Notes under the pieces: model-generated
Told to the model about the DNA's origin: nothing
Databases searched by the model: none
Seen by the model: only the letters and a program-made list of their open reading frames with translations
DNA from: Thermodesulfobacteriota bacterium
GTDB lineage: Bacteria; Desulfobacterota; WTBG01; JAGOGO01
Length of the DNA stretch: 64,000 bases
Reading direction: 5' to 3'
Assembly: GCA_026625185.1 (NCBI GenBank)
Contig: CP113000.1
Span: 2,043,124-2,107,123, forward strand
Shown: piece after piece, positions 1-64,000 of the stretch
How the letters are laid out: the number at the start of each line of letters is the position of its first letter
Numbering within the stretch: the first letter of the stretch is position 1
Translations under genes and position numbers: made by a program

Positions 1-1
1 G

Positions 2-487
2 GTTACCCATGTGAAACACAATGTTTTAGATTATTCCAGTGGAACTAACACCTTCGAAAAAAAAGTTTTAAAATATGATTATAATGCCTTTAATACGAAT
101 TTTCAGTTAGGATTTATGCCCGAAGGATTTATCGTTCCCTATGCGGGGATATTTGGAGAATTTGTGTATAATCCTGATCTCCCGAAAAGCAATATGGGAT
201 GGCTTCTGGGCGCAAAATTTGGCGTTGAAAAAGTATCAGATAAAGGTCAGTGGCAGTTGCAATATAATTATCGTCGCCTGGGTAGAGACGCGGTTCTCGA
301 TATTTTGCCGGATTCTGATTTCTACGGCGGTGCTAAGGATGTTAGAGGCCATGAGGGGATATTCGAATACGGAATTTATAAAAATGTGAGTGTAGCACTG
401 GATTGTTACAATGCGCGAAGGCTCCATCAGCAGGAGACCAATAAAAAGGAGCGCCTTTTACAGCTTGATTGGAACCTGAAATTTTAG
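2..487 (+). CDS. Outer-membrane beta-barrel porin, C-terminal part. The gene starts upstream of the window. Possibly a phosphate-selective OprO/P-like porin.
   Basis: The ORF is open to the 5' edge of the window. It has a Tyr/Gly/Asn-rich alternating pattern and ends ...DWNLKF with a terminal Phe, as in OM beta-barrels. It lies immediately upstream of pstS. Confidence 0.4.
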   Translation, partial: VTHVKHNVLDYSSGTNTFEKKVLKYDYNAFNTNFQLGFMPEGFIVPYAGIFGEFVYNPDLPKSNMGWLLGAKFGVEKVSDKGQWQLQYNYRRLGRDAVLDILPDSDFYGGAKDVRGHEGIFEYGIYKNVSVALDCYNARRLHQQETNKKERLLQLDWNLKF

Positions 488-548
488 TTAAAATAAATAA
501 TAAAGAGAAAAACAAAAAACACCTTGATATCAAAATGGAGGGAACAAG

Positions 549-1397
549 ATGAAGCAGGCTATAACAATCTTTATTAAAAAATTCACAAAAATAGCTTTGG
601 TTTTACCGGTGCTCTTAGTAATAAGTATAAGTCTGCAGGAAGGGGCTTTGGCGAAGGATATTACGATAAAAGGCTCTACCACCGTTTTGCCCATAGCCCA
701 GATTACTGCCGAAGTTTTTATGGAGCGACATCCGGATGTCAAAATTTCCGTTCAGGGTGGCGGATCAGGAATAGGAATTGCCGGGATCATTGACGGAACC
801 TGCGATATTGGCGATTCTTCCCGCTCCATGAAAGAGCAAGAGCTAAGCAATGCGGTCAGCAAAAACGTCAACCCTAAGGCCAATTTAGTTGCCATGGACG
901 GCCTTGCGGTGGTTGTTCACCCGTCTAACAAACTTACCGGCCTCACCAAAAATCAGGTCAAAGATATTTATATTGGCAAAATTTCGGACTGGTCGGCATT
1001 AGGCGGTGGAACACAAAAGATAGTGGTTATCTCCCGCGATTCCGCCAGCGGTACCTTTGAATCGTTTGGAGAAATGGCTTTGGATAAACAAAAGGTTAGA
1101 CCAGATGCATTAATGCAGGCATCGAATCAGGCGGTTGCTTCTACCGTGGCAAAGACTCCGGGCGCAATTGGGTATGTGGGATTAGGGTACCTTTCTTCGC
1201 GAGTCAAAGCGTTAGCTCTTAATGGAGTCATGCCCTCAAGGGAAACTGTTCTTAATAACAAATATAAATTAGCCCGCCCTCTCTTTATGTACACCAATGG
1301 TTCACCGCAAGGGGTGGTAAAAGACTTTTTAGATTTTGTTTTAAGCGCCGAAGGCCAAAGGTTGGTTGAGGAAACAGGTTTTGTTGTCCTAAAATAA
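549..1397 (+). CDS. pstS: Phosphate ABC transporter substrate-binding protein PstS
   Basis: N-terminal signal or lipoprotein-like segment. PstS-family motifs: KGSTTVLPIAQ, SVQGGGSGIGI, GAIGYVGLGY. RBS GGAGGGAACAAG precedes the ATG. It is followed by pstCAB-phoU. Confidence 0.85.
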   Translation: MKQAITIFIKKFTKIALVLPVLLVISISLQEGALAKDITIKGSTTVLPIAQITAEVFMERHPDVKISVQGGGSGIGIAGIIDGTCDIGDSSRSMKEQELSNAVSKNVNPKANLVAMDGLAVVVHPSNKLTGLTKNQVKDIYIGKISDWSALGGGTQKIVVISRDSASGTFESFGEMALDKQKVRPDALMQASNQAVASTVAKTPGAIGYVGLGYLSSRVKALALNGVMPSRETVLNNKYKLARPLFMYTNGSPQGVVKDFLDFVLSAEGQRLVEETGFVVLK

Positions 1398-1427
1398 TTG
1401 TTTCATCCTTTATCCTCCTTAGTAAAA

Positions 1428-1470
1428 GCGGCAGGTCTTCCTGCCACATTTACTAAATATTTTTAAGCAA
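1428..1470 (+). terminator. Hairpin (GGCAGG-tctt-CCTGCC) followed by a T-rich tract after pstS
   Basis: Inverted repeat read directly in the sequence. Only moderately T-rich downstream. Confidence 0.35.
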
Positions 1471-1759
1471 CGTAAGGATGCTGGTTTTTTTATTCTTTTG
1501 TAACGTGAACTATGCTATAAAAAAGCTCTGGGAAAAAAATTAATAAAGATATCTTCGGAATCTTAGTTTTTTTCTCCTTATTGTTTGTGGTGATGAAGGG
1601 CATTATCTAAAGAGAAAAGCAAGCTGGAATTACCTCAGTGTTCTCTCAAAAGGTGGGTAGTAATGTTATGGGGTGTGAGTGGAACGAAAGAAGCCATCTA
1701 ACATCTTCGGTAAAGGGAGTTTTAAAAAATATTAACGACTTAATGAAAGGAGTAATCCA

Positions 1760-2065
1760 ATGCCGATTAAACCGACTGAAAAAGAAGAAGAGTATTTTGC
1801 GAGAATGGAATTAGAAAAACTGAAAAGGATTGAGTTGGAAAAACATAAAGCGCTTAAGGAGGAAGAAAAGCGAAGGCTTAAAGAACTCCATTTTATGAGA
1901 TGTCCGAAGTGCGGTATGGAGATTATCGAGGTCGATTATAAGGGGTTAAAAGTGGATAAATGTTCAGAATGTGACGGCGTCTGGCTCGACGCAGGAGAAC
2001 TTGAGGAAGTTGCGAAAATGGACAAATCGGGCATCGACAAACTTTTCAGTATTTTTGTCAAATAA
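1760..2065 (+). CDS. TFIIB-type zinc-ribbon domain protein (zf-TFIIB family)
   Basis: CPKCG...x17...CSECDGVWLDAGELE is a classic bacterial zf-TFIIB pattern. It has a charged coiled-coil N-terminus. RBS AAAGGAG is 7 nt before the ATG. Confidence 0.6.
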   Translation: MPIKPTEKEEEYFARMELEKLKRIELEKHKALKEEEKRRLKELHFMRCPKCGMEIIEVDYKGLKVDKCSECDGVWLDAGELEEVAKMDKSGIDKLFSIFVK

Positions 2066-2314
2066 CGGATAGTGAAGAAACTGTCACGAAAATACACAGG
2101 AAGCAGACCGGGTGTGATGAGAGGTGCGTTCATTTCATCGATCTCTTTTTTCACACTACTATCGCGGTCCGAATCCGGAATGTCGCTTGTTTTTTGAAGT
2201 AACAATTGTTCCCCTGACAGCAGAATATTGCAGAAATCTTGTCCGAACTGAAAACCTCTTTGTAGGGAATTTCCGGTGCTTGCTTTTTCTCTTGAGCCCG
2301 CTTAGGGAGAGGTT

Positions 2315-2770
2315 ATGAGCAGACCCCCACGACATCCCCAAGAAAGCATCTTTGCCCACGGACTGGGAGCTCATGTCCTGTGGGTTGGTCTTTTGATGGG
2401 CAGGATCGTTCTTTTTGTTCAATCCTGGTCACTTCAGACCCGTCATGCGCATGGGCAAACAATGGCGTTTACGGTGCGTTGCCTTACCCAGCTTGGAAAT
2501 GTCCTTGCCATAGGATCAGAGAAAGAATCATTATTCAAAATGGGAGAATGCTCCAATAAATACCTTCTAGGAGCAGTTTTATTTACCTTTACCCTTCAGA
2601 TGGCGACGGTCTACGTGCCAGCCTTAAATCCGATTTTTAAGACGAAACCGTTGCCCTTCAATGAATTGACTTTTACGCTTGCATTGTCATCCCTAGTGTT
2701 TTTTGCGGTAGAAATTGAGAAATTCATGCGACGGCAAAAAAAGGCGTACCATGATGCTTCGCTGGCCTGA
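2315..2770 (+). pseudogene. C-terminal ~150-aa remnant of a cation-transporting P-type ATPase. It is truncated at the N-terminus, where roughly 700 aa are missing.
   Basis: The translation PPRHPQESIFAHGLGAHVLWVGLLMG ... TMAFTVRCLTQLGNVLAIGSEKESLFKMG..NKYLLGAVLFTFTLQMATVYVPALNPIFKTKPL matches the conserved TM7-TM10 C-terminal domain of P-type (Ca/Mg-type) ATPases. No upstream ATPase sequence is present in any frame. Confidence 0.65.
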
Positions 2771-2806
2771 ATTGATACTATTCACAAATAAATCAATAAC
2801 TCTTTT

Positions 2807-3691
2807 TTGATTATGTTAAGGGAAAAACTTTACAAATTTATTTTCGGGATATTAGCTTTTTCCTCCTTACTGTTTTTAGTGGGGATTATGGTCATCCTTT
2901 TTACCGAAGGGTTGCCGATTTTTCATGCGACGGGAGTGGGGACTTTTATTTTTGGGAAGTCTTGGTATCCCACCTATGATCCCCCGGATTTTGGTATCTT
3001 GCCTTTAATGTTAGCTTCCTTCTGGGTAACCCTGGGAGCGTTGCTGGTAGGCGTGCCTTTGGGAGTGGGAAGCGCGCTTTTTATCAATGAATTGGCCGGG
3101 TCCAAAATAAAAACCATTTTAAAACCGCTGATTGAAATTCTGGCGGCTATTCCGTCAATTGTCTTCGGTTTTTTTGGCATGGTCCTTGTCGCTCCCTTCT
3201 TACAAAATCTTCTGGGTATTCCTACCGGTCTTTGTGCGTTTACCGGGAGTTTGATCCTGGGCATTATGGCTATCCCTACTATTTGCAGTATCGCAGAGGA
3301 TGCTTTGAGCTTTGTGCCCAAAAGCTTTCGGGAGGCGTCTCTGGCCTTGGGGGCAAACCGTTGGCAGACTTTGGTTAAGGTGGTGATCCCGGCGGCGGGA
3401 TCAGGCATCTCGACCGCGATTATACTGGGAATGAGCCGGGCAGTCGGCGAGACTATGACTGTTCTGATGGTTACCGGCGGGGCGGCTGTGATTCCTCATT
3501 CCTTTTTTGAGCCGGTGAGACCTATGACCGCTACCATCGCGGCGGAGATGGGAGAAGCAGTGATGGGAGGCGCCCATTACCACGCTTTGTTTGCCATTGG
3601 CCTTATCCTGTTTGTCATTACGTTTGTCTTTAATGTTGTTGCTGAAATGGTCAGTCGAAGATTTAGGATAAAACTGGGACTAAGTGGATGA
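2807..3691 (+). CDS. pstC: Phosphate ABC transporter permease PstC
   Basis: Polytopic protein with the ABC permease EAA-like motif ([13 protein letters not shown]). Stop and start overlap with pstA. Confidence 0.85.
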   Translation: MIMLREKLYKFIFGILAFSSLLFLVGIMVILFTEGLPIFHATGVGTFIFGKSWYPTYDPPDFGILPLMLASFWVTLGALLVGVPLGVGSALFINELAGSKIKTILKPLIEILAAIPSIVFGFFGMVLVAPFLQNLLGIPTGLCAFTGSLILGIMAIPTICSIAEDALSFVPKSFREASLALGANRWQTLVKVVIPAAGSGISTAIILGMSRAVGETMTVLMVTGGAAVIPHSFFEPVRPMTATIAAEMGEAVMGGAHYHALFAIGLILFVITFVFNVVAEMVSRRFRIKLGLSG

Positions 3692-4539
3692 AAAATAAAT
3701 CCACGCAGCATCTGGGGTTTTTGCTTTTATGGGTAGCAATCCTCCCTACTTTATTTTTCCTGGGAACCATTATTTATTTTGTTGGTGTTGAGGGGGTCGG
3801 CGTAATCTCCTGGGAGTTTTTGACCGAGGTGCCGCGAAGAGGGATGACCGAAGGAGGCGTTGCCCCGGCAATTGTGGGAACATTGTATTTAACCATGGGA
3901 GCCATTTTATTTTCCCTTCCGCTCGGGTTAGCGTGTGCAATCTATCTTTGTGAATACAGCCCGAAAAGCTATGTGGTAAATATCATTCGTATGAGCATCA
4001 ATAATTTAGCGGGTGTTCCCTCAGTGGTTTTCGGACTTTTCGGCTTGGGGATATTTGTCAAGTTTTTTGGCTTTGGTGTTTCCATCCTTTCCGGAAGCCT
4101 TACCCTCGGGATCATGGTTTTACCGCAAATTATCTCGGCCTCCCAGGAAGCGCTCATCGCAGTCCCGCAATCTTACCGGGAAGCTTCTCTTGCACTCGGA
4201 GCCACCCATTGGCAGACGATAAGGAAAATGGTCCTGCCCTCTGCTTTACCGGGGATCCTGACCGGAGTAATTTTAAGTATTGGCAGGGCAGCAGGTGAGA
4301 CCGCTCCGATTCTTTTTACCGCAGCAACCTTTTATACCCGAGGATATCCCGGCTCGATTTTCTCGGAGGTGATGGCGTTGCCGTATCATATTTATGCTCT
4401 TATGACCGAAGGGACTCATCCTGAAAAACAAACCGCGATTGCCTACGGGTGCGCTTTGATTCTTATGGTGTTGGTTTTATTGATGTCGGCATTGGCAATT
4501 TTCGTTCGACAGCGGCAGAGGAGCTTTTATGGAAAATAG
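3688..4539 (+). CDS. pstA: Phosphate ABC transporter permease PstA
   Basis: Second permease with [13 protein letters not shown]. Translationally coupled to pstC and pstB. Confidence 0.85.
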
Positions 4540-5290
4540 TATCGAAATCAAAGCCGAAGAAATTAATTTCTATTACGGGACTAAGCAGGCGCTCAAAAAT
4601 ATCCATTTAGTAATTTATGAAAAACAGGTAACCGCGCTTATCGGTCCTTCAGGATGTGGAAAATCCACCTTCATTCGATTGTTAAATCGGATGAACGACC
4701 TTATCCCGCACACCCGGGTAGAAGGGAAAATCTATTTTGAAGGACAAAACATCTTTGAAGAAAATGTTGATGTCGTGAGTCTTCGAAGACGAGTGGGCAT
4801 GGTTTTTCAAAAACCAAACCCCTTTCCCAAGACGATTTTTGAGAATGTGAGTTACGGACTGGAAGTCAATGGGATAAAGGACAAAAAATTCATCGAAGAG
4901 AAAGTAATCGAATCGCTCAACCAGGCAGCGCTATGGAAAGAGGTAAAAGACCGTCTCCATGACAGCGCTTTGGGACTTTCCGGGGGGCAGCAACAACGGC
5001 TTTGCATTGCCCGTTGTTTGGCGGTTGAGCCTCACGTGATTTTATTTGACGAACCATGCGCAAGCTTAGATCCGATTTCGACTCGAAGCATTGAAGAACT
5101 TATCTTGGAATTAAAAAAATACTATACGATTGTAATTGTAACCCACAACATGCAGCAGGCAGCACGCATTTCTGATTTTACCGCTTTTCTTTATTTGGGC
5201 GAGTTAATCGAATTCGGTCTTACCGAAAAATTATTTACGGTTCCCAAACAAAAAATGACCGAAGAATATTTAACCGGAAAATTTGGATAA
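4529..5290 (+). CDS. pstB: Phosphate ABC transporter ATP-binding protein PstB
   Basis: Walker [13 protein letters not shown] signature LSGGQQQRL, Walker B ILFDEP. Confidence 0.9.
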
Positions 5291-5304
5291 GGGAAGGAGA
5301 AACC

Positions 5305-5967
5305 ATGTTAGAAGAAGAAAAAGTTGCTCTTTTAAAGCGTGAACTTATCGAGTATGCTGCGCTGGTGGAAGCAATGATTGAGAAAAGCATAAAAGGGCTT
5401 GTCAATAAAGAGAGAGATGTGCTGATCGAAGTAATCGAAAAAGATGAGCCAAAGTCAAATAATTTTGAAATAAAGCTCGATGAACTGTGCACCGTGGTCA
5501 TCGCCCAGTACCAGCCAAAGGGCAAAGGGTTGCGGACGGTTCTTATGATACTAAAGATCAATAACGACTTGGAAAGAATGGCAGATCACTCGGTGAATAT
5601 CGCGGAGACGGCCCTTACGTTAATCGAAGTGCCGCCCATGGCTGATTATGTTAAGGACGTTTTAAAAATGGCGGAAATTTCTCGTGGCATGCTGAAGGAT
5701 AGCATTGACTCATTTGTTCATGAAGATTCCGCTTTAGCCAAGGATGTTTGTAAAAGAGACGACGTGGTTGATGATTTAAGAAGGGGTAACCGAAGGGAGA
5801 TAATCGGGTCGATGTGTGCTGACTGTTCCAAAATGGAAGCAGGGTTGGATGTTTTGCGAATCGCACGGAATTTAGAGCGGATTGCTGATTTGTCGACGAA
5901 CATCGGCGAGGATGTTATTTTTATGATTGAGGGAAAAGTAATAAAACACAAAATTGATAAGATGTAA
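5305..5967 (+). CDS. phoU: Phosphate signalling regulator PhoU
   Basis: Two PhoU repeats (DLERMADHSVNIAE and NLERIADLSTNIGEDV). Position after pstB. Confidence 0.85.
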   Translation: MLEEEKVALLKRELIEYAALVEAMIEKSIKGLVNKERDVLIEVIEKDEPKSNNFEIKLDELCTVVIAQYQPKGKGLRTVLMILKINNDLERMADHSVNIAETALTLIEVPPMADYVKDVLKMAEISRGMLKDSIDSFVHEDSALAKDVCKRDDVVDDLRRGNRREIIGSMCADCSKMEAGLDVLRIARNLERIADLSTNIGEDVIFMIEGKVIKHKIDKM

Positions 5968-5997
5968 TGCAAGAAATATACGTTGGGACAGATTTCC

Positions 5998-6025
5998 GTA
6001 GGGGCACGTTGCAACGTGCCCCTAC
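5998..6025. terminator. Perfect 28-bp palindrome GTAGGGGCACGTTGCAACGTGCCCCTAC between convergent phoU (+) and the YkgJ-like gene (-). Bidirectional terminator.
   Basis: Read directly in the sequence. GC-rich 12-bp stem. Confidence 0.6.
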
Positions 6026-6028
6026 CAT

Positions 6029-6403
6029 CTACGGTCTTATGCCGGGACATTCATTAACGAGTTCATCCTTGTACTTTTTGAAATATTCCCAAAATGGAAA
6101 GGTCCGGCACTGATGCGGCCTCACCGGATAGATTGAACAGCATTTTTGGCGGTGGTCGAAAAAAACACACTCCATGCCGTGTTCTCCAACTCGTTCTTTA
6201 ATGGAGAGACGGTTGTTAATGCGATTGAGATAAAGAGGGGTGAAATCAATGGGGTTGGTTTGCAGAAACCGGCACATGCTGAGAATATCTTCGTGGTTAA
6301 CCCAAATATTACCGGACTCACCACGGCAGCAATTGCCGGGACAACTCTTACAGGCATTGGGGTCAAAACCAAAATCAAATCCATCTTTTCTTATGATGTG
6401 CAT
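6029..6403 (-). CDS. YkgJ/UPF0153 family Fe-S or Zn cluster protein (CxxCxxCC motif)
   Basis: CKSCPGNCCRG plus CCSIYPVRPHQCRTFPFW matches the Cys arrangement of the YkgJ/FliB-like family. Confidence 0.55.
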   Translation of the reverse strand: MHIIRKDGFDFGFDPNACKSCPGNCCRGESGNIWVNHEDILSMCRFLQTNPIDFTPLYLNRINNRLSIKERVGEHGMECVFFDHRQKCCSIYPVRPHQCRTFPFWEYFKKYKDELVNECPGIRP

Positions 6404-7282
6404 GGGCGAGATTTGGTCTTTTTGTGTTCATGATTAAATAGTCGCGATGCTTTTGGAAACTGGTACCCAACGTTGAAATCAACGACGGCTGTAAGCCATC
6501 TGCTTATTTGTTTGTTATGCCATTATTGGTGCGCTACCGGACGGAGTTCGTAAATTCGCCCATATTTCCCCGCCGACTCCAAATCCCCCTGTCGCAGAGC
6601 ACTTCCCGTGCGCTCAGTCCATCCTCGGCTAACTCGTCATATCAGCGCTCAGATATCCTAACATCTCCGGTGCGTATCAGAGAACACCCTTTCTCGACAA
6701 ACTCACTCAAGCCTCATTCTCCATTTTGCTCAGCAGGTTTTTCATGGCATAAAAATGATTGATCCCTATAAGACCCAAATGCGTTATCCAATCCCTATAA
6801 GAAACCTAAAAACACTTTAAAATTTATCCGTAATGCTTTATAATTATAATCTATTTAAAATATACTCATTTTTGCCGAGGTATTATGCGGATCGGGATAA
6901 CCTCACCTTATCATAATTTTTAGATCGTATCAATTGGCCAAAAAATTCCACCCGGACCACGATTAAGGACATGGGTTTAAATCATTGTCGTATTCAAAAC
7001 AAAAAAGACCGCTCACCTTTATTTTCGGTGATTCGGCCGTTTTTTTATTAATCTTAAAAACCCATCCAATTAAAGCTACTCTTTTCATTTATCCCAATTA
7101 TCTTTATGTGTGTTTGATATTATTTTTTTAATTCTAACCGGATGAGAAGTCAATAAAAAAACTAAAAAATTATGTAGTTATATTAAATCGATAAAATTAT
7201 ATTGATAAATAATCCTCTCATCGAGTTTGCTTAAAGATTGGTTGAGAATTTGGCTGTGGTTTGGTATAATATTTGCTGAAAT

Positions 7283-7440
7283 TAACGGCTTCGTAAAAAG
7301 TCCATATGCGGCGTTGCGCTGCATCCTCAGTCATTGCGGCGTAGAAGTAAAGTACGCCTCATTCTGTCGGATTTGCGTGCCTTGCATCTGAAGCTTTTTA
7401 CTGTGCCGTCTGATTTTTGACCTTTTACGGCTTCAACAAA
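7283..7440 (+). repeat. Interspersed intergenic repeat, family 1, copy 1. About 160 bp, 70 nt upstream of hypF.
   Basis: Shares ACGGCTTCGTAAAAAGTYCATMTGCGGCGTTSCGCTGCATCC ... GCGGCGTASARGTAAGTAMGCCTCATTCYGTCGGATTTGCGYGCCTTGCATCTGAAGCTTTTTACTGTGC(C)GTCTGATTTTTGAC with 33276..33536. An extended -10 (TGGTATAAT) lies just 5' of it. Confidence 0.5.
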
Positions 7441-7511
7441 GTTGTTGTTATTTTGTTTCCTTGTAAAAAATCGCAGAACATCATTAAAAATAGATTTGGA
7501 ATGTTACGATT

Positions 7512-9833
7512 ATGACTTTGATAAAGGATGCTTCACTCCCCATTGAACCAATAAAGCGGGCAAAGATTAGTGTGCGGGGAATTGTTCAGGGGGTGGGGTT
7601 TCGACCTTTTGTTTACCAGCTCGCCTCTAAACACGGTCTGAAAGGATGGGTGTGTAATACTTCTGGTGATGTAAAAATTGAAGTGGAAGGTTCGACTGAT
7701 TCTCTTCAATTATTTTTGGAGCAGCTTAAAACCAAGGCGCCGCCGCTCGCTCTGATTGAAGAAGTAAATCAACTTTATTTACCGCCCGATGGTTATCAGC
7801 GTTTTGAAATCCGAGAGAGCAATCCGGAAAAAGGTAAATACCAGCGCATTTCGCCGGATATCGCCACGTGCCCCTTGTGCCTGCAAGAAATACTAGACAA
7901 AAACGACCGGAGGTATAGCTATCCCTTTACCAACTGTACCAACTGTGGTCCCCGGTTTACTATTATCCAAGATATTCCTTATGATCGACCGGAGACTACG
8001 ATGCGAACATTTAAAATGTGCCCGGAATGTCAAAAGGAGTATGACAATCCTGTTGACCGGCGCTTTCACGCGCAACCCAATTGCTGTCCCACCTGCGGTC
8101 CGAAACTTGCAATCATTGATCAGGCCGGAAAGATGATTGCTTCTCAGGATCCGGTTCGTGATGTTTGCGTTTTACTGAAGCAGGGGAAGGTGCTTGCTTT
8201 AAAGGGGTTGGGCGGTTTTTTGCTGGCGTGTGACGCCACGAACGAACCGGCGGTAATCACTTTAAGACAAAGGAAAAAAAGACCCTTTAAACCTTTTGGG
8301 GTCATGATGGCTTCGCTTGAGGAGGTAAAGAAGTGTTGTTTGGTATCACCGGAGGAGGAGAAGCTTCTTTGCTCCACGAAAGCGCCCATCGTTTTGTTAA
8401 AACTTAAAAATAAAAGCGTGATCGCATCGTCAGTAGCTCCAAACCTAAACTACTTAGGCGTGATGCTACCGTACACGCCCCTTCATCATTTAGTGATGCA
8501 CGGGGTTTCATTGCCCCTGGTGATGACGAGCGGCAATCTTAGCGAGGAACCGATCGCCAAGGATAATGAGGAAGCGTTAAGGAGGCTGTCAGGAATTGCC
8601 GATTATTTTATTGTGCATAACCGGGATATTCATGTCCAGTTTGATGATAGTGTGACGATGGTCGAAAATAATAAACTCCAGGTCTTACGGCGAGCGCGAA
8701 GCTATGCTCCGGATCCGATCCGACTCCCTTTTCATGCTCAAGAAGTCTTAGCGTGCGGAGCGGAACTTAAAAATACTTTCTGTATCACCAAGGACGAGTA
8801 CGCTTTTATAAGCCAGCACATCGGCGACCTGGATAACCTTGAAACCTTTGGTCAATTTGAAATGGTGTTGGATCATTATAAAAAGCTTTTTCGATTAAAC
8901 CCCCGGATCATCGTCTGTGATCAACACCCCGATTATCTTTCCAGCCGGTATGCGCAAAAGCTTAAAACCGCGAATGATGATCTCAACCTAATTTCCGTCC
9001 AGCATCATCATGCTCACATTGTAAGCTGTGTTACTGAAAATAAAGTCGCGCCGCCGGTTTTAGGCGTTGCGTTTGATGGCACCGGGTACGGCGAAGATGG
9101 ATGCATCTGGGGAGGAGAGTTCCTTGTGGTTGATTATGGCAAATTTCAACGGCTCGGACACCTGGAATATATACCAATGCCGGGAGGGGAGAAGGCGATT
9201 AAAAAACCTTTTCGTATGGCCATAAGTTATCTTGCACAGCTCTCAGGCACACAAACCTTAAACCGACGGCTCGCATTTCTTAAAACCGTGGAGGAGAGGG
9301 AGTTGGAACTTATCAAAAAACAAATCGAAAAAGGAATCAACACCCCTTTAACCTCAAGTTGCGGTCGTTTGTTCGACGGCGTATCAGCTTTATTAAATAT
9401 CCGGAATGAGGTTGACTATGAAGGTCAAGCTGCGATAGAATTGGAAATGATTGCCGGTGAGGGGAAAGATACGGGGAAGAGATATCCTTTTGAAATTGGC
9501 GAAGAGAACGGAATAAAAATTGTGCGGCTTCAGAAACTTTTTGCGGCAATTCTTGAAGACGTTGATCATGGCGTTACTAAAACCGAGATATCGTCTTGCT
9601 TCCATCATTCAGTCGCCCACATGGTTGGCCGCATGTGCCAAAACCTTGCTCGAGATACAGGTATAAAAAAAATAGCGTTAAGTGGAGGGGTATTTCAAAA
9701 CCGACTACTTCTCAGGCTGACCTCTTTTTATCTTAAAAAAGCAGGGTTAAAAGTCATTATCCACCGGGAAGTCCCCACCAATGACGGGGGAATTTCCTTG
9801 GGCCAAGCAGTGATTGGTAATTTTATTGCTTAA
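7512..9833 (+). CDS. hypF: [NiFe]-hydrogenase maturation carbamoyltransferase HypF
   Basis: Acylphosphatase N-terminus (VRGIVQGVGFRPFVY), two CxxC-x18-CxxC zinc-finger pairs, a YrdC-like domain and a Kae1/HypF C-terminal domain. 773 aa. Confidence 0.9.
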   Translation: MTLIKDASLPIEPIKRAKISVRGIVQGVGFRPFVYQLASKHGLKGWVCNTSGDVKIEVEGSTDSLQLFLEQLKTKAPPLALIEEVNQLYLPPDGYQRFEIRESNPEKGKYQRISPDIATCPLCLQEILDKNDRRYSYPFTNCTNCGPRFTIIQDIPYDRPETTMRTFKMCPECQKEYDNPVDRRFHAQPNCCPTCGPKLAIIDQAGKMIASQDPVRDVCVLLKQGKVLALKGLGGFLLACDATNEPAVITLRQRKKRPFKPFGVMMASLEEVKKCCLVSPEEEKLLCSTKAPIVLLKLKNKSVIASSVAPNLNYLGVMLPYTPLHHLVMHGVSLPLVMTSGNLSEEPIAKDNEEALRRLSGIADYFIVHNRDIHVQFDDSVTMVENNKLQVLRRARSYAPDPIRLPFHAQEVLACGAELKNTFCITKDEYAFISQHIGDLDNLETFGQFEMVLDHYKKLFRLNPRIIVCDQHPDYLSSRYAQKLKTANDDLNLISVQHHHAHIVSCVTENKVAPPVLGVAFDGTGYGEDGCIWGGEFLVVDYGKFQRLGHLEYIPMPGGEKAIKKPFRMAISYLAQLSGTQTLNRRLAFLKTVEERELELIKKQIEKGINTPLTSSCGRLFDGVSALLNIRNEVDYEGQAAIELEMIAGEGKDTGKRYPFEIGEENGIKIVRLQKLFAAILEDVDHGVTKTEISSCFHHSVAHMVGRMCQNLARDTGIKKIALSGGVFQNRLLLRLTSFYLKKAGLKVIIHREVPTNDGGISLGQAVIGNFIA

Positions 9834-9853
9834 CAAAAGAAGGATTTCAGGTC

Positions 9854-10066
9854 ATGTGTCTTGCAGTTCCATCCCAGGTTAAGTCAATTGAGGGACCGTA
9901 CGCTGAGGTAGAAATTGGCGGCGTCTCCCGGAATGTGAGCATTATTCTCACTCCGGATGTTAAGGTTGGGGACTATATTTTGGTACATACCGGATATGCC
10001 ATTGGAGTGGTAGATGAGGACGAAGCTCAAGCAACGATAAAGCTGTTTAATGAATTAAGCGGATAA
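9854..10066 (+). CDS. hypC: Hydrogenase maturation factor HypC
   Basis: Starts MCLAVP, the conserved Cys2 HypC signature. 70 aa. Confidence 0.85.
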   Translation: MCLAVPSQVKSIEGPYAEVEIGGVSRNVSIILTPDVKVGDYILVHTGYAIGVVDEDEAQATIKLFNELSG

Positions 10067-11166
10067 TGATAAAATTTCTTGATGAGTACCGCGATCCGGA
10101 ATTGGCTCAGCGTTTAGTTGAGAAAATCCGTAACCGTGCTATCCGGAGTTTGAGGCTTATGGAGTTTTGCGGCGGCCATACCGTAGCGATCATGAAATAT
10201 GGTCTTCGCCGGCTTCTTTTTCCCCCGGTGGAATTGCTTTCGGGGCCAGGCTGTCCGGTCTGTGTTACGGCCAATGTCGACATTGATAAAGCAATCGCTT
10301 TAGCCCAAAAACCGGAAATAATTTTAACTACCTTTGGCGATATGCTCAAAGTGCCGGGCAGTTATTCCAGCCTCCAAAAAACAAGGGCTGAGGGCGGTGA
10401 TATAAGGATTGTTTACTCGGCGCAAGATGCTTTAGAGATCGCCCAAGGAAATCCGGACAAAAAAGTTGTCTTTTTGGGTATTGGTTTTGAGACCACTGCC
10501 CCTACCATTGCTGCCTCGATTCTTGAGGCTAAAAGCCGGGAGATCAAAAACTATTATGTCCTGTCCCTGCATAAACTCTGCCCCCCGGTGATCAAAGCGC
10601 TTCTTGATTCAGGAGAAACTAGACTCGACGGTATCATCCTGCCCGGGCATGTAAGCGCTATTATCGGCTCCTATCCTTATGAATTTATCCCCTGCGATTA
10701 TGGTATTGGCGGTGTTGTTGCCGGGTTTGAGCCTTTGGACCTTCTGCTGGCAGTGGAAATGCTTATCGCTCAGATCGAAAACCAAAAACCCACGATCGAG
10801 ATCGCTTACCGGAGAGGAGTTAAAACCGAGGGAAATAAAAGGGCACGGGAGATAATGGAAATGGTATTTGATATTACCGAGGCTAACTGGCGGGGACTTG
10901 GCCGGGTGCAGGCAAGCGGTCTCACGCTTAAGCGGGAATATCAAGACTTTGATGCTGAAGCTTCTTTTGTTCTGGAAGCAGCTCCGGCAAAAGAACCCGA
11001 AGGATGCGTGTGCGGAGAAATTCTACGGGGCATTAAAACGCCGCTCAATTGTAAACTTTTCGGCAAACAGTGCACTCCTGAACAGCCGGTTGGACCCTGC
11101 ATGGTTTCTTCGGAAGGTTCTTGCGCGGCTTATTATTTATATGGCGGGTCAAACAATGGAAGATAG
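10066..11166 (+). CDS. hypD: Hydrogenase maturation factor HypD
   Basis: CGGHT, GPGCPVCV and FETTAP motifs. The C-terminal Cys cluster is CxxC...C. Confidence 0.9.
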   Translation: MIKFLDEYRDPELAQRLVEKIRNRAIRSLRLMEFCGGHTVAIMKYGLRRLLFPPVELLSGPGCPVCVTANVDIDKAIALAQKPEIILTTFGDMLKVPGSYSSLQKTRAEGGDIRIVYSAQDALEIAQGNPDKKVVFLGIGFETTAPTIAASILEAKSREIKNYYVLSLHKLCPPVIKALLDSGETRLDGIILPGHVSAIIGSYPYEFIPCDYGIGGVVAGFEPLDLLLAVEMLIAQIENQKPTIEIAYRRGVKTEGNKRAREIMEMVFDITEANWRGLGRVQASGLTLKREYQDFDAEASFVLEAAPAKEPEGCVCGEILRGIKTPLNCKLFGKQCTPEQPVGPCMVSSEGSCAAYYLYGGSNNGR

Positions 11167-12160
11167 AATAATCCTTGCACATGGAAGTGGCGGAAAACTG
11201 AGCCATGACTTAATAAAAGATTTATTGCTTCGGGAATTAGGAAATCCTTGCCTGAACCTTTTAGATGATGCCGCCACTTTAACACTCAATGGCCGCCTCG
11301 CCTTTACTACTGATAGCTATGTGGTTAGTCCGCTTTTTTTCCCGGGAGGAGATATTGGGAAACTGGCAGTCTGTGGAACGGTCAATGACCTCTCGATGGT
11401 GGGGGCTATTCCTAAGTATGTGAGCCTTTCGCTGATAATCGAGGAAGGATTTTTATTAAAGGAGCTGAAAAAAATAATTTCCTCCATTCATACTACCGCG
11501 CAAAAAGCAGGAGTGGAAGTGGTTACCGGCGATACAAAAGTGGTTAATCGCGGATCAGCCGATAAGCTTTTTATCAATACCGCGGGTATCGGGATTATTC
11601 CTGATGGGGTGGAACTCTCCGGATCAAATGCCAAGATTGGCGATAAAATAATCCTGAGCGGTCCCCTTGGCGATCATGGGATTGCAATTCTTTGTCAACG
11701 GGAGGGCCTTAAGTTTAAAACGTCCCTTGAAAGTGATTGTGCTCCCTTAAACACGCTGGTCGCTGATATGTTAGAAGCATCAAAAGAGATTCACGTTCTT
11801 CGTGATCCAACCCGGGGTGGTCTGGCAAGCACGCTTAATGAGTTTGCCGAAAGTTCTAAGGTAGGAATAAAAATCGCGGAAGATAAAATACCCGTTAGGG
11901 ACGCCGTGCGGGCAGCTTGCGAACTTTTAGGATTTGATCCGCTTTACGTAGCCAATGAAGGGAAATTGGTGGCAGTGGTTTGTTCTCAAGCTGCAGAAAA
12001 AGTTTTGTCTAAGATGCAAAAAAACGAACAGGCAACTCAAGCAGCAATAATTGGTGAAATTGTGGCTGACCACCCTGGAAAAGTGGTCATGAAGACCCAG
12101 TTTGGCTCCTCGCGGATTATTAGTATGTTGGCAGGAGAGTTGTTGCCCCGAATTTGCTGA
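11156..12160 (+). CDS. hypE: Hydrogenase maturation factor HypE
   Basis: AIR-synthase-like fold starting MEDRIILAHGSGGKLS. The track ORF 10868..12160 is an upstream extension in the same frame that overlaps hypD. The start at 11156 overlaps the hypD stop by 11 nt. Confidence 0.8.
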   Translation: MEDRIILAHGSGGKLSHDLIKDLLLRELGNPCLNLLDDAATLTLNGRLAFTTDSYVVSPLFFPGGDIGKLAVCGTVNDLSMVGAIPKYVSLSLIIEEGFLLKELKKIISSIHTTAQKAGVEVVTGDTKVVNRGSADKLFINTAGIGIIPDGVELSGSNAKIGDKIILSGPLGDHGIAILCQREGLKFKTSLESDCAPLNTLVADMLEASKEIHVLRDPTRGGLASTLNEFAESSKVGIKIAEDKIPVRDAVRAACELLGFDPLYVANEGKLVAVVCSQAAEKVLSKMQKNEQATQAAIIGEIVADHPGKVVMKTQFGSSRIISMLAGELLPRIC

Positions 12161-12417
12161 AACAGTTTAAGAAAATTTACCTGATAGAATTTTTACAGGT
12201 TGTCAAAAAAAGTTATAATTCTTCTTTTCCCCGATCTTATTATTCCCGTCCATAGAACTTTCTCGCCTGATTTACTCCTTTTTTGTAAGGAACCTAGTTG
12301 ACATTTTACTTTTGAAAATTTGTTTAATAATTATCTCGTTATAAAGTAAAAAAATTAGAAAATGGAATTATGACCCGGTCTCGGGAAAAATGAAAATGAA
12401 GGAGAAAAAATAGGGAG

Positions 12418-12448
12418 AATTTTACTGTTAGGTATAAATTATGCTTGT
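12418..12448 (+). promoter_or_regulatory. Conserved promoter-like motif AATTTTACTGTTAGGTATAAATTATGCTT upstream of the fdh operon. It has sigma-54-like GG-N10-GC spacing and alternatively reads as a -10-like GGTATAAA.
   Basis: Nearly identical to 22106..22136 upstream of the hydrogenase operon. GG and GC are 10 nt apart, as in TGGCAC-N5-TTGCW. Confidence 0.35.
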
Positions 12449-12959
12449 TGGAAAATGCTTGTTGGGGAAAAGAACAAAGCTGACACTGGATTTGGGTAAA
12501 TAATTAATCCGGAGTTGGCACATAGTCAAAGCGTAAAACGATGATTTTGTTTTCTGCCCGTGGTAAGGATGTCGGCTTCATGAAAAATCCCTCAGTACTG
12601 TCATTTTGGGCAACTTGACGATTTTTTTTATAAAACTTGTAAAAAGGATAAGGTTTCTTCCCGCAGCCGAAAAACCAGGGTCAGCAAAATCGGACTTTTT
12701 GCGAAGCTGTCGAGGGTAATTAATTTGGGAAAAATATGGGGCAGGGGTAGAGATTTCTTTGAATGCGGTAAAATTTATGATAACCTCGCCTACCAAGTTA
12801 AGTATTGCAGTTGAATAGAGCCATTAAGAGACAAAGTATAAAGAAGTCACTTTCGATAACCACCGATAAACCGAGAGAAAATTCGATTTATTAAGTGATA
12901 CTAATTTTTTTATATTTTTATAGTTCACTCTGATTCCAGGTAAAAAAAGGAGTTTAATT

Positions 12960-15659
12960 GTGCAAGAAATTAAGTTCACCATCAATGGAAAAGATGTGAC
13001 AGGGGGAAAGGGCCAAACTATTCTTGAGATTGCTTTGAAAAATGGATTTGATATCCCATACTTATGTTATCATCCCAAGATCAGCAAAACCGGTGCTTGT
13101 CGTATGTGTATTGTTCGGGTTAATGAGGTAATGTTAAAAACAGCCTGCACAGAGCCGGCAATGGAGGGGATGAAAGTAATTACTGAGGATGAAGAGATAA
13201 TAAAAATAAGAAAGGGGATTTTAGAACTCCTTCTTGCCGAAGGCGACCATAATTGCCTTTATTGTGATGCCAATGGTGCATGTGAATTACAGACCCTTGT
13301 ACACCGATATAATATTGATCAGGTAGCTTACGAATATCCTAAACGAAACCGCGAGATTGATTATGAATCGAGTGAGGGTCTGAAGAGAAATGAAAACAGA
13401 TGCATCCTCTGTGGAAGATGTGTGAAGGCATGTGGGGAGATCCAGTTATCAAATGTGTGGAGTTTTACTGATAGAGGAGGTCATACTCACCTTACCTCAG
13501 GTTTATATGAAAAGATCGGGGATTCGAGTTGTGTTAAATGCGGCGCATGTGTTCAGTTGTGTCCCACTGGTTCCCTTTCATTCCAGACGGTCCTTGGGAG
13601 AGGTGAAAATTGGGAACTCACAAAGGAATCAAGCATCTGTATTTACTGCGGGGTTGGATGTAAGATTGACTACTATAAAAACAAGGAGGGTCTACTTGTA
13701 AAGACTATTGGTCATGATGATGGACCCAACCGGGGACATCTCTGCGTTAAGGGAAGATTTGGATTTGATTTTATTCAGAACGGAAAGAGATTATCAAAAC
13801 CCCTTATCAAGCGAAACGGTGTATTCGAGGAGGCAAGCTGGGATGAAGCCCTCGATCTTGTTGCCAGTAAGTTTATTGAGATAAAAGACAAGTATGGTCC
13901 TGATTCTATTGCTGCACTATCTTCAGCGAAATGCACAAATGAAGAGAATTATTTGATGCAAAAAATTATGCGGGCAGTAATCGGGACGAATAATGTAGAT
14001 CACTGCGCTCGTCTCTGACACAGCTCAACCGTCGCCGGTCTGGCGGCTGTATTTGGTTCCGGAGCAATGACTAACTCTATCCGTGAGGTGCCTCTTTCAG
14101 AAGGTTTTCTGGTAATAGGTTCCAACACCACAGAAAACCACCCGGTCATCGGTTCGATGATAATGAAAGAAGTGATTAATCAGGGCAAGAAGCTGATAGT
14201 AGTCGACCCCCGTGAGATTGAGCTTTCCCGATATGCCGATTATTATTTTCAAATCAAGCCAGGTACAAATATCGCGATCCTCAACGGTTTTATGCATGTG
14301 CTGATTAAGGAAGGAATTTTCAATAAAGAATACGTCGAGAAGCGGTGCGAAGGCTTTGAGGCGATGGCGAAAATCCTTGAGAAATATAACCCTGAATTTG
14401 TCGCAGAGATTTGCGGAATTGATAATCCGGAAGATATTGTTAAAGCAGCGCGTCTCATGGCGCAGCTAAAACCTATGGCTCTCTATTATGCAATGGGGAT
14501 TACCCAGTTTGTCTCAGGGGTAAATGGCGTAAAGTCTACGGCAAACCTTCAGATGCTCCTCGGTAATTTAGGCATCCCGGGTGGAGGAGTTAATCCCTTG
14601 CGGGGACAGAATAATGTGCAAGGCGCATGCGATATGGGCGCGCTTAATGCGGTGTATCCCGCATATCAACCGGTTGCAAGTGAGGAGAATAAAGAAAAGT
14701 TTGAAAAGGCATGGGGTGTTTCAGGATTGCCTACCAAACCGGGTCTTACCATAGTTGAGATGTTTAATGCTGCAGTTGCCGGAAATTTAAAGGCAGTATA
14801 TGAGATGGGCGAGAACCCTGTGATGTCCGATCCCAATCAACACCATGTGATTGAAGCGCTTGAAGCTCTGAATTTTTTTGTTGTTCAGGATATTTTTTTT
14901 ACGGAGACAGCCCAGTATGCTGATGTGGTATTACCGGCATGTTCGTTTCTCGAAAAAGAGGGAACGGTAACCAATACCGAGAGAAGGATTCAACCCATGC
15001 ACAGGGTGCTTCCGCCCTGGGGTGACGCGAGGGATGATTGGTGGATCACCATGCAGATAGCCAATAGAATGGGCGCACAATGGGATTATAAAAAGCCTGA
15101 GGATATCTTTGAGGAGATAAGGATGGTTACTCCCTCCTATGCGGGAATCACGTATGAAAGGGTTGAGAAGGAACTGATACAGTGGCCATGCCCTGCGAAA
15201 GATCATCCGGGAACACAGTATCTGCACAAGGAAAAGTTTTCACGGGGACTTGGTTTACTTACGGGGATAGATTATACCCCGCCGGCAGAAGAAACCGACA
15301 CTGACTATCCTGTAATCCTGACGACCGGACGTATCCTCGAACATTTTCATACCGGAACCATGACCAGAAACTCAAAAATTCTTGATGAGATTGTGCCTGA
15401 GGGATTTGTGGAAATTCATCCCAACGATGCAAAAATTTATAACATCACGGATGGCGAAGTTATATCTATATCTTCGAGGAGGGGTAGCATCAGAATTAGG
15501 GCAAGGGTTACGGATAGGTCGAAACCCAATGTGGTTTTTATTCCATTTCATTTCTTCGAAGCGGCTGCGAACGAACTGACTATAGATGCTCTTGATCCGA
15601 CATGTAAGATCCCGGAGTACAAAGTGTGCTCTTGCAAGATTGAAAAAATTTATCTGTAA
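12960..15659 (+). CDS. fdhA: Formate dehydrogenase alpha subunit, a selenocysteine-containing molybdopterin enzyme with an N-terminal 2Fe-2S/4Fe-4S NuoG-like domain. Single gene read through the in-frame TGA at 14016..14018.
   Basis: The track splits it into 12960..14018 and 14067..15659 in the same frame. The sequence around the TGA reads [31 protein letters not shown], matching the FdhF active-site context CARV-U-HGPSVAGL. The N-terminus has ferredoxin-type Cys clusters. The C-terminus is MopB_CT-like. GTG start with an AAGGAG RBS. Confidence 0.85.
14016..14060 (+). promoter_or_regulatory. Sec codon (UGA) plus downstream SECIS-like hairpin GUCGCC-GGUCU-GGCGGC
   Basis: The hairpin starts about 13 nt 3' of the UGA. 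The GGUCU apical region resembles the E. coli fdhF SECIS loop. Confidence 0.5.
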
Positions 15660-15674
15660 AGGCGGTGATGGGAG

Positions 15675-17498
15675 ATGTTAACAACAGAGGACATTAAAGG
15701 CGTAATCGAGAAAAGAGGAAGCTCAAAAGAACATCTTATGTTTATATTGCGGGATCTCGAGAATATTTCTGGTAATAATCAACTTGAAATTGATGTGTTG
15801 GAGAAAGTAGCTGAGATAACAAAAATCCCAAAGAGCACCATTGCAGGTTTTGTGGGCTTCTACACCATGTTCAAGACAAATCCCAGGGCACCCTTTATTA
15901 TAAGGGTTTGCAAGTCAGGGCCTTGTCATGTTATGGGGGCAAGAACAATTTTTGATGCAGTAGAGCGAAATTTAGGCATTAAGCCTGGAGAAGCAACCCC
16001 TGATGGTCTGTTTTACCTTGAACAGTGTGAATGCCTTGGTGTTTGTTCGGTAGCCCCTGCTATGATGATAAACTACGATATCCATGGTAACCTTACTGAG
16101 AAAAAAATAAAACAAATTTTAGAGTCTTATAAATCCCAAAAGGCAATTTTTGGAGAAAAATGCGGGCCGGAGGTAGAAGGAAAGGCTTGCGTTATTGATG
16201 ATGATAGACAGACAAAGAGACTTTTAGTCATGGTCGGCAAAGTCGACCCTCTTAGCATTGACAGTTATATAAAAAATGGCGGTTATGCCGCGATAAGAAA
16301 GGCCATCAGAGAATATTCTTCAGATGATGTGATCAATATTGTGAAGGATTCAGGGCTCAGTGGCAGAGGTGGCGCGGGATTCCCGGCAGGGTTAAAGTGG
16401 TCATTTATGCCGAAGGGGGATATGCAAAAGTACGTAATTTGTAATGCCGACGAAGGGGAACCGGGAACTTTTAAAGACAGGGTTCTGATGGAGGAAAATC
16501 CTCACTTGATTATTGAGGGGATGCTGCTTTGCGGATATGCGACCGGCGCCACCGTTGGTTATATTTACGTGCGAGGGGAATTCAGGCGCGCTATTGAAAG
16601 ACTTCAAAGAGCCATTGACCAGGCAAGAGAAAGCCGAATGTTGGGGAAGCACCTTTCCGGTTCGACATTCAGCTTTGATATTTTCATCAAAGAAGGTGGT
16701 GGGGCGTATGTATGCGGTGAGGAATCATCGCTTATGAATTCAATGGAAGGCAAGCGGGGTTTTCCGCGGTTCAGACCACCATTTCCCGCGGGTGCTGGTT
16801 TTATGGGGATGCCGTCGAACGTCAATAATGTTGAGACATACGCATCGGTCCCGATGATTATTGAGCATGGTGCCACGTGGTATAAGTCACTGGGCACAGA
16901 AAAGTGCTCTGGAACAAAACTTTACTGCCTATCCGGTAAGCTGAACAGAACAGGGCTGGTTGAACTGCCCATGGGGACAACCCTTCGTGAACTCATTGAT
17001 ATATATGGTAAAGGCATTAAAGATGGAAAAACCTTTAAATTTGCCCAGGTGGGCGGTTCAGCTGGGGGCGTTTTTGGTGAGGATTTGCTTGACCTCCCTC
17101 TTGATATAGATCAGACAATAAAAGCTGGTGTTACGCTTGGTTCCGGAGTTGTGCTTGCGTGCGATAAGGATACCTGTGCGGTTGATTTTCTTCTAAATAT
17201 AATCAGTTTTTTTGCGCACGAATCCTGTGGTCAGTGTGTCCCTTGCAGGGTCGGGACATCACAGTTACACTTTCTTGCAAAGAAATTTGCAATGAGGACA
17301 GCAGTAGAAAAGGATATTGATTCTATGATTGAAAAAGCACAGTTGATGAAGCAGGCTTCTCTTTGTGCGCTCGGGCAATCACCTATATTACCTATTACAA
17401 CCACATTGAAATATTTCAGGGAGGAGTTTTTGAATCACTGTAATACAAGATACAGTTGCCCTGAGTGTGACATGACGTTGGAAAGGTTTTACAGGTAA
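15675..17498 (+). CDS. fdhB: Formate dehydrogenase beta (diaphorase) subunit, a NuoE-like 2Fe-2S domain fused to a NuoF-like FMN/NAD(H)-binding 4Fe-4S domain
   Basis: The N-terminal thioredoxin-like 2Fe-2S Cys pattern is CKSGPC...CECLGVC. It is followed by GRGGAGFPAGLKW and CNADEGEPGTFKDR (NuoF 51-kDa signatures) and a C-terminal CGQCVPCR. Confidence 0.8.
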   Translation: MLTTEDIKGVIEKRGSSKEHLMFILRDLENISGNNQLEIDVLEKVAEITKIPKSTIAGFVGFYTMFKTNPRAPFIIRVCKSGPCHVMGARTIFDAVERNLGIKPGEATPDGLFYLEQCECLGVCSVAPAMMINYDIHGNLTEKKIKQILESYKSQKAIFGEKCGPEVEGKACVIDDDRQTKRLLVMVGKVDPLSIDSYIKNGGYAAIRKAIREYSSDDVINIVKDSGLSGRGGAGFPAGLKWSFMPKGDMQKYVICNADEGEPGTFKDRVLMEENPHLIIEGMLLCGYATGATVGYIYVRGEFRRAIERLQRAIDQARESRMLGKHLSGSTFSFDIFIKEGGGAYVCGEESSLMNSMEGKRGFPRFRPPFPAGAGFMGMPSNVNNVETYASVPMIIEHGATWYKSLGTEKCSGTKLYCLSGKLNRTGLVELPMGTTLRELIDIYGKGIKDGKTFKFAQVGGSAGGVFGEDLLDLPLDIDQTIKAGVTLGSGVVLACDKDTCAVDFLLNIISFFAHESCGQCVPCRVGTSQLHFLAKKFAMRTAVEKDIDSMIEKAQLMKQASLCALGQSPILPITTTLKYFREEFLNHCNTRYSCPECDMTLERFYR

Positions 17499-17533
17499 AA
17501 AAATAACATTTAATTCTTGATAAGGAGAAAGAG

Positions 17534-18352
17534 ATGGCTCATAAACCTGTAGAAATTGTTGAGTTGGCTGGAGATGCTGGGAAATACAAGGGAAATCTGA
17601 CGCCGGGAAACTGGTTGATAAGGAGTTTCATGGCGGGACTTTTTATTGCGGTGGGCGGAGCCCTTGCCACGGTCTGTTCCACCGGGACAACAATTCCGGG
17701 CATTAAATCCCTCATTGCCGGGGCGGTCTTCCCGGTCGGCCTCATCGCGATTGTTATTACTGGTATGTCGCTTTTTACCGGTGATACCATGCTGATTCCC
17801 ATGGCGGTATTTCAGAAAAAAACCACCTGGGGAAAAGTTTTTAACGGGTGGTTATGGGTTTATATCGGAAATTTCATCGGTTCGCTTTTCTGGGCTTATA
17901 TAATGGCGGTTGGGCCTTTCTGCAAGGGGGGTGGTTCGGAGCTAACCATTTTCGGTCAAAGTGCGATTGCAATATCCGAAGCAAAAACATTACCTTATAT
18001 GACGGTCGGCGGTATGGGACTCTGGTCGGCATTCATGAAGGGCATCGCCTGCAACCTGCTCGTGAACGTTGCCATCTTGCTGGCACTTTCATCGAAGAGT
18101 ATGGTGGGTAAGTTTTTCGGGATCTGGTTCCCGATCATGGCCTTCGTATCATCAGGCTTTGAACACTGCGTGGCCAATATGTATTTTATTCCTGTGGGAA
18201 TAATGATGGGTGCAAATGTTAGTTGGGGTCAGTTCATCCAATGGAACCTGATCCCGGTTACTCTCGGCAATATCGTCGGAGGGTTCGTATTTATCGGTGC
18301 GGTCTATTTCTGGTCATTTAAGAAGGAACTATCCACTGTAGCTCAAACCTAA
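17534..18352 (+). CDS. focA: Formate/nitrite transporter family channel (FocA/NirC-like)
   Basis: Six-TM protein with FNT-family signatures (GMSLFTGDTM, NLLVNVAI, FEHCVANMYFIP). Directly follows fdhB. Confidence 0.8.
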   Translation: MAHKPVEIVELAGDAGKYKGNLTPGNWLIRSFMAGLFIAVGGALATVCSTGTTIPGIKSLIAGAVFPVGLIAIVITGMSLFTGDTMLIPMAVFQKKTTWGKVFNGWLWVYIGNFIGSLFWAYIMAVGPFCKGGGSELTIFGQSAIAISEAKTLPYMTVGGMGLWSAFMKGIACNLLVNVAILLALSSKSMVGKFFGIWFPIMAFVSSGFEHCVANMYFIPVGIMMGANVSWGQFIQWNLIPVTLGNIVGGFVFIGAVYFWSFKKELSTVAQT

Positions 18353-18421
18353 ACAATGCCCGGCCGAAAATGATCGGTTTGTATCATGTGCTTGAAAGTG
18401 GGAACAAAATTTAAATAACGT

Positions 18422-18463
18422 AAACAAATGCCCCGACCACCAAATGGTCGGGGCATTTGTTTT
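18422..18463. terminator. Perfect hairpin AAACAAATGCCCCGACCA-ccaaa-TGGTCGGGGCATTTGTTT followed by TTATT, between convergent focA and the CBS gene
   Basis: Read directly in the sequence. 18-bp stem. Confidence 0.7.
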
Positions 18464-18551
18464 ATTCTGTCAAATATCAAAAAGACGCTTCCTACCACCA
18501 GGGCGTAAGCCCGTGGGCATCTACATCTCTTAAGGTTGTACAGGAGGTTAT

Positions 18552-19312
18552 ACGTACTTTCCTGCAATTTAGTCACTTAGTTGTGCGATAAGACTTTCTT
18601 TTTCATAGATGATTGCCTTTATCGCATCCCCGATAGAAATTAATCCAACCAACTTATTTTTGTCAAAAACAGGTAGATGTCTTACATGCTTACCCGTCAT
18701 AAGCACCATGCATTCTTCAACGGTGTTTTCAGGTTTTACAATGAGCGGAGGTGAGGTCATGATTTCTTGAACGAGGGTATCTCTTGACGTTCTCCCTTTC
18801 AGAATAATCTTCCTCGCGTAATCTCGTTCTGAGACGATACCGATTATCTTTCCCTTTTCTATAACTACTAAAGCCCCGATGTCCTTTTCCCCCTTGATAT
18901 GCAGTGCCTCAAACACCGTGGCAGTTGGTGAGATTGACCAGACCTCATTTTTTTTTCTCTTTCAGAATGTCGTTGACGGTTTTCATAATTTGCCTCCTTC
19001 TCAAAAAAATATTGTTATATTGTCAAGATGTTTTGCAGTCATTATTAAGTCCATCGGGCGATACACATATTAAAAACCTAAAAAAGTACCTCCGCGCAAA
19101 AAAGTATTTTATTTTAAAAACTTACCTATCTTAAAATCATTGCTTTACGGAGTTTATTTTTCAAGTCAGATTTTTTTACAGAACCTCAAACAAGAGGTCC
19201 TTAAAATGTTTGCATTTTTTCCCTATTTTGCTCGAAGACCTTAGTTTTTTATGCAAAAGATGATTTTATAGGGTGGAAAAAATATTGTTTTTTTGTATTC
19301 TTAAAATAAAAA
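18552..19312. repeat. Segmental duplication, copy 1: the 3' end of the CBS gene plus its about 300-bp upstream AT-rich region
   Basis: 18552..18660 aligns with 21650..21740 and 19025..19312 aligns with 21770..22092, at roughly 80-85% identity. Confidence 0.6.
18569..18916 (-). CDS. CBS-pair domain protein
   Basis: Two CBS motifs (IMTSPPLIVKPENTV..HLPV and KLVGLISIGDAIK). On the minus strand upstream there is TTGACA..., a GGAGG RBS, then the ATG. Confidence 0.75.
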   Translation of the reverse strand: MFEALHIKGEKDIGALVVIEKGKIIGIVSERDYARKIILKGRTSRDTLVQEIMTSPPLIVKPENTVEECMVLMTGKHVRHLPVFDKNKLVGLISIGDAIKAIIYEKESLIAQLSD

Positions 19313-19870
19313 TATAAAAAAAATATGGGTAAAGTTTAAAATTCCGGACCAACAATGGGGAAAACATCAAGTAGGAATTAAATTACACTGTCAGAAATGT
19401 TCAAGTGCGAGATACCTGTCTCTTGTTGACGTTTTTCATTACGATAACTGTAAGTTCTCATTAAAACTTCAACTCTATTGAAAGAAAAATTTGTTTCGAG
19501 TGATTGGATATATTATCATGAGCTTTACAGCTAAATTATGGACGGGGTATTAGTACTAATGATTTTGATATGGGGAATGTCGGTTAATACTCTTTCTTAA
19601 GAGTGATTACCAAGGGATATTGGTTTAATCTGTACCCCCATTTTTTAACCCGCTTCTTCTCAGACCTGATTGGCCACTTTCAAAAGAAGGACCGATAATC
19701 GGGATTGGGACAATTGGGCCATCTATTTGTTATTCTTTAAATTACGAAGCATATGTCCTGACCGAGAGTTCACCAATTGCCTGTTACAACCATGAAATCC
19801 GCTTTTAAATTGTTTCAACCTATTATAAAAACTGATAAAATTACAAACGGTTTTTTACGGTGTAGTCTCA

Positions 19871-20488
19871 ATGTGTAGCCTCAATAATTTTAGAAACACC
19901 ATGGCCAGTGTTATTCTTGCGGGCGGTGAAAGCTCTCGAATGGGTAAAAATAAGGCTTTTATTGAGGTTAACGGCGTCCGTATGATAGATCGTACGGTAT
20001 CCCTTTTAAAAGAAATTTTTGACGAAGTTATACTGGTTACCAATTCACCTTTTGAATTCCTAGATCTCGACATCAAGATAGTAAAAGACCTTATCCCAAA
20101 GATAGGTCCTCTGGGAGGCATTTATACGGGTCTTTTTTTCTCATCTTCACCGAAAGCCTTTTTTGTTGGCTGTGATATGCCATTCCTTAACAAAGAAGTT
20201 ATCCAATATTTCCTTGACTTAGCTGAGACAGCGGAGATTGTAGTTCATCGACTAAATGACTATTGGGAGCCCCTCCATGCGGTTTATTCCCGCAGTTTTA
20301 TGAAATCAATTGAAAGACTTATTGAGCTAGGTGAACGAAAAATAATAAAAGGCTATAAATGGACAAAAGTGCATGAAGTAACGAGAGAAGAACTTACGCT
20401 CTTGGACCCGGACTTGCGCTCGTTGCTTAATTTTAATACCCCCGAGGAGTTAAAAAAACTTTTGGATATATACACACCATATGGGTAG
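19871..20488 (+). CDS. mobA: Molybdenum cofactor guanylyltransferase MobA-like nucleotidyltransferase
   Basis: VILAGGESSRMGKNKAF at the N-terminus, about 195 aa, MobA-like fold. The start may be the internal ATG at 19901. Confidence 0.7.
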   Translation: MCSLNNFRNTMASVILAGGESSRMGKNKAFIEVNGVRMIDRTVSLLKEIFDEVILVTNSPFEFLDLDIKIVKDLIPKIGPLGGIYTGLFFSSSPKAFFVGCDMPFLNKEVIQYFLDLAETAEIVVHRLNDYWEPLHAVYSRSFMKSIERLIELGERKIIKGYKWTKVHEVTREELTLLDPDLRSLLNFNTPEELKKLLDIYTPYG

Positions 20489-21212
20489 CCAGGTTACCAG
20501 CCGGGAGTTTACTGACAGTCTGGAACACCCCGTCATCCATCAAATTAGATTTTTTCTCTTCTATTCTGTGTACGCCAAGCGATTTAAAGGAGTTAGCAGT
20601 GGGATGGCTATTTAACCAAGGGTATATCGAATCGGTAAGTGATATGGCCGTCTTGGTTTTCTGCGAGGATATGAACGACATTAGCATGCAACTTACCAAT
20701 TTCCGGTACAAGGAAAGGGAAAGGGAACAGATTATCAAAACCTCGGCATGCATGGGCGGTGAGATTTCTTACCGGCAGTTTTTCAAAGACACACCAAAGT
20801 TAAGCGGGGACCTAGGTTAACGATTCGGCTTCTCAAATCTCTTACGAAGAAAGCGTTATCCATGGCACACCATTACAAGGCCACGGGGGGACTCCACTTA
20901 TGCCACCATCGCCTCAGCAAGCAGTCAACAGATTGATACATTTTTCGAGGACGTAGGCCGACACAATGGGGTAGATAAGGCTATGGGAAGGATGCTTCTC
21001 ACCAGCGGCAGGATTTCTTCTGAAATGGCGCTCAAGGCGGTTCACGGAAATATTAGTATTGTAGCCAGCCTAACACCTGTACGAATCTCGGCGCCCAAAT
21101 AGCGGAGGAAGCAGGTCTGACCCTTGTATGCCGTGTACTGAGAGCCTGGCCTGTTCTTTGGTGCGGCGCACAAAGGATCGTAGCTGATGATGAAGGAAAA
21201 GGTGCCCAGTAA
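20461..21212 (+). pseudogene. fdhD: fdhD (formate dehydrogenase accessory sulfurtransferase) pseudogene, with at least three frameshifts and an internal stop
   Basis: FdhD-like peptides lie in alternating frames: CTPSDLKELAVGWLFNQGYIES..KTSACMGGE (frame 1, stop at 20818), then ATGGLH (frame 0), then EDVGRHNGVDKAMG..LLTSGRISSEMALKA..ISIVASLTPVRISAP (frame 1, stop), then IAEEAGLTLV (frame 0). No in-frame start codon. Confidence 0.6.
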
Positions 21213-21320
21213 ATTGCCACCTGACCGTGGTCCAAATATCGGGTTTGTAAATTGACCTTTCGAAATAATATTTCTGGGATAAGAAATGGCCTAATGAAAA
21301 GATCTCAGGGTGAAAAACTA

Positions 21321-21368
21321 AATGCGGCGTGTTTGATTCTGGCGGGAGGAGAGGGTAAGAGCCTATGA
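21321..21368 (+). pseudogene. 16-codon fragment resembling the MobA N-terminus (NAACLILAGGEGKSL*)
   Basis: Nucleotide-level similarity to 19910..19950 (ATTCTTGCGGGCGGTGAAAGC versus ATTCTGGCGGGAGGAGAGGGT). It stops after 16 codons. Confidence 0.3.
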
Positions 21369-21430
21369 AAATCACGACCTCGGTTGACAACCTATGTTAT
21401 CATAGGAAACTACTTTATAGGAGGTCGTGT

Positions 21431-21626
21431 TATGACAAAAGCCCAAAGGGATATTGCAAGAAAGATCCGGGTTCTTCAGTATGCGCAAGACGGTATGTTG
21501 GTTGTGGGTCTCGTGATCGTCTTGGTCTACAAAAAAAACCGGAGAAAAAAGCCGCTTAAGATACGTTCGCTTCCAATCTGCGGTGTCCCATTCAAGTCCA
21601 TTGCGGCAATCCATCCTACTCGTTAA
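21431..21626 (+). CDS. Hypothetical small membrane protein (65 aa)
   Basis: A GGAGG RBS is 6 nt upstream of the ATG. One hydrophobic helix then a basic tail. No recognisable family. Confidence 0.25.
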
Positions 21627-21649
21627 TGTTTATTAAACTTCTTTTTCTG

Positions 21650-22092
21650 CAATTTAGTCGCTTAGTTGTGTGAGAAGACTCTCTTGTTCAGAAATGATTG
21701 TTTTTTTTATTACCTCCCCAATAGAAATTAATCCACCTAACTTTTGTTTTCTTTATTTTCAATAGTCATTAATAAGCCCATCAGTCGAAACGCATATTAA
21801 AAACCTAAAAAAATACCCCCGCGCAAAAAGTATTTTATTTTAAAAATTTACCTATCTTAAAATCATTGCTTTACGGAGTTTATTTTGCTGGCCAGATTTT
21901 TTTACAGGATGTCAAATAAAAGATTCTTAAGATGTTTATATTTCTATTCCCCTTTTACTCGAAGGGATTATTTTTTTGCAAATGAAAATTTTGTTAGGGT
22001 GAAACATATTGATTTTTTTTGTATTATTAAGATAAAATTTCATTATGGTGAAAAAAATATTGTTTTTTTGTATTATTAAGATAATATTTAAT
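21650..22092. repeat. Segmental duplication, copy 2. It lacks the CBS gene body, retains about 90 bp of the CBS 3' end as a remnant, and has an internal tandem duplication near its end.
   Basis: Aligned by eye to 18552..19312. GGTGAAA(A/C)ATATTG(A)TTTTTTTTGTATTATTAAGATAA occurs twice in tandem at about 21995..22085. Confidence 0.6.
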
Positions 22093-22105
22093 TTCGGGAG
22101 GAAGA

Positions 22106-22136
22106 AATTTTTACTGTTGGTATAAGTTGTGCAATC
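22106..22136 (+). promoter_or_regulatory. Conserved promoter-like motif AATTTTTACTGTTGGTATAAGTTGTGCAAT upstream of the hydrogenase operon (GG-N10-GC, extended -10-like TGGTATAAG)
   Basis: Matches the motif at 12418..12448. About 75 nt upstream of the 22213 start. Confidence 0.35.
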
Positions 22137-22212
22137 TCCAAAATCAATTATGGTTTAACTTCAATTAATTTTATTTAAAAAAGATAAGGTTAAATTCAGT
22201 AGGAGGCAGATT

Positions 22213-23262
22213 ATGGAATTAAAGAAAATTGATAAGCCTGATCTAGGTCTCTTTCTTCAGAATCTTATCAAGGATTTTCAGGTGGAGGGGGTTAAAAGAA
22301 AAGGGCAGTCTGTTTATGGCCAGTCCTTTTTTTATGGTTCAATCAATGCTCCCGATGAGCTATGCTTGGATTTTGACTGTACGACCATGCCTCCCAAAAA
22401 GTATTTTATCCCCCCCAAAGAAGAATTGCTTAAATTCACTATCGCCCCTAAACCGGAAGTTGCTGAGGTGATCGAAAGCAAACCGCTTATAATCTTTGGC
22501 GTCCATCCTTATGACCTTAAGGCTGTTAATCAAATGGATAAAATCTTTAGCGAAGGGAACCCGGATCCCAATTATTTAAAACGAAGAGAAGGAATTTTAC
22601 TTATTGGGGTTGATCCGACAAAGGTTTCCCCTCGTTCTTTCTGGAACTCCATGGAGGCAGCTTCAGTATCATCAGGCTTTGATTTGATGCTCACGGATAT
22701 CGGCGAAAGCTATCTGGTAGAGGTAGGAACCGATAAGGGCGGCAATCTTCTCAAAAAGTATGCAAAGGTTAGCTCAGTTACTAAGGAAGAAGAACAAAAG
22801 CGAATCGACGTCAGATCTAAGATCTGGAATATGTGTAAAAAAAGAGCGCTGAACTTTCCTATGCGAGAACTGCCTTCTTTGTTGGTTAATTCTCTGAATA
22901 GTCCTCTTTGGGATGAAAAAGCGAGCAAATGTCTTAGTTGTGTGACCTGTAATATGGTTTGCCCGACGTGCTACTGTTTCGATGTATGGGATGATGTTGA
23001 GCTTGACCTTACCCATGGGCAACGTTATCGCCGTTGGGACGGATGCTTAGCTTCTGATTTTGCAAAAGTTGCCACCGGAGAGAATTTTCGCGAGACTCGG
23101 GCTGCAAGATACCGTCATCGTTTTCTCCGCAAAGGACAATACCTGTTTTCTAAATTAAATGATGCTGCGTGTGTGGGGTGTGGCCGATGTGCGGCATATT
23201 GTCTCCCTGATATTGCCGATCCGGTGGATGTCTTTAATAGATTAAAGGAAGCTGTGAAATAA
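22213..23262 (+). CDS. Sulfhydrogenase-type [NiFe] hydrogenase beta subunit (4Fe-4S, HydB/AsrA-like)
   Basis: CLSCVTCNMVCPTCYC and CVGCGRCAAYC ferredoxin-like clusters. Architecture typical of group 3b/3d beta subunits. Confidence 0.7.
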   Translation: MELKKIDKPDLGLFLQNLIKDFQVEGVKRKGQSVYGQSFFYGSINAPDELCLDFDCTTMPPKKYFIPPKEELLKFTIAPKPEVAEVIESKPLIIFGVHPYDLKAVNQMDKIFSEGNPDPNYLKRREGILLIGVDPTKVSPRSFWNSMEAASVSSGFDLMLTDIGESYLVEVGTDKGGNLLKKYAKVSSVTKEEEQKRIDVRSKIWNMCKKRALNFPMRELPSLLVNSLNSPLWDEKASKCLSCVTCNMVCPTCYCFDVWDDVELDLTHGQRYRRWDGCLASDFAKVATGENFRETRAARYRHRFLRKGQYLFSKLNDAACVGCGRCAAYCLPDIADPVDVFNRLKEAVK

Positions 23263-23276
23263 GGAGGGAATCTATC

Positions 23277-24113
23277 ATGAATCATTCGATGCCAGACGGT
23301 TCTCCTTATGTACCCAAGTGGGCGGAGATTTCCCGAATCGAGAAGCTTACGGAAAGTGAGAAACTTTTTGAATTACGCCTCTCGAATGGGCAGCCGTTGG
23401 GTCATAAGCCCGGTCAGTTTGTAGAAGTATCTGTTCTGGGGATTGGAGAGGCTCCCATATCAATTTCTTCTCCCCCAATAAATGATAATTCTTTTGAACT
23501 GGCAGTTCGAAAGGTAGGGAATGTTACCAATGCGATGCACAACCTTGGGGTTGGGGGCAAGCTTGGAATTCGAGGACCTTTTGGCACCAATTTTCCAATT
23601 GATGAAGCTAAGGGGAAAGATATTTTATTTGTGGCTGGAGGAATCGGGTTGGTTCCCTTACGGTCCTTTATCAAATTTGTGCTGGAAAATAGAAAAGACT
23701 ATGGAGAGGTTACGGTCTTATTCGGTGCCCGTAATCCCTCGGAGCAGCTTTTTCTCAGCGAACTTGAGCAATGGAGGGGGAGAAAGGATATCTCGTACCT
23801 GGAGACAGTAGATCGAGCCGACGAAAATTGGAAAGGAAACGTTGGGGTTATCACCACCCTTTTTCCTAAAGTTCAAGTTGATCCTGCTAAAACGATATGT
23901 GTTGTGGTTGGCCCTCCGGTAATGTATCGATTTGTTATCATGGAGACAAAAGCGAAGGGCATACCGGACAAGCAAATTTTCCTTTCCCTCGAAAGAAGAA
24001 TGAAGTGTGGACTGGGGAAATGCGGTCATTGCCAGATCAATAATATTTATGTCTGTCAGGATGGTCCGGTGTTAAGGTATTCGGATATCTTTGCTTTAGA
24101 GGAGGCGCTGTGA
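23277..24113 (+). CDS. Hydrogenase gamma subunit: FNR-like FAD/NAD(P)-binding oxidoreductase with a C-terminal 2Fe-2S motif
   Basis: FAD-binding RLSNGQP/GHKPGQFV, NAD-binding GGIGLVPLRS, C-terminal CGLGKCGHCQ. Confidence 0.7.
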   Translation: MNHSMPDGSPYVPKWAEISRIEKLTESEKLFELRLSNGQPLGHKPGQFVEVSVLGIGEAPISISSPPINDNSFELAVRKVGNVTNAMHNLGVGGKLGIRGPFGTNFPIDEAKGKDILFVAGGIGLVPLRSFIKFVLENRKDYGEVTVLFGARNPSEQLFLSELEQWRGRKDISYLETVDRADENWKGNVGVITTLFPKVQVDPAKTICVVVGPPVMYRFVIMETKAKGIPDKQIFLSLERRMKCGLGKCGHCQINNIYVCQDGPVLRYSDIFALEEAL

Positions 24114-24853
24114 TGGATAAACCAAGAGTAGCTTTTTTTGATTTTGCGAGCTGCGAGGGTGATCAGCTCCAAATCGTAAACCTGGAAGAGGACCTCTTGA
24201 AGGTAGTTGGGGCGGTAGATGTTGTGAGTTTCAGGGAAGCCATGAAAGGGCACTCGGACAATTATGACATCGCCTTTGTTGAGGGTTCGATTACTCGTCG
24301 CTCAGATGAACCGAGGCTTTTGGAAATTCGTAAAAATGCAAAAATTTTAGTAGCAATTGGAGCATGCGCTACGATAGGGGGCGTTAACTTGCTCAAAAAT
24401 TTTCAGGACCTGGAAAGCGTAAGAAAATTTGTTTATGGAGATAAGTTTTTCCAGTATGAGACCTACCCGGCCCGACCTATCAAAGCAGTGGTTCCGGTAG
24501 ATCTCGAAATCCATCAATGTCCTATAAATCGGGATGAATTTGTCATGGCATTTAAAGCGCTTCTTATGGGGAAAAAACCGGAATTTCCCAATTATCCGGT
24601 ATGCGAGGACTGTAAAAAAGCTGAAAATATTTGCGTTTTCGAAATGGGGATGACCTGCATGGGACCGGTTACCCGAGCAGGTTGCGGAGCTTGTTGCGTT
24701 GTGGAAGGAAGCGTGTGCTGGGGATGCCGTGGATTTATTGATCATCCCAATGCGGACTCGGAAAGAGAAGTCTTGGCTAAGTATGGTCTGAGTGTAGGCG
24801 ACATTCTTAAAAAATTTCGACTTTACACTGGCTTTTCGGAGGTGTCAAAATGA
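24110..24853 (+). CDS. [NiFe] hydrogenase small (delta) subunit, Oxidored_q6/NuoB-like
   Basis: VAFFDFASCEGDQLQ, GACATIGGV, and a distal cluster CPINRDEF...CEDCK..C. Confidence 0.75.
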   Translation: MMDKPRVAFFDFASCEGDQLQIVNLEEDLLKVVGAVDVVSFREAMKGHSDNYDIAFVEGSITRRSDEPRLLEIRKNAKILVAIGACATIGGVNLLKNFQDLESVRKFVYGDKFFQYETYPARPIKAVVPVDLEIHQCPINRDEFVMAFKALLMGKKPEFPNYPVCEDCKKAENICVFEMGMTCMGPVTRAGCGACCVVEGSVCWGCRGFIDHPNADSEREVLAKYGLSVGDILKKFRLYTGFSEVSK

Positions 24854-26124
24854 ATGGTAAAAAAGTCATACAGATTCACCATGTTACCCGCATAGAGGGT
24901 CATGGAAATATCGATATTCAAATTAAAGACGGTAAGGTAGATAAATGTCAGTGGCAGATAGTTGAGGCTCCTCGATTTTTCGAAGCCGCGCTTCGGGGAC
25001 GAAAATGGAATGAAGCCGCCCACATTACCTCGAGGATCTGTGCAATTTGTTCCATTGGCCACACCCTCTGTTCGTTAAAAGCTACTGAGGCAGCCCTGGG
25101 CATCACAATATCCGAACAGACCCTTAAACTCCGCAAACTGTTGATAAATGGCGAGACTCTTCAGAGCCACATTCTTCACTTGGGATACCTGGTAGTTCCT
25201 GACCTTGTAGGAGCGCCGAGCGTTATTCCTCTCGCTTCCACCCATCCGGCAGAAGTGCTTCTCGTTGTCCGACTTCATCGCTTGGCTAATGAAATGTCCG
25301 ACCTGATCGGGGGTCGCACCATTCACCCCCAGCGTCCGGTGGTAGGAGGATTTGCCAAGTGGCCGACCGTGGCCGAATTGGAGAACCTATACCAAAAATT
25401 AGAATCAGCGCAATCTGATGTCATGACATTGGCAGGTTTTGTCAAAGGTCTTGCCCCGAATTTTCCAAAATTTTCTCGGGAGACTGAATATATTGGACTC
25501 ACTCACCCTACTGAATATGCGTTCTACGAAGGAGAGATCGCTTCTACCGATGGAGGAAAATGGCCGGTAGATAACTATAAGAGCATTGTTAATGAATACT
25601 TAGTTCCGCATTCTACTGCCAAGTTTGCCCGGCACAAACGGGATGCTTATATGGTGGGTGCTCTTGCTCGTTTCAATTTGAACTATAACAAACTTCTCCC
25701 CGGAGCCAAGAAGCTTGCTGATGATGTTGGTCTTAAACCCATCAACTTCAATCCCTTTATGAATAATGTGGCCCAGCTGGTGGAAGTAGCTCATGCTTTT
25801 GAAGACTCAATGCAATTAACAAAAAAACTTTTAGAGAAATGGGATCCAGAAGAAAAACCGATTGTTTCTGTTAAAGCAGGACTGGGTTCCGGATCTGTTG
25901 AAGTGCCCAGAGGAATCCTTTTTCATGAATATGAATATAATAAAGATGGTGAGATTGTTTGGGCTAATTGTGTAATCCCCACCAACCAGAACCATGCAAA
26001 TATCCAAAAGGACATGGAAGCTCTGGTGGAGGAGATTAAAGAACGTCCACAAGAAGAAATTGAATTAATGGTGGAGATGCTGGTGCGGGCTTATGATCCC
26101 TGTGTTTCATGTTCCACCCATTAA
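24850..26124 (+). CDS. [NiFe] hydrogenase large (alpha) subunit
   Basis: N-terminal RIEGHG, RICAICSIGHT (the L1 CxxC motif) and C-terminal DPCVSCSTH (DPCxxCxxH). The ORF stops immediately after the His. Confidence 0.85.
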   Translation: MNGKKVIQIHHVTRIEGHGNIDIQIKDGKVDKCQWQIVEAPRFFEAALRGRKWNEAAHITSRICAICSIGHTLCSLKATEAALGITISEQTLKLRKLLINGETLQSHILHLGYLVVPDLVGAPSVIPLASTHPAEVLLVVRLHRLANEMSDLIGGRTIHPQRPVVGGFAKWPTVAELENLYQKLESAQSDVMTLAGFVKGLAPNFPKFSRETEYIGLTHPTEYAFYEGEIASTDGGKWPVDNYKSIVNEYLVPHSTAKFARHKRDAYMVGALARFNLNYNKLLPGAKKLADDVGLKPINFNPFMNNVAQLVEVAHAFEDSMQLTKKLLEKWDPEEKPIVSVKAGLGSGSVEVPRGILFHEYEYNKDGEIVWANCVIPTNQNHANIQKDMEALVEEIKERPQEEIELMVEMLVRAYDPCVSCSTH

Positions 26125-26174
26125 TGGAAATATTTAAAATATTTTAATCTTATCGAAGAAAAAGGAGAATGTAA

Positions 26175-26585
26175 GTGATGGATAAGCCAAAAATCCTTAT
26201 CATCGATGACGATGCCGATGCCGTTGAGCTCATTCGCATTGCCTTAGAAGCCAATAATTATGATGTTTTTAGTGCTGGGAATGGGACTGAGGGACTCGCG
26301 TTAGTTAAAAAAATCCGTCCGGATCTTATTATTCTTGACGTAATGATGGATAGTGCCACTGAAGGTTTTCAAGTTTCCTATCAGATCAAGAGCAATGACC
26401 CAAAATCTGAATACCGAGACTTCTGCCGGACCCCGATTATTATGATGACCGGGATATCTCAACAGATGCATATGAAATTTTCCCCAACCCAAGATGGTGA
26501 TTACCTTCCGGTAGAGGAATTTTTAGAAAAACCTGTCCGGGTTGATCCGTTGTTGGAAAAGATCAGAAAATTGTTGAAGCGGTAA
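26175..26585 (+). CDS. Standalone response-regulator receiver (REC) domain protein
   Basis: ILIIDDDADAVELI..DLIILDVMMD. CheY-like, with no output domain. Confidence 0.75.
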   Translation: MMDKPKILIIDDDADAVELIRIALEANNYDVFSAGNGTEGLALVKKIRPDLIILDVMMDSATEGFQVSYQIKSNDPKSEYRDFCRTPIIMMTGISQQMHMKFSPTQDGDYLPVEEFLEKPVRVDPLLEKIRKLLKR

Positions 26586-26829
26586 AGATAAATAGAAATG
26601 TGGGATGGTTGAGAGACCTGCGAAGAATATTTCCCTTTCTTACATCACAAACATATATCGTGCTGCGGATCAGCGGGCTGACGGACACGCGAGCAAGTTC
26701 GCGGGGTCAGCTGTCCGTTGCAACCGCTTGATGGCCAGGCGCGAAGCGTCAGCGTCATCGTTGATTATAAAACGAACCCCCCCTCAAATGAATATCTTAA
26801 TGGTCTACCCAAAATTCGGCTCATAACAA

Positions 26830-28686
26830 ATGGATGAGCATCAGGAAATAAAAGCTCTTTTTTATGAGAAGGGAAGGGAAGAACCACTTTCGAAAGTTGG
26901 GTGGTGGATCCTGCTAAGGTGGATTTTGCTGGGCGTGACCATTCTTGCCGGCCTTACCGGCAACTTTCTCCTTAATTTAAAGCTTCCTCTCGCCCACATC
27001 TTATTGCTTTGTTGTTTAACTGCTTTTTTGAATGCCCTTCTCCATTATCAACTCTTCACTCTTAAAAAAGCTCCTTCCTTTGAGTTTAATCTCGTTGACC
27101 GGATTACGTATATTCAGTTTGGAACCGATCTCGTATTTATTGCCGGGATTTTTAACGATACCGGAGGAATTGCCAGCCCGTTATTATTTTACTTCCTTTT
27201 CCATGTTATCCTCAGTGGGGTTTTGCTGGAGCGATGGGCCTGCTTCCTTTATGTCAGTTTGGTGGCCCTGATGATTCTCACCTTATCCTTTTTTGAATTT
27301 ATCGGCTTTGTCCCCCATGTTTACAGGGCCTCGTTTATATCCAAAGACCTCCAGGATAACCCTTTTTTTGTTTTTTTTCTCCTTTTTTTCTTTCTCATGG
27401 TGCTTTTCATTTCCAGCTCCCTGATCTCTACCCTGCTTAAGCGTTTGCGAGAAAGAATATCGCAGCTCACCGAACTTGAAGAAAAATTGGAGGATACCAA
27501 CCACAGGTTGGAAACCCTAAATCTGATTGCTGTAAAAACTGCTACCACCCTTGGGCTTACCCCGAGGCTGGATTTGATTTGTGGGAGCGTCAGGGAGCTC
27601 ATGGGAGTTAAAGGAGTCCTTATCCGACTGTTGGACGAGAGGACGAATCGGCTTGAAATAGTGTCATCCTGTGGTTTAAGTGATGCTTATATTAAAACCG
27701 GCCCTATCGATTTGGACAAAAGCTATTCACGAACTTTAAAAGGAAAACCGCACGTCGTGTTAGATATTACTTCTGAACCTTCGTTACAGTATCCGGAAGA
27801 GATTAAGAAAGAAGGTATTGTGAGCATGCTTGCTGTTCCCTTGCAGGGGAGGGAAAAAGTCATCGGCACGTTGCGTCTTTTTACTAGTGAAAGAAGAGAA
27901 TTTACCCAAGAAGAAATTGACTTTGTTTCGGCCTTGGCCAGTCAAGGAGCTATCTCCATAGAAAATGCGAGGTTTTACGACGTGTTGAAGCGGCAAGATG
28001 AGGCAAAAAATGATTTTATTATTTTAATGACTCATGAGTTGAAAGCTCCCTTGAGCGCGATTCAGGGACTTCTGGATGTTATGCGTAAAGGTTACGTGGG
28101 AGCCATTACTGATAAACAAAAAGAACTGATTGAACGGATGCAAAAGCGAATTGACTCGGTTTTAGAGCTCTCGGCTGAATTGCTTGATATTTATAAATGG
28201 CAGTCAAAGGGGGTTATTGATATGGCATTGACGTCGGTATCCCTAAAAGATCAAATTCAAAAAGCAGAAGACCTTTTTAAACTAATTGCTCAGAAAAAAA
28301 GCATAAAAATATCTTACGAAGTGCCCGACGAGCAGGTAAATGTAAAAGCTGGAGAGGAAGAGCTGGAGAAAGTGCTCAATAACCTGATCAGTAACGCTAT
28401 AAAATATACGCCTATTGGAGGGAATATCTCCGTTGTCCTTAGATTGGTGGATAAGCAGGTGACCCTTCGCGTTAAGGATAACGGGATTGGGATTTCCTCC
28501 GAGGATGTGCCGAAGATATTTAATGAATTTTTCCGCACCAAGGAAGCAAAGGTGATTGATCCGGAAGGAAGTGGTTTGGGATTGCCTTTTGTGAAAAAAA
28601 TTGTGGAATCCCTTGGTGGTACGATCCGAGTGAAAAGCGAAAAAGGGCAGGGAACAGAATTTATGGTAACCCTTCCTAGAATTTAA
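26830..28686 (+). CDS. Sensor histidine kinase: N-terminal multi-TM domain, GAF domain, HisKA and HATPase_c
   Basis: Six or more hydrophobic helices in the first 190 aa. The GAF-like middle region is followed by an H-box (LMTHELKAPL), N-box (NLISNAIKYT) and G-boxes (DNGIGI, GSGLGL). Confidence 0.75.
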   Translation: MDEHQEIKALFYEKGREEPLSKVGWWILLRWILLGVTILAGLTGNFLLNLKLPLAHILLLCCLTAFLNALLHYQLFTLKKAPSFEFNLVDRITYIQFGTDLVFIAGIFNDTGGIASPLLFYFLFHVILSGVLLERWACFLYVSLVALMILTLSFFEFIGFVPHVYRASFISKDLQDNPFFVFFLLFFFLMVLFISSSLISTLLKRLRERISQLTELEEKLEDTNHRLETLNLIAVKTATTLGLTPRLDLICGSVRELMGVKGVLIRLLDERTNRLEIVSSCGLSDAYIKTGPIDLDKSYSRTLKGKPHVVLDITSEPSLQYPEEIKKEGIVSMLAVPLQGREKVIGTLRLFTSERREFTQEEIDFVSALASQGAISIENARFYDVLKRQDEAKNDFIILMTHELKAPLSAIQGLLDVMRKGYVGAITDKQKELIERMQKRIDSVLELSAELLDIYKWQSKGVIDMALTSVSLKDQIQKAEDLFKLIAQKKSIKISYEVPDEQVNVKAGEEELEKVLNNLISNAIKYTPIGGNISVVLRLVDKQVTLRVKDNGIGISSEDVPKIFNEFFRTKEAKVIDPEGSGLGLPFVKKIVESLGGTIRVKSEKGQGTEFMVTLPRI

Positions 28687-29117
28687 GCAAAGATAATCTA
28701 TTTATATTATTCCGTTTGAGATAATCCCCGGTTACCCCTGAGTTTTTATTTTTTACCTCGTTTTGTGAGTTCGTTACCCCTTTATAGATTTTTCATGACT
28801 TCCTGATTCAGTTTTCAGCAGAAAAGTTTCCCCAGTACGGAGAAGGACCAATAGGCGTGTTTTTCGTTTAAAAAAGATGAAAAGTTTTTACAGGCTGTAA
28901 AAGTTGGAGAAAAATATTTTCTTTTTCCTTTTAAAAAATTGTCGCAAGGTTTAATGAACGAAAAATGACTTTAGAACTTCAAAAAATAAACGAGGTTTTT
29001 TTTTATTGCCGCCTGAAAAACCTGATGAATTTATTGTTTTCCGTTAAAAGATGATCGGAAAGTAATTAACGAAAAAAATTAGTAATAATTAACCCCTGAA
29101 AATCGTGTTGCTTTATA

Positions 29118-29135
29118 TTGGCATAACCTTTGCTT
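29118..29135 (+). promoter_or_regulatory. Sigma-54 (-24/-12) promoter TTGGCATAACCTTTGCTT
   Basis: TGGCAT-N5-TTGCT with correct GG-N10-GC spacing. It is about 35 nt upstream of the receiver gene that heads the REC-HK-NtrC operon. Confidence 0.55.
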
Positions 29136-29167
29136 TCCCTTTAGATTAGTTTTTAAAGGTGGTGCTA

Positions 29168-29551
29168 ATGAAAGAAAAATTTACTCTTTTAATTGCCGAC
29201 CGCAATCGAAATATCCGAGATTTTTTACAACGAGAACTTATTACGGATGGCTATCGGGTTCTCTTAGCCTGTGATGGCCGGCAAGTATTGAAAATCATAG
29301 AGAACGAAACTCCTGATCTTTTAATCATTGATCTTGACATTCCCTATGCGGATGAATTAAGAGTATTTGAACGACTCCAATCCGCGCATCAAGTGATCCC
29401 GGTACTCGTGCATACCTTGCCCTCTGCTGAAACGATCAACGGGTTTGTTCAGAGAGCGGCCGGGTTTGTAGAAAAAGACGGTAATAATATAACTAACCTT
29501 AAAGATACTATAATTCAAGTATTACGGAAGCATTATCCTCATCGGTTTTAA
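29168..29551 (+). CDS. Standalone receiver (REC) domain protein
   Basis: FTLLIADRN..DLLIIDLDIP. The track ORF starts three codons earlier at a GTG. The ATG at 29168 has an AAAGG RBS. Confidence 0.65.
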   Translation: MKEKFTLLIADRNRNIRDFLQRELITDGYRVLLACDGRQVLKIIENETPDLLIIDLDIPYADELRVFERLQSAHQVIPVLVHTLPSAETINGFVQRAAGFVEKDGNNITNLKDTIIQVLRKHYPHRF

Positions 29552-29717
29552 GTTGTAAACGCATATCGAAAACAAAGGCTTATTTCTCACGAGAACAAAC
29601 AAGACAAACATATATTAAAATTAAGGAGATATACTTTCTCCGAAAAATACGGGCAGAGACTTTACCCCCGGCTACTCTTATGATAAACTTTAGCGGGGGT
29701 AGTTTTTTTAATGAAAA

Positions 29718-31166
29718 ATGGTTGTTTTCAAGGGGCATACGATGATTTTAAACAAGATTAGTCTGCGTGCCCGGGTTTTTTTGAATTTAATAGTTTTGTT
29801 AGGTATAATATTAGGCGGCGGCCTGGTGATGATTTGGTATACCTATAGTATAGAGGCGCTCTTTACCAATCTCATTGATAAGGATGTAGGGGCACTTCGG
29901 GCAGCAGGAGCTTTAGAATTAAATTTAGCAAATCAAAAAGGATTAGTCTCTTTTTATTTTCTTGACAAAGATTCGAAATGGCTTAGCCAACTTAACCGAT
30001 ATCGCCGGAATTTTAAAACCGGGCTTTCTAAGGCAAAACAATACATTTTTAGTGACATTGATAAGGGGTATATTGACCAAATCGAGTCTGAATATAATAG
30101 CTACTTAAAGATTAAAGACCACGTGATTGAACTTTTCATGGCCCAGGAAAAGGAGGCGGCTTTAAAACTTAACCAGGATGCCCGGTTAGAATTCTTTAAA
30201 ATAATGGAGTTGCTCAATCAATATAAAACGTTCTGTGAGGCCAGAATAAATTCGGCCCAAAATGAGAGCCGCACCCAGGCAGAGCGTCTGCGGATTATTG
30301 CAGTGACTGCTATGTCGATAGCGGTAATTCTCAGTGTTACCTTAACCGTTTTCTTTATGACCAAGATCCTTGATCCGCTTCGAAAGCTGGCCTTAGAAAC
30401 CGACCGGTCAGGCGAGTGGGGGAAACCAGGAAATGAGGTGATGGCTCTCAGTCATCAGGTTCGGGGCATTATTAAAGACATGGAAAAATTCGCTTTAGTG
30501 GGTAATCTTGCTGCCGGGGTTGCTCACAGTATTCGAAATCCCCTTACTTCTGTGAAAATGCGCCTTTTCTCCTTGGAGCGCAACCTCGAACTTTCTCTCA
30601 CCCAAAAAGAAGATTTCGCAGTTGTTTCCGAGGAGATTCGTCATATTGACACTATTGTTCAGAATTTTCTTGAATTTTCACGTCCACCGAAACTCAAAAT
30701 GCAGATGGTGAGCCCTTCTGATATCGTGGACAATGCTCTCCAGCTTCTCCGTCACCGGGTCGAAGCTTATGAGGTGACCATTACCGTGAATCGACAAAAA
30801 AAACTACCGGAGATCCTGGCTGATCCGGAACAGTTAAAAGAGGTAATGGTTAATTTAATTGTCAATGCCTGTGAGGCTATGGTGAGTGGCGGTTCCATCA
30901 TGATTTCGGAGGAAGAGATTGAAAGGAAGGATTTGAGTAGAATCCTGGTGCTTACCCTGAGTGATAATGGGCCGGGCATTCCGACATCGATCCAGGAAAA
31001 AGTATTTCAACCTTTTTTTAGTTGTAAAGAAGAAGGTACCGGGCTAGGATTAACCATTGCCGAAAGGATTGTGACCGAACATGGAGGATGGCTGGATTTG
31101 CAATCCCGCGAAGGGGAAGGGGCAAGGTTCATCATTAACCTCCCGATAGCCAAAGGGGAACAATGA
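29718..31166 (+). CDS. Sensor histidine kinase (NtrB/AtoS-like: TM, sensor/HAMP, HisKA, HATPase_c)
   Basis: N-terminal TM helix and a second TM at about residue 200. H-box AAGVAHSIRNPL, N-box NLIVNACEAM, DNGPGI and GTGLGL. Confidence 0.75.
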   Translation: MVVFKGHTMILNKISLRARVFLNLIVLLGIILGGGLVMIWYTYSIEALFTNLIDKDVGALRAAGALELNLANQKGLVSFYFLDKDSKWLSQLNRYRRNFKTGLSKAKQYIFSDIDKGYIDQIESEYNSYLKIKDHVIELFMAQEKEAALKLNQDARLEFFKIMELLNQYKTFCEARINSAQNESRTQAERLRIIAVTAMSIAVILSVTLTVFFMTKILDPLRKLALETDRSGEWGKPGNEVMALSHQVRGIIKDMEKFALVGNLAAGVAHSIRNPLTSVKMRLFSLERNLELSLTQKEDFAVVSEEIRHIDTIVQNFLEFSRPPKLKMQMVSPSDIVDNALQLLRHRVEAYEVTITVNRQKKLPEILADPEQLKEVMVNLIVNACEAMVSGGSIMISEEEIERKDLSRILVLTLSDNGPGIPTSIQEKVFQPFFSCKEEGTGLGLTIAERIVTEHGGWLDLQSREGEGARFIINLPIAKGEQ

Positions 31167-32593
31167 GCAATATATTGATCGTTGACGATGATTTTAATTT
31201 GCGACAGAGTTTTGAAAAGATTCTGGCAGAAGAAGGTCATGTGGTCTTGTCTGCCTGTACGGGTGAAGCGGGAATTGAGGTGATTAAAAAACGTATCCCT
31301 GAATTGGTGATCATGGATATACGCCTGCCCGGGATGAATGGCCTGGAAGCGTTCCGGACAATTCGGGATATTGACTCTAAGATTCCGGTGATCGTTATGA
31401 CTGCCTTTGGGACCACGGAAACAGCGATTGAAGCTACCAAACTGGGGGCATTCGACTATATGCTCAAACCGTTTGAAATTCCCGCAATGCTTAATTTAAT
31501 TGATCAAGCGCTTGAGGCAGGGAAGTTTGTTCGTTCCAAAGTGGAGATGGATGGTTACCCAGCTCCCGGAGCTTCAGAGACTATCATCGGAAAACATCCT
31601 CTGATGCAGGATTTGTATAAAGCGATTGGCCGGGTGGCTTCAACTGATGCCACCGTTTTAATCCGCGGTGAATCAGGAACCGGAAAGGAGTTGGTTGCGC
31701 GCGCTGTTTACCAGCACAGCCTCCGGGTCAATAAACCTTTTTTGGTTATTAATTGTGTGGCCATACCGGAAACACTGCTCGAAAGTGAGCTTTTTGGGTA
31801 TGAAAAAGGAGCGTTCACCGGGGCGATAAATCGCCGGGTTGGGAAGATTGAACAGGCCCATGGTGGAACTCTGTTCCTTGATGAGATCGGCGATATGCCT
31901 TTAAGCATTCAGGCTAAAATATTGCGTCTTCTCCAAGAGCGAAGCATCGAACGTCTGGGGGGTCGAGAACCTATTCCGGTTGACGTTCGGATACTTGCTG
32001 CTACCAACAGGGATTTAGAGGCGGCTCTGACCGAGGGTCGTTTCCGGGAAGATCTTTATTATCGTCTTAAAGTGGTTACCCTGTGGCTCCCCCCGCTTCG
32101 TGATCGGAAAAGCGATGTTCCGTTGCTTGCGGAATATTTTCTTTCCCGGTTTGCCAAAGGAATGAAGATTAATAACTTAGGCTTGTCGGATGAGGTAAAA
32201 AACACTCTGACTAACTACCAGTGGCCGGGAAATGTTCGGGAGTTGAGCAATACCATTCAAAAAGCATTGATTTTTAATCGGGGGGGGCCGATCCGGCAGG
32301 AAGAAATCTCCCAGGCCCTTCATGGTGAGGGGATGAAAAAGGATGTCGCTGACCAATCAGCGATGGAGACGATTCGACAATGGGTGCGGCAAAACCTGGT
32401 TTCTGGCATGAATGAGAATATGTTTGATTATTGTATGGAGCACTTTGCGAGCGTCCTAATAAGCGAAGCTCTTTCGATCACGAGTGGTAATCGTGTCCGG
32501 GCGGCTAAAGTTCTCGGCCTTTCTCGTCCGACCCTCCAGTCTAAAATTGAAAAATATAAAATCAAAATCGAGACTTCAATAAAAAATAATTAA
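31163..32593 (+). CDS. Sigma-54-dependent response regulator (NtrC family: REC, AAA+ sigma-54 activator, Fis-type HTH)
   Basis: REC domain with DIRLPGMNG. Walker [15 protein letters not shown] motif (EKGAFTGA). C-terminal HTH with [15 protein letters not shown]. Confidence 0.85.
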
Positions 32594-32774
32594 ACCTGTT
32601 TTGCAGTAAAGGATTAACCGAAAAAGGAATGAAGATAGAGGAGGTAAGATAAAAAAGAGGGAGGCTTCGTGTAAACGAGTGGGTTGATTTCATAAAACAA
32701 ACCCTTTGATCAAGCATGTCCTATGATCTGATCACTGGTTTAGAAGGACAGAGGATAGAACCTATCCTTCTCCC

Positions 32775-33175
32775 AGACAGTGTCATTCCCCGATTTAATC
32801 GGGGAATCCAGTTATTAACTCCTCATGCAAATCCTTCCAATTCGGATTTACCTTTTCAATAAAATCGATTTTCATGCGCGGTTATATTTTTTCAGTCTTT
32901 TCTCTCTTCTGATAGCATAAAATTGCTCATAATATATCAGCTTATCAACCCCATATCTTTCTGTAAATTATTCGACTAATTTATTCTTATGCTCCCATGC
33001 TTGCTTTATTAAGTTTGAAGTTACTCCTATATATAAAGTGCCATTCCGCTTGCTCTAAAATAGGTAGACATAAAAACCTTTTTCCATATAGCTCTGGATT
33101 ACCCGGTCAAGCCCGACAATGACTAATATCCTTATGCAGAATTACCCACTTGTTTACACGAAGATCCAAAATATA
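32775..33175 (+). repeat. Interspersed intergenic repeat, family 2, copy A. It is interrupted by an AT-rich insertion of about 204 bp at about 32878..33081.
   Basis: The flanks match 39566..39775. They include the 23-bp palindrome ATTCCCCGATTTAATCGGGGAAT, then CCAGTTATTAA..CAAATC(C/T)TTCCAATTCGGATTTACC(T/A)TTTCAATAAAATCGATTTTC, and after the insertion CATATAGCTCTGGATT...AATGACTAATATCC..TTACCCA(C/T)TTGTTTACACGAAGA. Confidence 0.5.
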
Positions 33176-33275
33176 AAGAAGACTACTTCCTGAACCCACC
33201 TGATTATCTCTTCGAAAAATCACAAATATCTTGACCCAATTTGTCTTATTTGGTAAATCAAAACCACACCAAATT

Positions 33276-33536
33276 GACGGCTTCGTAAAAAGTTCATCTG
33301 CGGCGTTCCGCTGCATCCCCTGCCCCGTTAAATGTTTGCTTCGAGAGGCAGAGAAGCTAACCTAAGGATTTCGGGTTCTGACTTACCGATCCCCAAAATT
33401 CATTATTTAACGGGGTGAATAATTGCGGCGTACAGGTAAGTAAGCCTCATTCCGTCGGATTTGCGCGCCTTGCATCTGAAGCTTTTTACTGTGCGTCTGA
33501 TTTTTGACTTTTTACGGATTCATCAAATTTCATAAA
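33276..33536 (+). repeat. Interspersed intergenic repeat, family 1, copy 2, upstream of ftsY. It carries an internal hairpin insertion of about 90 bp (CCCCGTTAAAT...ATTTAACGGGG) at about 33318..33410.
   Basis: Aligned by eye to 7283..7440. Confidence 0.5.
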
Positions 33537-33632
33537 AATATAAAAAGTAACGCCATGCTTTTGGCATGCTTGCACTAGTTTATTGAAAGAATGCTTCCAT
33601 GAGGCAATCGGCTTCATGACGCGGGAGGGTTA

Positions 33633-34655
33633 ATGGATAATAAATCGAAGTCAAAAGGTTTTTTGGGACGGTTTTCTTTTGGGAAAAAGGAGAACAATGC
33701 GGGAGAAAATAATAAAGAACATGACCAGGCCGGGAAGGAGAAGGCGGGTTTTTTTGAAAGGCTCAAATCAAGCCTCAGAAAAACTCATGAGATTCTGGTA
33801 ACTCCGGTTGATGAGCTGATTCTGGGCCGGAAAAAAATTGATGAAGATACTTTTGAAAGTCTTGAGGAAATTCTGCTTACCTCTGATGTGGGGCCGCAGA
33901 CGGCATTCAGTTTAATACAGAAAGTTCAGAAAAAGGTGGGCTATGGGGAATATGATAAAAAGAATCTCCTGCGGGAGTATTTAAAAGAAGAAATTCTTAC
34001 CATCCTGGCAGAGCGGCAGGATCCTCTCGATATTTCTCAGTCGAAACCCTTTGTCATCATGGCGATCGGGGTAAATGGATCTGGAAAGACCACCACCATT
34101 GCCAAGCTTGCTCATCAGATGCACTCTCAGGGAAAAAAAGTCCTTTTAGCGGCAGCAGACACCTTTCGGGCGGCAGGGATCGAACAGCTGGAGATATGGG
34201 GAGAAAGGGTGGGATGCGAAATGATAAAGCAGAAAAAAGGTTCCGACCCTTCAGCAGTTGCCTATGATGCGATCCATGCGGCCTTAGCCCGGAGTGTTGA
34301 TGTGCTGATTGTGGATACTGCGGGAAGGTTGCATACAAAAGTAAACCTGATGGAAGAACTCAAAAAGATAAAAAGGATTATGGGAAGGGAGTATCCGGGC
34401 TCTCCTCATGAGGTATTACTGGTGTTGGATTCTACTACCGGACAAAATGCGATTGCGCAAGCCACGATGTTTAAAGAAAACCTCGGCTACACGGGGATTG
34501 TGCTTACCAAACTCGATGGTTCGGCCAAGGGGGGGGTGATTGTAGGGATAAGTAATGAGCTTAAAATCCCCATCCGTTTTATCGGCATTGGGGAGAAGAT
34601 GGAAGATCTTCGGGAGTTTAATGCTCAGGAATTTGTGGAAGCGTTGTTTGAATAA
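33633..34655 (+). CDS. ftsY: Signal-recognition-particle receptor FtsY
   Basis: SRP54-type GTPase: GVNGSGKTTT, DTAGR, TKLDG. Acidic and basic N-terminal A-domain. Confidence 0.9.
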   Translation: MDNKSKSKGFLGRFSFGKKENNAGENNKEHDQAGKEKAGFFERLKSSLRKTHEILVTPVDELILGRKKIDEDTFESLEEILLTSDVGPQTAFSLIQKVQKKVGYGEYDKKNLLREYLKEEILTILAERQDPLDISQSKPFVIMAIGVNGSGKTTTIAKLAHQMHSQGKKVLLAAADTFRAAGIEQLEIWGERVGCEMIKQKKGSDPSAVAYDAIHAALARSVDVLIVDTAGRLHTKVNLMEELKKIKRIMGREYPGSPHEVLLVLDSTTGQNAIAQATMFKENLGYTGIVLTKLDGSAKGGVIVGISNELKIPIRFIGIGEKMEDLREFNAQEFVEALFE

Positions 34656-34657
34656 AC

Positions 34658-34760
34658 TTGACGGCTTCGTCAACCCCCTTAGAAAATTTTCTAATGGAAT
34701 TAAATGCCCCGGGTGAAATCTTTCTAACGGGGCGTCTGATTTTCGATTTTTCGCTGAAGA
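34658..34760 (+). repeat. Diverged partial copy of repeat family 1 immediately after the ftsY stop
   Basis: The 5' end shares GACGGCTTCGT and the 3' end shares CGTCTGATTTTCGA with the other copies. It begins with the palindrome TTGACGGCTTCGTCAA. Confidence 0.3.
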
Positions 34761-34923
34761 AGAGAAGTTAAATTAACTTTTTTTTCCTCTTGGATAATGG
34801 TATCTTTAAAAAATAAGGGTTTGGTAGGAGAGGTCAGGTGCAAGAGTCAGGGGCTAGGGGGATTATGGTAAGACGGTAAACTGATCTCAGGTAACTCACC
34901 TTTTTCGCAAAGGAGAGGAAAAC

Positions 34924-36354
34924 ATGAAGCCTAACGAAATACCTGAAAAAAACATCCGTCAGCCGGTGGTGGCCGGGTCATTTTACACTGCTGGTCCAAA
35001 AGCTTTAGCTCAAGAAATTAAGGGTTATTTTAATAATGTGCCGGCCGGTCAAATTATCTCGGAAAAACCGCTCGGCCTTATTTCTCCCCATGCAGGGTAC
35101 CTGTATTCAGGACAGGTTGCGGCTTTTGCTTATAAGCAAATAGAGGGAAGGCACTATGAAACGATCATGATACTCGCGCCGAGCCACCAAGTCTATTTTC
35201 CAGGAGCATCGGTTGATACAAAAGATGGATATCGCACTCCTTTAGGAGTTGTGCCGGTGGCAAAAGAGATCGTTAACCACATTTTTGGCAAAAGTCCCTT
35301 GATCACTCATTATCCTCAGGCTCACATCCAAGAGCATTCTTTAGAGGTTCAACTTCCTTTTCTACAAACGGTTCTCAAGGATTTTAAGCTCGTTCCGATA
35401 GTTATGGGAGACCAAGCTATTGAGACATGTGAGGCGGTTGCCCGAGCCTTAGCTGATGTTGTTAAAAACTATGATGTTTTGGTTGTTGCCAGCTCCGACC
35501 TTTCTCATTATCACCACCTAAATATAGCGCAAGATTTAGATCAGAAAGTAATAGACCGGATCAACGCTTTTGACTTCCAGGGGTTAGCGTCAGATTTGAA
35601 GCTTCATAAGACTGAGGCTTGCGGCGGTGGCCCAATCATCACCGCGTTACTTATTGCCCGACACCTCGGAGCAAACAAGGCCAAGGTAGTGAAGTATGCC
35701 AACTCCGGAGATGTCAGTGGAGACTATAGCGGTGTTGTGGGGTACGCTGCCGGGGTTATATACAAAGAAGACAAAAAGGGTGCCAAAAAACCGGGGGTGG
35801 GAAAAGTGGGTGTTGACCTGGGGTTGAATGAAAAAGAAAAAGAGCTTCTCCACCGGATCGTAAAGGAAACGATCAAAAACCATTTGGATGGCAAACCTAT
35901 CCCTGCTTTTCAAGTTGATTCCTCAACCTTACAAGAGCCGCGCGGCGCTTTTGTCTCGCTTCACAAGGAAGGTATGCTTCGGGGATGTATCGGGCATATC
36001 CGTGCTGACCATCCTCTCCATGAAACTATAAAAGACATGGCGGTTGCGGCAGCTTTTGAAGATCCCCGTTTTCCTCCCCTCAGTCGGAAAGAGTTTGACA
36101 AAATAGATATTGAAATTTCTGTGCTGACCCCTTTTAAAAGAATTACGGACATTAATGAAATTGAGGTGGGCCAACATGGGCTTTATATGGTAAAGGGTTT
36201 CTATTCCGGTCTTCTTCTCCCACAGGTGGCCACAGAATATGGGTGGGACAGGGTTACGTTTTTGGAACATACCTGCAATAAAGCGGGTCTATCCAAAGAT
36301 GCGTGGAAGGACAAGGACACGGAAATTTATCTTTTTTCAGCCGATGTATTTTAG
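34924..36354 (+). CDS. Fusion protein: Memo-like domain (AmmeMemoRadiSam system protein B) plus a C-terminal AMMECR1 domain (system protein A)
   Basis: The N-terminal ~275 aa is Memo1-like (PVVAGSFY, ISPHAGYLYSG, ILAPSH, HSLEVQLPFLQ). The C-terminal ~180 aa has the AMMECR1 signature RGAFVSLHKEGMLRGCIGHI. Confidence 0.7.
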   Translation: MKPNEIPEKNIRQPVVAGSFYTAGPKALAQEIKGYFNNVPAGQIISEKPLGLISPHAGYLYSGQVAAFAYKQIEGRHYETIMILAPSHQVYFPGASVDTKDGYRTPLGVVPVAKEIVNHIFGKSPLITHYPQAHIQEHSLEVQLPFLQTVLKDFKLVPIVMGDQAIETCEAVARALADVVKNYDVLVVASSDLSHYHHLNIAQDLDQKVIDRINAFDFQGLASDLKLHKTEACGGGPIITALLIARHLGANKAKVVKYANSGDVSGDYSGVVGYAAGVIYKEDKKGAKKPGVGKVGVDLGLNEKEKELLHRIVKETIKNHLDGKPIPAFQVDSSTLQEPRGAFVSLHKEGMLRGCIGHIRADHPLHETIKDMAVAAAFEDPRFPPLSRKEFDKIDIEISVLTPFKRITDINEIEVGQHGLYMVKGFYSGLLLPQVATEYGWDRVTFLEHTCNKAGLSKDAWKDKDTEIYLFSADVF

Positions 36355-36393
36355 GCTGGATATCACCCTCACGGCTTTAGGGGTGTAAGATTT

Positions 36394-37623
36394 ATGGAAT
36401 ATCCAAAGCTCAGAAATATTGAAGCGTTTCCCGTGAAAATGCAAGGGCAGGACCTCATCTGCTTTCGCGATCCTCAGAGGATTACCGAAAGCATTGTCTT
36501 CCTTCCCCGGAGCGCTTATTTTATAGTCAGCCTTTTTGACGGCGGACATTCTATCCTGGATATCCAAGCAAAGTATATGCGGATTTTTGGGGAACTCATT
36601 TACCGTGACCAGATCATTGAGGTAATGGAAAAGCTGGATCAGTCTTTACTGTTGGATAGTGATCGCTTTCGTGAATACCGAAATAAATTAGAAGAGGAAT
36701 CTTTTCAAACATCTATCCGTAAACCCATGCTTGCCGGAGGCGGGTATGAAAGTGTTCCTGAAAAATTATGCATGCAGATTGAGAGCTTTTATTTTTTGGA
36801 AGGAGGACCAGGACAAGGTCCGCACCCTCAGGTTTCAGTAAATGGCCTCCTGGGATTCATTGCGCCTCATATCGATTATATGCGGGGAGGTCACTGCTAT
36901 GCCTGGGCTTATAAGGAGGTAGCGGAACATTCCGACCATGATGTTTTTATACTTTTAGGCACCTCCCATCTGCCGACCCAAAAGTATTTTGTGCTTACCA
37001 AAAAAGACTTTGAAACCCCGTTTGGCATTCTCAAAACCGACCGGGATATTTTAAGCCGGCTGGAAAATGACGTGGGGAGAAATTTTTTTATTGATGAATT
37101 TGTTCATCGCAGCGAACACTCCCTCGAATTGCAAACAGTTTATCTTCACAATCTGTTTGGAAAGAACCCCAATCTGCGTATTGTCCCCATTCTCTGCGGA
37201 TCTTTTTATGAAATTATTTCCCGTGGTGGTCATCCCCGCGAAAGCGAGGAGCTCAATGGTTTTATTGAGGCTTTGGGCAAGACAATTTGCGACGATGGCC
37301 GGAAGATATGCCTTGTGGCCAGTGCCGACCTGGCGCATGTAGGGCGACAGTTTGGACATCAGTTTGTGGTATCTGAGTCTGTTATGGCGGATATTAAGAG
37401 GAAAGACATGGAGATGTTGAATTGGGTTCTAAAGGGTGATGCTGATGGATTTTTCAATTACATCTTAAAAGAACGTGATCAGCGGAATATCTGTGGGCTT
37501 CCACCGATTTATGCTCTTCTGCGTCTCCTCGAAAACAGTGAAGGAAAACTCCTCAATTATAGCCAATGGAAGGACCCTGCCGGCAATGGCGCGGTTACTT
37601 TTGCCAGTATTGTTTTTCATTAG
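36394..37623 (+). CDS. Second Memo-like (MEMO1 family) protein with a ~140-aa N-terminal extension of unknown function
   Basis: FIAPHIDYMRGG, ILLGTSH, HSLELQTVYL, ASADLAHVG. The Memo dioxygenase-like motif order is present. Confidence 0.6.
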   Translation: MEYPKLRNIEAFPVKMQGQDLICFRDPQRITESIVFLPRSAYFIVSLFDGGHSILDIQAKYMRIFGELIYRDQIIEVMEKLDQSLLLDSDRFREYRNKLEEESFQTSIRKPMLAGGGYESVPEKLCMQIESFYFLEGGPGQGPHPQVSVNGLLGFIAPHIDYMRGGHCYAWAYKEVAEHSDHDVFILLGTSHLPTQKYFVLTKKDFETPFGILKTDRDILSRLENDVGRNFFIDEFVHRSEHSLELQTVYLHNLFGKNPNLRIVPILCGSFYEIISRGGHPRESEELNGFIEALGKTICDDGRKICLVASADLAHVGRQFGHQFVVSESVMADIKRKDMEMLNWVLKGDADGFFNYILKERDQRNICGLPPIYALLRLLENSEGKLLNYSQWKDPAGNGAVTFASIVFH

Positions 37624-37688
37624 AGAAGGTTTAACCGGCGCAAGCAAGAAAATGTAAGGGTGTATTTGTCTGCCATGGGAGAAGTTTT

Positions 37689-39011
37689 TCAGAGACAGCG
37701 GCGTTGCTCTGCTTTAAATATCTTATAATATGAGGCCATATCTTTACCGACCACTATTTTGACCTTAATATTTCGGTTTTTAAACCCAGTAACCTTAACC
37801 ACATCCTGGCGTTGGGGTATTTGTTTAGCCAAAGAGTAAGCATCCTGAAGATACCCGTCACAATAATAAATGGTTGTTTTCAGGTTATTGAACCGGGGTT
37901 CGTTTTTCAAAGAGGAAACTTTAAAACCTTTTTTGCCTAAATAAAAGGCCACACTTCGGGCAAAATGCCTAATCCCATTTCCATTCGAGACTTCTATACC
38001 TTTTGGCACCACCGGTAGCTTCTGTAAAAGCGGACGGTTATCGGATAAGGTTTTTGCTTTTATAGCTGAAGATGACGGCCGGGTTGATGCTCCAATATTT
38101 TTAGAAAACAGTACGTCTTTAGTCTTGTCTTTAGGCTTTCCACAGTACTTTTTCTGTTCCGAGAGGAGGTTGCCTGATGGAGAAGCCACAAGTTTTTCTT
38201 CATGGATACTTTTATCAATCGGCGCATCTTGCGAAAGCTTTTCTTCATTATTCTCATTATTATTATTCGGAGGAAAATTCTTCGCCACTAAAGTTTTATT
38301 GGGGTAAAGATTTGGGTTTTGATTAAACAGGTCAGCCATGTAACGACGCGCTTTTTCTTCATTGCCGGCGCTTTTAAACTCGTTAAACGCAAGCTCATAT
38401 TTCCCTTGCTGGCCGTAAGCCAGACCCAGGTTATTATGGTATTGCCGGTTTTCTTTATCGAGGGCGACTGCTTGCTGAAAGGCGTTAACCGCGGAATCGA
38501 GTTTCTTTTGGAGCAGGTAAGAGTACCCGAGATTATTGTAGATATAAGCAAGGTTTGGGTTTAAACGCAAAGCCCCTTCATAGGCGTTAACTGCCCGGGG
38601 AAACTCTCCCAATAAATCGTATGAGACTCCGAGCCCATTGTAGGCCTTCACATATCCCGGATCATTCTGAAGGGTTTTTTTAAACTCTTTGATGGCGAGC
38701 TGGTGTTTTTTTCTTTCCTGGTAGAAACAAGCGAGGCGGTAATGCGACTCGGCATCATTGTTGGTGGGTTTTATGGTGCGCGTGAATTCTTCTATCTTTT
38801 TATCGGTGAGAGCATACTGGGATTTTTCCTTGTCCTGGAACGGCAACCAGCTTACCATCTTTTTCCATGGAGAACACCCGGCAAGAAAACACAACAAAAA
38901 GACCCCGATAGCGCCTCTTAACATTGCAGAGTTTATTTTTTTTCTCATTTCTCCCTCCTTTGCCAAAAAGCGAAAAGCTTTTTCCCTAATCCCCGGGTTC
39001 CACCCAGACAA
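37689..39011 (-). CDS. TPR-repeat lipoprotein with a C-terminal LytR_C-like domain
   Basis: Lipobox LLCFLAGCS. Six or more TPR units (AIKEFKKTLQNDPGYVKAYNGLGVSY...). The C-terminus (GNGIRHFARSVAFYLGKKGFKV..TTIYYCDG) is LytR_C-like. Confidence 0.55.
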   Translation of the reverse strand: MSGWNPGIREKAFRFLAKEGEMRKKINSAMLRGAIGVFLLCFLAGCSPWKKMVSWLPFQDKEKSQYALTDKKIEEFTRTIKPTNNDAESHYRLACFYQERKKHQLAIKEFKKTLQNDPGYVKAYNGLGVSYDLLGEFPRAVNAYEGALRLNPNLAYIYNNLGYSYLLQKKLDSAVNAFQQAVALDKENRQYHNNLGLAYGQQGKYELAFNEFKSAGNEEKARRYMADLFNQNPNLYPNKTLVAKNFPPNNNNENNEEKLSQDAPIDKSIHEEKLVASPSGNLLSEQKKYCGKPKDKTKDVLFSKNIGASTRPSSSAIKAKTLSDNRPLLQKLPVVPKGIEVSNGNGIRHFARSVAFYLGKKGFKVSSLKNEPRFNNLKTTIYYCDGYLQDAYSLAKQIPQRQDVVKVTGFKNRNIKVKIVVGKDMASYYKIFKAEQRRCL

Positions 39012-39228
39012 TATGGTTTTTGTTTATCATGACCACCCTCTCCGGGGAATCCCGAAAAACCACATCAACCAATACGACGAATTGTTCACAGGGAGTTTTA
39101 AAAAGGTCCGATATTCTTTTATTATGGCCTAAATTTATTTTTCCCGCAAAGGTTGAGCCATCTGTAGTTCGGATAGTAACTCCTCGGTACTCCCTCATCC
39201 AAGTATCGGAATCTTTAAATTCTTCCAC
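38986..39228 (-). CDS. Hypothetical 80-aa protein
   Basis: Its 26-bp end overlaps the start of the TPR gene. No recognisable family, so it may be spurious. Confidence 0.25.
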   Translation of the reverse strand: MEEFKDSDTWMREYRGVTIRTTDGSTFAGKINLGHNKRISDLFKTPCEQFVVLVDVVFRDSPERVVMINKNHIVWVEPGD

Positions 39229-39565
39229 CTCCTCGCCCCCTTTCTGATGAATACCTCCAGCGAATAATTTAAAAAAACAGTCTAAACCCTAACCCCCTAT
39301 AACCAAAAGGTTAAATGATCCTAAGAACAAATCCGGGCGTCTTGCCGGGCTTTTTTGCAATAAGAGAATCAGTGCTTCACAGAATGAGCAACGAGTCGAA
39401 AGGAATGAAGGTAAAATTTAATTTTTTCTCATTATATTACTAATTTCATATAAATAAAAGCTTTTTTTAACCGATATTCTAGGAAGTTTGGAGAAAAAGT
39501 TTGTCTTTACCCTTTTATTGACCAATTTAAGTAATTTTGCTAATAAAAATAGTAATTTCCCGCAC

Positions 39566-39775
39566 CACATAGTGTCATTTCCCGATTCAATCGGGGAATC
39601 CAGTTATTAAACCCCCATACAAATCTTTCCAATTCGGATTTACCATTTCAATAAAATCGATTTTCCATATAGCTCTGGATTCCGAGCCTGTCCCGTACTT
39701 AATACGGGAGTCAAGCCGGAGAATGACTAATATCCCTTAATCTGTATTACCCATTTGTTTACACGAAGACCCATT
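39566..39775 (+). repeat. Interspersed intergenic repeat, family 2, copy B (contiguous form)
   Basis: Matches the flanks of 32775..33175. It contains ATTTCCCGATTCAATCGGGGAAT and an extra hairpin CCCGTACTTAATACGGG. Confidence 0.5.
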
Positions 39776-39893
39776 ATTTGAAAAAGCTATAAGCAGTAAG
39801 TTTATTATTCCCCTTTTATTTGTCGTATTTTTTTGTTTTTTCACACCCCAAAAACCTCTCTCCTTGCGCCCAGTGCACGCTTTGCACAACCCC

Positions 39894-39975
39894 CTCGCTC
39901 GTATAACGGCCAACAGAACACGGTAAACGGATTACGGTCCACAGTTAACGGAGAACTGACAACGGATAACTATCT
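39894..39975 (+). repeat. Degenerate heptanucleotide array 1, about 11 x NAACGGN (TAACGGC CAACAGA ACACGGT AAACGGA TTACGGT CCACAGT TAACGGA GAACTGA CAACGGA TAAC)
   Basis: 7-bp periodicity read directly in the sequence. It begins CTCGTATAAC like arrays 4 and 6. Confidence 0.6.
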
Positions 39976-40204
39976 ATTTAGACTCAAAGCATTTTTGGGT
40001 AAAAATATACCCAGGCAGAATGAAATTTTGAGAAGTATTATGGAAAGATTATTGAAATACTAAAAAAAAATAAATGAGTTAGGGATTGGAAAATTTAGGG
40101 ATTGAAAAAATTCAATGAGAATGAAAAAAATATTTTTATTGCGGAATTGCGGAAATTCGTATATTCTGTTATTATGGAGGTATGAATTTTTGCAGGAGAA
40201 AATT

Positions 40205-40456
40205 ATGAAAGAAAACGTCATGGTATCCGGCCGCGGACAAATTACCCTGCCGGCGGCGATTCGAAAGCGCTTAGGGATTAAGCCCGGAGGTATGGTGGTT
40301 TTAGAAGAAAAAAACGGCGAGGTAGTGTTACGCCCCGGAGTGGTAGTGGAAATTGAGACCTACACCGATGCCGACATCGCCCAATGGGATGAAGAGGACC
40401 GATTAGACAAAACTGAACGCGCAGCACTACTCAAACGCCTGGGTAAAAAGACTTGA
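40205..40456 (+). CDS. SpoVT/AbrB-type antitoxin (VapB/MazE-like)
   Basis: GQITLPAAIRKRLGIKPGGMVVLEE. AGGAG RBS. Overlaps the PIN toxin gene by 4 nt. The track ORF is extended upstream. The operator-like direct repeat TTGCGGAATTGCGGAA lies upstream. Confidence 0.7.
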   Translation: MKENVMVSGRGQITLPAAIRKRLGIKPGGMVVLEEKNGEVVLRPGVVVEIETYTDADIAQWDEEDRLDKTERAALLKRLGKKT

Positions 40457-40857
40457 AACGATTGTTTCTTGACGCCAATGTGCTTTTTACCGCAGCACAA
40501 AACCCAGCAGGCAAGGCAGCACTGGTGATTGAATATGGAGGAAAGGGATATTGGGAGATCGTGACCAATACTCTCGCCGTTGAAGAAGCCCGAAGAAATT
40601 TTGCCTTAAAATTTCCGGATTGTTTGACGAAATTTGAAATGCTTTTGTCGGATGTCTTGGTTTTGCCTTCCCAGATAGAAGGGTCATGTTCTTTTTCCCT
40701 TTCTCCTCAAGACCGAATAATCTTTCTTTCTGCGCTCACATGCAAGGCAACTCACCTGCTAACCGGCGATATCAAACATTTCGGCCCGTTTATAAATAAG
40801 CCGAAGATTACATCAGGAATAATTATTCAGACCGTTCCCGAATTCCTGCGGGGATAA
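40453..40857 (+). CDS. PIN-domain toxin (VapC family)
   Basis: N-terminal LFLDANVL with Asp6 and downstream acidic residues (LTGD). 134 aa. Confidence 0.7.
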   Translation: MKRLFLDANVLFTAAQNPAGKAALVIEYGGKGYWEIVTNTLAVEEARRNFALKFPDCLTKFEMLLSDVLVLPSQIEGSCSFSLSPQDRIIFLSALTCKATHLLTGDIKHFGPFINKPKITSGIIIQTVPEFLRG

Positions 40858-40900
40858 GCGCACTGCTTTACCCATTTTCGCTTTAAGCAGTTTTGGGTAA

Positions 40901-40966
40901 GTCAATGGCCAACGGTGAACTGACCACATAACGGCCAACCCTGAACGGAAAACGGATAACGGATCA
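40901..40966 (+). repeat. Degenerate heptanucleotide array 2 (...TAACGGC CAACCCT GAACGGA AAACGGA TAACGGA TCAAAGG)
   Basis: Same 7-bp periodicity and same orientation as array 1. Immediately downstream of vapC. Confidence 0.55.
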
Positions 40967-41192
40967 AAGGAATTTGCTTAATAATTGAGGCTTTATTTTA
41001 ACCCCGGAGGTGTAAATAGTTAGAAAAGTCTTGATAATTATATAACTTATTGATATAAAAGGAAATATTTATCAAATTGGGATTCAATGCAGGCTTGGAA
41101 ATGGTGAAGTGGAAAAAATATCGGGTGTAATGAAATTTTTTGTGTTTGTATTATTGGTACCACGACAAGTTTGATGAACTGACAACAAAGAT

Positions 41193-41603
41193 ATGAACAC
41201 GAAGTCGACTTGGGATAAGGCAAATGATACGATTGCTCAATTAGTTCGTTATACCTTGGTTGGCGGCTTAGCGTTTGTATTCGATTTTGGGTCTTTATTT
41301 ATCCTTACGGAATATTTAAATATTCATTATCTGGTTTCGGCTGCGTTCGCTTTTTTATTGGGCCTGACGATAAACTATACCTTAAGTATAATCTGGGTTT
41401 TTGAAAAACGTACCCTGTCAAATCAGAGGATAGAGTTTTTCATCTTTTCTTTAATCGGCATGGTTGGATTGGGATTGAATGAGTTTATCATGTGGCTTTT
41501 TACGGATATTCTAAATTGTTTCTATTTGCTATCGAAAATTGTTTCTACTGTATTTGTATTTCTGTGGAATTTTTTCGTAAGAAAATTCGTTTTATTCAAT
41601 TAA
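41193..41603 (+). CDS. GtrA-family small polytopic membrane protein (putative Und-P-sugar flippase)
   Basis: [52 protein letters not shown] is the GtrA signature. Four TM helices. Confidence 0.7.
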
Positions 41604-41613
41604 GAGAAATACC

Positions 41614-43203
41614 ATGCACCGGAAAACGGCGGTTATAATAGGCGCAGGACCGGCGGGTCTTACCGCCGCTTATGAATTACTCCATAGAACAGAAATAAAA
41701 CCAATTATCTTTGAGAGCACATCTGATATCGGCGGCATATCAAAGACAGTTAATTACAAGGGAAACCGCATAGACATTGGGGGGCACAGGTTCTTTTCAA
41801 AATCAGACAGGATAATGCGATGGTGGCAGCACATAATGCCGGTGCAAGACGACCCTGCACGAGATGAATTCAAACGGAGCTATGAAAATCAGGAAAGGGG
41901 GATAACATTTGCCTTAAATCACAGCGGACCTGATCCTGAAAAAAATGACCGGGTAATGCTTATCCGCCACCGCCTTTCAAGGATATTCTTTTTGCGAAAA
42001 TTTTTTGATTATCCGGTATCCCTGAATCTCAATACCTTATCCAACCTGGGAGTCACGAGAATATTTAAAATTGGTTGTAGCTATGCCAAAATAAAGATTC
42101 TCCCAAAAAGAAAAGAACTCTCTCTGGAAGATTTCTTTATTAATCGCTTTGGAAAGGAATTATACCTTACTTTCTTTAAGGACTATACTGAGAAGGTATG
42201 GGGGATTCCCTGCACGGCAATAAAACCCGAATGGGGTGCGCAAAGAATTAAAGGTCTGTCTCTTACCAAGACATTCATCCATGCTTTTAAAAAAATATTT
42301 AAAAAAAAATCGTCTATTGGTCAAAAAAATACAGAAACAACTTTAATCGAGCGGTTTTTATATCCAAAATATGGACCAGGTCAAATGTGGGAGACGGTAG
42401 CACAAATTATCAAGGAAAAAGGCGGAGAAATATACACCAATCAGATGGTCAAAGGCCTCATGGTTGATCGTGAAAAAGTGGTTTCAGTAGAAGTTGATGA
42501 TCTGCGTGAAAAGAGAACATATCAGGTAACCGGGGATTTCTTTTTTTCAACGATGGCGGTGAAAGATTTGGTAGCCGCAATTAAAGGTTATGTTCCCGAT
42601 CATGTTCGTAATGTGGCAGCCGGTTTAGTCTATCGCGATTTTATTACCGTGGGACTTCTTCTGAAAAAATTACTTGTGAAGAATGAATCCAAGATGACTA
42701 CGCTCGGCACTTTAATCCCTGATAACTGGATCTATATTCAAGAAAAGGACGTTAAAGTTGGAAGGCTTCAGATTTTCAATAATTGGAGTCCCTACCTGGT
42801 AGCGAATAAAGATACTGTCTGGATCGGGATGGAATATTTTTGCAATGAAGGTGATGAGCTGTGGAATAAATCGGATGAGGAGTTTAGTGTATTCGCGGTT
42901 GATGAATTAGCGAGGATTGACATTATCGACAAAGAAGACGTCATGGATAGCGTGGTCATCAGAATGGGGAAAACCTATCCCGCCTATTTCGGAACGTATG
43001 ATCGGTTTAACGAAATTAGAGAATTCATCGATACCTACGAAAATCTTTTTTTAATCGGAAGAAACGGAATGCACCGATACAACAATATGGATCATTCCAT
43101 GCTGACGGCCATGGTTGCGGTGGATAATATTCTGAACAAAATATTCACAAAAGATAATATCTGGTCGGTCAATACCGAGCAGGACTATCACGAAGAACGA
43201 TAA
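41614..43203 (+). CDS. FAD-dependent oxidoreductase (amine-oxidase/Glf-like Rossmann fold)
   Basis: N-terminal dinucleotide fold [26 protein letters not shown]. 529 aa. Confidence 0.55.
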
Positions 43204-43259
43204 ATCTTCTCATATGTTTCATAGAGCCCGGTGGCAGGAATAGGCGAAGGGCATGTCGT

Positions 43260-45221
43260 TCATCTACTATCGAGAGATCTGATACGTTTACAACTGTAGA
43301 GGTACCAATCAAAATCCTGATATTTTAAAATAGCTATATAATTATAGACACGGATGTTTTTTCGCGAAAGAATTTTTTTCGGTTGATATTCCGGCACCTC
43401 ATACTGAGCAATGATAAAATCCAAATTCTGAGCCTTGCTACAGCATTTTTTAATCTCGTTTGCGTAGAAAACCTTCATCTTTATCAGTTGGTCTTTAGTG
43501 GAAACTATGATGGGATTCTCAACTGATTCCAATAATCCGATATTATTCATTCTCTTATCTAATTCCAGAGCTTTTTCACGAGAAAAGACAATACCGGATT
43601 CTTGCAAACGAGATACATAATTTGTGCGGTTTAATAGAAACCATGATAACTCAGGATGCCCAAGCCACAGTATTTCTGAGTTTTTCGGTATATTCTCAGC
43701 CCCGAATGATTGCTCAACTCCGATTGTTTTCGCAAACAATTTTTCACACTCGAGCCTCTGGTCCCATAACCCCAGCGAAATAAAAAAGAAAGTCCCTGAA
43801 AGCGCGATCAAAAGTTTATTTTTTTGCCGCAGGTGATAGTATAAAAGCGGAATACCGGCAAAGATCAAAAGTAAGTTGGAAATTATCGCGTTATAATCCG
43901 GCACTAAATGGATCAATGAAAGAGAGTGGTTAAGCTTAAATATGGCAAAATAAAATAATAGGATATCAGTTAACAGTAGGACAACAGAAAGGATTACCAG
44001 AATGGTATCCAGCTTTATCCTGAAATCCTCGGTAAAAGGATTTTTTTTAAAGACCGTCCATTGCGATAAATATTTATTTTTCTTACTGTAGCTTATTAAT
44101 ACCAGGAAGAATTCAATGATGATAAGGACTATATAATGTAGTGAAAACACCGTGGTGTATAAACAAAGCCAGGCCGCGCAATATACGGCTGCAAAGGATT
44201 TCGCGAAATTTGAATAGTTCCTGATTTTGATATATATCGAGGGCAGGGATAGATAGGAAAAGAATAACAGCAGCCAGCAAGTTCGCCAGGTTTGAACCTG
44301 CAAAACCATTACGTTTTTAAGGAAATCACCCAAACACAAAGACAGGAGGAAGGATATCCCAATGGAAGCGAGGAGGGATATGGCTACCTTGCGTCTCTTC
44401 CCTCTATTGATAACCGCGTAAAGCAGTACTACTAAGAAAGATGCTAAGATCGGCAGAATATCCCTTAAGGTCCAGTTGCTCAGAAAAAGAACAGACGGAG
44501 ATTTTTGAATGATACCTGCCCAGTCCGCGTCCATAGATTGAAATATTCTGACAAAGGGAGAGATACTAAATAGAGCTAATAATACGACAATTACTGACAG
44601 TATGAGACCGATAATAATGGTAGGTCTACGGCGTTCGAAAAAAAAATAGACGTATAAAAAGATTGCTCCGGTGCCCGCCATAATGGGGTGCAGAAGAAAA
44701 CTCATGGCCAAGGTAACCGGGCATAAAACAAACCTTCTTTTCAGGGCAAAAAATAGGGAAAACAGGACAAAAGCTTCGGCATATATTCTCGGGGTAAGAA
44801 AAGGCTCTCCAAAAGAAAATACGTGGTTGGCTCCATAAAAGGCCGGCATAGCGATAGCAAAGGCGAAAGAAAGGAATTTCAGCGCCCCTTTATAAAATAT
44901 ACCCGCCAGCAGATAGGCGGACACGAACCAGAGAACGTGACCGAGAATAAAAAGAATAATGTTTGCGGTAATGGGATTGGTCAGCTTGATGATGAACGCG
45001 TATGGATAAGAAAAAACCGTATAATTTTCCTGAGAGTCAAAGCGGAGAAAAAGATCATTTTTGAAAATCTCCGGTTTTATATGACTCATGGCCTGTAAGG
45101 TGTAAAGTTTTGCATCATAAACGATGCCTTTATAAGGATGACTAAGGATCCAGATTGATACCAAAGCCAGGAAGATTGAAATGATAAAGAGTAAATTTTT
45201 ATGTGTTACCTTATTCATCAA
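43260..45221 (-). CDS. Large polytopic membrane protein, putative GT-C-fold glycosyltransferase or polymerase
   Basis: At least 13 hydrophobic helices. It sits in a GtrA/GtrB context. No confident family match by eye. The start is TTG at 45221 or the ATG at 45218. Confidence 0.4.
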   Translation of the reverse strand: MMNKVTHKNLLFIISIFLALVSIWILSHPYKGIVYDAKLYTLQAMSHIKPEIFKNDLFLRFDSQENYTVFSYPYAFIIKLTNPITANIILFILGHVLWFVSAYLLAGIFYKGALKFLSFAFAIAMPAFYGANHVFSFGEPFLTPRIYAEAFVLFSLFFALKRRFVLCPVTLAMSFLLHPIMAGTGAIFLYVYFFFERRRPTIIIGLILSVIVVLLALFSISPFVRIFQSMDADWAGIIQKSPSVLFLSNWTLRDILPILASFLVVLLYAVINRGKRRKVAISLLASIGISFLLSLCLGDFLKNVMVLQVQTWRTCWLLLFFSYLSLPSIYIKIRNYSNFAKSFAAVYCAAWLCLYTTVFSLHYIVLIIIEFFLVLISYSKKNKYLSQWTVFKKNPFTEDFRIKLDTILVILSVVLLLTDILLFYFAIFKLNHSLSLIHLVPDYNAIISNLLLIFAGIPLLYYHLRQKNKLLIALSGTFFFISLGLWDQRLECEKLFAKTIGVEQSFGAENIPKNSEILWLGHPELSWFLLNRTNYVSRLQESGIVFSREKALELDKRMNNIGLLESVENPIIVSTKDQLIKMKVFYANEIKKCCSKAQNLDFIIAQYEVPEYQPKKILSRKNIRVYNYIAILKYQDFDWYLYSCKRIRSLDSR

Positions 45222-45228
45222 TTAGTTA

Positions 45229-45292
45229 GCCGTTATCTGTTGACCGTTTCCCGTTGGCTGTTATCCGTTCACCGTTGTTCGTTTAATTGAGT
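45229..45292 (-). repeat. Degenerate heptanucleotide array 3. It is in CCGTT orientation on the plus strand, so it reads NAACGGN on the minus strand.
   Basis: TTAGCCGTTATCTGTTGACCGTTTCCCGTTGGCTGTTATCCGTTCACCGTTGTTCGTTTAA. It lies between the microprotein stop and the start of the downstream membrane-protein gene. Confidence 0.6.
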
Positions 45293-45380
45293 TTTTAAGA
45301 GCGCTTATTTTGGCTGAGATTTTATGCAAGTGTTCGATTAACTCACTAAACGATTTATGATTAATATAATCTTGCTTCAT
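45261..45380 (-). CDS. Conserved 39-aa microprotein (MKQDYINHKSFSELIEHLHKISAKISALKNSIKRTTVNG). The track ORF extends to 45467 from a TTG start.
   Basis: A paralog at about 47180..47299 differs by 5 synonymous and about 6 nonsynonymous substitutions. The stop lies inside heptad array 3. Confidence 0.4.
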   Translation of the reverse strand: MKQDYINHKSFSELIEHLHKISAKISALKNSIKRTTVNG

Positions 45381-45534
45381 CGAAATCTCGAGAAGCGGAA
45401 CACATTCATGTGAGGAATCCAAAGCAATGCTAAGGAAATTTTGTTGTTTTATAAATTTGGTCAGCAAATTCGATAGCGTCTTTATATACTTCTAATCTTT
45501 CAAAATTGAATTGCATCTATTAATTCCCTCTCTC

Positions 45535-45592
45535 GTATAACCGATAACGGCGAACGTTGAACGGTAAACGGAAAACGGTCAACGGACAACAA
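45535..45592 (+). repeat. Degenerate heptanucleotide array 4 (TAACGGC GAACGTT GAACGGT AAACGGA AAACGGT CAACGGA CAAC). It abuts the stop of the 45599..47122 gene.
   Basis: 7-bp periodicity. Inverted relative to array 3. Confidence 0.6.
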
Positions 45593-45598
45593 TTAATA

Positions 45599-47122
45599 TT
45601 ATTTTCTCACAAAAATAGTTCCCGCCTCATCCTCATAAACCTTCTTCCATCCCGGGCTGTCACCGATAAATTCAATAATTCTCTTGTTGTCTTTTTTACT
45701 GAGTACCACGAAAGAGATTTTGTATTTATCCAGGATTTTTTCCCAATCTCCCATGCCGAAGTGCACGTCGCTGCAGTCTTTCCAGATCTCTTCCGGGACC
45801 AGGTGCAGCCGGGTATCGGCGAATACCTTGTATTCCGGCCACAGTTTCCAGATCAGATAGCTTCCCCAGTTGATATCATTAAACATATTTCCCTTCAGGC
45901 CTTGTTTTTTTATATATTGCGCTATTGCCACCGGCTCGGATTTGGGATTAATAAAATTTCGCACGCTTTTGATGGGAAGATAAGGCCTGAACCAAGGGAG
46001 AAACGATATCGCGGTTATTAACAGAATAATGAAAAAGATGATGTTCAACGTCAGGCATTCGCTTTCGGTTTCTTCTTTTTTCCCCCCTGATATTTTTTGC
46101 CGCACCAGTTCTATCGAGCAAAAATGTGCGGCCAGGATCGGGGCGGAGACAATCCCCCACCACATGACCATTCGCTCCGCCTTAAAACCGACAAACAGAA
46201 AAACAAGAAGCAGCAAGGCTTCGGTAAAAGTAATTTTTCGTGTGCTGAATTTAAGGATGATGCCGGCAAGCACAACGGAGACAATAAAGCAATAGCCTAA
46301 ACCATCCTTCATGGCGGTCGGCTGCCATTCGGCGGAGCGTGCTGCCGAACTTGATGCGTTCACCCATACGTCTTCCCAGATGTTTATACCGTAAGGATTT
46401 ATTAAGGTGACCAGCGTCAGCATTATCAGCAAAAAAAGAAGCCGTCTCAATCTTGAATCTTTGGTCAGTCTCCTGAATCTTTCCTTTGCAGTAACAGAAT
46501 ATCCGGCTCTATTATAATATTCATCGGCTGCTCTTCCCACTAAAAAGATGCCGGCCAATATAATGGCAAGCGGGAAGCTGTTGTGAAGATTGACCCACAG
46601 TATCATTAACAGTGACAACAAAAGGATTAAAGAATTGCCTATTTTTTCTTTTTGAAAAAGCTGACGGTAGAAAAAGACAAACAGGGGGATGGTAAACAAC
46701 TGGGGACGCATATACCAGTTGGTAAATCCGAGGACCGCGGCAAACACTATAAAAAGGAGAGTGACCTTATAATGCTTCGTTAGAATTTGGATAAGGTGAT
46801 AAAAGATGGACATGGCCAGAAGCAAAAGGCCGACTCTCAGAATGATAAGCGATTCGAGGCTCCCCATTTTCTCGCAAACTGCAAGCGCTACCTGCGAAAG
46901 CCAGCCGGAATTGATATACTGGAGGCCAAAAAAGGTATGGGTAAAGAGGTCATGGCTGATAATAGCCCTTTTTTCGATCATTGCTTGGCCGAGTTTAAGG
47001 TAATAGCCAAGGTCATTGGAAATTACATCACCCCCCAGGCCCAAGATGGCGGTCAGCCAGAAAGGAAGGATATAATAAATAGTTTTAAGCCTGAAAAGGG
47101 GAGGTATCTGGTCGGTTTTCAT
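45599..47122 (-). CDS. Second large polytopic membrane protein, putative GT-C-fold glycosyltransferase
   Basis: At least 11 hydrophobic helices. It is preceded by the second microprotein-and-array unit. Confidence 0.4.
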   Translation of the reverse strand: MKTDQIPPLFRLKTIYYILPFWLTAILGLGGDVISNDLGYYLKLGQAMIEKRAIISHDLFTHTFFGLQYINSGWLSQVALAVCEKMGSLESLIILRVGLLLLAMSIFYHLIQILTKHYKVTLLFIVFAAVLGFTNWYMRPQLFTIPLFVFFYRQLFQKEKIGNSLILLLSLLMILWVNLHNSFPLAIILAGIFLVGRAADEYYNRAGYSVTAKERFRRLTKDSRLRRLLFLLIMLTLVTLINPYGINIWEDVWVNASSSAARSAEWQPTAMKDGLGYCFIVSVVLAGIILKFSTRKITFTEALLLLVFLFVGFKAERMVMWWGIVSAPILAAHFCSIELVRQKISGGKKEETESECLTLNIIFFIILLITAISFLPWFRPYLPIKSVRNFINPKSEPVAIAQYIKKQGLKGNMFNDINWGSYLIWKLWPEYKVFADTRLHLVPEEIWKDCSDVHFGMGDWEKILDKYKISFVVLSKKDNKRIIEFIGDSPGWKKVYEDEAGTIFVRK

Positions 47123-47139
47123 AGTAGTCGTTTACTGTG

Positions 47140-47200
47140 ATCCGTTAACCGTTATTTGTTGACCGTTTTCCGTTGGCAGTTATCGGTTCATCGTTGTTCG
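47140..47200 (-). repeat. Degenerate heptanucleotide array 5 (CCGTT orientation on the plus strand)
   Basis: TCCGTTAACCGTTATTTGTTGACCGTTTTCCGTTGGCAGTTATCGGTTCATCGTTGTTCG. It shares GTTGACCGTTTYCCGTT with array 3. Confidence 0.6.
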
Positions 47201-47299
47201 TTTAAGTGAGTTTTTAAGGGCGCTTATTTTTGCTGATATTTTATACAATTGTTCGATTAACTCACTGAAGGATTTATGATCAATATATTTTTGTTTCAT
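47180..47299 (-). CDS. Paralogous 39-aa microprotein (MKQKYIDHKSFSELIEQLYKISAKISALKNSLKRTTMNR)
   Basis: See 45261..45380. Coordinates are accurate to about 1 nt. Confidence 0.35.
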   Translation of the reverse strand: MKQKYIDHKSFSELIEQLYKISAKISALKNSLKRTTMNR

Positions 47300-47467
47300 C
47301 GAAATCTCTAAAATTTTCCTTCATTGTTTTTCCTCTCGTCCCCATTTTTTTACCCCTCACCTAAATCCTCTCCCCGGCGGGGAGAGGAAGGAAAGGACGG
47401 AACACATTCATATGAGGAGCCAAGAGCAAGAAGAAAATTTAATTGCATCTATTAATTCCTTCCCTCC

Positions 47468-47540
47468 TATAACCGTTAACGGTGAATGGTTAACAGAAAA
47501 CGGTAAACAGATAACGGTTAACGGAGAACAAAGAACGTTT
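47468..47540 (+). repeat. Degenerate heptanucleotide array 6 (TAACCGT TAACGGT GAATGGT TAACAGA AAACGGT AAACAGA TAACGGT TAACGGA GAACAAA GAACG). It abuts the stop of the GT2 gene.
   Basis: 7-bp periodicity. Begins CTCCTATAACCG like arrays 1 and 4. Confidence 0.6.
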
Positions 47541-48283
47541 TATATTCTGTATTTTCCGGTTAAATAACGTGTCCGTATTCTCACCAAATCAATCAACATA
47601 CTAAAAGAATCCTTCACCATATGAACCCGGGAGTCGGGAGAATTAATCCATTTTATGGGAACCTCCTTTATCCGGTATCCGTTTTTGTCTGCTATAAAAA
47701 GCAGTTCCACATCAAAACCAAATCCCCAAACAGTCTGTTTTGCAAACAGTACGTTGGCTGCCTCTTTTTTGAAGAGTTTGAAACCGCACTGGGTATCCTT
47801 GATCCCGGATAACGTGAGAAGCTGTACCAGCTTGTTGAAGGTCTTTCCCATAAACTCCCTTGGCCATGGCTGCCTCTCCAAAATATCCGACCCGGGCAAT
47901 GCCCGGGATCCGATAGCAATATCATAGCCTTGGTCGAGCCAGTCTGCCAGTTTATCAACTTCCTGGATAGGAGTGGATAGATCAGCATCGGAAAAAAGAA
48001 TAATCCTTCCTTGGGAATGCAATACCCCGGCTCTTACCGAATATCCTTTCCCACGATTGACCTTATTTCCCAATAACCGGACAGAGGAAAACTCCCCGGC
48101 AAATTTTCTGATCACCTTGCGAGTGTTGTCACTGCTTCCATCATCCACCACAATGATCTCAGAGCGATAATCCCTGGTCAGTAAAAATTCGTGGATTTTT
48201 TGTAAGGTGGCGCCGATTCTTTCGGCTTCATTAAATGCAGGGATAACCACCGAAAGATGGATATTATTCAAGGATTCAACCAC
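47540..48283 (-). CDS. Family-2 glycosyltransferase (GtrB / polyprenyl-phosphate sugar synthase-like)
   Basis: LSVVIPAFNEAERIGATL...IIVVDDGSSDNT and a DxD region (SDADLST). 247 aa. Confidence 0.8.
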   Translation of the reverse strand: MVESLNNIHLSVVIPAFNEAERIGATLQKIHEFLLTRDYRSEIIVVDDGSSDNTRKVIRKFAGEFSSVRLLGNKVNRGKGYSVRAGVLHSQGRIILFSDADLSTPIQEVDKLADWLDQGYDIAIGSRALPGSDILERQPWPREFMGKTFNKLVQLLTLSGIKDTQCGFKLFKKEAANVLFAKQTVWGFGFDVELLFIADKNGYRIKEVPIKWINSPDSRVHMVKDSFSMLIDLVRIRTRYLTGKYRI

Positions 48284-48343
48284 TAACGGCCCCTGTTCGT
48301 TATTGCTTTTAATTATTTTGACTCCTGTCTCCTCATTCCGAAT

Positions 48344-48694
48344 TTAGCTCCTGCCTACCATAATCACTCCCAGACAGATGCAAAGCACCCCCATGAGCCT
48401 TAAAAAAGAAAGATTTTCATTAAAGATCAGCCAGGAAGCAAGAACTATAAACACATAACTGAGACTGAGCATTGGATAGGCATAGCTCAAATCCACCCTT
48501 GAAAGGATAGACAGCCAAAGAAACATGGCTATGCCGTAAAGAACCAGACCCAGAAAGATATAAGGGGTGAAAATGACTTTTATCAAGCTGAGGTTTAAAC
48601 CGGCAGAGCCGGAAAGCAACATCCCCTTCTTTAACGAAACCTGTCCCACGACTCCCAGTGCCACGGCAGCGAAGATCATGAAAATATCTCTCAT
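48344..48694 (-). CDS. Small four-TM EamA/SMR-like protein (ArnE/ArnF-like flippase subunit)
   Basis: 116 aa, four hydrophobic helices, conserved Gly/Gln pattern (VVGQVSLKKGM). Confidence 0.5.
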   Translation of the reverse strand: MRDIFMIFAAVALGVVGQVSLKKGMLLSGSAGLNLSLIKVIFTPYIFLGLVLYGIAMFLWLSILSRVDLSYAYPMLSLSYVFIVLASWLIFNENLSFLRLMGVLCICLGVIMVGRS

Positions 48695-49663
48695 CTAACG
48701 TGTCTCCTTATAATTTTTTGCCCCATCACTCCTTTTAACCTGCGATATAATGTGTCATTGATAATATCACGGCTATGGCCATAAATACATCCCTGTTTGG
48801 AGGTGGAGCGACCGGGTGAAAAAATGCTATAGTAAAAAGTTGTTGATATTCTTAAAAAAATTACAATTAAAATTATATAAAATAACATAGTGGAAATTAT
48901 GAATAAAAAATAAAAGCTAATGTTAATTAGCCATTCAATTCTTTTATCGCATGCCGATAATTGTCCATAGTGTGCCAAAAATTTTCTTATTTTTTTAAAC
49001 AATTTTCTGCAAATTTTTTATTTGGGCAATTTTAAAAATAAATTTTGCAAAATAGTAAAGAAAAAAATCTAATATTTTACTTGAAATTAAACTTATTACG
49101 TATTATTATTTCAAAAAATTTCTTTTTTCAAAAAAATGGCTTTATCTTTTGGCATTATAGTTGCTTGGAAGTTGAATAAGTTCAGACAATATTGATCCTT
49201 AGGAAAAAGCCACACCAGTGGTGAGGCTGGGCCGGAAAGCCACGGGTCTTAATTAATCGAAAGATATCCGGGTTGCCAAAAAAGGTAACCGGCTATTTTT
49301 TGGTATTAATCCCCCTCACCTCAATCCTCTCCCCGGCGGGGAGAGGATTGAAAGATTTGAAGTCTATCCTGATGGGGAGAGGAAGGTAAAGTAAAAAATC
49401 CTCCAAAAGGGAGGGAAAGGCAACGTAGTAAAAGCTCTCCTCAAAGGAAGAGAAAGGGACTAAATAAGCAAGTAAATACTTTTTTGTAGTTATATAGATT
49501 AAATACCCTATTTACTAACTTGCTTCATTATGAAATAATTTTTTCAAATAACTTTTTTGAAAGGAGGAAAAGCCAAGAAAGAACATCAATAAATCATTAG
49601 AAACAAATGGGTTAAAATTTTTTTAAAACCTAATTGTTATTTTTTTATTAAAGGAGGTAACAG

Positions 49664-49837
49664 ATGGAAAAGTTAAAAAAATTTTTTAAAGAGGAGGAGG
49701 GCGTGACCGCACTTGAATACACAGTGCTCGCCGCACTTATAATTATCGTGATAATTATATTTTTTACCCCGATACGAAATGCCGTTAGTAAGATATGGTC
49801 AGAAATTAATAGTGCAATGACGGCTGCAACATCATAA
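49664..49837 (+). CDS. flp: Flp/Fap family type IVb pilin (57 aa, below the track cutoff)
   Basis: MEKLKKFFKEEEGVTALEYTVLAALIIIVIIIFF carries the Flp motif G-(V/A)-T-A-(I/L)-E-Y and a hydrophobic stretch. AAAGGAGG RBS is 6 nt upstream. Confidence 0.7.
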   Translation: MEKLKKFFKEEEGVTALEYTVLAALIIIVIIIFFTPIRNAVSKIWSEINSAMTAATS

Positions 49838-50013
49838 TCACCGGGCAATCACCCAATCATAAATAAGAAGAAATTTCTTTTCAAAACTTATGAGGGAAAC
49901 ATAATATAATTCGCCTTATAGGAAAGAGAAGAAAAATTAGTTATTGACGCGAAGCGAGGGCTTTTTATTTCGCTCCGTCCTCAATAACGAGAGAAAAAAG
50001 GAAAGCCGGTAGC

Positions 50014-50547
50014 GTGATCAGTGATGTTTATCTGTCCACATTTTTAGCCATAATTCTTTTGATTGCGGCAATATACGACATTTGGGTTGCTAAAATTCCC
50101 AATGTGATCACGTTCTCCGGTATGATAACCGGCATTATATATCATGGGGCAGCTCAGGGTTTGAGCGGGGCCGGGCTGAGTATTGCCGGCCTGCTGGCAG
50201 GGAGCGCGGTATTTTTCCCTTTTTACCTGCTGAAAGGAATGGGAGCCGGGGATATAAAGCTGATGGGAGCGGTGGGCTCCTTAGTGGCCTGGAAAGGAAT
50301 AATCCCGGCTATTGTTTTTACCGCGCTGGCCGGAGGCATTTATGCGTTTGCGCTTATTTTTTGCAATCCCAGTACCTGCAAGAGATTGATCTTTGGATCA
50401 ATATCAATGTTTAAGACTCTTGCGCTGACCGGGCAGATTGTTCTTCCCTCCTTATTTGAAAAGGAGAAAAAGCCGCAGGTGCGTTATGGGGTGGCGATCG
50501 CCGCGGGAACTTTATTTTCGCAGTGGTGGTGGCCGCTGCTTAAGTAG
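50014..50547 (+). CDS. cpaA: Prepilin peptidase CpaA/TadV (A24 family)
   Basis: Polytopic protein with conserved catalytic Asp residues (IYDIWVAKIPN and GMGAGDIKLMGAVG). Confidence 0.7.
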   Translation: MISDVYLSTFLAIILLIAAIYDIWVAKIPNVITFSGMITGIIYHGAAQGLSGAGLSIAGLLAGSAVFFPFYLLKGMGAGDIKLMGAVGSLVAWKGIIPAIVFTALAGGIYAFALIFCNPSTCKRLIFGSISMFKTLALTGQIVLPSLFEKEKKPQVRYGVAIAAGTLFSQWWWPLLK

Positions 50548-50827
50548 TTTTGGGGAACGCTCATTAATTTCTCTCCAACCAAATTTTTCCTTTTACCACC
50601 CCTTTGAAAATGGGTAGAATTGGTTTATTTCTCTTTTTTAAAGTGGAAAATCAAGTTTTCCTCTTTAATTAATGGAAAAAAAACAAATTTTTCTTGAAAT
50701 TTTTCTTGAAATAAATAAAAAACATTGTAAAATATATTTCAAATTGCTTATTTTTATCCCATGAGAAAATTTTCTAACGGCTAAAGTAAAGAAAAATTCT
50801 CATCAGATAAAGAAAGGGGTGAATCTT

Positions 50828-51673
50828 ATGGAGAGATGGAAAGCATTTTTACCGATTCTGATAGCGGTGATTATTGCCTTGATCGGGGCTTTTGCGGCCA
50901 ACAAATGGCTAAAAAAGCAGGCGATTGTAAAGGGGAAACCAACCATTGGGGAAACCGCCCAGATTGCCGTGGCCAAGGTGGATTTGCCCTGGGGAACGAA
51001 GCTGACCTCTGAAGCCTTGACCTCCGCAAGGTTTATTAAAAATAGTTTGCCCACAGGCTATTTTACTGATCTTGCTGCTCTCAACAACCGGGTGCTTCTC
51101 AGTCCGGTTAGTAGGAATGAACCTATTTTAGAATCGCGATTAGCTCCGGTCAGCATTGCTACGGGCGGCGTTTCCGCGGTTATTCCGAGCGGCAAACGGG
51201 CGATAGCGGTCAAAGGCGACAAAGTCATCGGATTATCCGGACTGATCCAGCCTGGCAACCGGGTTGATGTTCTGTTCAGCATAACCAACCCGGAGACACA
51301 AACCGAGATCACCAAAATCGTGCTTCAGGATATTCTGGTGCTGGCCGCCAACACCCAAATAGAGAAAGGCAAGAAAGAAGGCGAAGCAGCTCCGGTGGAT
51401 GTTTATACCCTCGAGGTAACACCGGAAGATGGTGAGAAGCTTGCGCTCGCCGCTACCCAGGGAAGACTTCAGTTCGCTTTAAGAAACCCCATGGATTTGG
51501 AAATGGTGGTTACCAGAGGAGCGACCATACCGGATACGCTCGGTATGTTGTATATACCCGGCAACAAAAAAAGCCCGGAACCCATGGCAACAAGAGGCCC
51601 TTCCGCTGTCCATGAGTCCGAGGTTACCATTATTAACGGCTCTAAGGCAACGGTCGTTAAACATGCGCTGTAA
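50828..51673 (+). CDS. cpaB: Flp pilus assembly protein CpaB/RcpC
   Basis: N-terminal TM anchor, then SAF-like and RcpC beta-rich domains. Position between cpaA and the secretin. Confidence 0.65.
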   Translation: MERWKAFLPILIAVIIALIGAFAANKWLKKQAIVKGKPTIGETAQIAVAKVDLPWGTKLTSEALTSARFIKNSLPTGYFTDLAALNNRVLLSPVSRNEPILESRLAPVSIATGGVSAVIPSGKRAIAVKGDKVIGLSGLIQPGNRVDVLFSITNPETQTEITKIVLQDILVLAANTQIEKGKKEGEAAPVDVYTLEVTPEDGEKLALAATQGRLQFALRNPMDLEMVVTRGATIPDTLGMLYIPGNKKSPEPMATRGPSAVHESEVTIINGSKATVVKHAL

Positions 51674-51696
51674 TTATTTAATGAGAGGGCGGAATT

Positions 51697-51977
51697 CACC
51701 CTCACCCCGGCCCTCTCCCTCAAGGGAGAGGGAGTTTTGAATTGATTCTCTCCCTCAAGGGAGAGGGAGTTTTGAATTGATTCTCTCCCTCAAGGGAGAG
51801 TGGGGTGGTTGCTTCTCTCTCCATTAAGGGAAAAAATGTTTTTTGGTTTCTTCTCTCCGTTAAAGGGGAGATAGAAATTTTGGTTTGATTCTCTCCCTTA
51901 AGGGAGAAGGAAAATTTGGAGTGGATTTTGAAACGTTACCTCCTCTCCCCTGCGGGGAGAGGATTGAGGTGAGGGGG
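51697..51977 (+). repeat. Tandem array of about 7 hairpin units (about 36 bp each: CTCTCCCTCAAGGGAGAG plus GGAGTTTTGAATTGATT). It degenerates distally and ends with an inverted copy of the CCTCACC..GGGGAGAGGA element.
   Basis: The first three units are near-identical. Read directly in the sequence between cpaB and cpaC. Confidence 0.6.
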
Positions 51978-52046
51978 CTTATCGCATCTTATTTTTGCTC
52001 TGATTAATATGTTTCCCCCCCGTAAGAAGGCACGGGGTAAAAGAAA

Positions 52047-53477
52047 GTGAGGAGAAGAATGAGGCTTACAACCACGGCAATAATGAAAGGATATGGACTC
52101 GCTTTTGTTATTCTCGCTTTGTTGCTGACCCTCTCGGGCAGAGCATTTTCTCAAACCATTATCGTGCTGGGAGATAAAAAAACGACTAAGCTTGACCTGG
52201 TCGTCGGGAAATCAGTGATATTTAAAAGCTCTCAGGAAATAAAATCCGCCAGTATCGCTGACCCGGAGATCGCGGAATGCGTTTCTCTATCTCCCAGTGA
52301 AATTTACGTTGTTGCCAAAGCTCCCGGCGCGACCCGCCTTATTATTTCCCAGGCCGGAAAGGCGATGTTTACCTATGATTTAACTGTTGCCTACGATATC
52401 GCGGGGTTGAAGCAGAAGCTCAACGAGATGTTGCCGGACGAGAATAATATTCAGGTAACGGCCACGAATAAATCCCTTACCTTGAGCGGCCGGGTTTCGA
52501 GCACGGTCAAGCTTTCTCAAGCGCTCGCGATTGCTGAGGGCTTCGCTCCCAAGGGGGGAATCAATAATCTCCTTGAGGTCGCCGGAGTACATCAGGTGAT
52601 GCTGGAAGTGCGGGTGGCGGAGATGTCAAAGAGTTTAGGTCAAAAGCTGGGTTTTAATTTTGCTTACACCAACGGGCAAGACTTCGCCCTTACCCATTTG
52701 GCACAACTTACTTCCTTCGATTCCGCGACCGCAGGCGGGCCATTGGGCATTGCGGTCTCTTCCGCGGTTAACGCCCTTTTTCGTTTTAAGAAGGGCAACT
52801 CCACCTGGACCAATTTTATTGACGCCTTAAAAGAAGACGGCTTGGTCCACGTTCTGGCGGAGCCGACCCTGATCGCTTTAAGCGGCCAGTCAGCAAACTT
52901 TCTCGCCGGAGGGGAGTTTCCGATCCCGGTTCCCCAGGGACTCGGAACGGTCGGCATTGAATATAAATCATTCGGCGTCGGCCTTACCTTCACGCCGATT
53001 GTTCTCGATGATAAAAAGATTAATATAAAGGTGTCCCCTGAGGTTTCACAGTTGGATTATTCCATCGGTATCAATATAATAGAAGGACTTCCAGTTCCCG
53101 GAATAACCACCCGGAGGGCCTCGACCACCGTAGAGCTGGGGGACGGCCAGAGCTTTGGTATTGCCGGCCTTCTGCAAGATAGCACGCGCAACGCTATTTC
53201 CAAGTATCCGTTCCTCGGAGAGATGCCGGTGCTGGGAGCTTTGTTCCGCAGCAGCGACTATCAAAGAAGTGAGACGGAGCTGATCATTATTGTTACACCG
53301 CATATTGTAAAGCCCCTTGATATGGCCAAACAGTCTTTGCCGACCGATTATTATGTGGAGCCGAACGCGTGGGAGTTTTACGGCCTGGGTCTCCTGGAAG
53401 GAAGGAGCAAGCCTTTGTCTCCGGTCGCAACCGGTGAGCTCGATGGAGAGTTCGGGCACGCGGTGCCTATGCCGTAG
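52047..53477 (+). CDS. cpaC: Tad/Flp pilus secretin CpaC/RcpA
   Basis: Signal peptide, BON-like N-domain, secretin domain (VHVLAEPTLIALSGQSANFLAGGEFPIPV..GVGLTFTP). Confidence 0.8.
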   Translation: MRRRMRLTTTAIMKGYGLAFVILALLLTLSGRAFSQTIIVLGDKKTTKLDLVVGKSVIFKSSQEIKSASIADPEIAECVSLSPSEIYVVAKAPGATRLIISQAGKAMFTYDLTVAYDIAGLKQKLNEMLPDENNIQVTATNKSLTLSGRVSSTVKLSQALAIAEGFAPKGGINNLLEVAGVHQVMLEVRVAEMSKSLGQKLGFNFAYTNGQDFALTHLAQLTSFDSATAGGPLGIAVSSAVNALFRFKKGNSTWTNFIDALKEDGLVHVLAEPTLIALSGQSANFLAGGEFPIPVPQGLGTVGIEYKSFGVGLTFTPIVLDDKKINIKVSPEVSQLDYSIGINIIEGLPVPGITTRRASTTVELGDGQSFGIAGLLQDSTRNAISKYPFLGEMPVLGALFRSSDYQRSETELIIIVTPHIVKPLDMAKQSLPTDYYVEPNAWEFYGLGLLEGRSKPLSPVATGELDGEFGHAVPMP

Positions 53478-53667
53478 GGGAAAAAGGAAGGGGATTTTCT
53501 CCTCACCCTGTCCCTCTCCCCCGAGGGGGAGAGGGGAGCTACTTTAAAAATAATCCTCCCCTTTGGTAAAGGGGAGTTAGAGGAAATTTTAACGTAAGAA
53601 TGAAACGTGACCTCAATCACGTTGTCGGATTTAATAGAATCGGCGACAAATTGTAACAAAAACGGCG

Positions 53668-53867
53668 ACAAATTAATGAAATCGGGCACAATTTCCCAGG
53701 GGTATTTTTCAGGCAACACAAAACCTGTCTGATTTTTGACTTCAAAATCAGCAGGTATTTTATCCCCACAAATTAATGAAATCGGGCACAATTTCCCAGG
53801 GGTATTTTTCAGGCAACACAAAACCTGTCTGATTTTTGACTTCAAAATCAGCAGGTATTTTATCCCC
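53668..53867 (+). repeat. Perfect 2 x 100-bp tandem direct duplication. Each unit contains the hairpin CTGATTTTTGACTTCAAAATCAG.
   Basis: Units 53668..53767 and 53768..53867 appear identical by eye. They are preceded by the partial related motif CGGCGACAAATT (twice). Confidence 0.7.
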
Positions 53868-53938
53868 AAAATTCTTATGGCCGAAGCCGATTTTTCCCCT
53901 AAAAAAACAAATTCATTAAGGCATAAAAACCTTCTTTT

Positions 53939-54697
53939 TTAAAAATTACTAATTAACAATTCTTTCCCTTCGCTGTGATTACCCCTATTTAGAGTATAAA
54001 TTGTCGATACCGGCTTAATTTTAAATCCTTTAAATATTTCCCTGATCTCCTGCGCATCATTGATACTCAGAACGAATTGCGCTTTGATTTTGGCCAGCTT
54101 ATCCGCCATCTCTTTATAATCAGGCAGTTCCATATTAAACTTATACCAGGGAGCCTTCCAATAGGGCGGATCGAGATAAAAAAAGGCCTCAGCACGATCA
54201 TAACAAACCAAAAATTTCTGGTACGGGAGATTTTCAATCGTAACCTGAGACAACCTCAAATGGACTTCTGATAACTCCTCTTCCAGCCGAAGCAGATTAA
54301 TCCCGGGTCTATGCAAGGGTCTCATCCCAAAGTTTCTACCCACCACCTTTGCGCTGAACGCGTGCCGCTGGAGATAATAATAATGGGCTGCTCGTTGGAT
54401 ATCAGTCAAACCCCCGGCAACTTGCTGCCGCTTAAAATCCTCGAACCATTCTCTCGATGATAAAATCCATTTAAATTGTTTTAAAAACTCCTCTAAATGA
54501 TGCTGTAATACACGGTAAAAGCAAATCAGATCGCTATCCAGATCATTGATAACTTCAAATTTAGAGGGTTCTTTGCGAAAAAATACCCACGCTGCCCCGG
54601 CAAAGACCTCACAGTACATTTTGTGCTCCGGGATCATCTCAATTATTGTTTTTGCCAGCTTACTTTTGCCGCCGATGTACGCTAATGGACTGTCCAC
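53939..54697 (-). CDS. dam: DNA adenine methyltransferase (Dam-like, D12 class N6-adenine MTase)
   Basis: YIGGKSKLA (motif X/I AdoMet-binding region), FAGAAWVFF, and catalytic DPPY (FYLDPPYW). Confidence 0.85.
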   Translation of the reverse strand: MDSPLAYIGGKSKLAKTIIEMIPEHKMYCEVFAGAAWVFFRKEPSKFEVINDLDSDLICFYRVLQHHLEEFLKQFKWILSSREWFEDFKRQQVAGGLTDIQRAAHYYYLQRHAFSAKVVGRNFGMRPLHRPGINLLRLEEELSEVHLRLSQVTIENLPYQKFLVCYDRAEAFFYLDPPYWKAPWYKFNMELPDYKEMADKLAKIKAQFVLSINDAQEIREIFKGFKIKPVSTIYTLNRGNHSEGKELLISNF

Positions 54698-54857
54698 TGG
54701 ACACCTCCTTGTGCAGAAAAATAACTTGTGTTATTATTCCCACACCATCTTTTCTCATCCCGATGGTGGAGAGTTTCCGCATTATGCGGACTGCGCTGGG
54801 TGGTGCCAGTGCGGCGGTGGCAGAGATCCATCACAATCTCTGCCCCGAACTTTCCTT

Positions 54858-55289
54858 TTATTTTAATGATTGATCTGATTGAGTTATAGTGGCCTGCGGC
54901 GTCGAAACCAATGGTGCAGGAGTCGCAACCGTCTGAGAATCCGGTATCACTGGAGCGGTTGCGGGAACGCCTTGAGTCTTAGCTGCCACTGCGCCATAAG
55001 CTGCCGCCGCATTCAAGATATTGGTCATAAAACCGCTCAACTGTGTGCTTGTGTCGGCATTATACGTGCCGAGTAAATCACTCCAGGTTATTACCTGGTT
55101 TACAAAAGGCGGTTTTTTGGCCGTTATATCCATTTTTGCAATCACTATTTTCCCCGTACTATCGTACTGTTCTTTGTGGATGGTCATGGTGGTACACCCA
55201 CTTGAAAAAATCAACCCCCAAACAACCAAAACAGTAATAAAATAAACACAAAACAGTTCGAACTCAAAATAATAGAATATTTTTTTCAT
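54858..55289 (-). CDS. Hypothetical secreted or lipoprotein with a Thr/Pro/Ala-rich C-terminus
   Basis: N-terminal hydrophobic helix plus SSGC lipobox-like motif. Confidence 0.3.
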   Translation of the reverse strand: MKKIFYYFEFELFCVYFITVLVVWGLIFSSGCTTMTIHKEQYDSTGKIVIAKMDITAKKPPFVNQVITWSDLLGTYNADTSTQLSGFMTNILNAAAAYGAVAAKTQGVPATAPVIPDSQTVATPAPLVSTPQATITQSDQSLK

Positions 55290-55301
55290 GCGAACTCCTT
55301 T

Positions 55302-55808
55302 CTATTTGAGCCGTACCGGCTCGTTTAAAACATCCCATTTGGCGATATCGCCCGGCCGGGGAGCGGTTTTACCTTCCACCAGCCCGGCGGCTCGATACGC
55401 CAGAAAAACAAACTCGCTGCAAAAATACCTCGTGCAATCCGCCGAGACCCGGCCAAAAATATTTTTAATTACCGAGCCAAAATCATACGGCGTGCCGACC
55501 TGATCAAGCGCCCAGGTGACGATTTGTTCACGCGCGCCACAATATTCTTTTTTGAGCGGCAGCCACCAGGCTTCACCGTCATATTTTTTAACCCTCCACG
55601 ATAAAATACGCAGCTCAATGCCTGACGCGTTGGCTTCAAGAATAAACCGGCGATCGGTCAAGCCTTTAAACTCTTCCAGCCGGATCACCAGCGAAGCGTG
55701 GCTGTAACCGCCGTAAAGCCGGATCAGGCGCGAGATCGCTCCCGTGCCCTTCCAGAGGATCACGTCTCCGGACTTGATAGCCTCACGATGTTGAGAATAA
55801 TTATTCAT
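55302..55808 (-). CDS. Permuted papain-fold (NlpC/P60 superfamily, YiiX-like) amidase, putative phage cell-wall hydrolase
   Basis: The His-containing segment (GDVILWKG..YSHASLVI) precedes the Cys segment (GTPYDF..DCTRYFCSEFV). This is the circularly permuted order. Confidence 0.45.
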   Translation of the reverse strand: MNNYSQHREAIKSGDVILWKGTGAISRLIRLYGGYSHASLVIRLEEFKGLTDRRFILEANASGIELRILSWRVKKYDGEAWWLPLKKEYCGAREQIVTWALDQVGTPYDFGSVIKNIFGRVSADCTRYFCSEFVFLAYRAAGLVEGKTAPRPGDIAKWDVLNEPVRLK

Positions 55809-56188
55809 CAGCTCGGGTCCCTGATCTCCAATATATCAAATGGATTAAGAGGACATTCTACTTCATCTATCACCGGGATATTACAGGTGCTGATTGCCTT
55901 AATCTCCGAATTTACCGAATCAGAAATTACCACATGTGTTGCCGTGTTTGTCCCGGTCCCCGTAATCGTCTGTGCCGCAACTGTCAGCTTTCTTCCACTT
56001 GTATCCCCATCGCCGATAGTATAGTCACCGTTACCGTCTCCGGTGGTCAGCGTTACTTGGCCGAGAGAAACCGCGGCTATTCCGGCATAGTTAGCAGGCT
56101 GGGCAGAACAGAGGTCGAGCTTATTACCATTGTCGGCAATGTCCGCCAATAGTAAGTCTTTTTCATCATCGGGTATTAATTTCCCCAT
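55808..56188 (-). CDS. Hypothetical Gly/Thr-rich protein (phage structural?)
   Basis: No recognised family. Lies within the tail module. Confidence 0.25.
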   Translation of the reverse strand: MGKLIPDDEKDLLLADIADNGNKLDLCSAQPANYAGIAAVSLGQVTLTTGDGNGDYTIGDGDTSGRKLTVAAQTITGTGTNTATHVVISDSVNSEIKAISTCNIPVIDEVECPLNPFDILEIRDPS

Positions 56189-56197
56189 TTTTTCTCC

Positions 56198-56716
56198 TTA
56201 TCTAAATAATATAATTCTTAGTTTAAATGGCTTAGGTTCATAAATTCCTTGAGTATTTTTCTGTCTCATCCCAGTAGCGTAAGGGACCGGTAGGTTCATT
56301 ACCTGAATGCCTAATTGAAGTTGAATTATTCTACCGCCTATTTGCGTGGTAGATTTACCGACCAATTTGTCCAGTATGTCATTTCCTAAATCATTTTTTA
56401 ATTGCACTTTCCAGCCATAGCAACCATCAACTGCCACTTCTACTTGAGAAATGTATTCACAGAATGTCCACATGGCAGTATCAACCCACTCCAAAAGAAC
56501 AGGACTATCTATCTTCTTAACCACATCGGCAGCAGAAATATTAAGAGTCCCATTTGCGTCAGGTACACAATCCCACTGTAAGCATGTCTGAGTTGGTTCT
56601 GTACCTATCATGTCAGCAGTCCTTGACCAGTAGACGGAAAGCTCCGCTGTTCCTGCTGCAAAAGTTCGTAACGCAAAAAGAAAAACGAAAACTAAAGAGA
56701 AAAATATTTTTTTCAT
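56198..56716 (-). CDS. Hypothetical secreted protein
   Basis: N-terminal signal peptide (MKKIFFSLVFVFLFALRTFAAG). Confidence 0.3.
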   Translation of the reverse strand: MKKIFFSLVFVFLFALRTFAAGTAELSVYWSRTADMIGTEPTQTCLQWDCVPDANGTLNISAADVVKKIDSPVLLEWVDTAMWTFCEYISQVEVAVDGCYGWKVQLKNDLGNDILDKLVGKSTTQIGGRIIQLQLGIQVMNLPVPYATGMRQKNTQGIYEPKPFKLRIILFR

Positions 56717-56725
56717 AAAACCCTC

Positions 56726-59110
56726 CTAAAAAACTAAAAACATTAAATAATCACCGCCACTTACTTTAGTGACAACATCACAAATCAACTCACAGATAAT
56801 TTCATCGACATTATAAATTGAGCTGGTTACCTCATCACAAACCGGCTGAATAACCATTTCATCGACGTCATTGCCGACCGAGTAGATACTATCCTTCTCA
56901 ATTTTGGGCTGACCCCATGTCCAAGTATTATTGGATGATGCTCTGGTTTTATTAAATGTGAGCATGTAAAAGTGCCCACCGAATAAAAACACCATCGGCC
57001 AAGGGCTGGTATCCGGGTCGCCGTCAAAGGTGGCGACTAAAGTAGAGATCAAAAGATTCATTCCAACATCATAGACCAATGAACTATTAGCCTTATAGGT
57101 TTGAGCGATAATCCAAAAAGTACCGTCAAAATTTTGTAGACATGTTCCCTCTGCCCTGTTATTGGTATCAATGCTAATTGAGGTAAACGAACTTAAATCT
57201 GTTGAATAAGCCAAGGCAGGCCGTTGGCTCCCTCCAGAATCCCAAGTGGTGTATGCAATTAACCATCGGGAATTTGCGCTATCGTAGGCGGACATGAGAT
57301 CGAAGGCGCCGGCCCCTCCGCTGGTTGTCGGAAGGCTTAGGGCAGACAATCCACTAACCACATTCGTGCCGGAAAGGATATCTCCGGTAGTAAATAGTTT
57401 ATGGTCAGCGGTGATTGTGGTTAAAAGTCCGTCACCCCATCGTGAAATAAACAGCCTCCTGTCACCATTGTTATGCCTTATAATATGGGCTGCATGGTCG
57501 TTCATGATTTTGCTACTTCGAGAAACCATAATTACAGCCAATTGGGTAATGGTATAGTCACCGAGATCAAGAGAGAAAACTCCGCAATATCCAGAAGGTG
57601 TGGTTTGAGATGTAAAAGAATCATAATATGACCCTGCTGGGTCAGAAGCAGTGGCAGTAAAAAGAATGGTGGTTCCATCTATATAAGGCGTACCGTCTTC
57701 ATTTGTGACAACCCGCGTATCTCTAAGCCCGACTCCCCCAAACCTGCCACATTTGAAATTTGAAAAAGCAATAGTGGATGTCCCACTGGTTTTTAAGGCA
57801 AAAAATCCCGCCATGTAGCCCGACAACGCAGTTGATCCTCTTAAATCTGTTGTCGAAGAAGCCTGTTTGCAAGCATACGTCCATCCCGATCCGGAATCGT
57901 ACCATGCACACAATGAATTCCCCACAATACTCAATCCGATTTTAAACGGAGGAGTTAATGTTATGCTGAAAGAGGCTGTCCCTGAAGAACCACTTCCCCC
58001 AAATTTCCATGTTATATGGACGTAAGTGTTATCGCTTTCATAAACAACTTTCACAAAGTTATCTGCATCCTTAATCAAAACAACCCCGGCTCGCCAGTTG
58101 GCGGAATCTCCTGAAAATGAGTCGATTTGAGCTTCTATAAATGCCTGCGGCATCGAAAAAGAACTGGTATTTTCTGCTACATAATCGCTTTGTGGTGATC
58201 CCGAAGTGGTCTGTGCAATGGTAAATTTATTGTTTGCAATAGACGTGGAACCAGCATTGTTTTCGGTAAATTTAGTGAATTGTCCGTTATCGGCGGAAAA
58301 GTTTTCAGAAAAATCATTCAAACCTGAGGGATCTGGGTCAAAATAAGTAGGAGACCCAACTACAGAAAGATTCATTGCGGTAGGAATATACCCAATCCCG
58401 GAAAATGTTCCTCCCCGAATTGCATCTATCTCAGCTATTACTAAATTTCGGTTAAACAAAACCAACTCATCAACCAGTACGGGAACGGAATTTGGGCTAT
58501 CCGTGGGATCGCAACCGATATAAAAAGAATTGCTTGACCGGACGGTAAGGGTATTGGAAAAAGTATGAGTGTAAGTTGTAGCGGTTTGAGCGGTATCATC
58601 CCAAATACGCACGACCATCTTTTTGGTTACCCCATCGAGTACCAATCCAACATGATACCACCGTCCTGTGCTTAAGGTAGCCACCACCCATTCTTCCTGT
58701 TGTTGAACGGTTCCATATCCCCAAGCGACCCTAAACTGAGTGGTCGAATTTTTAAACCCCACAAAGAGGCAACTCCCAACTCCATTCCATTCAGCATTCC
58801 CGAAAAGAAGTGGATAACCGGAGGGCGTTCCGCTGAGATAAAACCAGCAACACCCCGAAAATCTCTTTACCGTATCGCCACTTTTAAGCGGGAACCCGGC
58901 GCATTGATTTGCGCTGGAAATTGAAAGTCTATTTTTTGCAGCCGTATCATTAAGTTTGGCAGAATCTGAACCTTCCTTATAGCTGGTTGTAGAATTAACC
59001 ACCCCGGTATTTGATAGCGTGTTCGTGCTTATGGAATCTACGGTAAGGGCCCCGTTTTCCATGCGCCAAAGAGCCTTACAAAAAATATCCTGAGAAAAAT
59101 CGTTACCCAC
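56726..59110 (-). CDS. Large tail-fiber/receptor-binding-like protein with a LamG/ConA-like lectin domain
   Basis: 794 aa, Ser/Thr/Gly/Asn-rich beta composition. The N-terminal region is LamG-like (LVDELVLFNRNL). It lies adjacent to the host-specificity protein. Confidence 0.45.
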   Translation of the reverse strand: MGNDFSQDIFCKALWRMENGALTVDSISTNTLSNTGVVNSTTSYKEGSDSAKLNDTAAKNRLSISSANQCAGFPLKSGDTVKRFSGCCWFYLSGTPSGYPLLFGNAEWNGVGSCLFVGFKNSTTQFRVAWGYGTVQQQEEWVVATLSTGRWYHVGLVLDGVTKKMVVRIWDDTAQTATTYTHTFSNTLTVRSSNSFYIGCDPTDSPNSVPVLVDELVLFNRNLVIAEIDAIRGGTFSGIGYIPTAMNLSVVGSPTYFDPDPSGLNDFSENFSADNGQFTKFTENNAGSTSIANNKFTIAQTTSGSPQSDYVAENTSSFSMPQAFIEAQIDSFSGDSANWRAGVVLIKDADNFVKVVYESDNTYVHITWKFGGSGSSGTASFSITLTPPFKIGLSIVGNSLCAWYDSGSGWTYACKQASSTTDLRGSTALSGYMAGFFALKTSGTSTIAFSNFKCGRFGGVGLRDTRVVTNEDGTPYIDGTTILFTATASDPAGSYYDSFTSQTTPSGYCGVFSLDLGDYTITQLAVIMVSRSSKIMNDHAAHIIRHNNGDRRLFISRWGDGLLTTITADHKLFTTGDILSGTNVVSGLSALSLPTTSGGAGAFDLMSAYDSANSRWLIAYTTWDSGGSQRPALAYSTDLSSFTSISIDTNNRAEGTCLQNFDGTFWIIAQTYKANSSLVYDVGMNLLISTLVATFDGDPDTSPWPMVFLFGGHFYMLTFNKTRASSNNTWTWGQPKIEKDSIYSVGNDVDEMVIQPVCDEVTSSIYNVDEIICELICDVVTKVSGGDYLMFLVF

Positions 59111-59112
59111 GG

Positions 59113-59766
59113 TTAATACCCTTTATTGATCGCCACAAAATCATATTTTGAGTCCGTTCCGTTATAGACGTAACCGAGACGGTCAAGTTTATTCGCCCCG
59201 GATGATAATGTCGGCGGTGACGGCAGGTCGTCACTGCCGCGCACCTCAGCGCCGAATGTGACCGTCCGTCCTCCAGTGGCATCCTGTTTTAAAAGAAGTT
59301 GGCATTTTTGCCCATCAGCCGCGCCGGAAAAAGTAAAGGCTACCGTCGCCCGGTCGAAGGTCATTTTGCCGATCCCGCCGAGAGACCAGTCAATGGTGAC
59401 ATTGTCGGCGCAGGTAATTGTCTGCACGACTTTTTCCGGATGTTTTAGTTTCCACGCGCTGCCATTGTAATTAATTTCAACATCCTCATCCTGCACGAAT
59501 GCCCGCCAACCCTCTGCCGGTAAAAGAAAAATCCAGCCGTTATCGTAAATCGCCACGTAATTTTCTTTCCCGGCCCATGCTCCGGTGGCAGTGGCCTTGG
59601 GGATATATACCTGGCCATTGCTGGGGCTGCCCGGAGGAGCCGTTAAATCGCGGTCAATCACACATATCTGTGCCATGACTGCCAGCCGGTGATTTGCCTG
59701 GTTGTGGGTTAAATATTTCGAGGCCTGGCTTTCGACCATGTCGGTTATTTGCAAAAAATCGGTCAT
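59113..59766 (-). CDS. DUF2793-like phage tail-associated protein
   Basis: The pattern LTAPPGSPSNGQVYIP..ATGAWAGKENYVAIYDNGWIFLLPAEGWRAFVQDE is recalled as characteristic of DUF2793 proteins found in GTA/prophage tail clusters. From memory only. Confidence 0.4.
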   Translation of the reverse strand: MTDFLQITDMVESQASKYLTHNQANHRLAVMAQICVIDRDLTAPPGSPSNGQVYIPKATATGAWAGKENYVAIYDNGWIFLLPAEGWRAFVQDEDVEINYNGSAWKLKHPEKVVQTITCADNVTIDWSLGGIGKMTFDRATVAFTFSGAADGQKCQLLLKQDATGGRTVTFGAEVRGSDDLPSPPTLSSGANKLDRLGYVYNGTDSKYDFVAINKGY

Positions 59767-59822
59767 AATAAACTCATAAATAAAATGTTAGCGGTTTAAC
59801 CGGTTTAAACAGTTCAAGCGGT

Positions 59823-62800
59823 TCAAATTGTTGCTGACGCCCCATAACCCCGGTCAACGGTCGCTGAAATTTGATAGGCTATCAAATTTACCGGGCTGCC
59901 TGGGGTTATCCCGTCTGCGGTCTGCTGGGCAGCTGTATAGCTCGCCGATTCGGTAGTTGCGGTAATTGTCCGCACAACTGATCCGCTTTTGTAAATATCT
60001 ATTTTAAAAGACTTGGTTGTCTCTCCCAACGGCACATCTGAGTTGTCCCGCCATTCTCCTCCGATTCGGGTACGGCGAATCCAGGTAATAGTCAGGTTAT
60101 TGCTCCCATCCCGTGTGCCCGTAACATGACAGGGTGCATAAGGTTTTTTGCCTACCGCATCGCAGACAAACGGTATGATTTGATGATCACCCAGATCAGC
60201 ATCCGGTGGCATCACCACATAAAATCTCGTTTGTTCTATATCCTCCGATTGCAGCTTGATCCGATCGTATTTTTTCGAGTCATTCAGTATAACAAACCGC
60301 TCGCCCGTAGTATGTCCCCCGACTGCCCATTCCGTTCCCCGAAGCCCTCTCATCAGGGCTGAGATCGTCCAGCTTCCGCTCCCGTTGTCGGTCGCATTCA
60401 TAAACCGTATAATTTCATCACCCACTAAGCATAGGTTTACTCCGTTTAGTACGTCCGCTTCCGTCGCGTCCTCTAAAATAGAATCTGCATCGTAAAGTTG
60501 GATGGTAAGGGAATTTATCAGGTCAAATGATCCCACGCTCCCAACCGACCCGAGGACGGACAGACAGCGGCCAATCACAGACTCATCTTCGATGTTGCCT
60601 ACACGGTCAAAATTTCTGATGCCGTCGTTGGATTCTAATATCTTAGCCCCATACCAATAATATGAAGAGCGTGCCGCCAGGTAAAAGCCACAATCATCAT
60701 CCCGGTCATCGACCAGCGGAATATCCAAAAAATACGGATCAAGCTGACCCTTGGAATTTTTTAGACTTTCGTCTTCTTGCCCGGAAACGGATGTTTGTTC
60801 TGTTCCTGTTGCGTTGGATACGTAACAATAATCAGCATCCGGCAGGGCTTTACATTCCATCAGCAGGTTAGCTCCAATCTGGATCTCATTCAGCAGCAAC
60901 AAAAAACTATTATCTTTGTACGGAATGGTTAGCACGTCCGTGGGATCATATTTCAGGTATTTCCAGGGGATCGCGAATTCGTATTCACCCTCTTTTTGTT
61001 TCCAGGCGAGGTAAAGCATTTTTTCGGATATCTGCTTTGCCAAATCTTTGTCCATCACTACCGCAATATCTATCGTCTCTTTGTTGCGGCTGTTCATGGT
61101 GGTTGGGACGCGGGTGGAAAATTGGGTTCTGGACTCGTGGCTCTGGTCGACGTCGATGTATTTCACCTCTATGGTCTGAGGAATATCCATGTCGATCTCA
61201 CGATTGGTGAGCAGAGGTACTGGCCGGGAGTCGCCGAACACATGTGCCCCCAGTTCATCTTCATCAATCGTTCCATCGGATATTCCAGTTCGCAACGGAA
61301 ATTTTAGTTTCCAGTCGCTTTCCACCGCATCGAAAAAAAATGCGGATTGAAGGGTCTCGATGGCGCTTCTCCCGGTAGAATCACCGGTGACCGAAATCCC
61401 GTCAATATTGATGCCTGACAAATCGGAGACATCTATATCCGACGAGGTTAAAGACATCTGCTCGGCAATGTCCGTTATAATGCTTGATAAGGTAACTTTA
61501 TCGGCGCTAACTCGGTCAATGTACATCACCCAACCACTATTTGTTCCGCGCCCCCACAATGCTAACCCTTCATCATCGATAAGTAATTGAGAAGGAGTGC
61601 CCGTAAATTCCAAACTACTGCAGGTTACTTGCCGTAATATCGTGAGGGTTTTACAATCAACTTCGCACGCGTACCCGCTTTCTAAAACCAACCAAAAAAT
61701 TCCCCCCGAGCTGGGACCATTTTTAAAAGCGGCAGAGTTACCACCCCTTAAAGTAGATGAAAAATCAAGCGTGGAAATTACTGTTTTAGAATTGAGTGAG
61801 TATTTAATCAGCCGCCCGACACCACTATGTTGACCGCCGACGATGAGGAAATCATCCCCTGTTTTATTTTGGAAATAAGTTATGTAAAGAGGATATTCCA
61901 GATCGGAGGGAGAAATATCAAATTTTTCATTGCCAAAATATGGGATAAAGAGGGCATCCAATAATTCCACAACCGGCGGGATCATACAGTGTATTAAAAA
62001 CCCTCCTGTATGCCCCATTGATGGCACCCCGCAAACAGCCCAGCAATCACCATTTTTGTCCACCGCGCCCTGTAAAACCTCGCAGCCGTAACCAGTTGTC
62101 GCCGGGTTAGGAATAGGATTTAATAGATAGGTCAACCACATATCACCGTCTAAAATAAGCGTTTTGCCCCCCATAAGACTTTGCCCAAAAATAAACGGCT
62201 GCACCCCTTCAATTACGGTTCCCGATATTCCCCCTAAAATCCAAATGTAGGGCAATGATACTCCCATGTAATCGACAAATGATACGCAGTAACCACCACT
62301 GGGTTGATCTGTCCCGGCTTTATTGCCCTGATAATCAACTGTCCACCCCAGGTATTTAAAGTCTTTGCTGTACTTTACAAGGGGGACGGTCACAAAACCA
62401 TAGGCTCCAAACCCCCAGGCGTAAGCGTACCCAAAAAAATCGAAACACCAATCACCCCCTCCAATGTCACTTTCAGAAGCCGGAAAATATTTTTGAACGG
62501 ACTGATCGTAAATATCCACCACAATTACTGTTGAACCACCTATAGCATATATAATTTCCGGCATGCCCCACGGTTTAAAATATATCGCATCTGTATTCGG
62601 ATTCTCAGGCAACTCAAAAATATCCAAATCATTAACTATGTCGCCCGATGCCACCACTTCGGCCTCGACTTTAGACGGTAATTGGCTGCCAAAATCGTCT
62701 AAACGGACATTTTTAAACAACGTGTAAGCCTGGCCTCGATAAGACGGGACTTTGCCGATGCCTTCAACGCTTTCCATGTAGGGGTCAGTCTCTTGGGTTT

Positions 62801-63197
62801 GGTCTCCAAGGTAATGGGTCATGCTGTCAACTATTTTTTTTGCCACTTTTTTATTGTCGGGCATAACATTATAGACCAGCTTATCATTGAGCCAAATCCG
62901 CCGTATGGCGGTAATCGGCCCGGACCCCCATGACACCGCGAAGGTCGCATAGTAATGGTAGGTAACTGTCGTTACCCCGCCGCTGGTCTTCGATTTCTTT
63001 TTTTCCCTTAATTGATTTCCTTCCACCCATATATATTTACCCTCCCAGCGATTTGCCCCCCATCCGCGCCTAATCGGTTCCCCATACGTTTTCGCGGTTA
63101 CTCGCCGGTCTTCCAGGCGCGGGCCGTATTGTTTAACCGGCTTGTTAAAAAGCTTTCCTAAAAATGAAAGCCCTATCGCAAAAAGGAAACCCCACAT
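59823..63197 (-). CDS. Phage host-specificity / distal tail protein (Phage-tail_3 family, RcGTA g15-like)
   Basis: The N-terminus GPRLEDRRVTAKTYGEPIRRGWGANRWEGKYIWVEG...GGVTTVTYHYYATFAVSWGSGPI matches the conserved start of lambda-J-like and GTA host-specificity proteins. 1124 aa. Confidence 0.7.
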   Translation of the reverse strand: MWGFLFAIGLSFLGKLFNKPVKQYGPRLEDRRVTAKTYGEPIRRGWGANRWEGKYIWVEGNQLREKKKSKTSGGVTTVTYHYYATFAVSWGSGPITAIRRIWLNDKLVYNVMPDNKKVAKKIVDSMTHYLGDQTQETDPYMESVEGIGKVPSYRGQAYTLFKNVRLDDFGSQLPSKVEAEVVASGDIVNDLDIFELPENPNTDAIYFKPWGMPEIIYAIGGSTVIVVDIYDQSVQKYFPASESDIGGGDWCFDFFGYAYAWGFGAYGFVTVPLVKYSKDFKYLGWTVDYQGNKAGTDQPSGGYCVSFVDYMGVSLPYIWILGGISGTVIEGVQPFIFGQSLMGGKTLILDGDMWLTYLLNPIPNPATTGYGCEVLQGAVDKNGDCWAVCGVPSMGHTGGFLIHCMIPPVVELLDALFIPYFGNEKFDISPSDLEYPLYITYFQNKTGDDFLIVGGQHSGVGRLIKYSLNSKTVISTLDFSSTLRGGNSAAFKNGPSSGGIFWLVLESGYACEVDCKTLTILRQVTCSSLEFTGTPSQLLIDDEGLALWGRGTNSGWVMYIDRVSADKVTLSSIITDIAEQMSLTSSDIDVSDLSGINIDGISVTGDSTGRSAIETLQSAFFFDAVESDWKLKFPLRTGISDGTIDEDELGAHVFGDSRPVPLLTNREIDMDIPQTIEVKYIDVDQSHESRTQFSTRVPTTMNSRNKETIDIAVVMDKDLAKQISEKMLYLAWKQKEGEYEFAIPWKYLKYDPTDVLTIPYKDNSFLLLLNEIQIGANLLMECKALPDADYCYVSNATGTEQTSVSGQEDESLKNSKGQLDPYFLDIPLVDDRDDDCGFYLAARSSYYWYGAKILESNDGIRNFDRVGNIEDESVIGRCLSVLGSVGSVGSFDLINSLTIQLYDADSILEDATEADVLNGVNLCLVGDEIIRFMNATDNGSGSWTISALMRGLRGTEWAVGGHTTGERFVILNDSKKYDRIKLQSEDIEQTRFYVVMPPDADLGDHQIIPFVCDAVGKKPYAPCHVTGTRDGSNNLTITWIRRTRIGGEWRDNSDVPLGETTKSFKIDIYKSGSVVRTITATTESASYTAAQQTADGITPGSPVNLIAYQISATVDRGYGASATI

Positions 63198-63203
63198 GTA
63201 AAA

Positions 63204-64000
63204 TTAGTCCTCTGCATCCGGAGATTGATTTATAACGCTTTCGGGAGGCACAAACGGCTCACCCCTAAAATTTATTACATTGTCGTATTTATCTTCACAG
63301 GTGCTCACTTTTTTATCACATCCGGGATAGGCCTCGTAGGTATCGCCGATTTGAATCGTTTTCGGCATCGCGAGGAATAGAGTAAACGTTGTCGTACTTA
63401 AACCCCAATCTTTAACCTCCATTGACAGCCCGGCGTTATCACCCGTGAGCCAATGAATATAACCGTAATTAAAATAATCGTTAGCCTCGGTGCGAGAACT
63501 GTCGGCAAATACCCGGTTGTCCGTCACGCCGGTCACCGCGCCGGTGACTTTGAGGGCAGTCAGATTAACGCCGCACCGGGAATCACCCAGATCCGCCCGG
63601 CATTCCGCGCTGTATGCCTCGCACATTTTTTTGGAAAAATAATCCGTCATGCTGGTGATGGAGGCGGTATATTTACCTTGTTCTATTTTAACCTTTCCGA
63701 ACCGCCCGCGCCGCAGCTTGATGATCCCCATGCCGGTGTTCATGAAGTTGATCAGGAATAACCAGATCTCGGCGTAGTCGTATTTGCCCTCGCGCAAATC
63801 GTTCTCCAAAACCCCATCTCCCTCATCAAATAATAATCCTTCCAAATCAACTTGGTCAGGATTCATTTGGGAGGTTGTTGAAATGGCCGTACGGTCTCCG
63901 CCGGTAGCCGCTTCATAGGTCACGCCGTCATAAACAATGTCTTTATCGTTCGAGGTAAAACCGAGAGTTACCCCGTCCTGCCGGGTGATTTTCCAACAGA
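63204..64000 (-). CDS. DUF2163 (BR0599/TIGR02218-like, RcGTA g13 N-domain-like) phage protein. The 5' end is outside the window.
   Basis: The C-terminus YPGCDKKVSTCEDKYDNVINFRGEPFVP matches the family hallmark GC..K....C..K..N..NF.GFP..P. The reading frame stays open to the window edge (..WKITRQDGVTLGFTSNDKDIVYDGVTYEA). Confidence 0.6.
   Translation of the reverse strand, partial: CWKITRQDGVTLGFTSNDKDIVYDGVTYEAATGGDRTAISTTSQMNPDQVDLEGLLFDEGDGVLENDLREGKYDYAEIWLFLINFMNTGMGIIKLRRGRFGKVKIEQGKYTASITSMTDYFSKKMCEAYSAECRADLGDSRCGVNLTALKVTGAVTGVTDNRVFADSSRTEANDYFNYGYIHWLTGDNAGLSMEVKDWGLSTTTFTLFLAMPKTIQIGDTYEAYPGCDKKVSTCEDKYDNVINFRGEPFVPPESVINQSPDAED

What the first reader, a model, noticed from the sequence alone, without database searches (positions are those of the whole stretch)
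49664..53940. Tad/Flp pilus locus appears truncated after the secretin and abuts a tandem repeat and a phage-like module
The genes flp, cpaA (prepilin peptidase), cpaB and cpaC (secretin) are present in canonical order. The expected downstream cpaE/tadZ, cpaF/tadA ATPase and tadB/tadC genes are absent.

Instead cpaC is followed by hairpin elements, a perfect 2 x 100-bp tandem duplication (53668..53867) with iteron-like CG(R)CGACAAATT motifs, and then oppositely oriented phage genes: Dam methylase, amidase and tail fibers. The roughly 950-bp AT-rich stretch upstream of flp (48700..49660) also looks like foreign or promoter DNA.

This pattern suggests that a prophage or GTA-like insertion disrupted the pilus locus, or that the tad genes are split between loci.
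Basis: partly seen in the sequence, partly recalled or inferred. Interest (0 to 1): 0.55.

Follow-up and report, generated by a model that had tools for sequence, protein, structure and literature searches.

The report
Mu-like prophage splits Tad pilus operon
A 40-kb transposable (Mu-like) prophage has inserted between the secretin gene and the remaining genes of an otherwise complete Tad/Flp pilus operon in the benzene-fermenting bacterium ORM2a; this is ordinary phage biology, and the "perfect tandem repeat" next to it is probably an assembly artefact.

Summary

The cause is a ~40.3-kb Mu-like transposable siphophage. It carries MuA/MuB, Gam, GemA, a Mu portal, Gp27/36/37 and an RcGTA-like tail. 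Its right terminus is at window 53623 (5'-TG...CA-3' ends).

A 99.95%-identical contig without the phage shows the empty site. The far junction, seen in three assemblies, carries the same 5-bp duplication (CACGT). It runs straight into lipoprotein-tadE-tadE-tadG-cpaE-cpaF-tadB-tadC. The locus is therefore complete but split, not truncated.

The "iteron-like" motifs are phage-end repeats found at both ends and nowhere inside the phage.

The 100-bp duplication is single-copy in five other assemblies. These include the metagenomes from which this closed genome (CP113000.1) was finished, so it is probably a gap-closure artefact.

The AT-rich stretch upstream of flp is the native leader and contains a c-di-GMP-I riboswitch.

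The prophage region was already flagged in the published ORM2a supplement (genomic island 9). The finding is a new member of a known kind, of modest interest.

The parts
49199..49280 (+). c-di-GMP-I riboswitch aptamer in the leader upstream of flp
   Evidence: Rfam RF01051 scores 56.6 bits against a gathering score of 35, E=2.9e-10. The GGC variant model scores 57.6 bits.
49271..49297 (+). Terminator-like stem plus T-run overlapping the 3' end of the aptamer; likely the expression platform
   Evidence: Terminator scan: GGTTGCCAAAAAAGGTAACC followed by GGCTATTTTT. Assigning it as the expression platform is an inference.
49664..49837 (+). flp pilin gene (WAC06564.1)
   Evidence: Pfam Flp_Fap, E=2e-8. 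Accession.
50014..50547 (+). cpaA/tadV prepilin peptidase (WAC06565.1)
   Evidence: Pfam Peptidase_A24, E=1.4e-17. Accession.
50819..51673 (+). cpaB/rcpC
   Evidence: Pfam RcpC, E=4e-29, plus SAF.
51713..51919 (.). Array of ~35-bp REP-like hairpin units (TCTCCC-N-GGGAGA) between cpaB and cpaC. Host repeat; copy number varies between strains.
   Evidence: TRF and regex scan. L004 has one unit fewer.
52047..53477 (+). cpaC/rcpA secretin (WAC06567.1, OS130_09910). The true start is probably 52059 or 52083.
   Evidence: Pfam Secretin, E=2.4e-43, with pil_N and BON. Gene calls of 472 and 464 aa. Locus tag.
53499..53623 (.). Three host hairpins in the cpaC-lipoprotein intergenic region. The phage inserted into the 3' arm of the last one.
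   Evidence: Sequence and terminator-like scan. The hairpins are also present in the empty-site contig L004.
53618..53622 (.). 5-bp target-site duplication CACGT (right-junction copy)
   Evidence: Empty site ...AATCACGTTTATAAAGG. Right junction ...AATCACGT|TGTCGG. Far junction ...CCTCA|CACGTTTATAAAGG.
53623..64000 (-). Right arm of a ~40.3-kb Mu-like transposable prophage. It continues ~30 kb past the window end.
   Evidence: L057, L062, L063, L066 and L074. The prophage spans 1,187,318-1,227,642 in Ga0310376_1000001.
53623..53694 (.). Phage right-end terminus (5'-TG) with three direct GGCGACAAA-type repeats; putative transposase-binding sites
   Evidence: The same end is joined to different host DNA in L056 and L071. 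The motif occurs only at the two phage ends.
53668..53867 (.). Perfect 2x100-bp tandem duplication, private to this assembly; probable gap-closure artefact
   Evidence: Single copy in L051, L052, L053, L072 and L056. It starts 5 bp from the edge (53673) of a 6.1-kb intragenomic repeat. Finishing method described in PMC10190668.
53939..54697 (-). Phage D12-class Dam methyltransferase (WAC06568.1; an identical second copy is WAC08913.1)
   Evidence: Pfam, PHROG 56, accessions.
55302..55808 (-). Phage C92 papain-like amidase
   Evidence: Pfam Peptidase_C92, E=9e-11.
56726..59110 (-). LamG-domain tail fibre (WAC06573.1; identical copy WAC08908.1)
   Evidence: Pfam Laminin_G_3. Accessions.
59113..59766 (-). 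DUF2793 tail-fibre/assembly protein
   Evidence: Pfam and PHROG tail families.
59823..63197 (-). RcGTA g15-like tail/host-specificity protein (1124 aa)
   Evidence: Pfam Phage-tail_3 and Rcc01698_C. PHROG 4271, E=3e-169.
63204..64000 (-). Baseplate hub (phiJL001 Gp84_N plus BR0599). The gene is intact but runs off the window end.

Best explanation
The window comes from the closed genome of Desulfobacterota candidate ORM2a (CP113000.1). Its Tad/Flp pilus operon is complete but interrupted.

**The insertion (shown)**
- A ~40.3-kb temperate Mu-like siphophage inserted by DDE transposition.
- The insertion point is 146 bp after the cpaC stop codon and 17 bp before the start codon of the next tad gene, a small lipoprotein.
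- The event duplicated 5 bp (CACGT).
- Upstream of the phage, flp-cpaA-cpaB-cpaC remain behind their native promoter and c-di-GMP-I riboswitch leader.
- Downstream, lipoprotein-tadE-tadE-tadG-cpaE-cpaF-tadB-tadC now lie 40 kb away, next to the phage's left end.

**The repeated motif**
- Shown: the repeated CGGCGACAAATT motifs are end repeats of the phage.
- Inferred: they are transposase-binding sites.

**The duplication**
- Inferred: the perfect 100-bp tandem duplication is most likely a contig-join artefact, made where a 6.1-kb intragenomic repeat begins.

**Effect on the pilus**
- Inferred: the downstream genes lose co-transcription with cpaC. Lysogens therefore probably make fewer or no Tad pili unless a cryptic or phage promoter drives them.
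For: **Empty site**
- L004 is 99.95% identical to window 51748-53623.
- It then continues into the RBS and ATG of 'MVKRFGILVII...'.

**Right terminus**
- The right end TGTCGGATTT... is joined to cpaC DNA in five assemblies.
- In L056 and L071 the same end is joined to tRNA-Arg/pgm DNA.

**Far junction**
- L074, L075 and L077 read host ...TTTATAA[ACGTG]|TGAGGAATG....
- The host side then encodes the same lipoprotein, then TadE x2, TadG, CpaE, CpaF, TadB and TadC.
- In the window's own genome these proteins are WAC06616-06622. They follow directly after the phage proteins WAC06568-06615.

**Mu hallmarks**
- MuA with Mu-transpos_C, DDE_2 and HTH_Tnp_Mu_1.
- A MuB-like AAA protein.
- GemA, Gam and Gp27.
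- Portal_Mu with Mu_F.
- Gp36 and Gp37.
- A Ner-like protein and a putative repressor gene (no Pfam match; assigned by position).

**End repeats**
- GGCGACAAA occurs twice at each end and nowhere in the phage interior.

**Relatives**
- Relatives have contiguous, complete tad loci.

**Published annotation**
- Genomic island 9 (2,097,981-2,137,495) is flagged as a prophage in the ORM2a supplement.
Against: - The functional consequence for pilus expression is not shown. No transcript data were available.
- CpaC, TadB and TadC have no spectra listed in the published proteome table. That is weak evidence, because they are membrane proteins.
- Transposase binding to the end repeats is inferred from position only.
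- MuA is only 21-25% identical to transposases of described phages.
- About 7.6 kb of cargo lies between the left terminus and the repressor, which is unusual for Mu. The cargo comprises a proteasome-like gene, 371- and 172-aa genes, AbiV, a restriction-enzyme-like gene and a D12 methylase.
- The artefact reading of the 100-bp duplication is circumstantial. Short-read assemblers can collapse a two-copy tandem repeat.
Confidence: 0.93

Rival explanations
1. The species natively has only flp-cpaABC at this locus. The ATPase and platform genes sit at a separate conserved locus, and the phage merely landed next to a short cluster.
For: A CpaE-like gene (P0124 = WAC06794) lies ~233 kb away on the other strand. 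It sits inside an exopolysaccharide cluster with no cpaF or tadBC nearby.
Against: - That gene is a paralogue, 79% identical to the tad-locus CpaE.
- The true cpaE, cpaF, tadB and tadC lie directly beyond the phage's left end.
- The empty-site allele runs from cpaC into the lipoprotein gene that heads this second half.
- Relatives L001 and L003 have contiguous loci.
Confidence: 0.02
2. The element is a GTA-like cluster or an integrase-type prophage that entered a specific att site. The direct repeats are att or iteron elements.
For: The tail genes are RcGTA-like: DUF2460, BR0599, Rcc01698_C and DUF2793.
Against: - The phage genome is complete, with MuA/MuB transposition genes and a Mu head module.
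- No integrase was found among the major ORFs scanned.
- The termini are 5'-TG...CA-3' with a 5-bp duplication.
- A second, unrelated insertion site exists next to tRNA-Arg/pgm. There the flank begins 75 bp outside the tRNA gene.
Confidence: 0.02
3. The cpaC-phage adjacency is a misassembly or chimera of the closed MAG.
For: The genome was finished by scripted in-silico gap closure. The phage region of the window is a mosaic of the two phage copies.
Against: - The same right junction is present in L051, L052, L053 and L072.
- The same left junction is present in L074, L075 and L077.
- These loci come from several different samples and assemblies (DGG-1A, DGG0 and other JGI metagenomes; some are deposited in both NCBI and JGI).
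- The two junctions carry matching 5-bp duplications.
Confidence: 0.02
4. The 2x100-bp tandem duplication is a genuine, recent duplication in the ORM2a prophage end. It would have arisen by slippage at the ACAAATT/AAAATT microhomology, not from assembly.
For: The repeat is perfect, and a 6-of-7 microhomology lies at its boundaries. Short-read assemblers may collapse two tandem copies.
Against: - The unit is single-copy in five other assemblies. These include DGG-1A (JARDUI, IMG 3300019861) and DGG0 (JARDUJ), the data from which CP113000.1 was built.
- It starts 5 bp from the point (53673) where the full and the remnant phage copies diverge. That is exactly where contigs break.
- The genome was closed with ABySS k=96 contigs and a gap-closing script.
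Confidence: 0.3

Closest known systems
Transposable siphophages of the Mu type (Pseudomonas B3 and D3112, Rhodobacter RcapMu; named from my own knowledge). The nearest GenBank hits are Clostridium phage Villandry, Chromohalobacter YPCBV-1, Vibrio martha 12B12 and Faecalibacterium Mushu.
   Same: - MuA-type DDE transposase with a MuB-like ATPase.
- Ner-like protein and a putative repressor gene in the left arm, upstream of the transposase.
- Gam, GemA, Mu portal/F, Gp27, Gp36 and Gp37.
- 5'-TG...CA-3' termini.
- 5-bp target duplication.
- Insertion at unrelated sites.
- Non-contractile tail with RcGTA-like distal genes, as in RcapMu.
   Different: - The transposase is only 21-25% identical to any GenBank phage.
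- The host is an uncultured Desulfobacterota (class WTBG01).
- About 7.6 kb of defence-like cargo lies between the left terminus and the repressor. It includes AbiV, a D12 methylase, a restriction-enzyme-like gene and a proteasome-like gene.
- A Dam methylase, not mom, sits at the right end.
Tad/Flp (type IVc) pilus loci of Caulobacter (cpa) and Aggregatibacter (tad)
   Same: flp, cpaA/tadV, cpaB/rcpC, cpaC/rcpA, lipoprotein, tadE/F-like pseudopilins, tadG, cpaE/tadZ, cpaF/tadA, tadB and tadC occur in canonical order once the phage is removed.
   Different: - The operon is split by a 40-kb prophage.
- The leader carries a c-di-GMP-I riboswitch.
- cpaF has a locus tag slot (OS130_10185) but no protein record in CP113000.1.
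- A cpaE paralogue sits in an exopolysaccharide cluster.
Rhodobacter capsulatus gene transfer agent (RcGTA)
   Same: Homologous distal tail genes: DUF2460 (g12), BR0599 hub (g13), Rcc01698-like (g15) and DUF2793.
   Different: The element here is a complete phage with transposition, lysogeny-control and lysis genes. Its ends are mobile and defined. It is not a GTA.

Membership tests
Mu-like transposable phage | MuA-type DDE transposase | tested here: met
   740-aa protein (WAC06605.1) with Mu-transpos_C (E=3.6e-16), DDE_2 and HTH_Tnp_Mu_1. Accession.
Mu-like transposable phage | MuB-like ATPase next to the transposase | tested here: met
   229-aa AAA_22/TniB-like protein immediately downstream of MuA.
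Mu-like transposable phage | Termini 5'-TG...CA-3' with repeated end sites | tested here: met
   - Left end TGAGGAATG..., right end ...AAATCCGACA.
- 14 of 21 terminal bases match as an inverted repeat.
- GGCGACAAA occurs twice at each end and not inside the phage.
Mu-like transposable phage | 5-bp target-site duplication | tested here: met
   CACGT is present once in the empty site (L004) and on both sides of the prophage.
Mu-like transposable phage | Insertion at unrelated sites, with no integrase or att | tested here: met
   - Two sites: the tad operon, and tRNA-Arg/pgm (L056, L071).
- No integrase domain was found in the ORFs scanned.
- Not every small ORF was scanned.
Mu-like transposable phage | Mu-type head and early genes | tested here: met
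   Portal_Mu (E=2e-109) with Mu_F, Gp27, Gp36, Gp37, Gam and GemA.
Mu-like transposable phage | Replicative transposition and headful packaging with host flanks | not testable with these tools
   Needs virion DNA or raw reads.
Tad/Flp pilus system | Flp pilin, prepilin peptidase, CpaB and secretin | tested here: met
   Pfam matches.
Tad/Flp pilus system | CpaE/TadZ, CpaF/TadA ATPase and TadB/TadC platform | tested here: met
   - All are present beyond the prophage in L074.
- CpaF is 85% identical to that of L003.
- In CP113000.1, CpaE, TadB and TadC have accessions, but cpaF has none. It is inferred to be called a pseudogene there.
Tad/Flp pilus system | Single contiguous operon | tested here: not met
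   The operon is split by 40.3 kb of prophage in this genome. It is contiguous in the empty-site allele as far as that contig reaches, and in relatives.
c-di-GMP-I riboswitch (RF01051) | Score above the Rfam gathering threshold over the full model | tested here: met
   56.6 bits against 35, model positions 1-87.
Gene transfer agent | Head-tail cluster lacking replication, lysogeny and mobility genes | tested here: not met
   A full phage gene set with transposase and a putative repressor is present.
Iteron-type replication origin | Iterons next to a rep gene | tested here: not met
   There is no rep gene. The motifs sit at both transposon ends.

The most novel reading that the evidence does not exclude
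The insertion is a recent, still polymorphic event. Lysogen and empty-site alleles differ by 1 base in 1.9 kb. It may act as a phage-mediated off-switch for Tad pili in the benzene-fermenting syntroph ORM2a. That would change how cells attach to partners (methanogens, Ca. Nealsonbacteria) in the consortium. The phage would also be the first defined transposable phage of this uncultured Desulfobacterota class, with ends and transposase known well enough to build a transposition tool.
Probability: 0.15. Interest if true: 0.5.

Novelty: new member of a known kind. Interest (0 to 1): 0.3.

Why it matters
- **Annotation.** It corrects how this genome should be read. The Tad pilus system of ORM2a is genetically complete apart from the interruption, so the "truncated" locus is not evidence of loss.
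- **Phage.** It defines to the base pair an apparently intact Mu-like phage of a key uncultured anaerobic benzene degrader. Such phages mutate their hosts by near-random insertion.
- **Likely errors in CP113000.1.** It flags a 100-bp duplication, a mosaic phage segment and possibly the cpaF pseudogene call.
- **Regulation.** The c-di-GMP riboswitch gives a testable regulatory input for the pilus.

Tried and rejected
- **Genome-contig scan.** A scan with the CpaF of L003 found only distant relatives (best 69%) and not the source genome.
- **Exact DNA pattern.** The empty-site downstream sequence gave no hits in metagenome contigs or viral contigs. The relevant samples are evidently not in those collections. 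The phage-side 223-aa gene also found only a 63% relative there.
- **Exact look-ups.** Look-ups of the 1124-aa, 239-aa and CpaB ORFs failed. The causes were start-codon or sequence differences and an ORF that runs off the window.
- **Walking the IMG/VR provirus.** Walking along it did not reach the left end, because the provirus call stops at a gene boundary.
- **Chimeric query.** A query combining the 223-aa protein with the CpaF N-terminus wasted the last homologue search, because the proteasome-like family is large.
- **CpaE lead.** The CpaE search first pointed to a gene 233 kb away in an exopolysaccharide cluster. This briefly suggested a split locus or a Mu-mediated inversion.
- **Inversion idea.** It seemed stronger when Dam and the fibre proved to have two identical copies in inverted order. 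It was rejected for two reasons. The second copy is a 9.6-kb left-truncated remnant at pgm, with IS1595, PIN and HNH genes inserted in its end. The real far junction is a simple insertion.
- **L070.** This ORM2b-like contig (88% CpaC) has an uninformative downstream sequence.
Full report
**1. Observation**

The described features are all present at the stated coordinates.
- Pfam confirms Flp (49664-49837), the A24 prepilin peptidase (50014-50547), RcpC/CpaB (50819-51673) and a secretin with pil_N and BON domains (52047-53477).
- It also confirms, on the minus strand, a D12 Dam methylase (53939-54697), a C92 amidase and a LamG fibre.
- PHROGs and Pfam identify RcGTA-like tail genes up to the window end.
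- No CpaE, CpaF, TadB or TadC ORF is present anywhere in the window.
- TRF finds a period-100, 2.1-copy repeat at 53668-53873. The identity S[i]=S[i+100] is exact for 53668-53768.
- CGGCGACAAATT occurs exactly at 53641 and 53663.

**2. What relatives look like**

Contigs whose CpaC is 71-74% identical (L001, L003) carry one contiguous locus. Its order is flp-cpaA-cpaB-cpaC-small ORF-(tadE/tadG)-cpaE-cpaF-tadB-tadC-TPR. The arrangement in the window is therefore derived.

**3. The empty site and the right terminus**

L004 is a 2,367-bp contig from another metagenome.
- It is 99.95% identical to window 51748-53623 and then diverges.
- Beyond that point it reads TTATAAAGGAGGAAAGA-ATG-GTT-AAA-CGA..., the ribosome-binding site and start of the next gene.

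From 53623 the window instead reads TGTCGGATTTAATAGAATCGGCGACAAATT....
- The same end sequence, up to exactly this base, is joined to unrelated host DNA in IMG/VR contig 3300015266_000013 (L056) and in JARDUJ010000050.1 (L071).
- That host DNA carries tRNA-Arg(CCG) and phosphoglucomutase.

This fixes the mobile element's terminus at 53623 and shows that it can sit at different sites.

**4. What the element is**

I walked along IMG/VR provirus 3300028916_000081 (L057, L062, L063, L066). It contains:
- DUF2460, a BR0599 hub, a tape-measure protein, a tail tube, Mu Gp37 and Gp36, capsid and cement proteins;
- a Mu portal fused to Mu F, terminase, Gp27 and an SLT lysin;
- Gam and GemA;
- a MuB-like AAA protein and a 740-aa MuA (Mu-transpos_C, DDE_2, HTH_Tnp_Mu_1);
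- a Ner-like protein and a leftward gene at the repressor position, with no Pfam match.

This is a Mu-type transposable siphophage with an RcGTA-like tail. Its transposase is only 21-25% identical to those of phages in GenBank.

**5. The far junction**

The left end was not in the provirus contig. It was reached through the 223-aa phage-side protein (P0413).

In L074, L075 and L077, written in phage orientation, the sequence reads ...CCTCCTTTATAA[ACGTG]|TGAGGAATGTAACATAATAGG.... The three sequences line up as follows:
- Empty site: AATCACGTTTATAAAGG.
- Right junction: AATCACGT|TGTCGG.
- Left junction: CCTCA|CACGTTTATAAAGG.

This is a 5-bp target duplication (CACGT) flanking an element with 5'-TG...CA-3' ends. 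The prophage is 40,325 bp in Ga0310376_1000001 (my calculation).

Immediately beyond the left end lie:
- the 100-aa lipoprotein 'MVKRFGILVII...', the same gene that follows cpaC in L004 and the orthologue of the small ORF after cpaC in L003;
- two TadE-like genes and TadG;
- CpaE (383 aa), CpaF (445 aa, 85% identical to L003), TadB and TadC.

**6. The window's own genome**

Exact-sequence look-ups tie this to the closed genome (3.30 Mb).
- Flp is WAC06564, CpaA WAC06565, Dam WAC06568, MuA WAC06605 and the 223-aa protein WAC06615.
- The lipoprotein is WAC06616 (OS130_10160). TadE x2 are 06617 and 06618, TadG 06619, CpaE 06620, TadB 06621 (OS130_10190) and TadC 06622.
- The genome is Desulfobacterota candidate ORM2a, CP113000.1, from the DGG-B/OR methanogenic benzene-degrading consortium.
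- Its published supplement already lists genomic island 9 (2,097,981-2,137,495) as a predicted prophage. From the MuA coordinates in that supplement I infer prophage limits of about 2,096,746-2,137,170.
- The paper's main text does not mention phage or pili.
- CpaE and TadB have consecutive accessions, and one locus tag (OS130_10185) is skipped between them. cpaF therefore appears to be called a pseudogene in CP113000.1. It is intact in the JGI and JARDUJ assemblies. This is an inference; I could not see that sequence.

**7. The "iterons"**

The 9-mer GGCGACAAA occurs:
- twice in the right end (plus a degenerate third copy);
- twice in the left end, once in each orientation;
- not at all in the ~40 kb of phage interior;
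- only once elsewhere in the window.

The terminal 21 bases match at 14 of 21 positions as an inverted repeat. These are end repeats, most plausibly transposase-binding sites. That last step is inferred by analogy with the L1-L3 and R1-R3 sites of Mu.

**8. The 2x100-bp duplication**

- The unit is single-copy in L051, L052 (JARDUI, DGG-1A), L053 (IMG 3300019861, DGG-1A), L072 (JARDUJ, DGG0) and L056.
- The genome holds a second, defective phage copy at pgm.
  - It is truncated on the left inside the hub gene.
  - An IS1595/PIN/HNH insertion with an 8-bp duplication sits at window-equivalent 53673-53680.
  - It is nearly identical to the full copy from 53673 to ~59770.
- The duplication starts 5 bp from that repeat boundary.
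- Within the repeat, the window sequence follows the remnant copy rather than the other assemblies' full copy in patches at 58250-59250.
- CP113000.1 was closed by mapping ABySS (k=96) contigs and running a gap-closing script.

I therefore rate an assembly artefact at about 0.7 and a real private duplication at about 0.3.

**9. The AT-rich stretch**

- 48691-49002 is a 103-aa minus-strand ORF. It overlaps the EamA gene start and is called as a gene in L055.
- The remainder is the divergent promoter and leader region.
- It holds a c-di-GMP-I riboswitch at 49199-49280 (56.6 bits against a gathering score of 35). A terminator-like stem and T-run overlap its 3' end.
- REP-like TCTCCC-N-GGGAGA hairpins are also present. 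They recur between the tad genes.
- The region is 99.9% conserved in contig L055, which comes from the same sample as the empty-site contig. It is native, not foreign.

**10. Mechanism and consequence**

*Shown*
- A simple transposition insertion splits the operon.
- The allele is polymorphic among near-identical strains.

*Inferred*
- Only 22 bp of native sequence now precede the lipoprotein gene's start codon.
- No promoter-like site was found on the plus strand in the 146 bp that used to precede it.
- The eight downstream genes therefore probably depended on read-through from cpaC and are now poorly expressed.
- CpaC, TadB and TadC have no spectra in the published transporter table. This is weak evidence.

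**11. Verdict**

The biology is ordinary: a Mu-like prophage inserted in an operon. The prophage region was already flagged in a published supplement. The base-pair definition, the empty site, the riboswitch and the probable assembly errors are the added value.

Noticed in passing
window 49199-49297: A c-di-GMP-I riboswitch (RF01051, 56.6 bits) with an overlapping terminator-like stem lies ~370 nt upstream of flp. This suggests c-di-GMP control of Tad pilin expression.
   Followed up: partly
L067 10001-11152 (Ga0310376_1000001, ~233 kb from cpaC; WAC06794.1): A second cpaE paralogue, 79% identical to the tad-locus CpaE, sits alone inside an exopolysaccharide cluster (Wzz, Wzy, Poly_export). 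It is followed by a response-regulator-HD gene and small MshEN-domain fragments.
   Followed up: partly
L071 1278-13915 (JARDUJ010000050.1); in CP113000.1 the proteins WAC08908-08913: - A second, defective copy of a related phage lies next to tRNA-Arg/pgm.
- It is truncated on the left inside the hub gene, against an Eco57I-type methylase gene.
- A 2.9-kb insertion (IS1595 transposase, PIN, HNH) sits in the phage's right-end repeats, with an 8-bp duplication.
   Followed up: partly
window 58250-59500 and 62000-62750: All ~90-110 differences between the window's phage and the same prophage in other assemblies cluster in two patches: fibre N-terminus/DUF2793, and the 1124-aa tail gene. In the first patch the window matches the remnant copy. 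This indicates gene conversion or a chimeric consensus in the closed genome.
   Followed up: partly
CP113000.1 locus tag OS130_10185 (outside the window; equals L074 3422-4759): cpaF has no protein accession between CpaE (WAC06620) and TadB (WAC06621) in the closed genome. It is an intact 445-aa ORF in the JGI and JARDUJ assemblies. It is probably a pseudogene call or an assembly error.
   Followed up: partly
L074 10001-15623 (phage left arm): About 7.6 kb of defence-like cargo lies between the phage's left terminus and its repressor. It comprises a proteasome-like Ntn hydrolase (223 aa), 61-, 371- and 172-aa genes, AbiV (HEPN), a SacI-like restriction enzyme and a D12 methylase.
   Followed up: no
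window 47369, 49328, 49436, 51713-51960, 53515: A family of REP-like palindromes (TCTCCC-N2-8-GGGAGA) is concentrated in the intergenic regions of the tad locus. It includes a 35-bp tandem array between cpaB and cpaC whose copy number differs from L004.
   Followed up: partly
L070 1139-2560 (Ga0183122_103686, probably ORM2b-like): In this 88%-identical relative, cpaC is called as two ORFs (111 aa and 357 aa). This could be a frameshifted secretin gene.
   Followed up: no
window 40115-40857: A MazE/AbrB-type antitoxin and PIN-like toxin pair, and further upstream a cluster of large membrane glycosyltransferase-like genes with no Pfam match (43260-47122).
   Followed up: no

What the first reader, a model, noticed from the sequence alone, without database searches (positions are those of the whole stretch)
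51697..51977. Tandem array of about seven 36-bp hairpin units inside the Tad operon between cpaB and cpaC
Three near-perfect units (CTCTCCCTCAAGGGAGAG plus GGAGTTTTGAATTGATT) are followed by four progressively degenerate units. The array is capped by an inverted CCTCACC element and occupies almost the entire 370-bp cpaB-cpaC intergenic gap.

Repeat plus spacer superficially resembles a CRISPR array. However, the spacers are themselves repeated and no cas genes are present, so I reject a CRISPR call.

A run of stable hairpins within a polycistronic pilus operon could set the stoichiometry of the upstream pilin and assembly genes against the secretin. It could do so by partial termination or differential mRNA decay. 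Alternatively it is a hotspot for slippage.
Basis: seen in the sequence. Interest (0 to 1): 0.5.

Follow-up and report, generated by a model that had tools for sequence, protein, structure and literature searches.

The report
Amplified BoxC-type hairpin repeat cluster
The hairpin array between the pilus genes cpaB and cpaC is real, but it is a species-specific insertion of a long-known, widespread intergenic repeat (the BoxC / PIT / "triplex motif" element of E. coli) whose palindromic core has been copied in tandem, not a conserved control element of the pilus operon.

Summary
There are seven pyrimidine-first hairpins at 51713-51963. Two and a half 35-bp units are 100% identical. CCCTCACCC (51699) and GGTGAGGG (51968) bracket the array inside the 385-nt cpaB-cpaC gap.

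The left end (51699-51732, minus strand) matches exactly the published TMECO/BoxC/PIT pattern CCCTCNCCC-N3-6-GGGNGAGGG-N3-GGGNGAGGG. It also hits 4418 of 5426 complete E. coli genomes. The right end (51942-51976) is a register-shifted copy in the opposite orientation. Three more copies lie in neighbouring intergenic regions (47353, 49312, 53501).

So the array is an inverted pair of these elements with the shared hairpin plus a 17-nt spacer amplified between them. Six related loci (CpaC 71-88% identical) have only 25-192 nt here and no such elements, so this is a recent insertion upstream of an intact, conserved cpaC leader.

The same capped architecture recurs in many phyla (Enterobacter, Ectothiorhodospira, Dehalococcoidia, Planctomycetota and others), each with its own spacer.

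Most likely it is selfish or structural repeat DNA that grew by slippage between the directly repeated palindromic hairpins. Any effect on cpaB/cpaC mRNA would be incidental and is untested. It is a new variant of a known kind, of moderate to low interest.

The parts
51699..51732 (-). Left cap plus first hairpin. This is a complete BoxC/PIT/TMECO element, type B (CCG second loop): CCCTCTCCC-TTGA-GGGAGAGGG-CCG-GGGTGAGGG.
   Evidence: Exact match to the published pattern CCCTCNCCC-N3-6-GGGNGAGGG-N3-GGGNGAGGG, with 0 matches expected in shuffles (pattern from PMC4666352). A 51-nt query around it hits 4418 of 5426 E. coli genomes at 80-99% identity.
51713..51800 (.). Three identical hairpins (CTCTCCCTCAAGGGAGAG) separated by two identical 17-nt spacers (GGAGTTTTGAATTGATT). 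This is the recently amplified part of the array.
   Evidence: TRF gives period 35, 2.5 copies, 100% matches. Fold energies are -12 to -19 kcal/mol.
51801..51816 (+). G-rich tail after hairpin 3 (TGGGGTGGTTGCTTCT). It may be a decayed third-strand block closing a first sub-array.
Evidence: Inverted repeat I2 pairs 51704-51730 with 51783-51809 (27 nt, 78% complementary).
51817..51940 (.). Three decayed hairpin-plus-spacer units (units 4-6), at 60-87% identity to the perfect unit. The hairpin of unit 4 is lost.
   Evidence: A unit HMM searched with nhmmer hits 51805-51835, 51842-51871 and 51879-51908 and nothing significant elsewhere in the window.
51942..51976 (+). Right cap plus seventh hairpin. 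This is a register-shifted element in the opposite orientation: CCTCTCCCC-TGC-GGGGAGAGG-ATTGA-GGTGAGGGG.
   Evidence: Pattern search. Fold energy is -20.1 kcal/mol. It is inverted relative to 51699-51726.
52010..52058 (+). Ancestral cpaC leader: a small hairpin, the Shine-Dalgarno region and AAAGAAAGTGAGGAGAAGAATG. The insertion left it intact.
   Evidence: Alignment with five related loci; the last ~25 nt are invariant.
50828..51673 (+). cpaB (RcpC/CpaB, SAF domain), the gene upstream of the array.
   Evidence: Pfam PF16976 and PF08666. An identical protein was found on 7 contigs.
52059..53477 (+). cpaC (secretin), the gene downstream of the array.
   Evidence: Pfam PF00263, PF13629 and PF04972. 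NCBI name: type II and III secretion system protein family protein, from a Thermodesulfobacteriota MAG.
47353..47387 (-). Dispersed copy of the register-shifted element, in the intergenic region upstream of the glycosyltransferase gene.
   Evidence: Fold energy is -21.5 kcal/mol.
49312..49454 (-). Dispersed copy (49312-49346), followed by three or four decayed hairpins. It lies between the c-di-GMP riboswitch and the flp pilin gene.
   Evidence: Fold energy is -26.2 kcal/mol.
53499..53576 (-). Dispersed, slightly degenerate copy (53499-53535; third block GGGTGAGGAG) plus a second hairpin (53556-53576), just after the cpaC stop. Orthologous copies exist in relatives.
   Evidence: L009 and L115 carry the same elements after cpaC.

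Best explanation
The array is a cluster of BoxC / PIT / TMECO-type intergenic repeats. Each full element is a pyrimidine block, its complementary purine block (together a hairpin) and a third G-rich block that mirrors the purine block.

Here two such elements lie in opposite orientation with their third blocks facing outward: C3 block, hairpin ... hairpin, G3 block. Because the hairpin is palindromic, such an inverted pair contains two direct repeats of the ~18-bp hairpin sequence.

Replication slippage or unequal recombination between these direct repeats adds or removes 'hairpin + spacer' units but never the caps. That yields exactly what is seen: one cap at each end, n hairpins, and n-1 spacers that are alike within the array. 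Older units (4-6) have decayed, and the units next to the left cap were duplicated or homogenised very recently.

The whole block is an insertion specific to this Thermodesulfobacteriota species. It sits between the cpaB stop codon and the intact ancestral cpaC leader. It most likely has no selected role in the pilus operon.

If cpaB and cpaC are co-transcribed, the RNA carries six stable hairpins. These could incidentally slow 3'-5' decay of the upstream message or cause some termination at units 1-2.

Shown: identity of the elements, their dispersal, absence from relatives, and recurrence of the architecture elsewhere. Inferred: the slippage mechanism, the lack of selected function, and any RNA effect.
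For: **Identity.**
- 51699-51732 (minus strand) matches the published TMECO pattern exactly.
- It is found at 80-99% identity in 4418 of 5426 E. coli genomes, with a median of 6 places per genome.
- Three register-shifted copies and one degenerate copy lie at 47353, 49312, 51942 and 53499.
- In every copy the third block mirrors the purine block with only an A-to-T change, as the purine triplex motif requires (read from the sequence).

**Dispersal.** All 12 strong pyrimidine-first hairpins of the window lie in intergenic DNA between 47.3 and 53.6 kb.

**Insertion.**
- Relatives with CpaC 88, 84, 84, 77, 74 and 71% identical have cpaB-cpaC gaps of 192, 56, 25, 31, 40 and 25 nt with no such element.
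- The last ~50 nt before cpaC are conserved.

**Amplification.**
- 2.5 units are 100% identical, next to units at 60-87%.
- The duplicated segment starts and ends inside the hairpin (read from the sequence).
- The unit HMM hits only this array in the window.

**General architecture.**
- A scan of one genome per species found at least 100 stretches with two such hairpins 14-22 nt apart.
- 98 of 103 spacers lack a third block.
- Of 133 arrays, 91 have at least one outward cap, 34 have both, and only 1 has an inward cap.
- About 15 arrays have a regular 30-40 bp period and 92-100% unit identity.
- Examples are L071, L038, L101, L066, L040, L082 and L073 (Enterobacter, with the identical 21-nt hairpin).

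**Literature.**
- These elements are intergenic and sometimes occur in inverted A+B pairs.
- They showed no promoter or terminator activity.
- They mark regions of raised genomic variability, including partial deletions that leave a hairpin (PMC4666352).
Against: - No copy-number difference was observed. The three complete assemblies carry identical arrays, but they are ~99.99% identical in the flanks, so the test is weak.
- In some genomes the same spacer occurs at several loci (Kolteria, Hyphomicrobium, Rhodomicrobium). In Dehalococcoidia the whole capped element is repeated. So multi-hairpin units can also spread as blocks, and in-situ slippage may not be the whole story.
- The five elements cluster within 6 kb and are absent from the other 58 kb of the window. 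Simple random dispersal does not explain that.
- Units 1 and 2 are followed by AGTTTTG, and a loose scan flags them as terminator-like, so an RNA-level effect cannot be dismissed.
- The cpaB-to-cpaC orientation means the array would be transcribed if the two genes share a transcript.
Confidence: 0.65

Rival explanations
1. The array is a selected cis-acting RNA element. The run of hairpins in the cpaB-cpaC intercistronic RNA attenuates transcription into cpaC and/or protects the upstream flp-cpaA-cpaB message from 3'-5' exonucleases, setting the ratio of upstream products to secretin. This would resemble REP/BIME sequences in E. coli operons such as malEFG (from established knowledge).
For: - It lies between co-directional genes of one gene cluster.
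- Six of the seven hairpins are stable.
- Units 1 and 2 are flagged as terminator-like: a 9-bp stem followed by AGTTTTGAAT.
- The plus strand folds better than its shuffles, z = -4.4.
Against: - It is absent from all six related Tad loci.
- Units 4-6 are decaying, with no compensatory changes.
- The minus strand folds even better (z = -7.5), as expected for DNA palindromes rather than a strand-specific RNA.
- Spacers of equivalent arrays in other genomes have no T-run.
- PIT/TMECO elements had no terminator or promoter activity in E. coli (cited in PMC4666352).
- There is no Rfam family at gathering score.
- A promoter-like site upstream of cpaB (50706-50733) and the intact cpaC leader suggest expression does not depend on the array.
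Confidence: 0.15
2. The block is a MITE-like composite that arrived as a unit. The two oppositely oriented cap elements act as terminal inverted repeats of a non-autonomous mobile element that already carried several hairpin units. An unidentified enzyme moved it, and little or no in-situ amplification occurred.
For: - The terminal arms are 28 nt long and 75% complementary.
- The insertion is absent from relatives.
- In other genomes, hairpin-spacer-hairpin blocks with the same spacer occur at several loci and in both orientations (L057/L088, L020/L035/L046/L083, L082).
- In Dehalococcoidia the whole capped element is itself repeated.
Against: - The unit with this spacer occurs nowhere else in the 64-kb window.
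- It gave no hit in the metagenome collection.
- No target-site duplication could be identified, because the left junction is not alignable with relatives.
- No transposase was found among the 30 larger ORFs scanned.
- Holder et al. found no association with mobile elements.
- Only 1 hit was found in 2.9 million viral contigs.
- The 100% identity of units 1-3 next to decayed units points to at least one local duplication.
Confidence: 0.15
3. The array is a DNA-level functional site. It binds a nucleoid or recombination protein, or forms non-B DNA (an intrastrand purine triplex or G-quadruplex at the caps, cruciforms at the hairpins), and this modulates supercoiling or replication locally.
For: - The caps obey the triplex triad rule and match sequences shown to form a triplex in vitro as single strands (PMC4666352).
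- The G-rich strand of the left cap has four G3 tracts (sequence; bioRxiv 10.1101/032615).
- The hairpin and cap sequences are strikingly conserved across phyla.
Against: - In vivo footprinting and double-stranded CD/NMR gave no evidence of triplex formation.
- The interior units lack a third block, so they can form only hairpins.
- No binding protein is known.
Confidence: 0.05

Closest known systems
BoxC / PIT (potential intrastrand triplex) / TMECO elements of E. coli and other Proteobacteria (Bachellier et al. 1990s; Hoyne et al. 2000; Holder et al. 2015, PMC4666352)
   Same: - The left cap plus hairpin matches the published pattern exactly, including the type-B CCG loop.
- It is intergenic and present in several copies.
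- It occurs as an inverted pair: a type-B element with a type-A-like element (TTGA/TTA loop).
- It is linked to a locally rearranged region (an insertion relative to relatives, with a prophage junction 150 nt beyond the next copy).
   Different: - In E. coli the pairs lie less than 50 nt apart with the G-rich third blocks facing inward. Here they are 209 nt apart with the third blocks outward.
- The hairpin core plus a spacer is tandemly amplified between them.
- Three of the five copies are shifted by one base in register and have a 5-nt second loop, so they fail the strict pattern.
- The host is a Thermodesulfobacteriota MAG.
- Tandem hairpin-core arrays are not described in the papers I could read.
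BIMEs (clusters of REP/PU palindromes) of enterobacteria
   Same: Both are arrays of short GC-rich palindromic units separated by short conserved linkers. Both lie in intergenic DNA, often inside operons. Copy number is variable. Known incidental effects on mRNA stability and attenuation come from established knowledge.
   Different: - The sequence family is unrelated.
- REP units alternate in orientation and are tied to RAYT (Y1 transposase) genes. Here no such gene was seen in the window.
- Because the unit here is palindromic, orientation is undefined except at the caps.
Rfam RF01762 Whalefall-1 RNA motif (Weinberg et al. 2010, PMC2864571)
   Same: Its consensus is UCUCUCC-loop-GGAGAGA, about 24 nt, then AGGGUGAGGAC. 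That is the same hairpin plus GGGTGAGG block. The copy at 53499-53535 (minus strand) aligns to it.
   Different: The score is 21.7 bits against a gathering score of 37, and the array itself scores 15.6 or less. It is not a member. The resemblance suggests that the motif may itself belong to the BoxC-like world, which I did not test.
MITEs
   Same: Short, non-coding, with imperfect terminal inverted repeats, present or absent between close relatives, and forming a family of copies.
   Different: No target-site duplication was identified and no partner transposase is known. The interior is a tandem repeat.
CRISPR arrays
   Same: Regularly spaced palindromic repeats with a period of about 35 bp.
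   Different: The spacers are copies of one another, there are only about 7 units and they are decaying, there is no leader, and no cas gene is in the window.

Membership tests
BoxC / PIT / TMECO intrastrand triplex motif | Sequence pattern 5'-CCCTCNCCC N3-6 GGGNGAGGG N3 GGGNGAGGG-3' (Holder et al. 2015) | tested here: met
   There is one exact match, at 51699-51732 on the minus strand, with 0 expected in shuffles. The copies at 47353, 49312 and 51942 fit a one-base-shifted variant with a 5-nt second loop and do not meet the strict pattern.
BoxC / PIT / TMECO intrastrand triplex motif | The third block mirrors the purine block, so that G*G-C, A*A-T and T*A-T triads are possible | tested here: met
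   Read from the sequences. GGGAGAGGG against reversed GGGTGAGGG, and GGGGAGAGG against reversed GGTGAGGGG, each differ only by one A-to-T change. The copy at 53499 has one further mismatch.
BoxC / PIT / TMECO intrastrand triplex motif | Always intergenic, with several dispersed copies per genome | tested here: met
   There are five copies, all between ORFs with Pfam support. The genome-wide number could not be obtained.
BoxC / PIT / TMECO intrastrand triplex motif | DNA-level similarity to the E. coli copies | tested here: met
   Window 51690-51740 matches 4418 of 5426 complete E. coli genomes, with a median of 6 places and 80-99% identity, all unannotated.
BoxC / PIT / TMECO intrastrand triplex motif | Forms an intrastrand triplex as a single-stranded oligonucleotide in vitro | not testable with these tools
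   This needs CD, NMR or UV melting. Only the sequence rule could be checked.
BoxC / PIT / TMECO intrastrand triplex motif | Interior units of the array are also full three-block elements | tested here: not met
   Units 2-6 have the hairpin but an AT-rich spacer instead of a third block. Only the two ends are full elements.
CRISPR array | Unique spacers between identical repeats, with cas genes or a leader nearby | tested here: not met
   Spacers 1 and 2 are identical and the others are related. There are no cas domains in the 30 larger ORFs of the window.
Intrinsic (Rho-independent) terminator | GC-rich hairpin immediately followed by a run of U | tested here: inconclusive
   Units 1 and 2 pass a loose scan (9-bp stem, tail AGTTTTGAAT), but the region yields 16 such sites against 9.7 expected. 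The U-run is only 4 long and is offset by 2 nt. The other units have no such tail.
REP / BIME | REP consensus palindromes in alternating orientation, associated with a RAYT transposase | tested here: not met
   The sequence is unrelated. No Y1 transposase is among the ORFs scanned. The whole genome was not searched.
Rfam Whalefall-1 (RF01762) | Score at or above the curated gathering threshold (37 bits) | tested here: not met
   21.7 bits at 53499-53535 (minus strand), and 15.6 bits or less within the array.
MITE | Terminal inverted repeats plus a target-site duplication | tested here: inconclusive
   The arms are 28 nt long and 75% complementary. The left junction cannot be aligned with relatives, so a duplication could not be assessed.

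The most novel reading that the evidence does not exclude
Capped hairpin arrays (C3 block, then n copies of hairpin + spacer, then G3 block) may be the footprint of an undescribed, cross-phylum amplification or mobilisation system. Such a system would recognise the CCCTCTCCC/GGGAGAGGG hairpin and use the adjacent GGGTGAGGG block as a guide, in the way RAYT transposases act on REPs. It would explain why a 21-nt hairpin is identical in an Enterobacter and a Thermodesulfobacteriota genome. Insertions into operons such as this Tad cluster would then be a general way of rewiring operon expression.
Probability: 0.1. Interest if true: 0.7.

Novelty: new variant of a known kind. Interest (0 to 1): 0.33.

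Why it matters
For the pilus operon it matters little. The array is a lineage-specific insertion that leaves the cpaC start region intact, and no conserved regulatory role is indicated.

The wider point is about the repeat family. BoxC/PIT/triplex-motif elements have been known since the 1990s without a function or a mode of spread, and the strict TMECO pattern was reported in 262 proteobacterial genomes.

The scan here shows the same hairpin and caps in Chloroflexota, Planctomycetota and many other groups. It also shows a recurrent 'capped array' form in which only the palindromic core and a lineage-specific spacer are amplified.

This gives a concrete, testable model for how these elements generate the local instability already reported for them: slippage between hairpins that are direct repeats because they are palindromes.

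It also flags them as a cause of contig breaks and spurious small ORFs in metagenome assemblies.

Tried and rejected
- **CRISPR.** Rejected: the spacers are repeated and no cas genes were found.
- **Known RNA families.** The only gathering-level Rfam hit in the window is the c-di-GMP-I riboswitch at 49199-49280. Sensitive searches of the array gave only sub-threshold, mostly microRNA-like chance hits. wcaG scored 24.1 against a threshold of 42, and whalefall-1 scored 15.6 or less.
- **Other copies of this particular unit.** A metagenome scan for spacer tail plus hairpin found 0 stretches, so that collection evidently lacks this genome. nhmmer with a unit HMM found nothing significant outside the array. 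That also undercut my by-eye impression of a decayed unit in the cpaA-cpaB gap, which I dropped.
- **Copy-number variation.** The only complete copies come from near-identical strains and are the same. The three broken short-read contigs are uninformative about number.
- **E. coli as a test bed for array variation.** Only the cap of the Enterobacter array matches E. coli. The hairpin-spacer array part does not occur there.
- **Phage association.** There was one hit among the viral contigs, so I did not pursue it.
- **CsrA/RsmA sponge RNA (tandem GGA hairpins).** Rejected on sequence: the GGA motifs are locked in the strong stems, not in loops.
- **Target-site duplication.** It could not be assessed, because the cpaB 3' end and the left junction do not align with relatives.
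- **Coding potential.** JGI calls a 40-aa ORF at window 51885-52007. It has no domain, lies across units 6-7, and is taken as spurious.

Full report
**1. The observation**

Tandem Repeats Finder reports 51713-51800 as 2.5 copies of a 35-bp unit at 100% identity (score 176). It also reports a looser array, 51713-51919, with 5.8 copies at 74%.

In register there are seven copies of a hairpin core, at 51713, 51748, 51783, 51817, 51853, 51891 and 51943. Their spacings are 35, 35, 34, 36, 38 and 52 nt. The core 18-mer with up to three mismatches is found 10 times, against 0.03 expected.

Taken singly, units 1-3 and 7 fold at -12 to -20 kcal/mol and units 5-6 at about -10. Unit 4 has lost its stem, at -2.2. 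The ends carry CCCTCACCC (51699) and GGTGAGGG (51968), which form part of a 28-nt, 75% complementary inverted repeat.

The flanking genes are a CpaB/RcpC protein (50828-51673) and a CpaC secretin (52059-53477). A prepilin peptidase (50014-50547) and an Flp pilin (49664-49837) lie upstream.

Three corrections are needed:
- The gap is 385 nt and the array fills 72% of it.
- Only two full units plus a third hairpin are perfect.
- The seventh hairpin is not a decayed unit. It is a strong, separate element.

The 385-nt gap is identical in three other assemblies (two JGI metagenomes and NCBI GCA_029216075.1), so it is not an assembly artefact. Three short-read contigs end or begin inside the perfect units, as expected for an unresolved repeat.

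**2. What the ends are**

A search of the window for the cap and hairpin showed the same combination at three further intergenic sites: CCTCACC, about six bases, then CCTCTCCCC-loop-GGGGAGAGG. These sites are 47353-47387, 49312-49346 and 53499-53535.

A full-text search for the two nonamers led to Holder et al. 2015 (PMC4666352). These authors define the E. coli 'TMECO' motif, earlier called BoxC and PIT. The pattern is 5'-CCCTCNCCC N3-6 GGGNGAGGG N3 GGGNGAGGG-3'. It consists of a hairpin plus a third G-rich block that could fold back as a purine-motif triplex.

The minus strand of 51699-51732 reads CCCTCTCCC-TTGA-GGGAGAGGG-CCG-GGGTGAGGG. It meets this pattern exactly and is their type B. A 51-nt query around it finds 28,331 places in 4418 of 5426 complete E. 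coli genomes at 80-99% identity, none of them annotated.

The copies at 47353, 49312 and 51942 are the same design shifted by one base, with a 5-nt second loop. In all of them the third block mirrors the purine block apart from one A-to-T change, as the triplex rule requires.

The array is therefore bracketed by two such elements in opposite orientation: a type B on the left and a type-A-like one on the right. Holder et al. note that the inverted pairs in E. coli always combine a type A with a type B. Here, however, the third blocks face outward and the two elements lie 209 nt apart.

**3. What the interior is**

Units 2-6 have the hairpin but no third block. Each hairpin is followed by an AT-rich spacer related to GGAGTTTTGAATTGATT.

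The perfectly repeated segment starts and ends inside the hairpin sequence. A profile of spacer tail plus hairpin finds only this array in the window and nothing in the metagenome collection.

Because the hairpin is a palindrome, two oppositely oriented elements contain two direct repeats of about 18 bp. Misalignment between them duplicates or deletes 'hairpin + spacer' and leaves the caps single. This is my inference. It accounts for:
- one cap at each end;
- n hairpins and n-1 related spacers;
- identical young units next to decayed old ones.

**4. Comparison with relatives**

CpaC homologues at 88, 84, 84, 77, 74 and 71% identity were traced to their contigs. Their cpaB-cpaC gaps are 192, 56, 25, 31, 40 and 25 nt, and none contains a cap or a hairpin of this type.

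The last ~50 nt before cpaC in the window are homologous to the short gaps of the relatives. This stretch holds a small hairpin and AAAGAAAGTGAGGAGAAGAATG. The array is therefore an insertion between the cpaB stop and an intact cpaC leader.

The family itself is older in the lineage. Two relatives carry orthologous copies just after cpaC.

In the window, all 12 strong pyrimidine-first hairpins lie between 47.3 and 53.6 kb, and none lies in the other 58 kb. I cannot explain this clustering.

**5. The same architecture elsewhere**

I scanned one genome per species for two such hairpins 14-22 nt apart. The scan returned 100 stretches (very likely a cap on the output) from many groups:
- Alpha-, Beta- and Gammaproteobacteria, including Enterobacter, Pseudomonas and Ectothiorhodospira;
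- Desulfobacteraceae and Geobacter;
- Dehalococcoidia and other Chloroflexota;
- Planctomycetota, Elusimicrobia, Ignavibacteriota, Rokubacteria and Victivallales.

The statistics on these loci are:
- In 98 of 103 cases the spacer holds no third block.
- Of 133 arrays of two or more hairpins, 91 have at least one outward cap, 34 have both, and only one has an inward cap.
- About fifteen arrays have a regular 30-40-bp period with 92-100% identity between successive units.

Arrays of 4-8 units with the window's layout occur in Dehalococcoidia (L066, L040), a gammaproteobacterial MAG (L071), Ectothiorhodospira marina (L038), L101, Kolteria novifilia (L082, two loci) and Enterobacter sp. Cy-643 (L073). 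The Enterobacter hairpin, CTCTCCCTCAAGGGAGAGGGA, is identical to the window's.

Spacers differ between lineages but are sometimes shared by several loci of one genome. In one Dehalococcoidia chromosome the whole capped element is itself repeated. Blocks can therefore also spread as units.

Only one hit was found in 2.9 million viral contigs. This agrees with the earlier report of no link to phages or transposons.

**6. Function**

Nothing supports a selected role in the operon:
- The insertion is absent from relatives.
- Its units are decaying without compensatory changes.
- The minus strand folds better than the sense strand (z = -7.5 against -4.4).
- No RNA family matches at threshold.
- Work cited by Holder et al. 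found no promoter or terminator activity for these elements in E. coli, and no stable triplex in vivo.

Holder et al. do show raised sequence variability around the elements, including partial deletions of inverted pairs that leave a hairpin. That fits the slippage model.

An incidental RNA effect remains possible. Units 1 and 2 are followed by AGUUUUG and pass a loose terminator scan. From established knowledge of REP sequences, stable intercistronic hairpins can protect upstream mRNA. This needs transcript data.

**7. Verdict**

The thing is a BoxC/PIT/TMECO-type repeat cluster: an outward-facing inverted pair with an amplified hairpin core. It was inserted recently into the cpaB-cpaC gap of a Thermodesulfobacteriota genome.

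It belongs to a known kind. The capped-array form, and its occurrence well beyond Proteobacteria, are not described in the papers I could search, so I rate it a new variant of a known kind.

Confidence by claim:
- Identity of the elements: about 0.9.
- The slippage origin combined with no selected function: about 0.65.

Interest is moderate to low for the operon, and somewhat higher for people who study bacterial repeats.

Noticed in passing
window 49199-49300: A c-di-GMP-I riboswitch aptamer (56.6 bits against a gathering score of 35), with a terminator-like hairpin and T-run at 49271-49300, lies upstream of the Flp pilin gene (49664-49837). A BoxC-type element and decayed hairpins sit between them. 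No riboswitch reached threshold in the related loci L011, L114, L113 and L010.
   Followed up: partly
window 53478-64000: The Tad cluster stops after cpaC. Homologues of the relatives' downstream genes (orf102, tadE, tadG, cpaE, cpaF, tadB, tadC) are absent from the whole window. Similarity to relatives ends near 53626. After that come a Dam-type methyltransferase (53939-54697, minus strand) and phage tail genes running to the window end. A prophage or island appears to have split the operon.
   Followed up: partly
window 53668-53873: A 100-bp tandem repeat has 2.1 copies at 99% identity in the window, but one copy fewer in the other assemblies (L001, L002, L004-L006). The prophage part is 98.9-99.3% identical between assemblies, against 99.99% for the chromosomal part.
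   Followed up: partly
window 45230-45277, 45546-45590, 47129-47188, 47469-47530: Runs of 7-nt periodic AACGGT/ACCGTT-type repeats lie in the intergenic regions on both sides of an unannotated 507-aa gene (45599-47122, minus strand). Related CCGTTAG/CTAACGG hairpins sit upstream of cpaB and cpaC in relatives. They may be regulator binding sites.
   Followed up: no
window 12960-15659: Two ORFs of a molybdopterin oxidoreductase (formate dehydrogenase alpha type) are joined in frame by a TGA at 14016-14018, in the context CARL-TGA-HSS. This is most likely a selenocysteine codon.
   Followed up: partly
window 21985-22093: A 49-bp AT-rich tandem repeat (2.2 copies, 83% identity) lies in an intergenic region upstream of a hydrogenase-related gene cluster.
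   Followed up: no
L073 1240-1500 (Enterobacter sp. Cy-643, NZ_VWWV01000003.1): At least five tandem 40-bp units have the hairpin CTCTCCCTCAAGGGAGAGGGA, identical to the window's. The array ends in a type-A TMECO element. Only the cap, not the array, occurs in E. coli.
   Followed up: partly
L022 40-420 and 5020-5450 (Dehalococcoidia chromosome OZ244908.1): The whole capped element (CCCTCACC, hairpin, 15-nt spacer, hairpin, GGTGAGGG; about 90 nt) is repeated three times in tandem at two loci. Its caps are identical to E. coli type A elements, in a Chloroflexota genome.
   Followed up: no
window 53499-53535 (minus strand): There is a sub-threshold match to Rfam Whalefall-1 (21.7 bits against 37). 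That family's consensus is a UCUCUCC/GGAGAGA hairpin followed by AGGGUGAGGAC, so the environmental 'RNA motif' may itself be a BoxC-like DNA repeat.
   Followed up: no
window 51885-52007: The JGI annotation calls a 40-aa gene across units 6-7 of the array. It has no domain. It looks like one of the spurious ORFs that these repeats generate.
   Followed up: no

Follow-up and report, generated by a model that had tools for sequence, protein, structure and literature searches.

Gene content of the distal late region

The window analysed here, a stretch of 64,000 nucleotides, comes from an uncultured Thermodesulfobacteriota bacterium that is a relative of sulfate reducers, and its last part carries nine genes on the minus strand next to one end of a larger element (Table 1). 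The sequence-only reading had already listed all nine; their positions stand and their family assignments hold in Pfam.

Table 1. Features of the right-hand part of the window, in order of position.
Feature	Position	Strand	Evidence or detail
Right-hand copy of the 5-bp target-site duplication	53618-53622	.	CACGT on + strand = ACGTG in element orientation
Right end (attR)	53623-53694	-	Terminus 5'-TGTCGGA on + strand (...TCCGACA-3' in element orientation)
Tandem duplication, 100-nt unit, 2.1 copies, 99% matches	53668-53873	.	Just inside the right end
Orphan D12-class (Dam-type) N6-adenine DNA methyltransferase	53939-54697	-	Pfam MethyltransfD12 5.6e-30, residues 7-235
Predicted lipoprotein, 143 aa, N-terminal hydrophobic stretch ending ...FSSGC	54858-55289	-	Lipobox read from translation
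Permuted papain-like amidase, 168 aa, Peptidase_C92, YaeF/YiiX family	55302-55808	-	Pfam 9.1e-11; phrog_1128 3.6e-19
126-aa protein (MGKLIPDDEKD...), no signal peptide (read by eye)	55808-56188	-	Translation
172-aa protein with signal-peptide-like N-terminus (read by eye)	56198-56716	-	Translation
Putative tail fibre / receptor-binding protein, 794 aa	56726-59110	-	Pfam Laminin_G_3 7.6e-11
DUF2793 protein, 217 aa	59113-59766	-	Pfam DUF2793 5.7e-23; PHROG tail fibre families
'Megatron' baseplate and host-specificity protein, 1124 aa, RcGTA g15 homologue	59823-63197	-	Pfam Phage-tail_3 1.4e-20 and Rcc01698_C 1.4e-22
Baseplate hub, RcGTA g13 homologue	63204-64000+	-	Pfam Phage_phiJL001_Gp84_N (DUF2163) E=2.5e-43; Phage_BR0599 E=7.8e-26

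The hub reading frame is cut by the window end, with its first ~21 codons lying outside, and a full-length copy occurs on a near-identical contig (L007, 5706-6563), where its length is 278-285 aa. It joins a DUF2163 attachment domain to a BR0599 four-cysteine domain and matches, among PDB entries, RcGTA g13 (6TBA, E=1.6e-36), the R4C hub (1.5e-34) and JBD30 gp50 (3.3e-12); in this comparison all four cysteines line up with the Fe-S ligands of RcGTA. The megatron matches RcGTA g15 (6TBA, 8e-45), the megatron of roseophage R4C (8GTC, 9e-40) and phrog_4271 (3.4e-169), and is 26-32% identical to tail proteins from 128 sequenced phage records. Its N-terminal helix is hydrophobic (MWGFLFAIGLSFLGKLF) and stands where RcGTA has its iris/penetration domain (PMC7296036). 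A hub with DUF2163 and BR0599 four-cysteine domains together with an Rcc01698_C megatron makes this a tip of the RcGTA/phiJL001 type, and the homology to the distal-tail proteins of RcGTA that had been recognised from the sequence is real.

RcGTA has a gene of its own for the NlpC/P60 peptidase, g14, which sits between g13 and g15 (PMC7296036). Hence, contrary to the sequence-only reading, DUF2163 does not directly precede Phage-tail_3 there, and the NlpC/P60 domain, correctly reported as absent here, is in RcGTA not fused to DUF2163. In the window the g14 position is empty: no open reading frame lies between hub and megatron, none of the tail proteins scanned with Pfam in the window or the continuation contigs matches NlpC_P60, and g14 is truly absent because the two genes are only 6 nt apart. 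The separate permuted amidase noticed downstream does belong to Peptidase_C92; its gene lies five genes downstream, and 13 contigs encode the identical protein. It is possible, if doubtful, that the RcGTA-type tip lost g14 in this lineage and that the amidase is a virion-borne peptidoglycan hydrolase replacing it, an idea at which the sequence-only reading had hinted. If true, this would be a non-orthologous replacement inside a structurally characterised DNA-delivery machine.

The DUF2793 protein is homologous to the N-terminal domain of Rcc00171, the tail fibre of RcGTA, which bears DUF2793; in RDJLphi1, the Rcc00171 homologue likewise comes right after the homologues of g12-g15 (PMC5026251). 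The LamG/concanavalin-like domain of the putative fibre spans residues 81-228, and the N-terminal part of the protein is one of two strain-variable patches (mismatch cluster 58000-59500). Both small proteins that follow had been taken to be secreted, which agrees with the N-terminus of the 172-aa protein and not with that of the 126-aa protein. The start of the latter overlaps the neighbourhood where the preceding late gene ends, within the late operon. The predicted lipoprotein gene is present in every copy of the element, and its product is possibly a moron or exclusion protein. Pfam and PHROG searches gave no match for the 172-aa, 126-aa and 143-aa products.

The final gene before the right end encodes the Dam-type methylase. 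The DPPY catalytic motif is present in its translation as YLDPPYW, and the protein matches phrog_56 DNA methyltransferase (3.1e-78), MTase_II in PADLOC (6.3e-69), and the PDB entries 7M6B and 2DPM (the DpnII methylase). Phage B3 encodes a homologue too (ORF48, 46% identical). No adjoining endonuclease gene was seen with PADLOC. The evidence supports the earlier proposal that this gene is phage cargo. In phage Mu, the gene nearest the right end is mom of the com-mom pair; there too a DNA-modification gene closes a transposable phage, presumably for anti-restriction. Mom, however, is not a D12 methyltransferase, and no Com-like translational activator gene was found preceding the methylase here. 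Expressed late, Dam would methylate progeny DNA and so might allow its escape from restriction, a role that the homologous methylase plays in B3 and that mom, whose genome position is the same, plays in Mu.

Ends of the element and insertion site

The element extends past the Dam gene to a terminus at 53623. Once assembled, it is 40,325 bp long, starts with TG, ends with CA, and is bordered on either side by ACGTG. The left ACGTG stands directly before the TG (2120-2124) of contig L032, which shares the window's host flank; the left boundary is confined to a few nucleotides between the start of a 100-aa host gene and the TG, and the call of this terminus rests on the target-site duplication and the TG dinucleotide. 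At the right end, 12-nt direct repeats lie at +19, +41, and +61 from the terminus (53641-53652, CGGCGACAAATT; 53663-53674, CGGCGACAAATT; 53683-53694, CGGGCACAATTT), and are predicted to be transposase-binding sites like R1-R3 of Mu. The motif matches nine times in the window (3.6 expected), and the four perfect matches cluster at the right end, where the 100-nt duplication adds a fourth copy (53783-53794); this unit is single-copy in all other contigs. Over its first 140 nt, the left end shows just a weak match to the repeat of the right end; the one clear copy lies at +145, and an inverted copy was read by eye near +95.

The insertion lies within a tad (Flp) pilus operon, between the cpaC secretin gene and the 100-aa gene. 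In a relative whose secretin is 71% identical, an orthologous 102-aa gene (52% identity, E=3e-32) is found 21 nt after the secretin gene and is followed by TadE, TadG, CpaE, CpaF, TadB, and TadC. No empty site was recovered from the same species, where contigs stop at the phage end. A second copy occupies an unrelated site next to PGM/PGI, both in the same NCBI assembly (GCA_029216075.1) and in further samples. The copies at the two sites are 99% identical over 6 kb, and their homology ends exactly at the right terminus, which is identical in both (...ATTAAATCCGACA) and followed by a different flank.

The element beyond the window

Gene content beyond position 64000 is inferred from near-identical contigs, which are 98.9-99.2% identical to the window and share its host flank at 99.97%. 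The left arm contains ~6 kb of defence-type cargo. The early region encodes a divergent repressor, an HTH_35 Ner-like protein, Gam, GemA, and a 740-aa transposase (Mu-transpos_C 3.6e-16, DDE_2, HTH_Tnp_Mu_1) followed by a 229-aa AAA_22/TniB-like protein, a MuB-like ATPase. The transposase shares 21-25% identity with its counterparts in cultured transposable phages; a search with it gave 344 proteins at E<=1e-10, of which the 120 listed all have identities of 47% or more. An SLT endolysin gene lies upstream of the head module, which consists of Mu Gp27, the large terminase, a 689-aa Portal_Mu and Mu_F fusion (2.2e-109), a protease (phrog_976), a scaffold, the major head protein (phrog_1005), Mu Gp36, and Mu Gp37. 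Then come Phage_tube_2, a 923-aa tape measure, and, just beyond the window, a DUF2460 distal tail protein, the homologue of g12. No Mor/C-type late activator was identified in the element.

Positions 53623-64000 thus very probably make up the rightmost 10.4 kb of a temperate, Mu-like transposable siphophage of ~40.3 kb that resides in the tad pilus operon. This identity is based on 1) the gene content of the whole element, with a Mu-C-domain DDE transposase followed by an AAA+ ATPase, Mu-type morphogenesis genes, and Gam/GemA; 2) the TG...CA termini with repeated subterminal sites; 3) the 5-bp target-site duplication; and 4) the occurrence of the same right terminus at two sites. We are also highly confident that the genes in the window form the distal late operon, made of the tip complex with its Fe-S cluster hub, fibres, accessory genes, and the methylase. 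The prophage type is already known, and the element looks like an ordinary Mu-type transposable prophage.

Comparison with known systems

The overall architecture is that of the Mu-like transposable siphophages B3 (Beetrevirus) of Pseudomonas, JBD30/D3112 (Casadabanvirus), and RcapMu of Rhodobacter. Their genomes have a similar size (about 38-40 kb), and from left to right the gene order is shared: repressor/Ner, transposase A, ATPase B, Gam with GemA, lysis, Mu gp27, terminase, portal, F, protease, capsid, gp36/gp37, and a siphovirus tail. The portal and capsid of B3 and RcapMu are 32-40% identical to those of the element (35% for the portal in B3-like transposable Pseudomonas siphophages). 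In RcapMu, attL and the repressor are similarly separated by several genes, and the annotated end repeats are imperfect as well. The element differs from these phages in the fusion of the portal and Mu F domains in one protein, in the position of Dam at the right end rather than within the tail operon and with no Com-like gene before it, and in the defence-type cargo of its left arm. The tail tip differs as well: that of RcapMu is of lambda type (gpL/K/J-like), whereas that of the element is of RcGTA type (DUF2460, full hub, and megatron), a type from which the tips of B3 and JBD30 also depart, even if JBD30 has its own DUF2163 four-cysteine baseplate protein (PMC11445458). A close relative of the prophage has a lambda-type tip in place of the RcGTA-type one; the two are interchangeable modules on related Mu-like siphophages.

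The tip itself resembles those of RcGTA and of several true siphophages. Homologues of g12, g13, g15, and the DUF2793 part of Rcc00171 occur in the same order in RcGTA, which in contrast has a g14 gene, different head, packaging, and neck genes, and a conserved chromosomal cluster instead of a mobile insertion with its own transposition, immunity, and lysis. The order tape measure-g12-g13-(g14)-g15 is also that of phiJL001, the roseophages R4C and RDJLphi1, and Desulfofustis phage LS06-2018-MD02, all of which use other modes of replication and integration. Identity to the element is 32% for phiJL001 gp86 and 29-34% for the proteins of the Desulfofustis phage, which keeps a small gene at the g14 position and encodes a DNA polymerase, a helicase, and a recombinase. 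The host range of this tip had been regarded as unusual. Yet the tip type is present in 128 phage records, among whose hosts are Xanthomonas, Acinetobacter, Alteromonas, and Microcystis, and the Desulfofustis phage is one of these records; therefore, finding it in this host is unremarkable.

Alternative explanations

The element could be a cryptic Mu-like remnant that no longer transposes or forms particles and whose tail genes are decaying or co-opted, which we regard as unlikely. The PGM-site copy of one assembly is in such a state, cut off inside the hub gene beside an N6_Mtase/Eco57I gene and with a 2.9-kb IS1595-family element inserted in its right end, but in another sample (L005/L023) the phage at this site is apparently complete. 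The weak resemblance of the tad-site left end to the end repeats and the 100-nt duplication inside the attR of the window are also in favour of decay. However, all genes of the tad-site copy from transposase to Dam are full-length, with the same lengths in the window and four other assemblies, its target-site duplication is perfect, and it has hardly diverged from the copy at the second locus.

It is highly improbable that the genes belong to a Rhodobacter-type gene transfer agent (GTA) or other domesticated particle, i.e., a host-controlled cluster that packages random host DNA, in this case outside Alphaproteobacteria. The RcGTA gene order of the tip recalls such a cluster, which, lacking g14, does not simply duplicate any phage described so far. 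But homologues of g12, g13, and g15 do not discriminate GTAs from phages, because many true phages have them. Several observations argue for a phage. First, a Mu-type head and a full transposition, immunity, and lysis set adjoin the tail genes without a break, and an RcGTA-like GTA was rejected given MuA, the MuB-like ATPase, Ner, the repressor, Gam, and GemA in the same element. Second, the head is not of the RcGTA type (HK97-like g2-g5), which was rejected in favour of Phage_Mu_Gp27, Portal_Mu with Phage_Mu_F, phrog_976, phrog_1005, Gp36, and Gp37. Third, the element is bounded by TG..CA ends and a 5-bp duplication. Fourth, it interrupts a tad operon that is intact in a relative and has another copy at PGM/PGI, so a conserved, vertically inherited GTA locus was rejected too. 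Of the two options in the sequence-only reading, a GTA-like or a prophage tail module, only the second stands: the upstream region holds a complete prophage with MuA, MuB-like ATPase, repressor/Ner, Gam, endolysin, and head genes, the kind of finding that this reading had itself named as refuting a GTA.

An ordinary integrase-type lambdoid or HK97-like prophage with an RcGTA-type tip is just as hard to defend: among cultured phages, the megatron has its nearest counterparts in siphophages that are not transposable (phiJL001, with gp86, and the recombinase- and DNA polymerase-encoding Desulfofustis phage), yet gene calling and Pfam searches across the 40 kb gave no tyrosine or serine integrase and showed MuA, MuB, Gam, GemA, and a Mu-type head instead, the boundaries have no tRNA or att-type direct repeat but only the 5-bp duplication, and the two insertion sites are unrelated.

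Proposed life cycle and implications

By analogy with the families of its proteins, a cycle can be proposed for the Mu-like prophage. Upon induction, MuA and MuB would replicate the element by transposition from the end repeats, and the Mu-type terminase would then package DNA by headful, including some flanking host DNA. The virion would adsorb via the fibres and, following the model put forward for RcGTA, the N-terminal helices of the megatron might open to pierce the outer membrane.

What looks like a GTA when only the distal tail is considered is in fact the end of a normal transposable prophage. The synteny of DUF2163 and Phage-tail_3 alone is thus unfit for calling GTAs outside Alphaproteobacteria. 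The element documents an uncultured and apparently recently mobile lineage of Mu-like phages in Thermodesulfobacteriota. For the host, the prophage brings defence cargo along, and its insertion may exert a polar effect on the tad pilus genes.

The right arm of a transposable prophage

To judge from its gene content, the region at the right of the window belongs to a Mu-like transposable prophage, of which it forms the right arm; the tail tip of this prophage is of the type found in the gene transfer agent (GTA) of Rhodobacter capsulatus (RcGTA). All the genes that the sequence-only reading had listed on the minus strand in 53939-64000 are present, and Pfam confirms their family assignments well above chance (see table). 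Three small ORFs of this interval had no family match in Pfam or PHROG. Two details of that reading hold in part: one of the "two small secreted proteins" has a signal-like N-terminus and the other lacks it, and the feature does not end with the Dam gene, since the element continues to 53623.

Features of the prophage and its surroundings (positions in the window unless another sequence is named; L-numbers are sequences outside the window, L032 being the contig with the window's host flank and the prophage left end)
Feature	Position	Strand	Evidence or content
Hub, Phage_phiJL001_Gp84_N (DUF2163)	63204 to window end	-	Pfam E=2.5e-43
Hub, Phage_BR0599	63204 to window end	-	Pfam E=7.8e-26
Megatron, Phage-tail_3	59823-63197	-	Pfam E=1.4e-20
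Megatron, Rcc01698_C	59823-63197	-	Pfam E=1.4e-22
DUF2793 protein	59113-59766	-	Pfam E=5.7e-23
Laminin_G_3 protein	56726-59110	-	Pfam E=7.6e-11
Peptidase_C92	55302-55808	-	Pfam E=9.1e-11
MethyltransfD12 (Dam)	53939-54697	-	Pfam E=5.6e-30
Portal-F fusion	L015 3376-5445		689 aa
Left-arm cargo	L032 2494-8116		~6 kb
Defective second copy	L001/L003 1-15030		beside PGM/PGI
tad operon, first side	50014-53477	+	Flp pilin, A24 peptidase, CpaB, CpaC secretin
cpaC secretin	52059-53477	+
tad operon, other side	L032 1-2102		100-aa CpaD-position gene, two TadE genes, TadG
Duplicated 100-nt unit	53668-53873		inside right end
Internal end-repeat copy	L027 8211-8232		TTAACAAAATCGGCGACAATTTCC
CpaB-secretin intergenic stretch	51713-51919		~78% self-identity at 35-nt offset
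G+C-rich palindromic units	53497-53540; L032 1405-1490		…CCCTCTCCCCCGAGGGGGAGAGGG…, by eye

The proposed likeness to the distal tail of RcGTA is real, since sequence searches of solved structures matched the hub to RcGTA g13 (6TBA/6TEH; E=1.6e-36, with 4/4 Fe-S cysteines aligned) and the 1124-aa protein to the g15 "megatron" (E=8e-45). The hub and megatron structures of roseophage R4C were matched by the same two proteins. The NlpC/P60 domain is indeed missing, g14 being absent altogether; the supposition that it is normally fused to DUF2163 was mistaken, as g14 is a gene of its own in RcGTA, in the order g13-g14-g15 (PMC7296036). The tip is not GTA-specific: megatron homologues occur in 128 sequenced phage records, including phiJL001 (after which the Pfam hub domain is named) and phages of Caulobacter, Xanthomonas, Acinetobacter, Alteromonas, and Microcystis. 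Desulfofustis phage LS06-2018-MD02 has the series TMP (tape measure protein)-g12-g13-g14-g15 plus its own polymerase and recombinase, and in phage RDJLphi1 the g12-g15 homologues are followed by a DUF2793 fibre gene (Hynes et al., PMC5026251). Tetraselmis viridis virus S20, considered as a Mu-like phage with an RcGTA-type tip, was rejected, as it is not Mu-like.

The element beyond the window

The sequence past 64000 was read from near-identical contigs (JGI samples 3300028916 and 3300028923, NCBI GCA_029216075.1, and a matching IMG/VR contig). Compared with the JGI and GCA_029216075.1 contigs, the window is 99.97% identical over the host flank (50001-53774) and 98.9-99.2% identical over 53768-64000. 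Several window proteins have identical copies in the searched collections; the window's megatron, looked up by exact sequence, has none; a scan of the genome collection with the tube protein found relatives at 28-54% only, and a metagenome scan with the repressor as query gave no useful match.

The element is 40,325 bp long, with 47% G+C. Upstream of the hub, its genes follow in five blocks: 1) DUF2460 (the g12 distal tail protein), a 923-aa tape measure, a chaperone, the Phage_tube_2 tube, Mu Gp37, and Gp36; 2) capsid, scaffold, protease, and a Portal_Mu+Mu_F fusion (2.2e-109); 3) large terminase, Mu Gp27, and an SLT endolysin; 4) Gam, GemA, a MuB-like AAA ATPase, and a 740-aa transposase with Mu-transpos_C, DDE_2, and Mu DNA-binding domains; and 5) a Ner-like HTH protein, then a repressor in divergent orientation. 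This order is canonical for Mu-like transposable siphophages, and phages B3 and RcapMu share it. They differ in the portal: here the Mu portal (gp29) and Mu F (gp30) domains lie in one protein, whereas B3 and RcapMu keep the two genes separate. They are separate genes in phage Mu as well.

An RcGTA-like GTA, the reading first favoured, fails on every discriminating feature examined. Instead of a GTA-sized set, a Mu-type head module, an endolysin, a MuB-like ATPase, a transposase, and a repressor lie upstream; the head module is Mu-type and not RcGTA-type, the same element carries mobility and immunity genes, and its location is not conserved. The tail tip is the only part in common with a GTA. 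The alternative named at the time, a prophage tail, was right, the region being an arm of a Mu-like prophage.

Ends and insertion site

Homology between the copy in the tad (Flp) pilus operon, whose right arm lies in the window, and a second copy beside PGM/PGI ends at window position 53623; the two share the terminus ...ATTAAATCCGACA, and the flanks beyond are unrelated. Just inside this right end, positions +19, +41, and +61 each carry one of three direct repeats (CGGCGACAAATT, CGGCGACAAATT, and CGGGCACAATTT), which recall the R1-R3 arrangement of phage Mu. A 100-nt unit here is tandemly duplicated in the window and single in all other contigs, and the duplication contributes a fourth end-repeat copy. 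An isolated internal copy of the motif, in left-end orientation, lies between the Gam and lysis genes, upstream of genes for a 74-aa protein and a 321-aa membrane protein, and could be a regulatory site or due to chance.

The right-end repeat found no match to a left end in the viral-contig extract, just outside which that end sat; it was located on L032 after a look-up of the transposase. There (1.6-Mb contig), the insertion reaches TG, immediately preceded by ACGTG, which also stands beyond the right terminus. The match to the end repeat is poor up to +145 from the left terminus. Taken together, the TG..CA ends, the 5-bp duplication, and the two unrelated sites are a hallmark of Mu-type transposition.

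The prophage has the cpaC secretin gene on one side and a 100-aa gene on the other. A relative with a 71% identical secretin has an ortholog of the latter gene (102 aa, 52% identity, E=3e-32) that begins 21 nt past the secretin and is followed by tadE, tadG, cpaE, cpaF, tadB, and tadC. Because the operon is contiguous there, the tad operon here is split by an insertion of the entire 40 kb. The uninterrupted operon was found only in this relative; no same-species empty site was found, as the contigs with the exact secretin protein stop at the phage end. The two sides of the operon now lie 40 kb apart (see table), with a possible polar effect on pilus assembly. In the host DNA, the self-alignment of the CpaB-secretin intergenic stretch suggests a short-period tandem repeat, and the palindromic units, which occur in intergenic DNA to either side of the insertion, resemble host repeats of the REP type.

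A second copy and allele exchange

The copy beside PGM/PGI (JGI Ga0310375_1000050; GCA_029216075.1 JARDUI010000078) is defective, being cut off within the hub gene (prophage position 30613), where it adjoins an N6_Mtase/Eco57I gene. A 2,932-bp IS1595-family element with HNH, PIN, and 241-aa genes interrupts its right end; the terminal inverted repeats of this element are imperfect, and its duplication is 8 bp long (TTCATTAA). The phage also occupies the PGM site in sample 3300015266. Where the window differs from the other tad-site contigs, it does so in two patches only, 62000-62500 (mid-megatron) and 58000-59500 (the C-terminus of the DUF2793 protein and the N-terminus of the LamG protein), and in both its allele is that of the PGM-site copy. 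The pattern indicates recombination among prophage copies or variants in putative receptor-binding genes rather than a diversity-generating mechanism, which was rejected because the patches match the other copy's allele; the gene calls contain no reverse transcriptase.

Methylases, amidase, and left-arm cargo

Dam is an orphan D12 enzyme with a DPPY motif, encoded by the last gene ahead of attR, the prophage right end. It shares 46% identity with the B3 adenine methylase and only 28% with a second D12 methylase, that of the opposite prophage end; a Com-like zinc-finger ORF was looked for upstream of Dam and none was found. Its family and position make late-phase methylation of progeny DNA against restriction the most likely role. 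The C92 amidase has His (in ...GYSHASL...) and Cys (in ...FCSEF...) residues at what we take, from a translation read by eye, to be the positions of the permuted NlpC/P60 catalytic pair; that it replaces the missing g14 tail peptidase seems unlikely. An SLT endolysin is also encoded, in the phage lysis region.

The left end and the repressor gene are separated by cargo encoding a 223-aa proteasome-family protein, three proteins without family (61, 371, and 172 aa), a HEPN AbiV homologue, and a type II restriction-modification pair (a SacI-like endonuclease and a 310-aa D12 methylase). Within this cargo, PADLOC matched only AbiV and the type II methylase, and the whole looks like a prophage-borne defence island.

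Relation to transposable phages

With their B3 and RcapMu counterparts, the portal, capsid, and protease share 32-41% identity. The transposase shares only 21-25% with that of any cultured phage and has hundreds of close relatives, with Thermodesulfobacteriota and "Deltaproteobacteria" metagenome bins among the matches listed. In contrast to the RcGTA-type tip here, the tip of L022, a relative whose tube protein is 61% identical, is of lambda type (Tape_meas_lam_C, gpM, gpL), like that of RcapMu; the arrangement in B3 and JBD30 is a third one, still with a DUF2163/BR0599 four-Cys protein. By this comparison, the tail tip is an exchangeable module. The host range, earlier thought unusual, is unremarkable, because the tip type is widespread in phage records, that of the Desulfofustis phage included, and Mu-like prophages are documented in sulfate reducers, e.g., in PMC12724379. 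The element thus joins known modules in a new combination.
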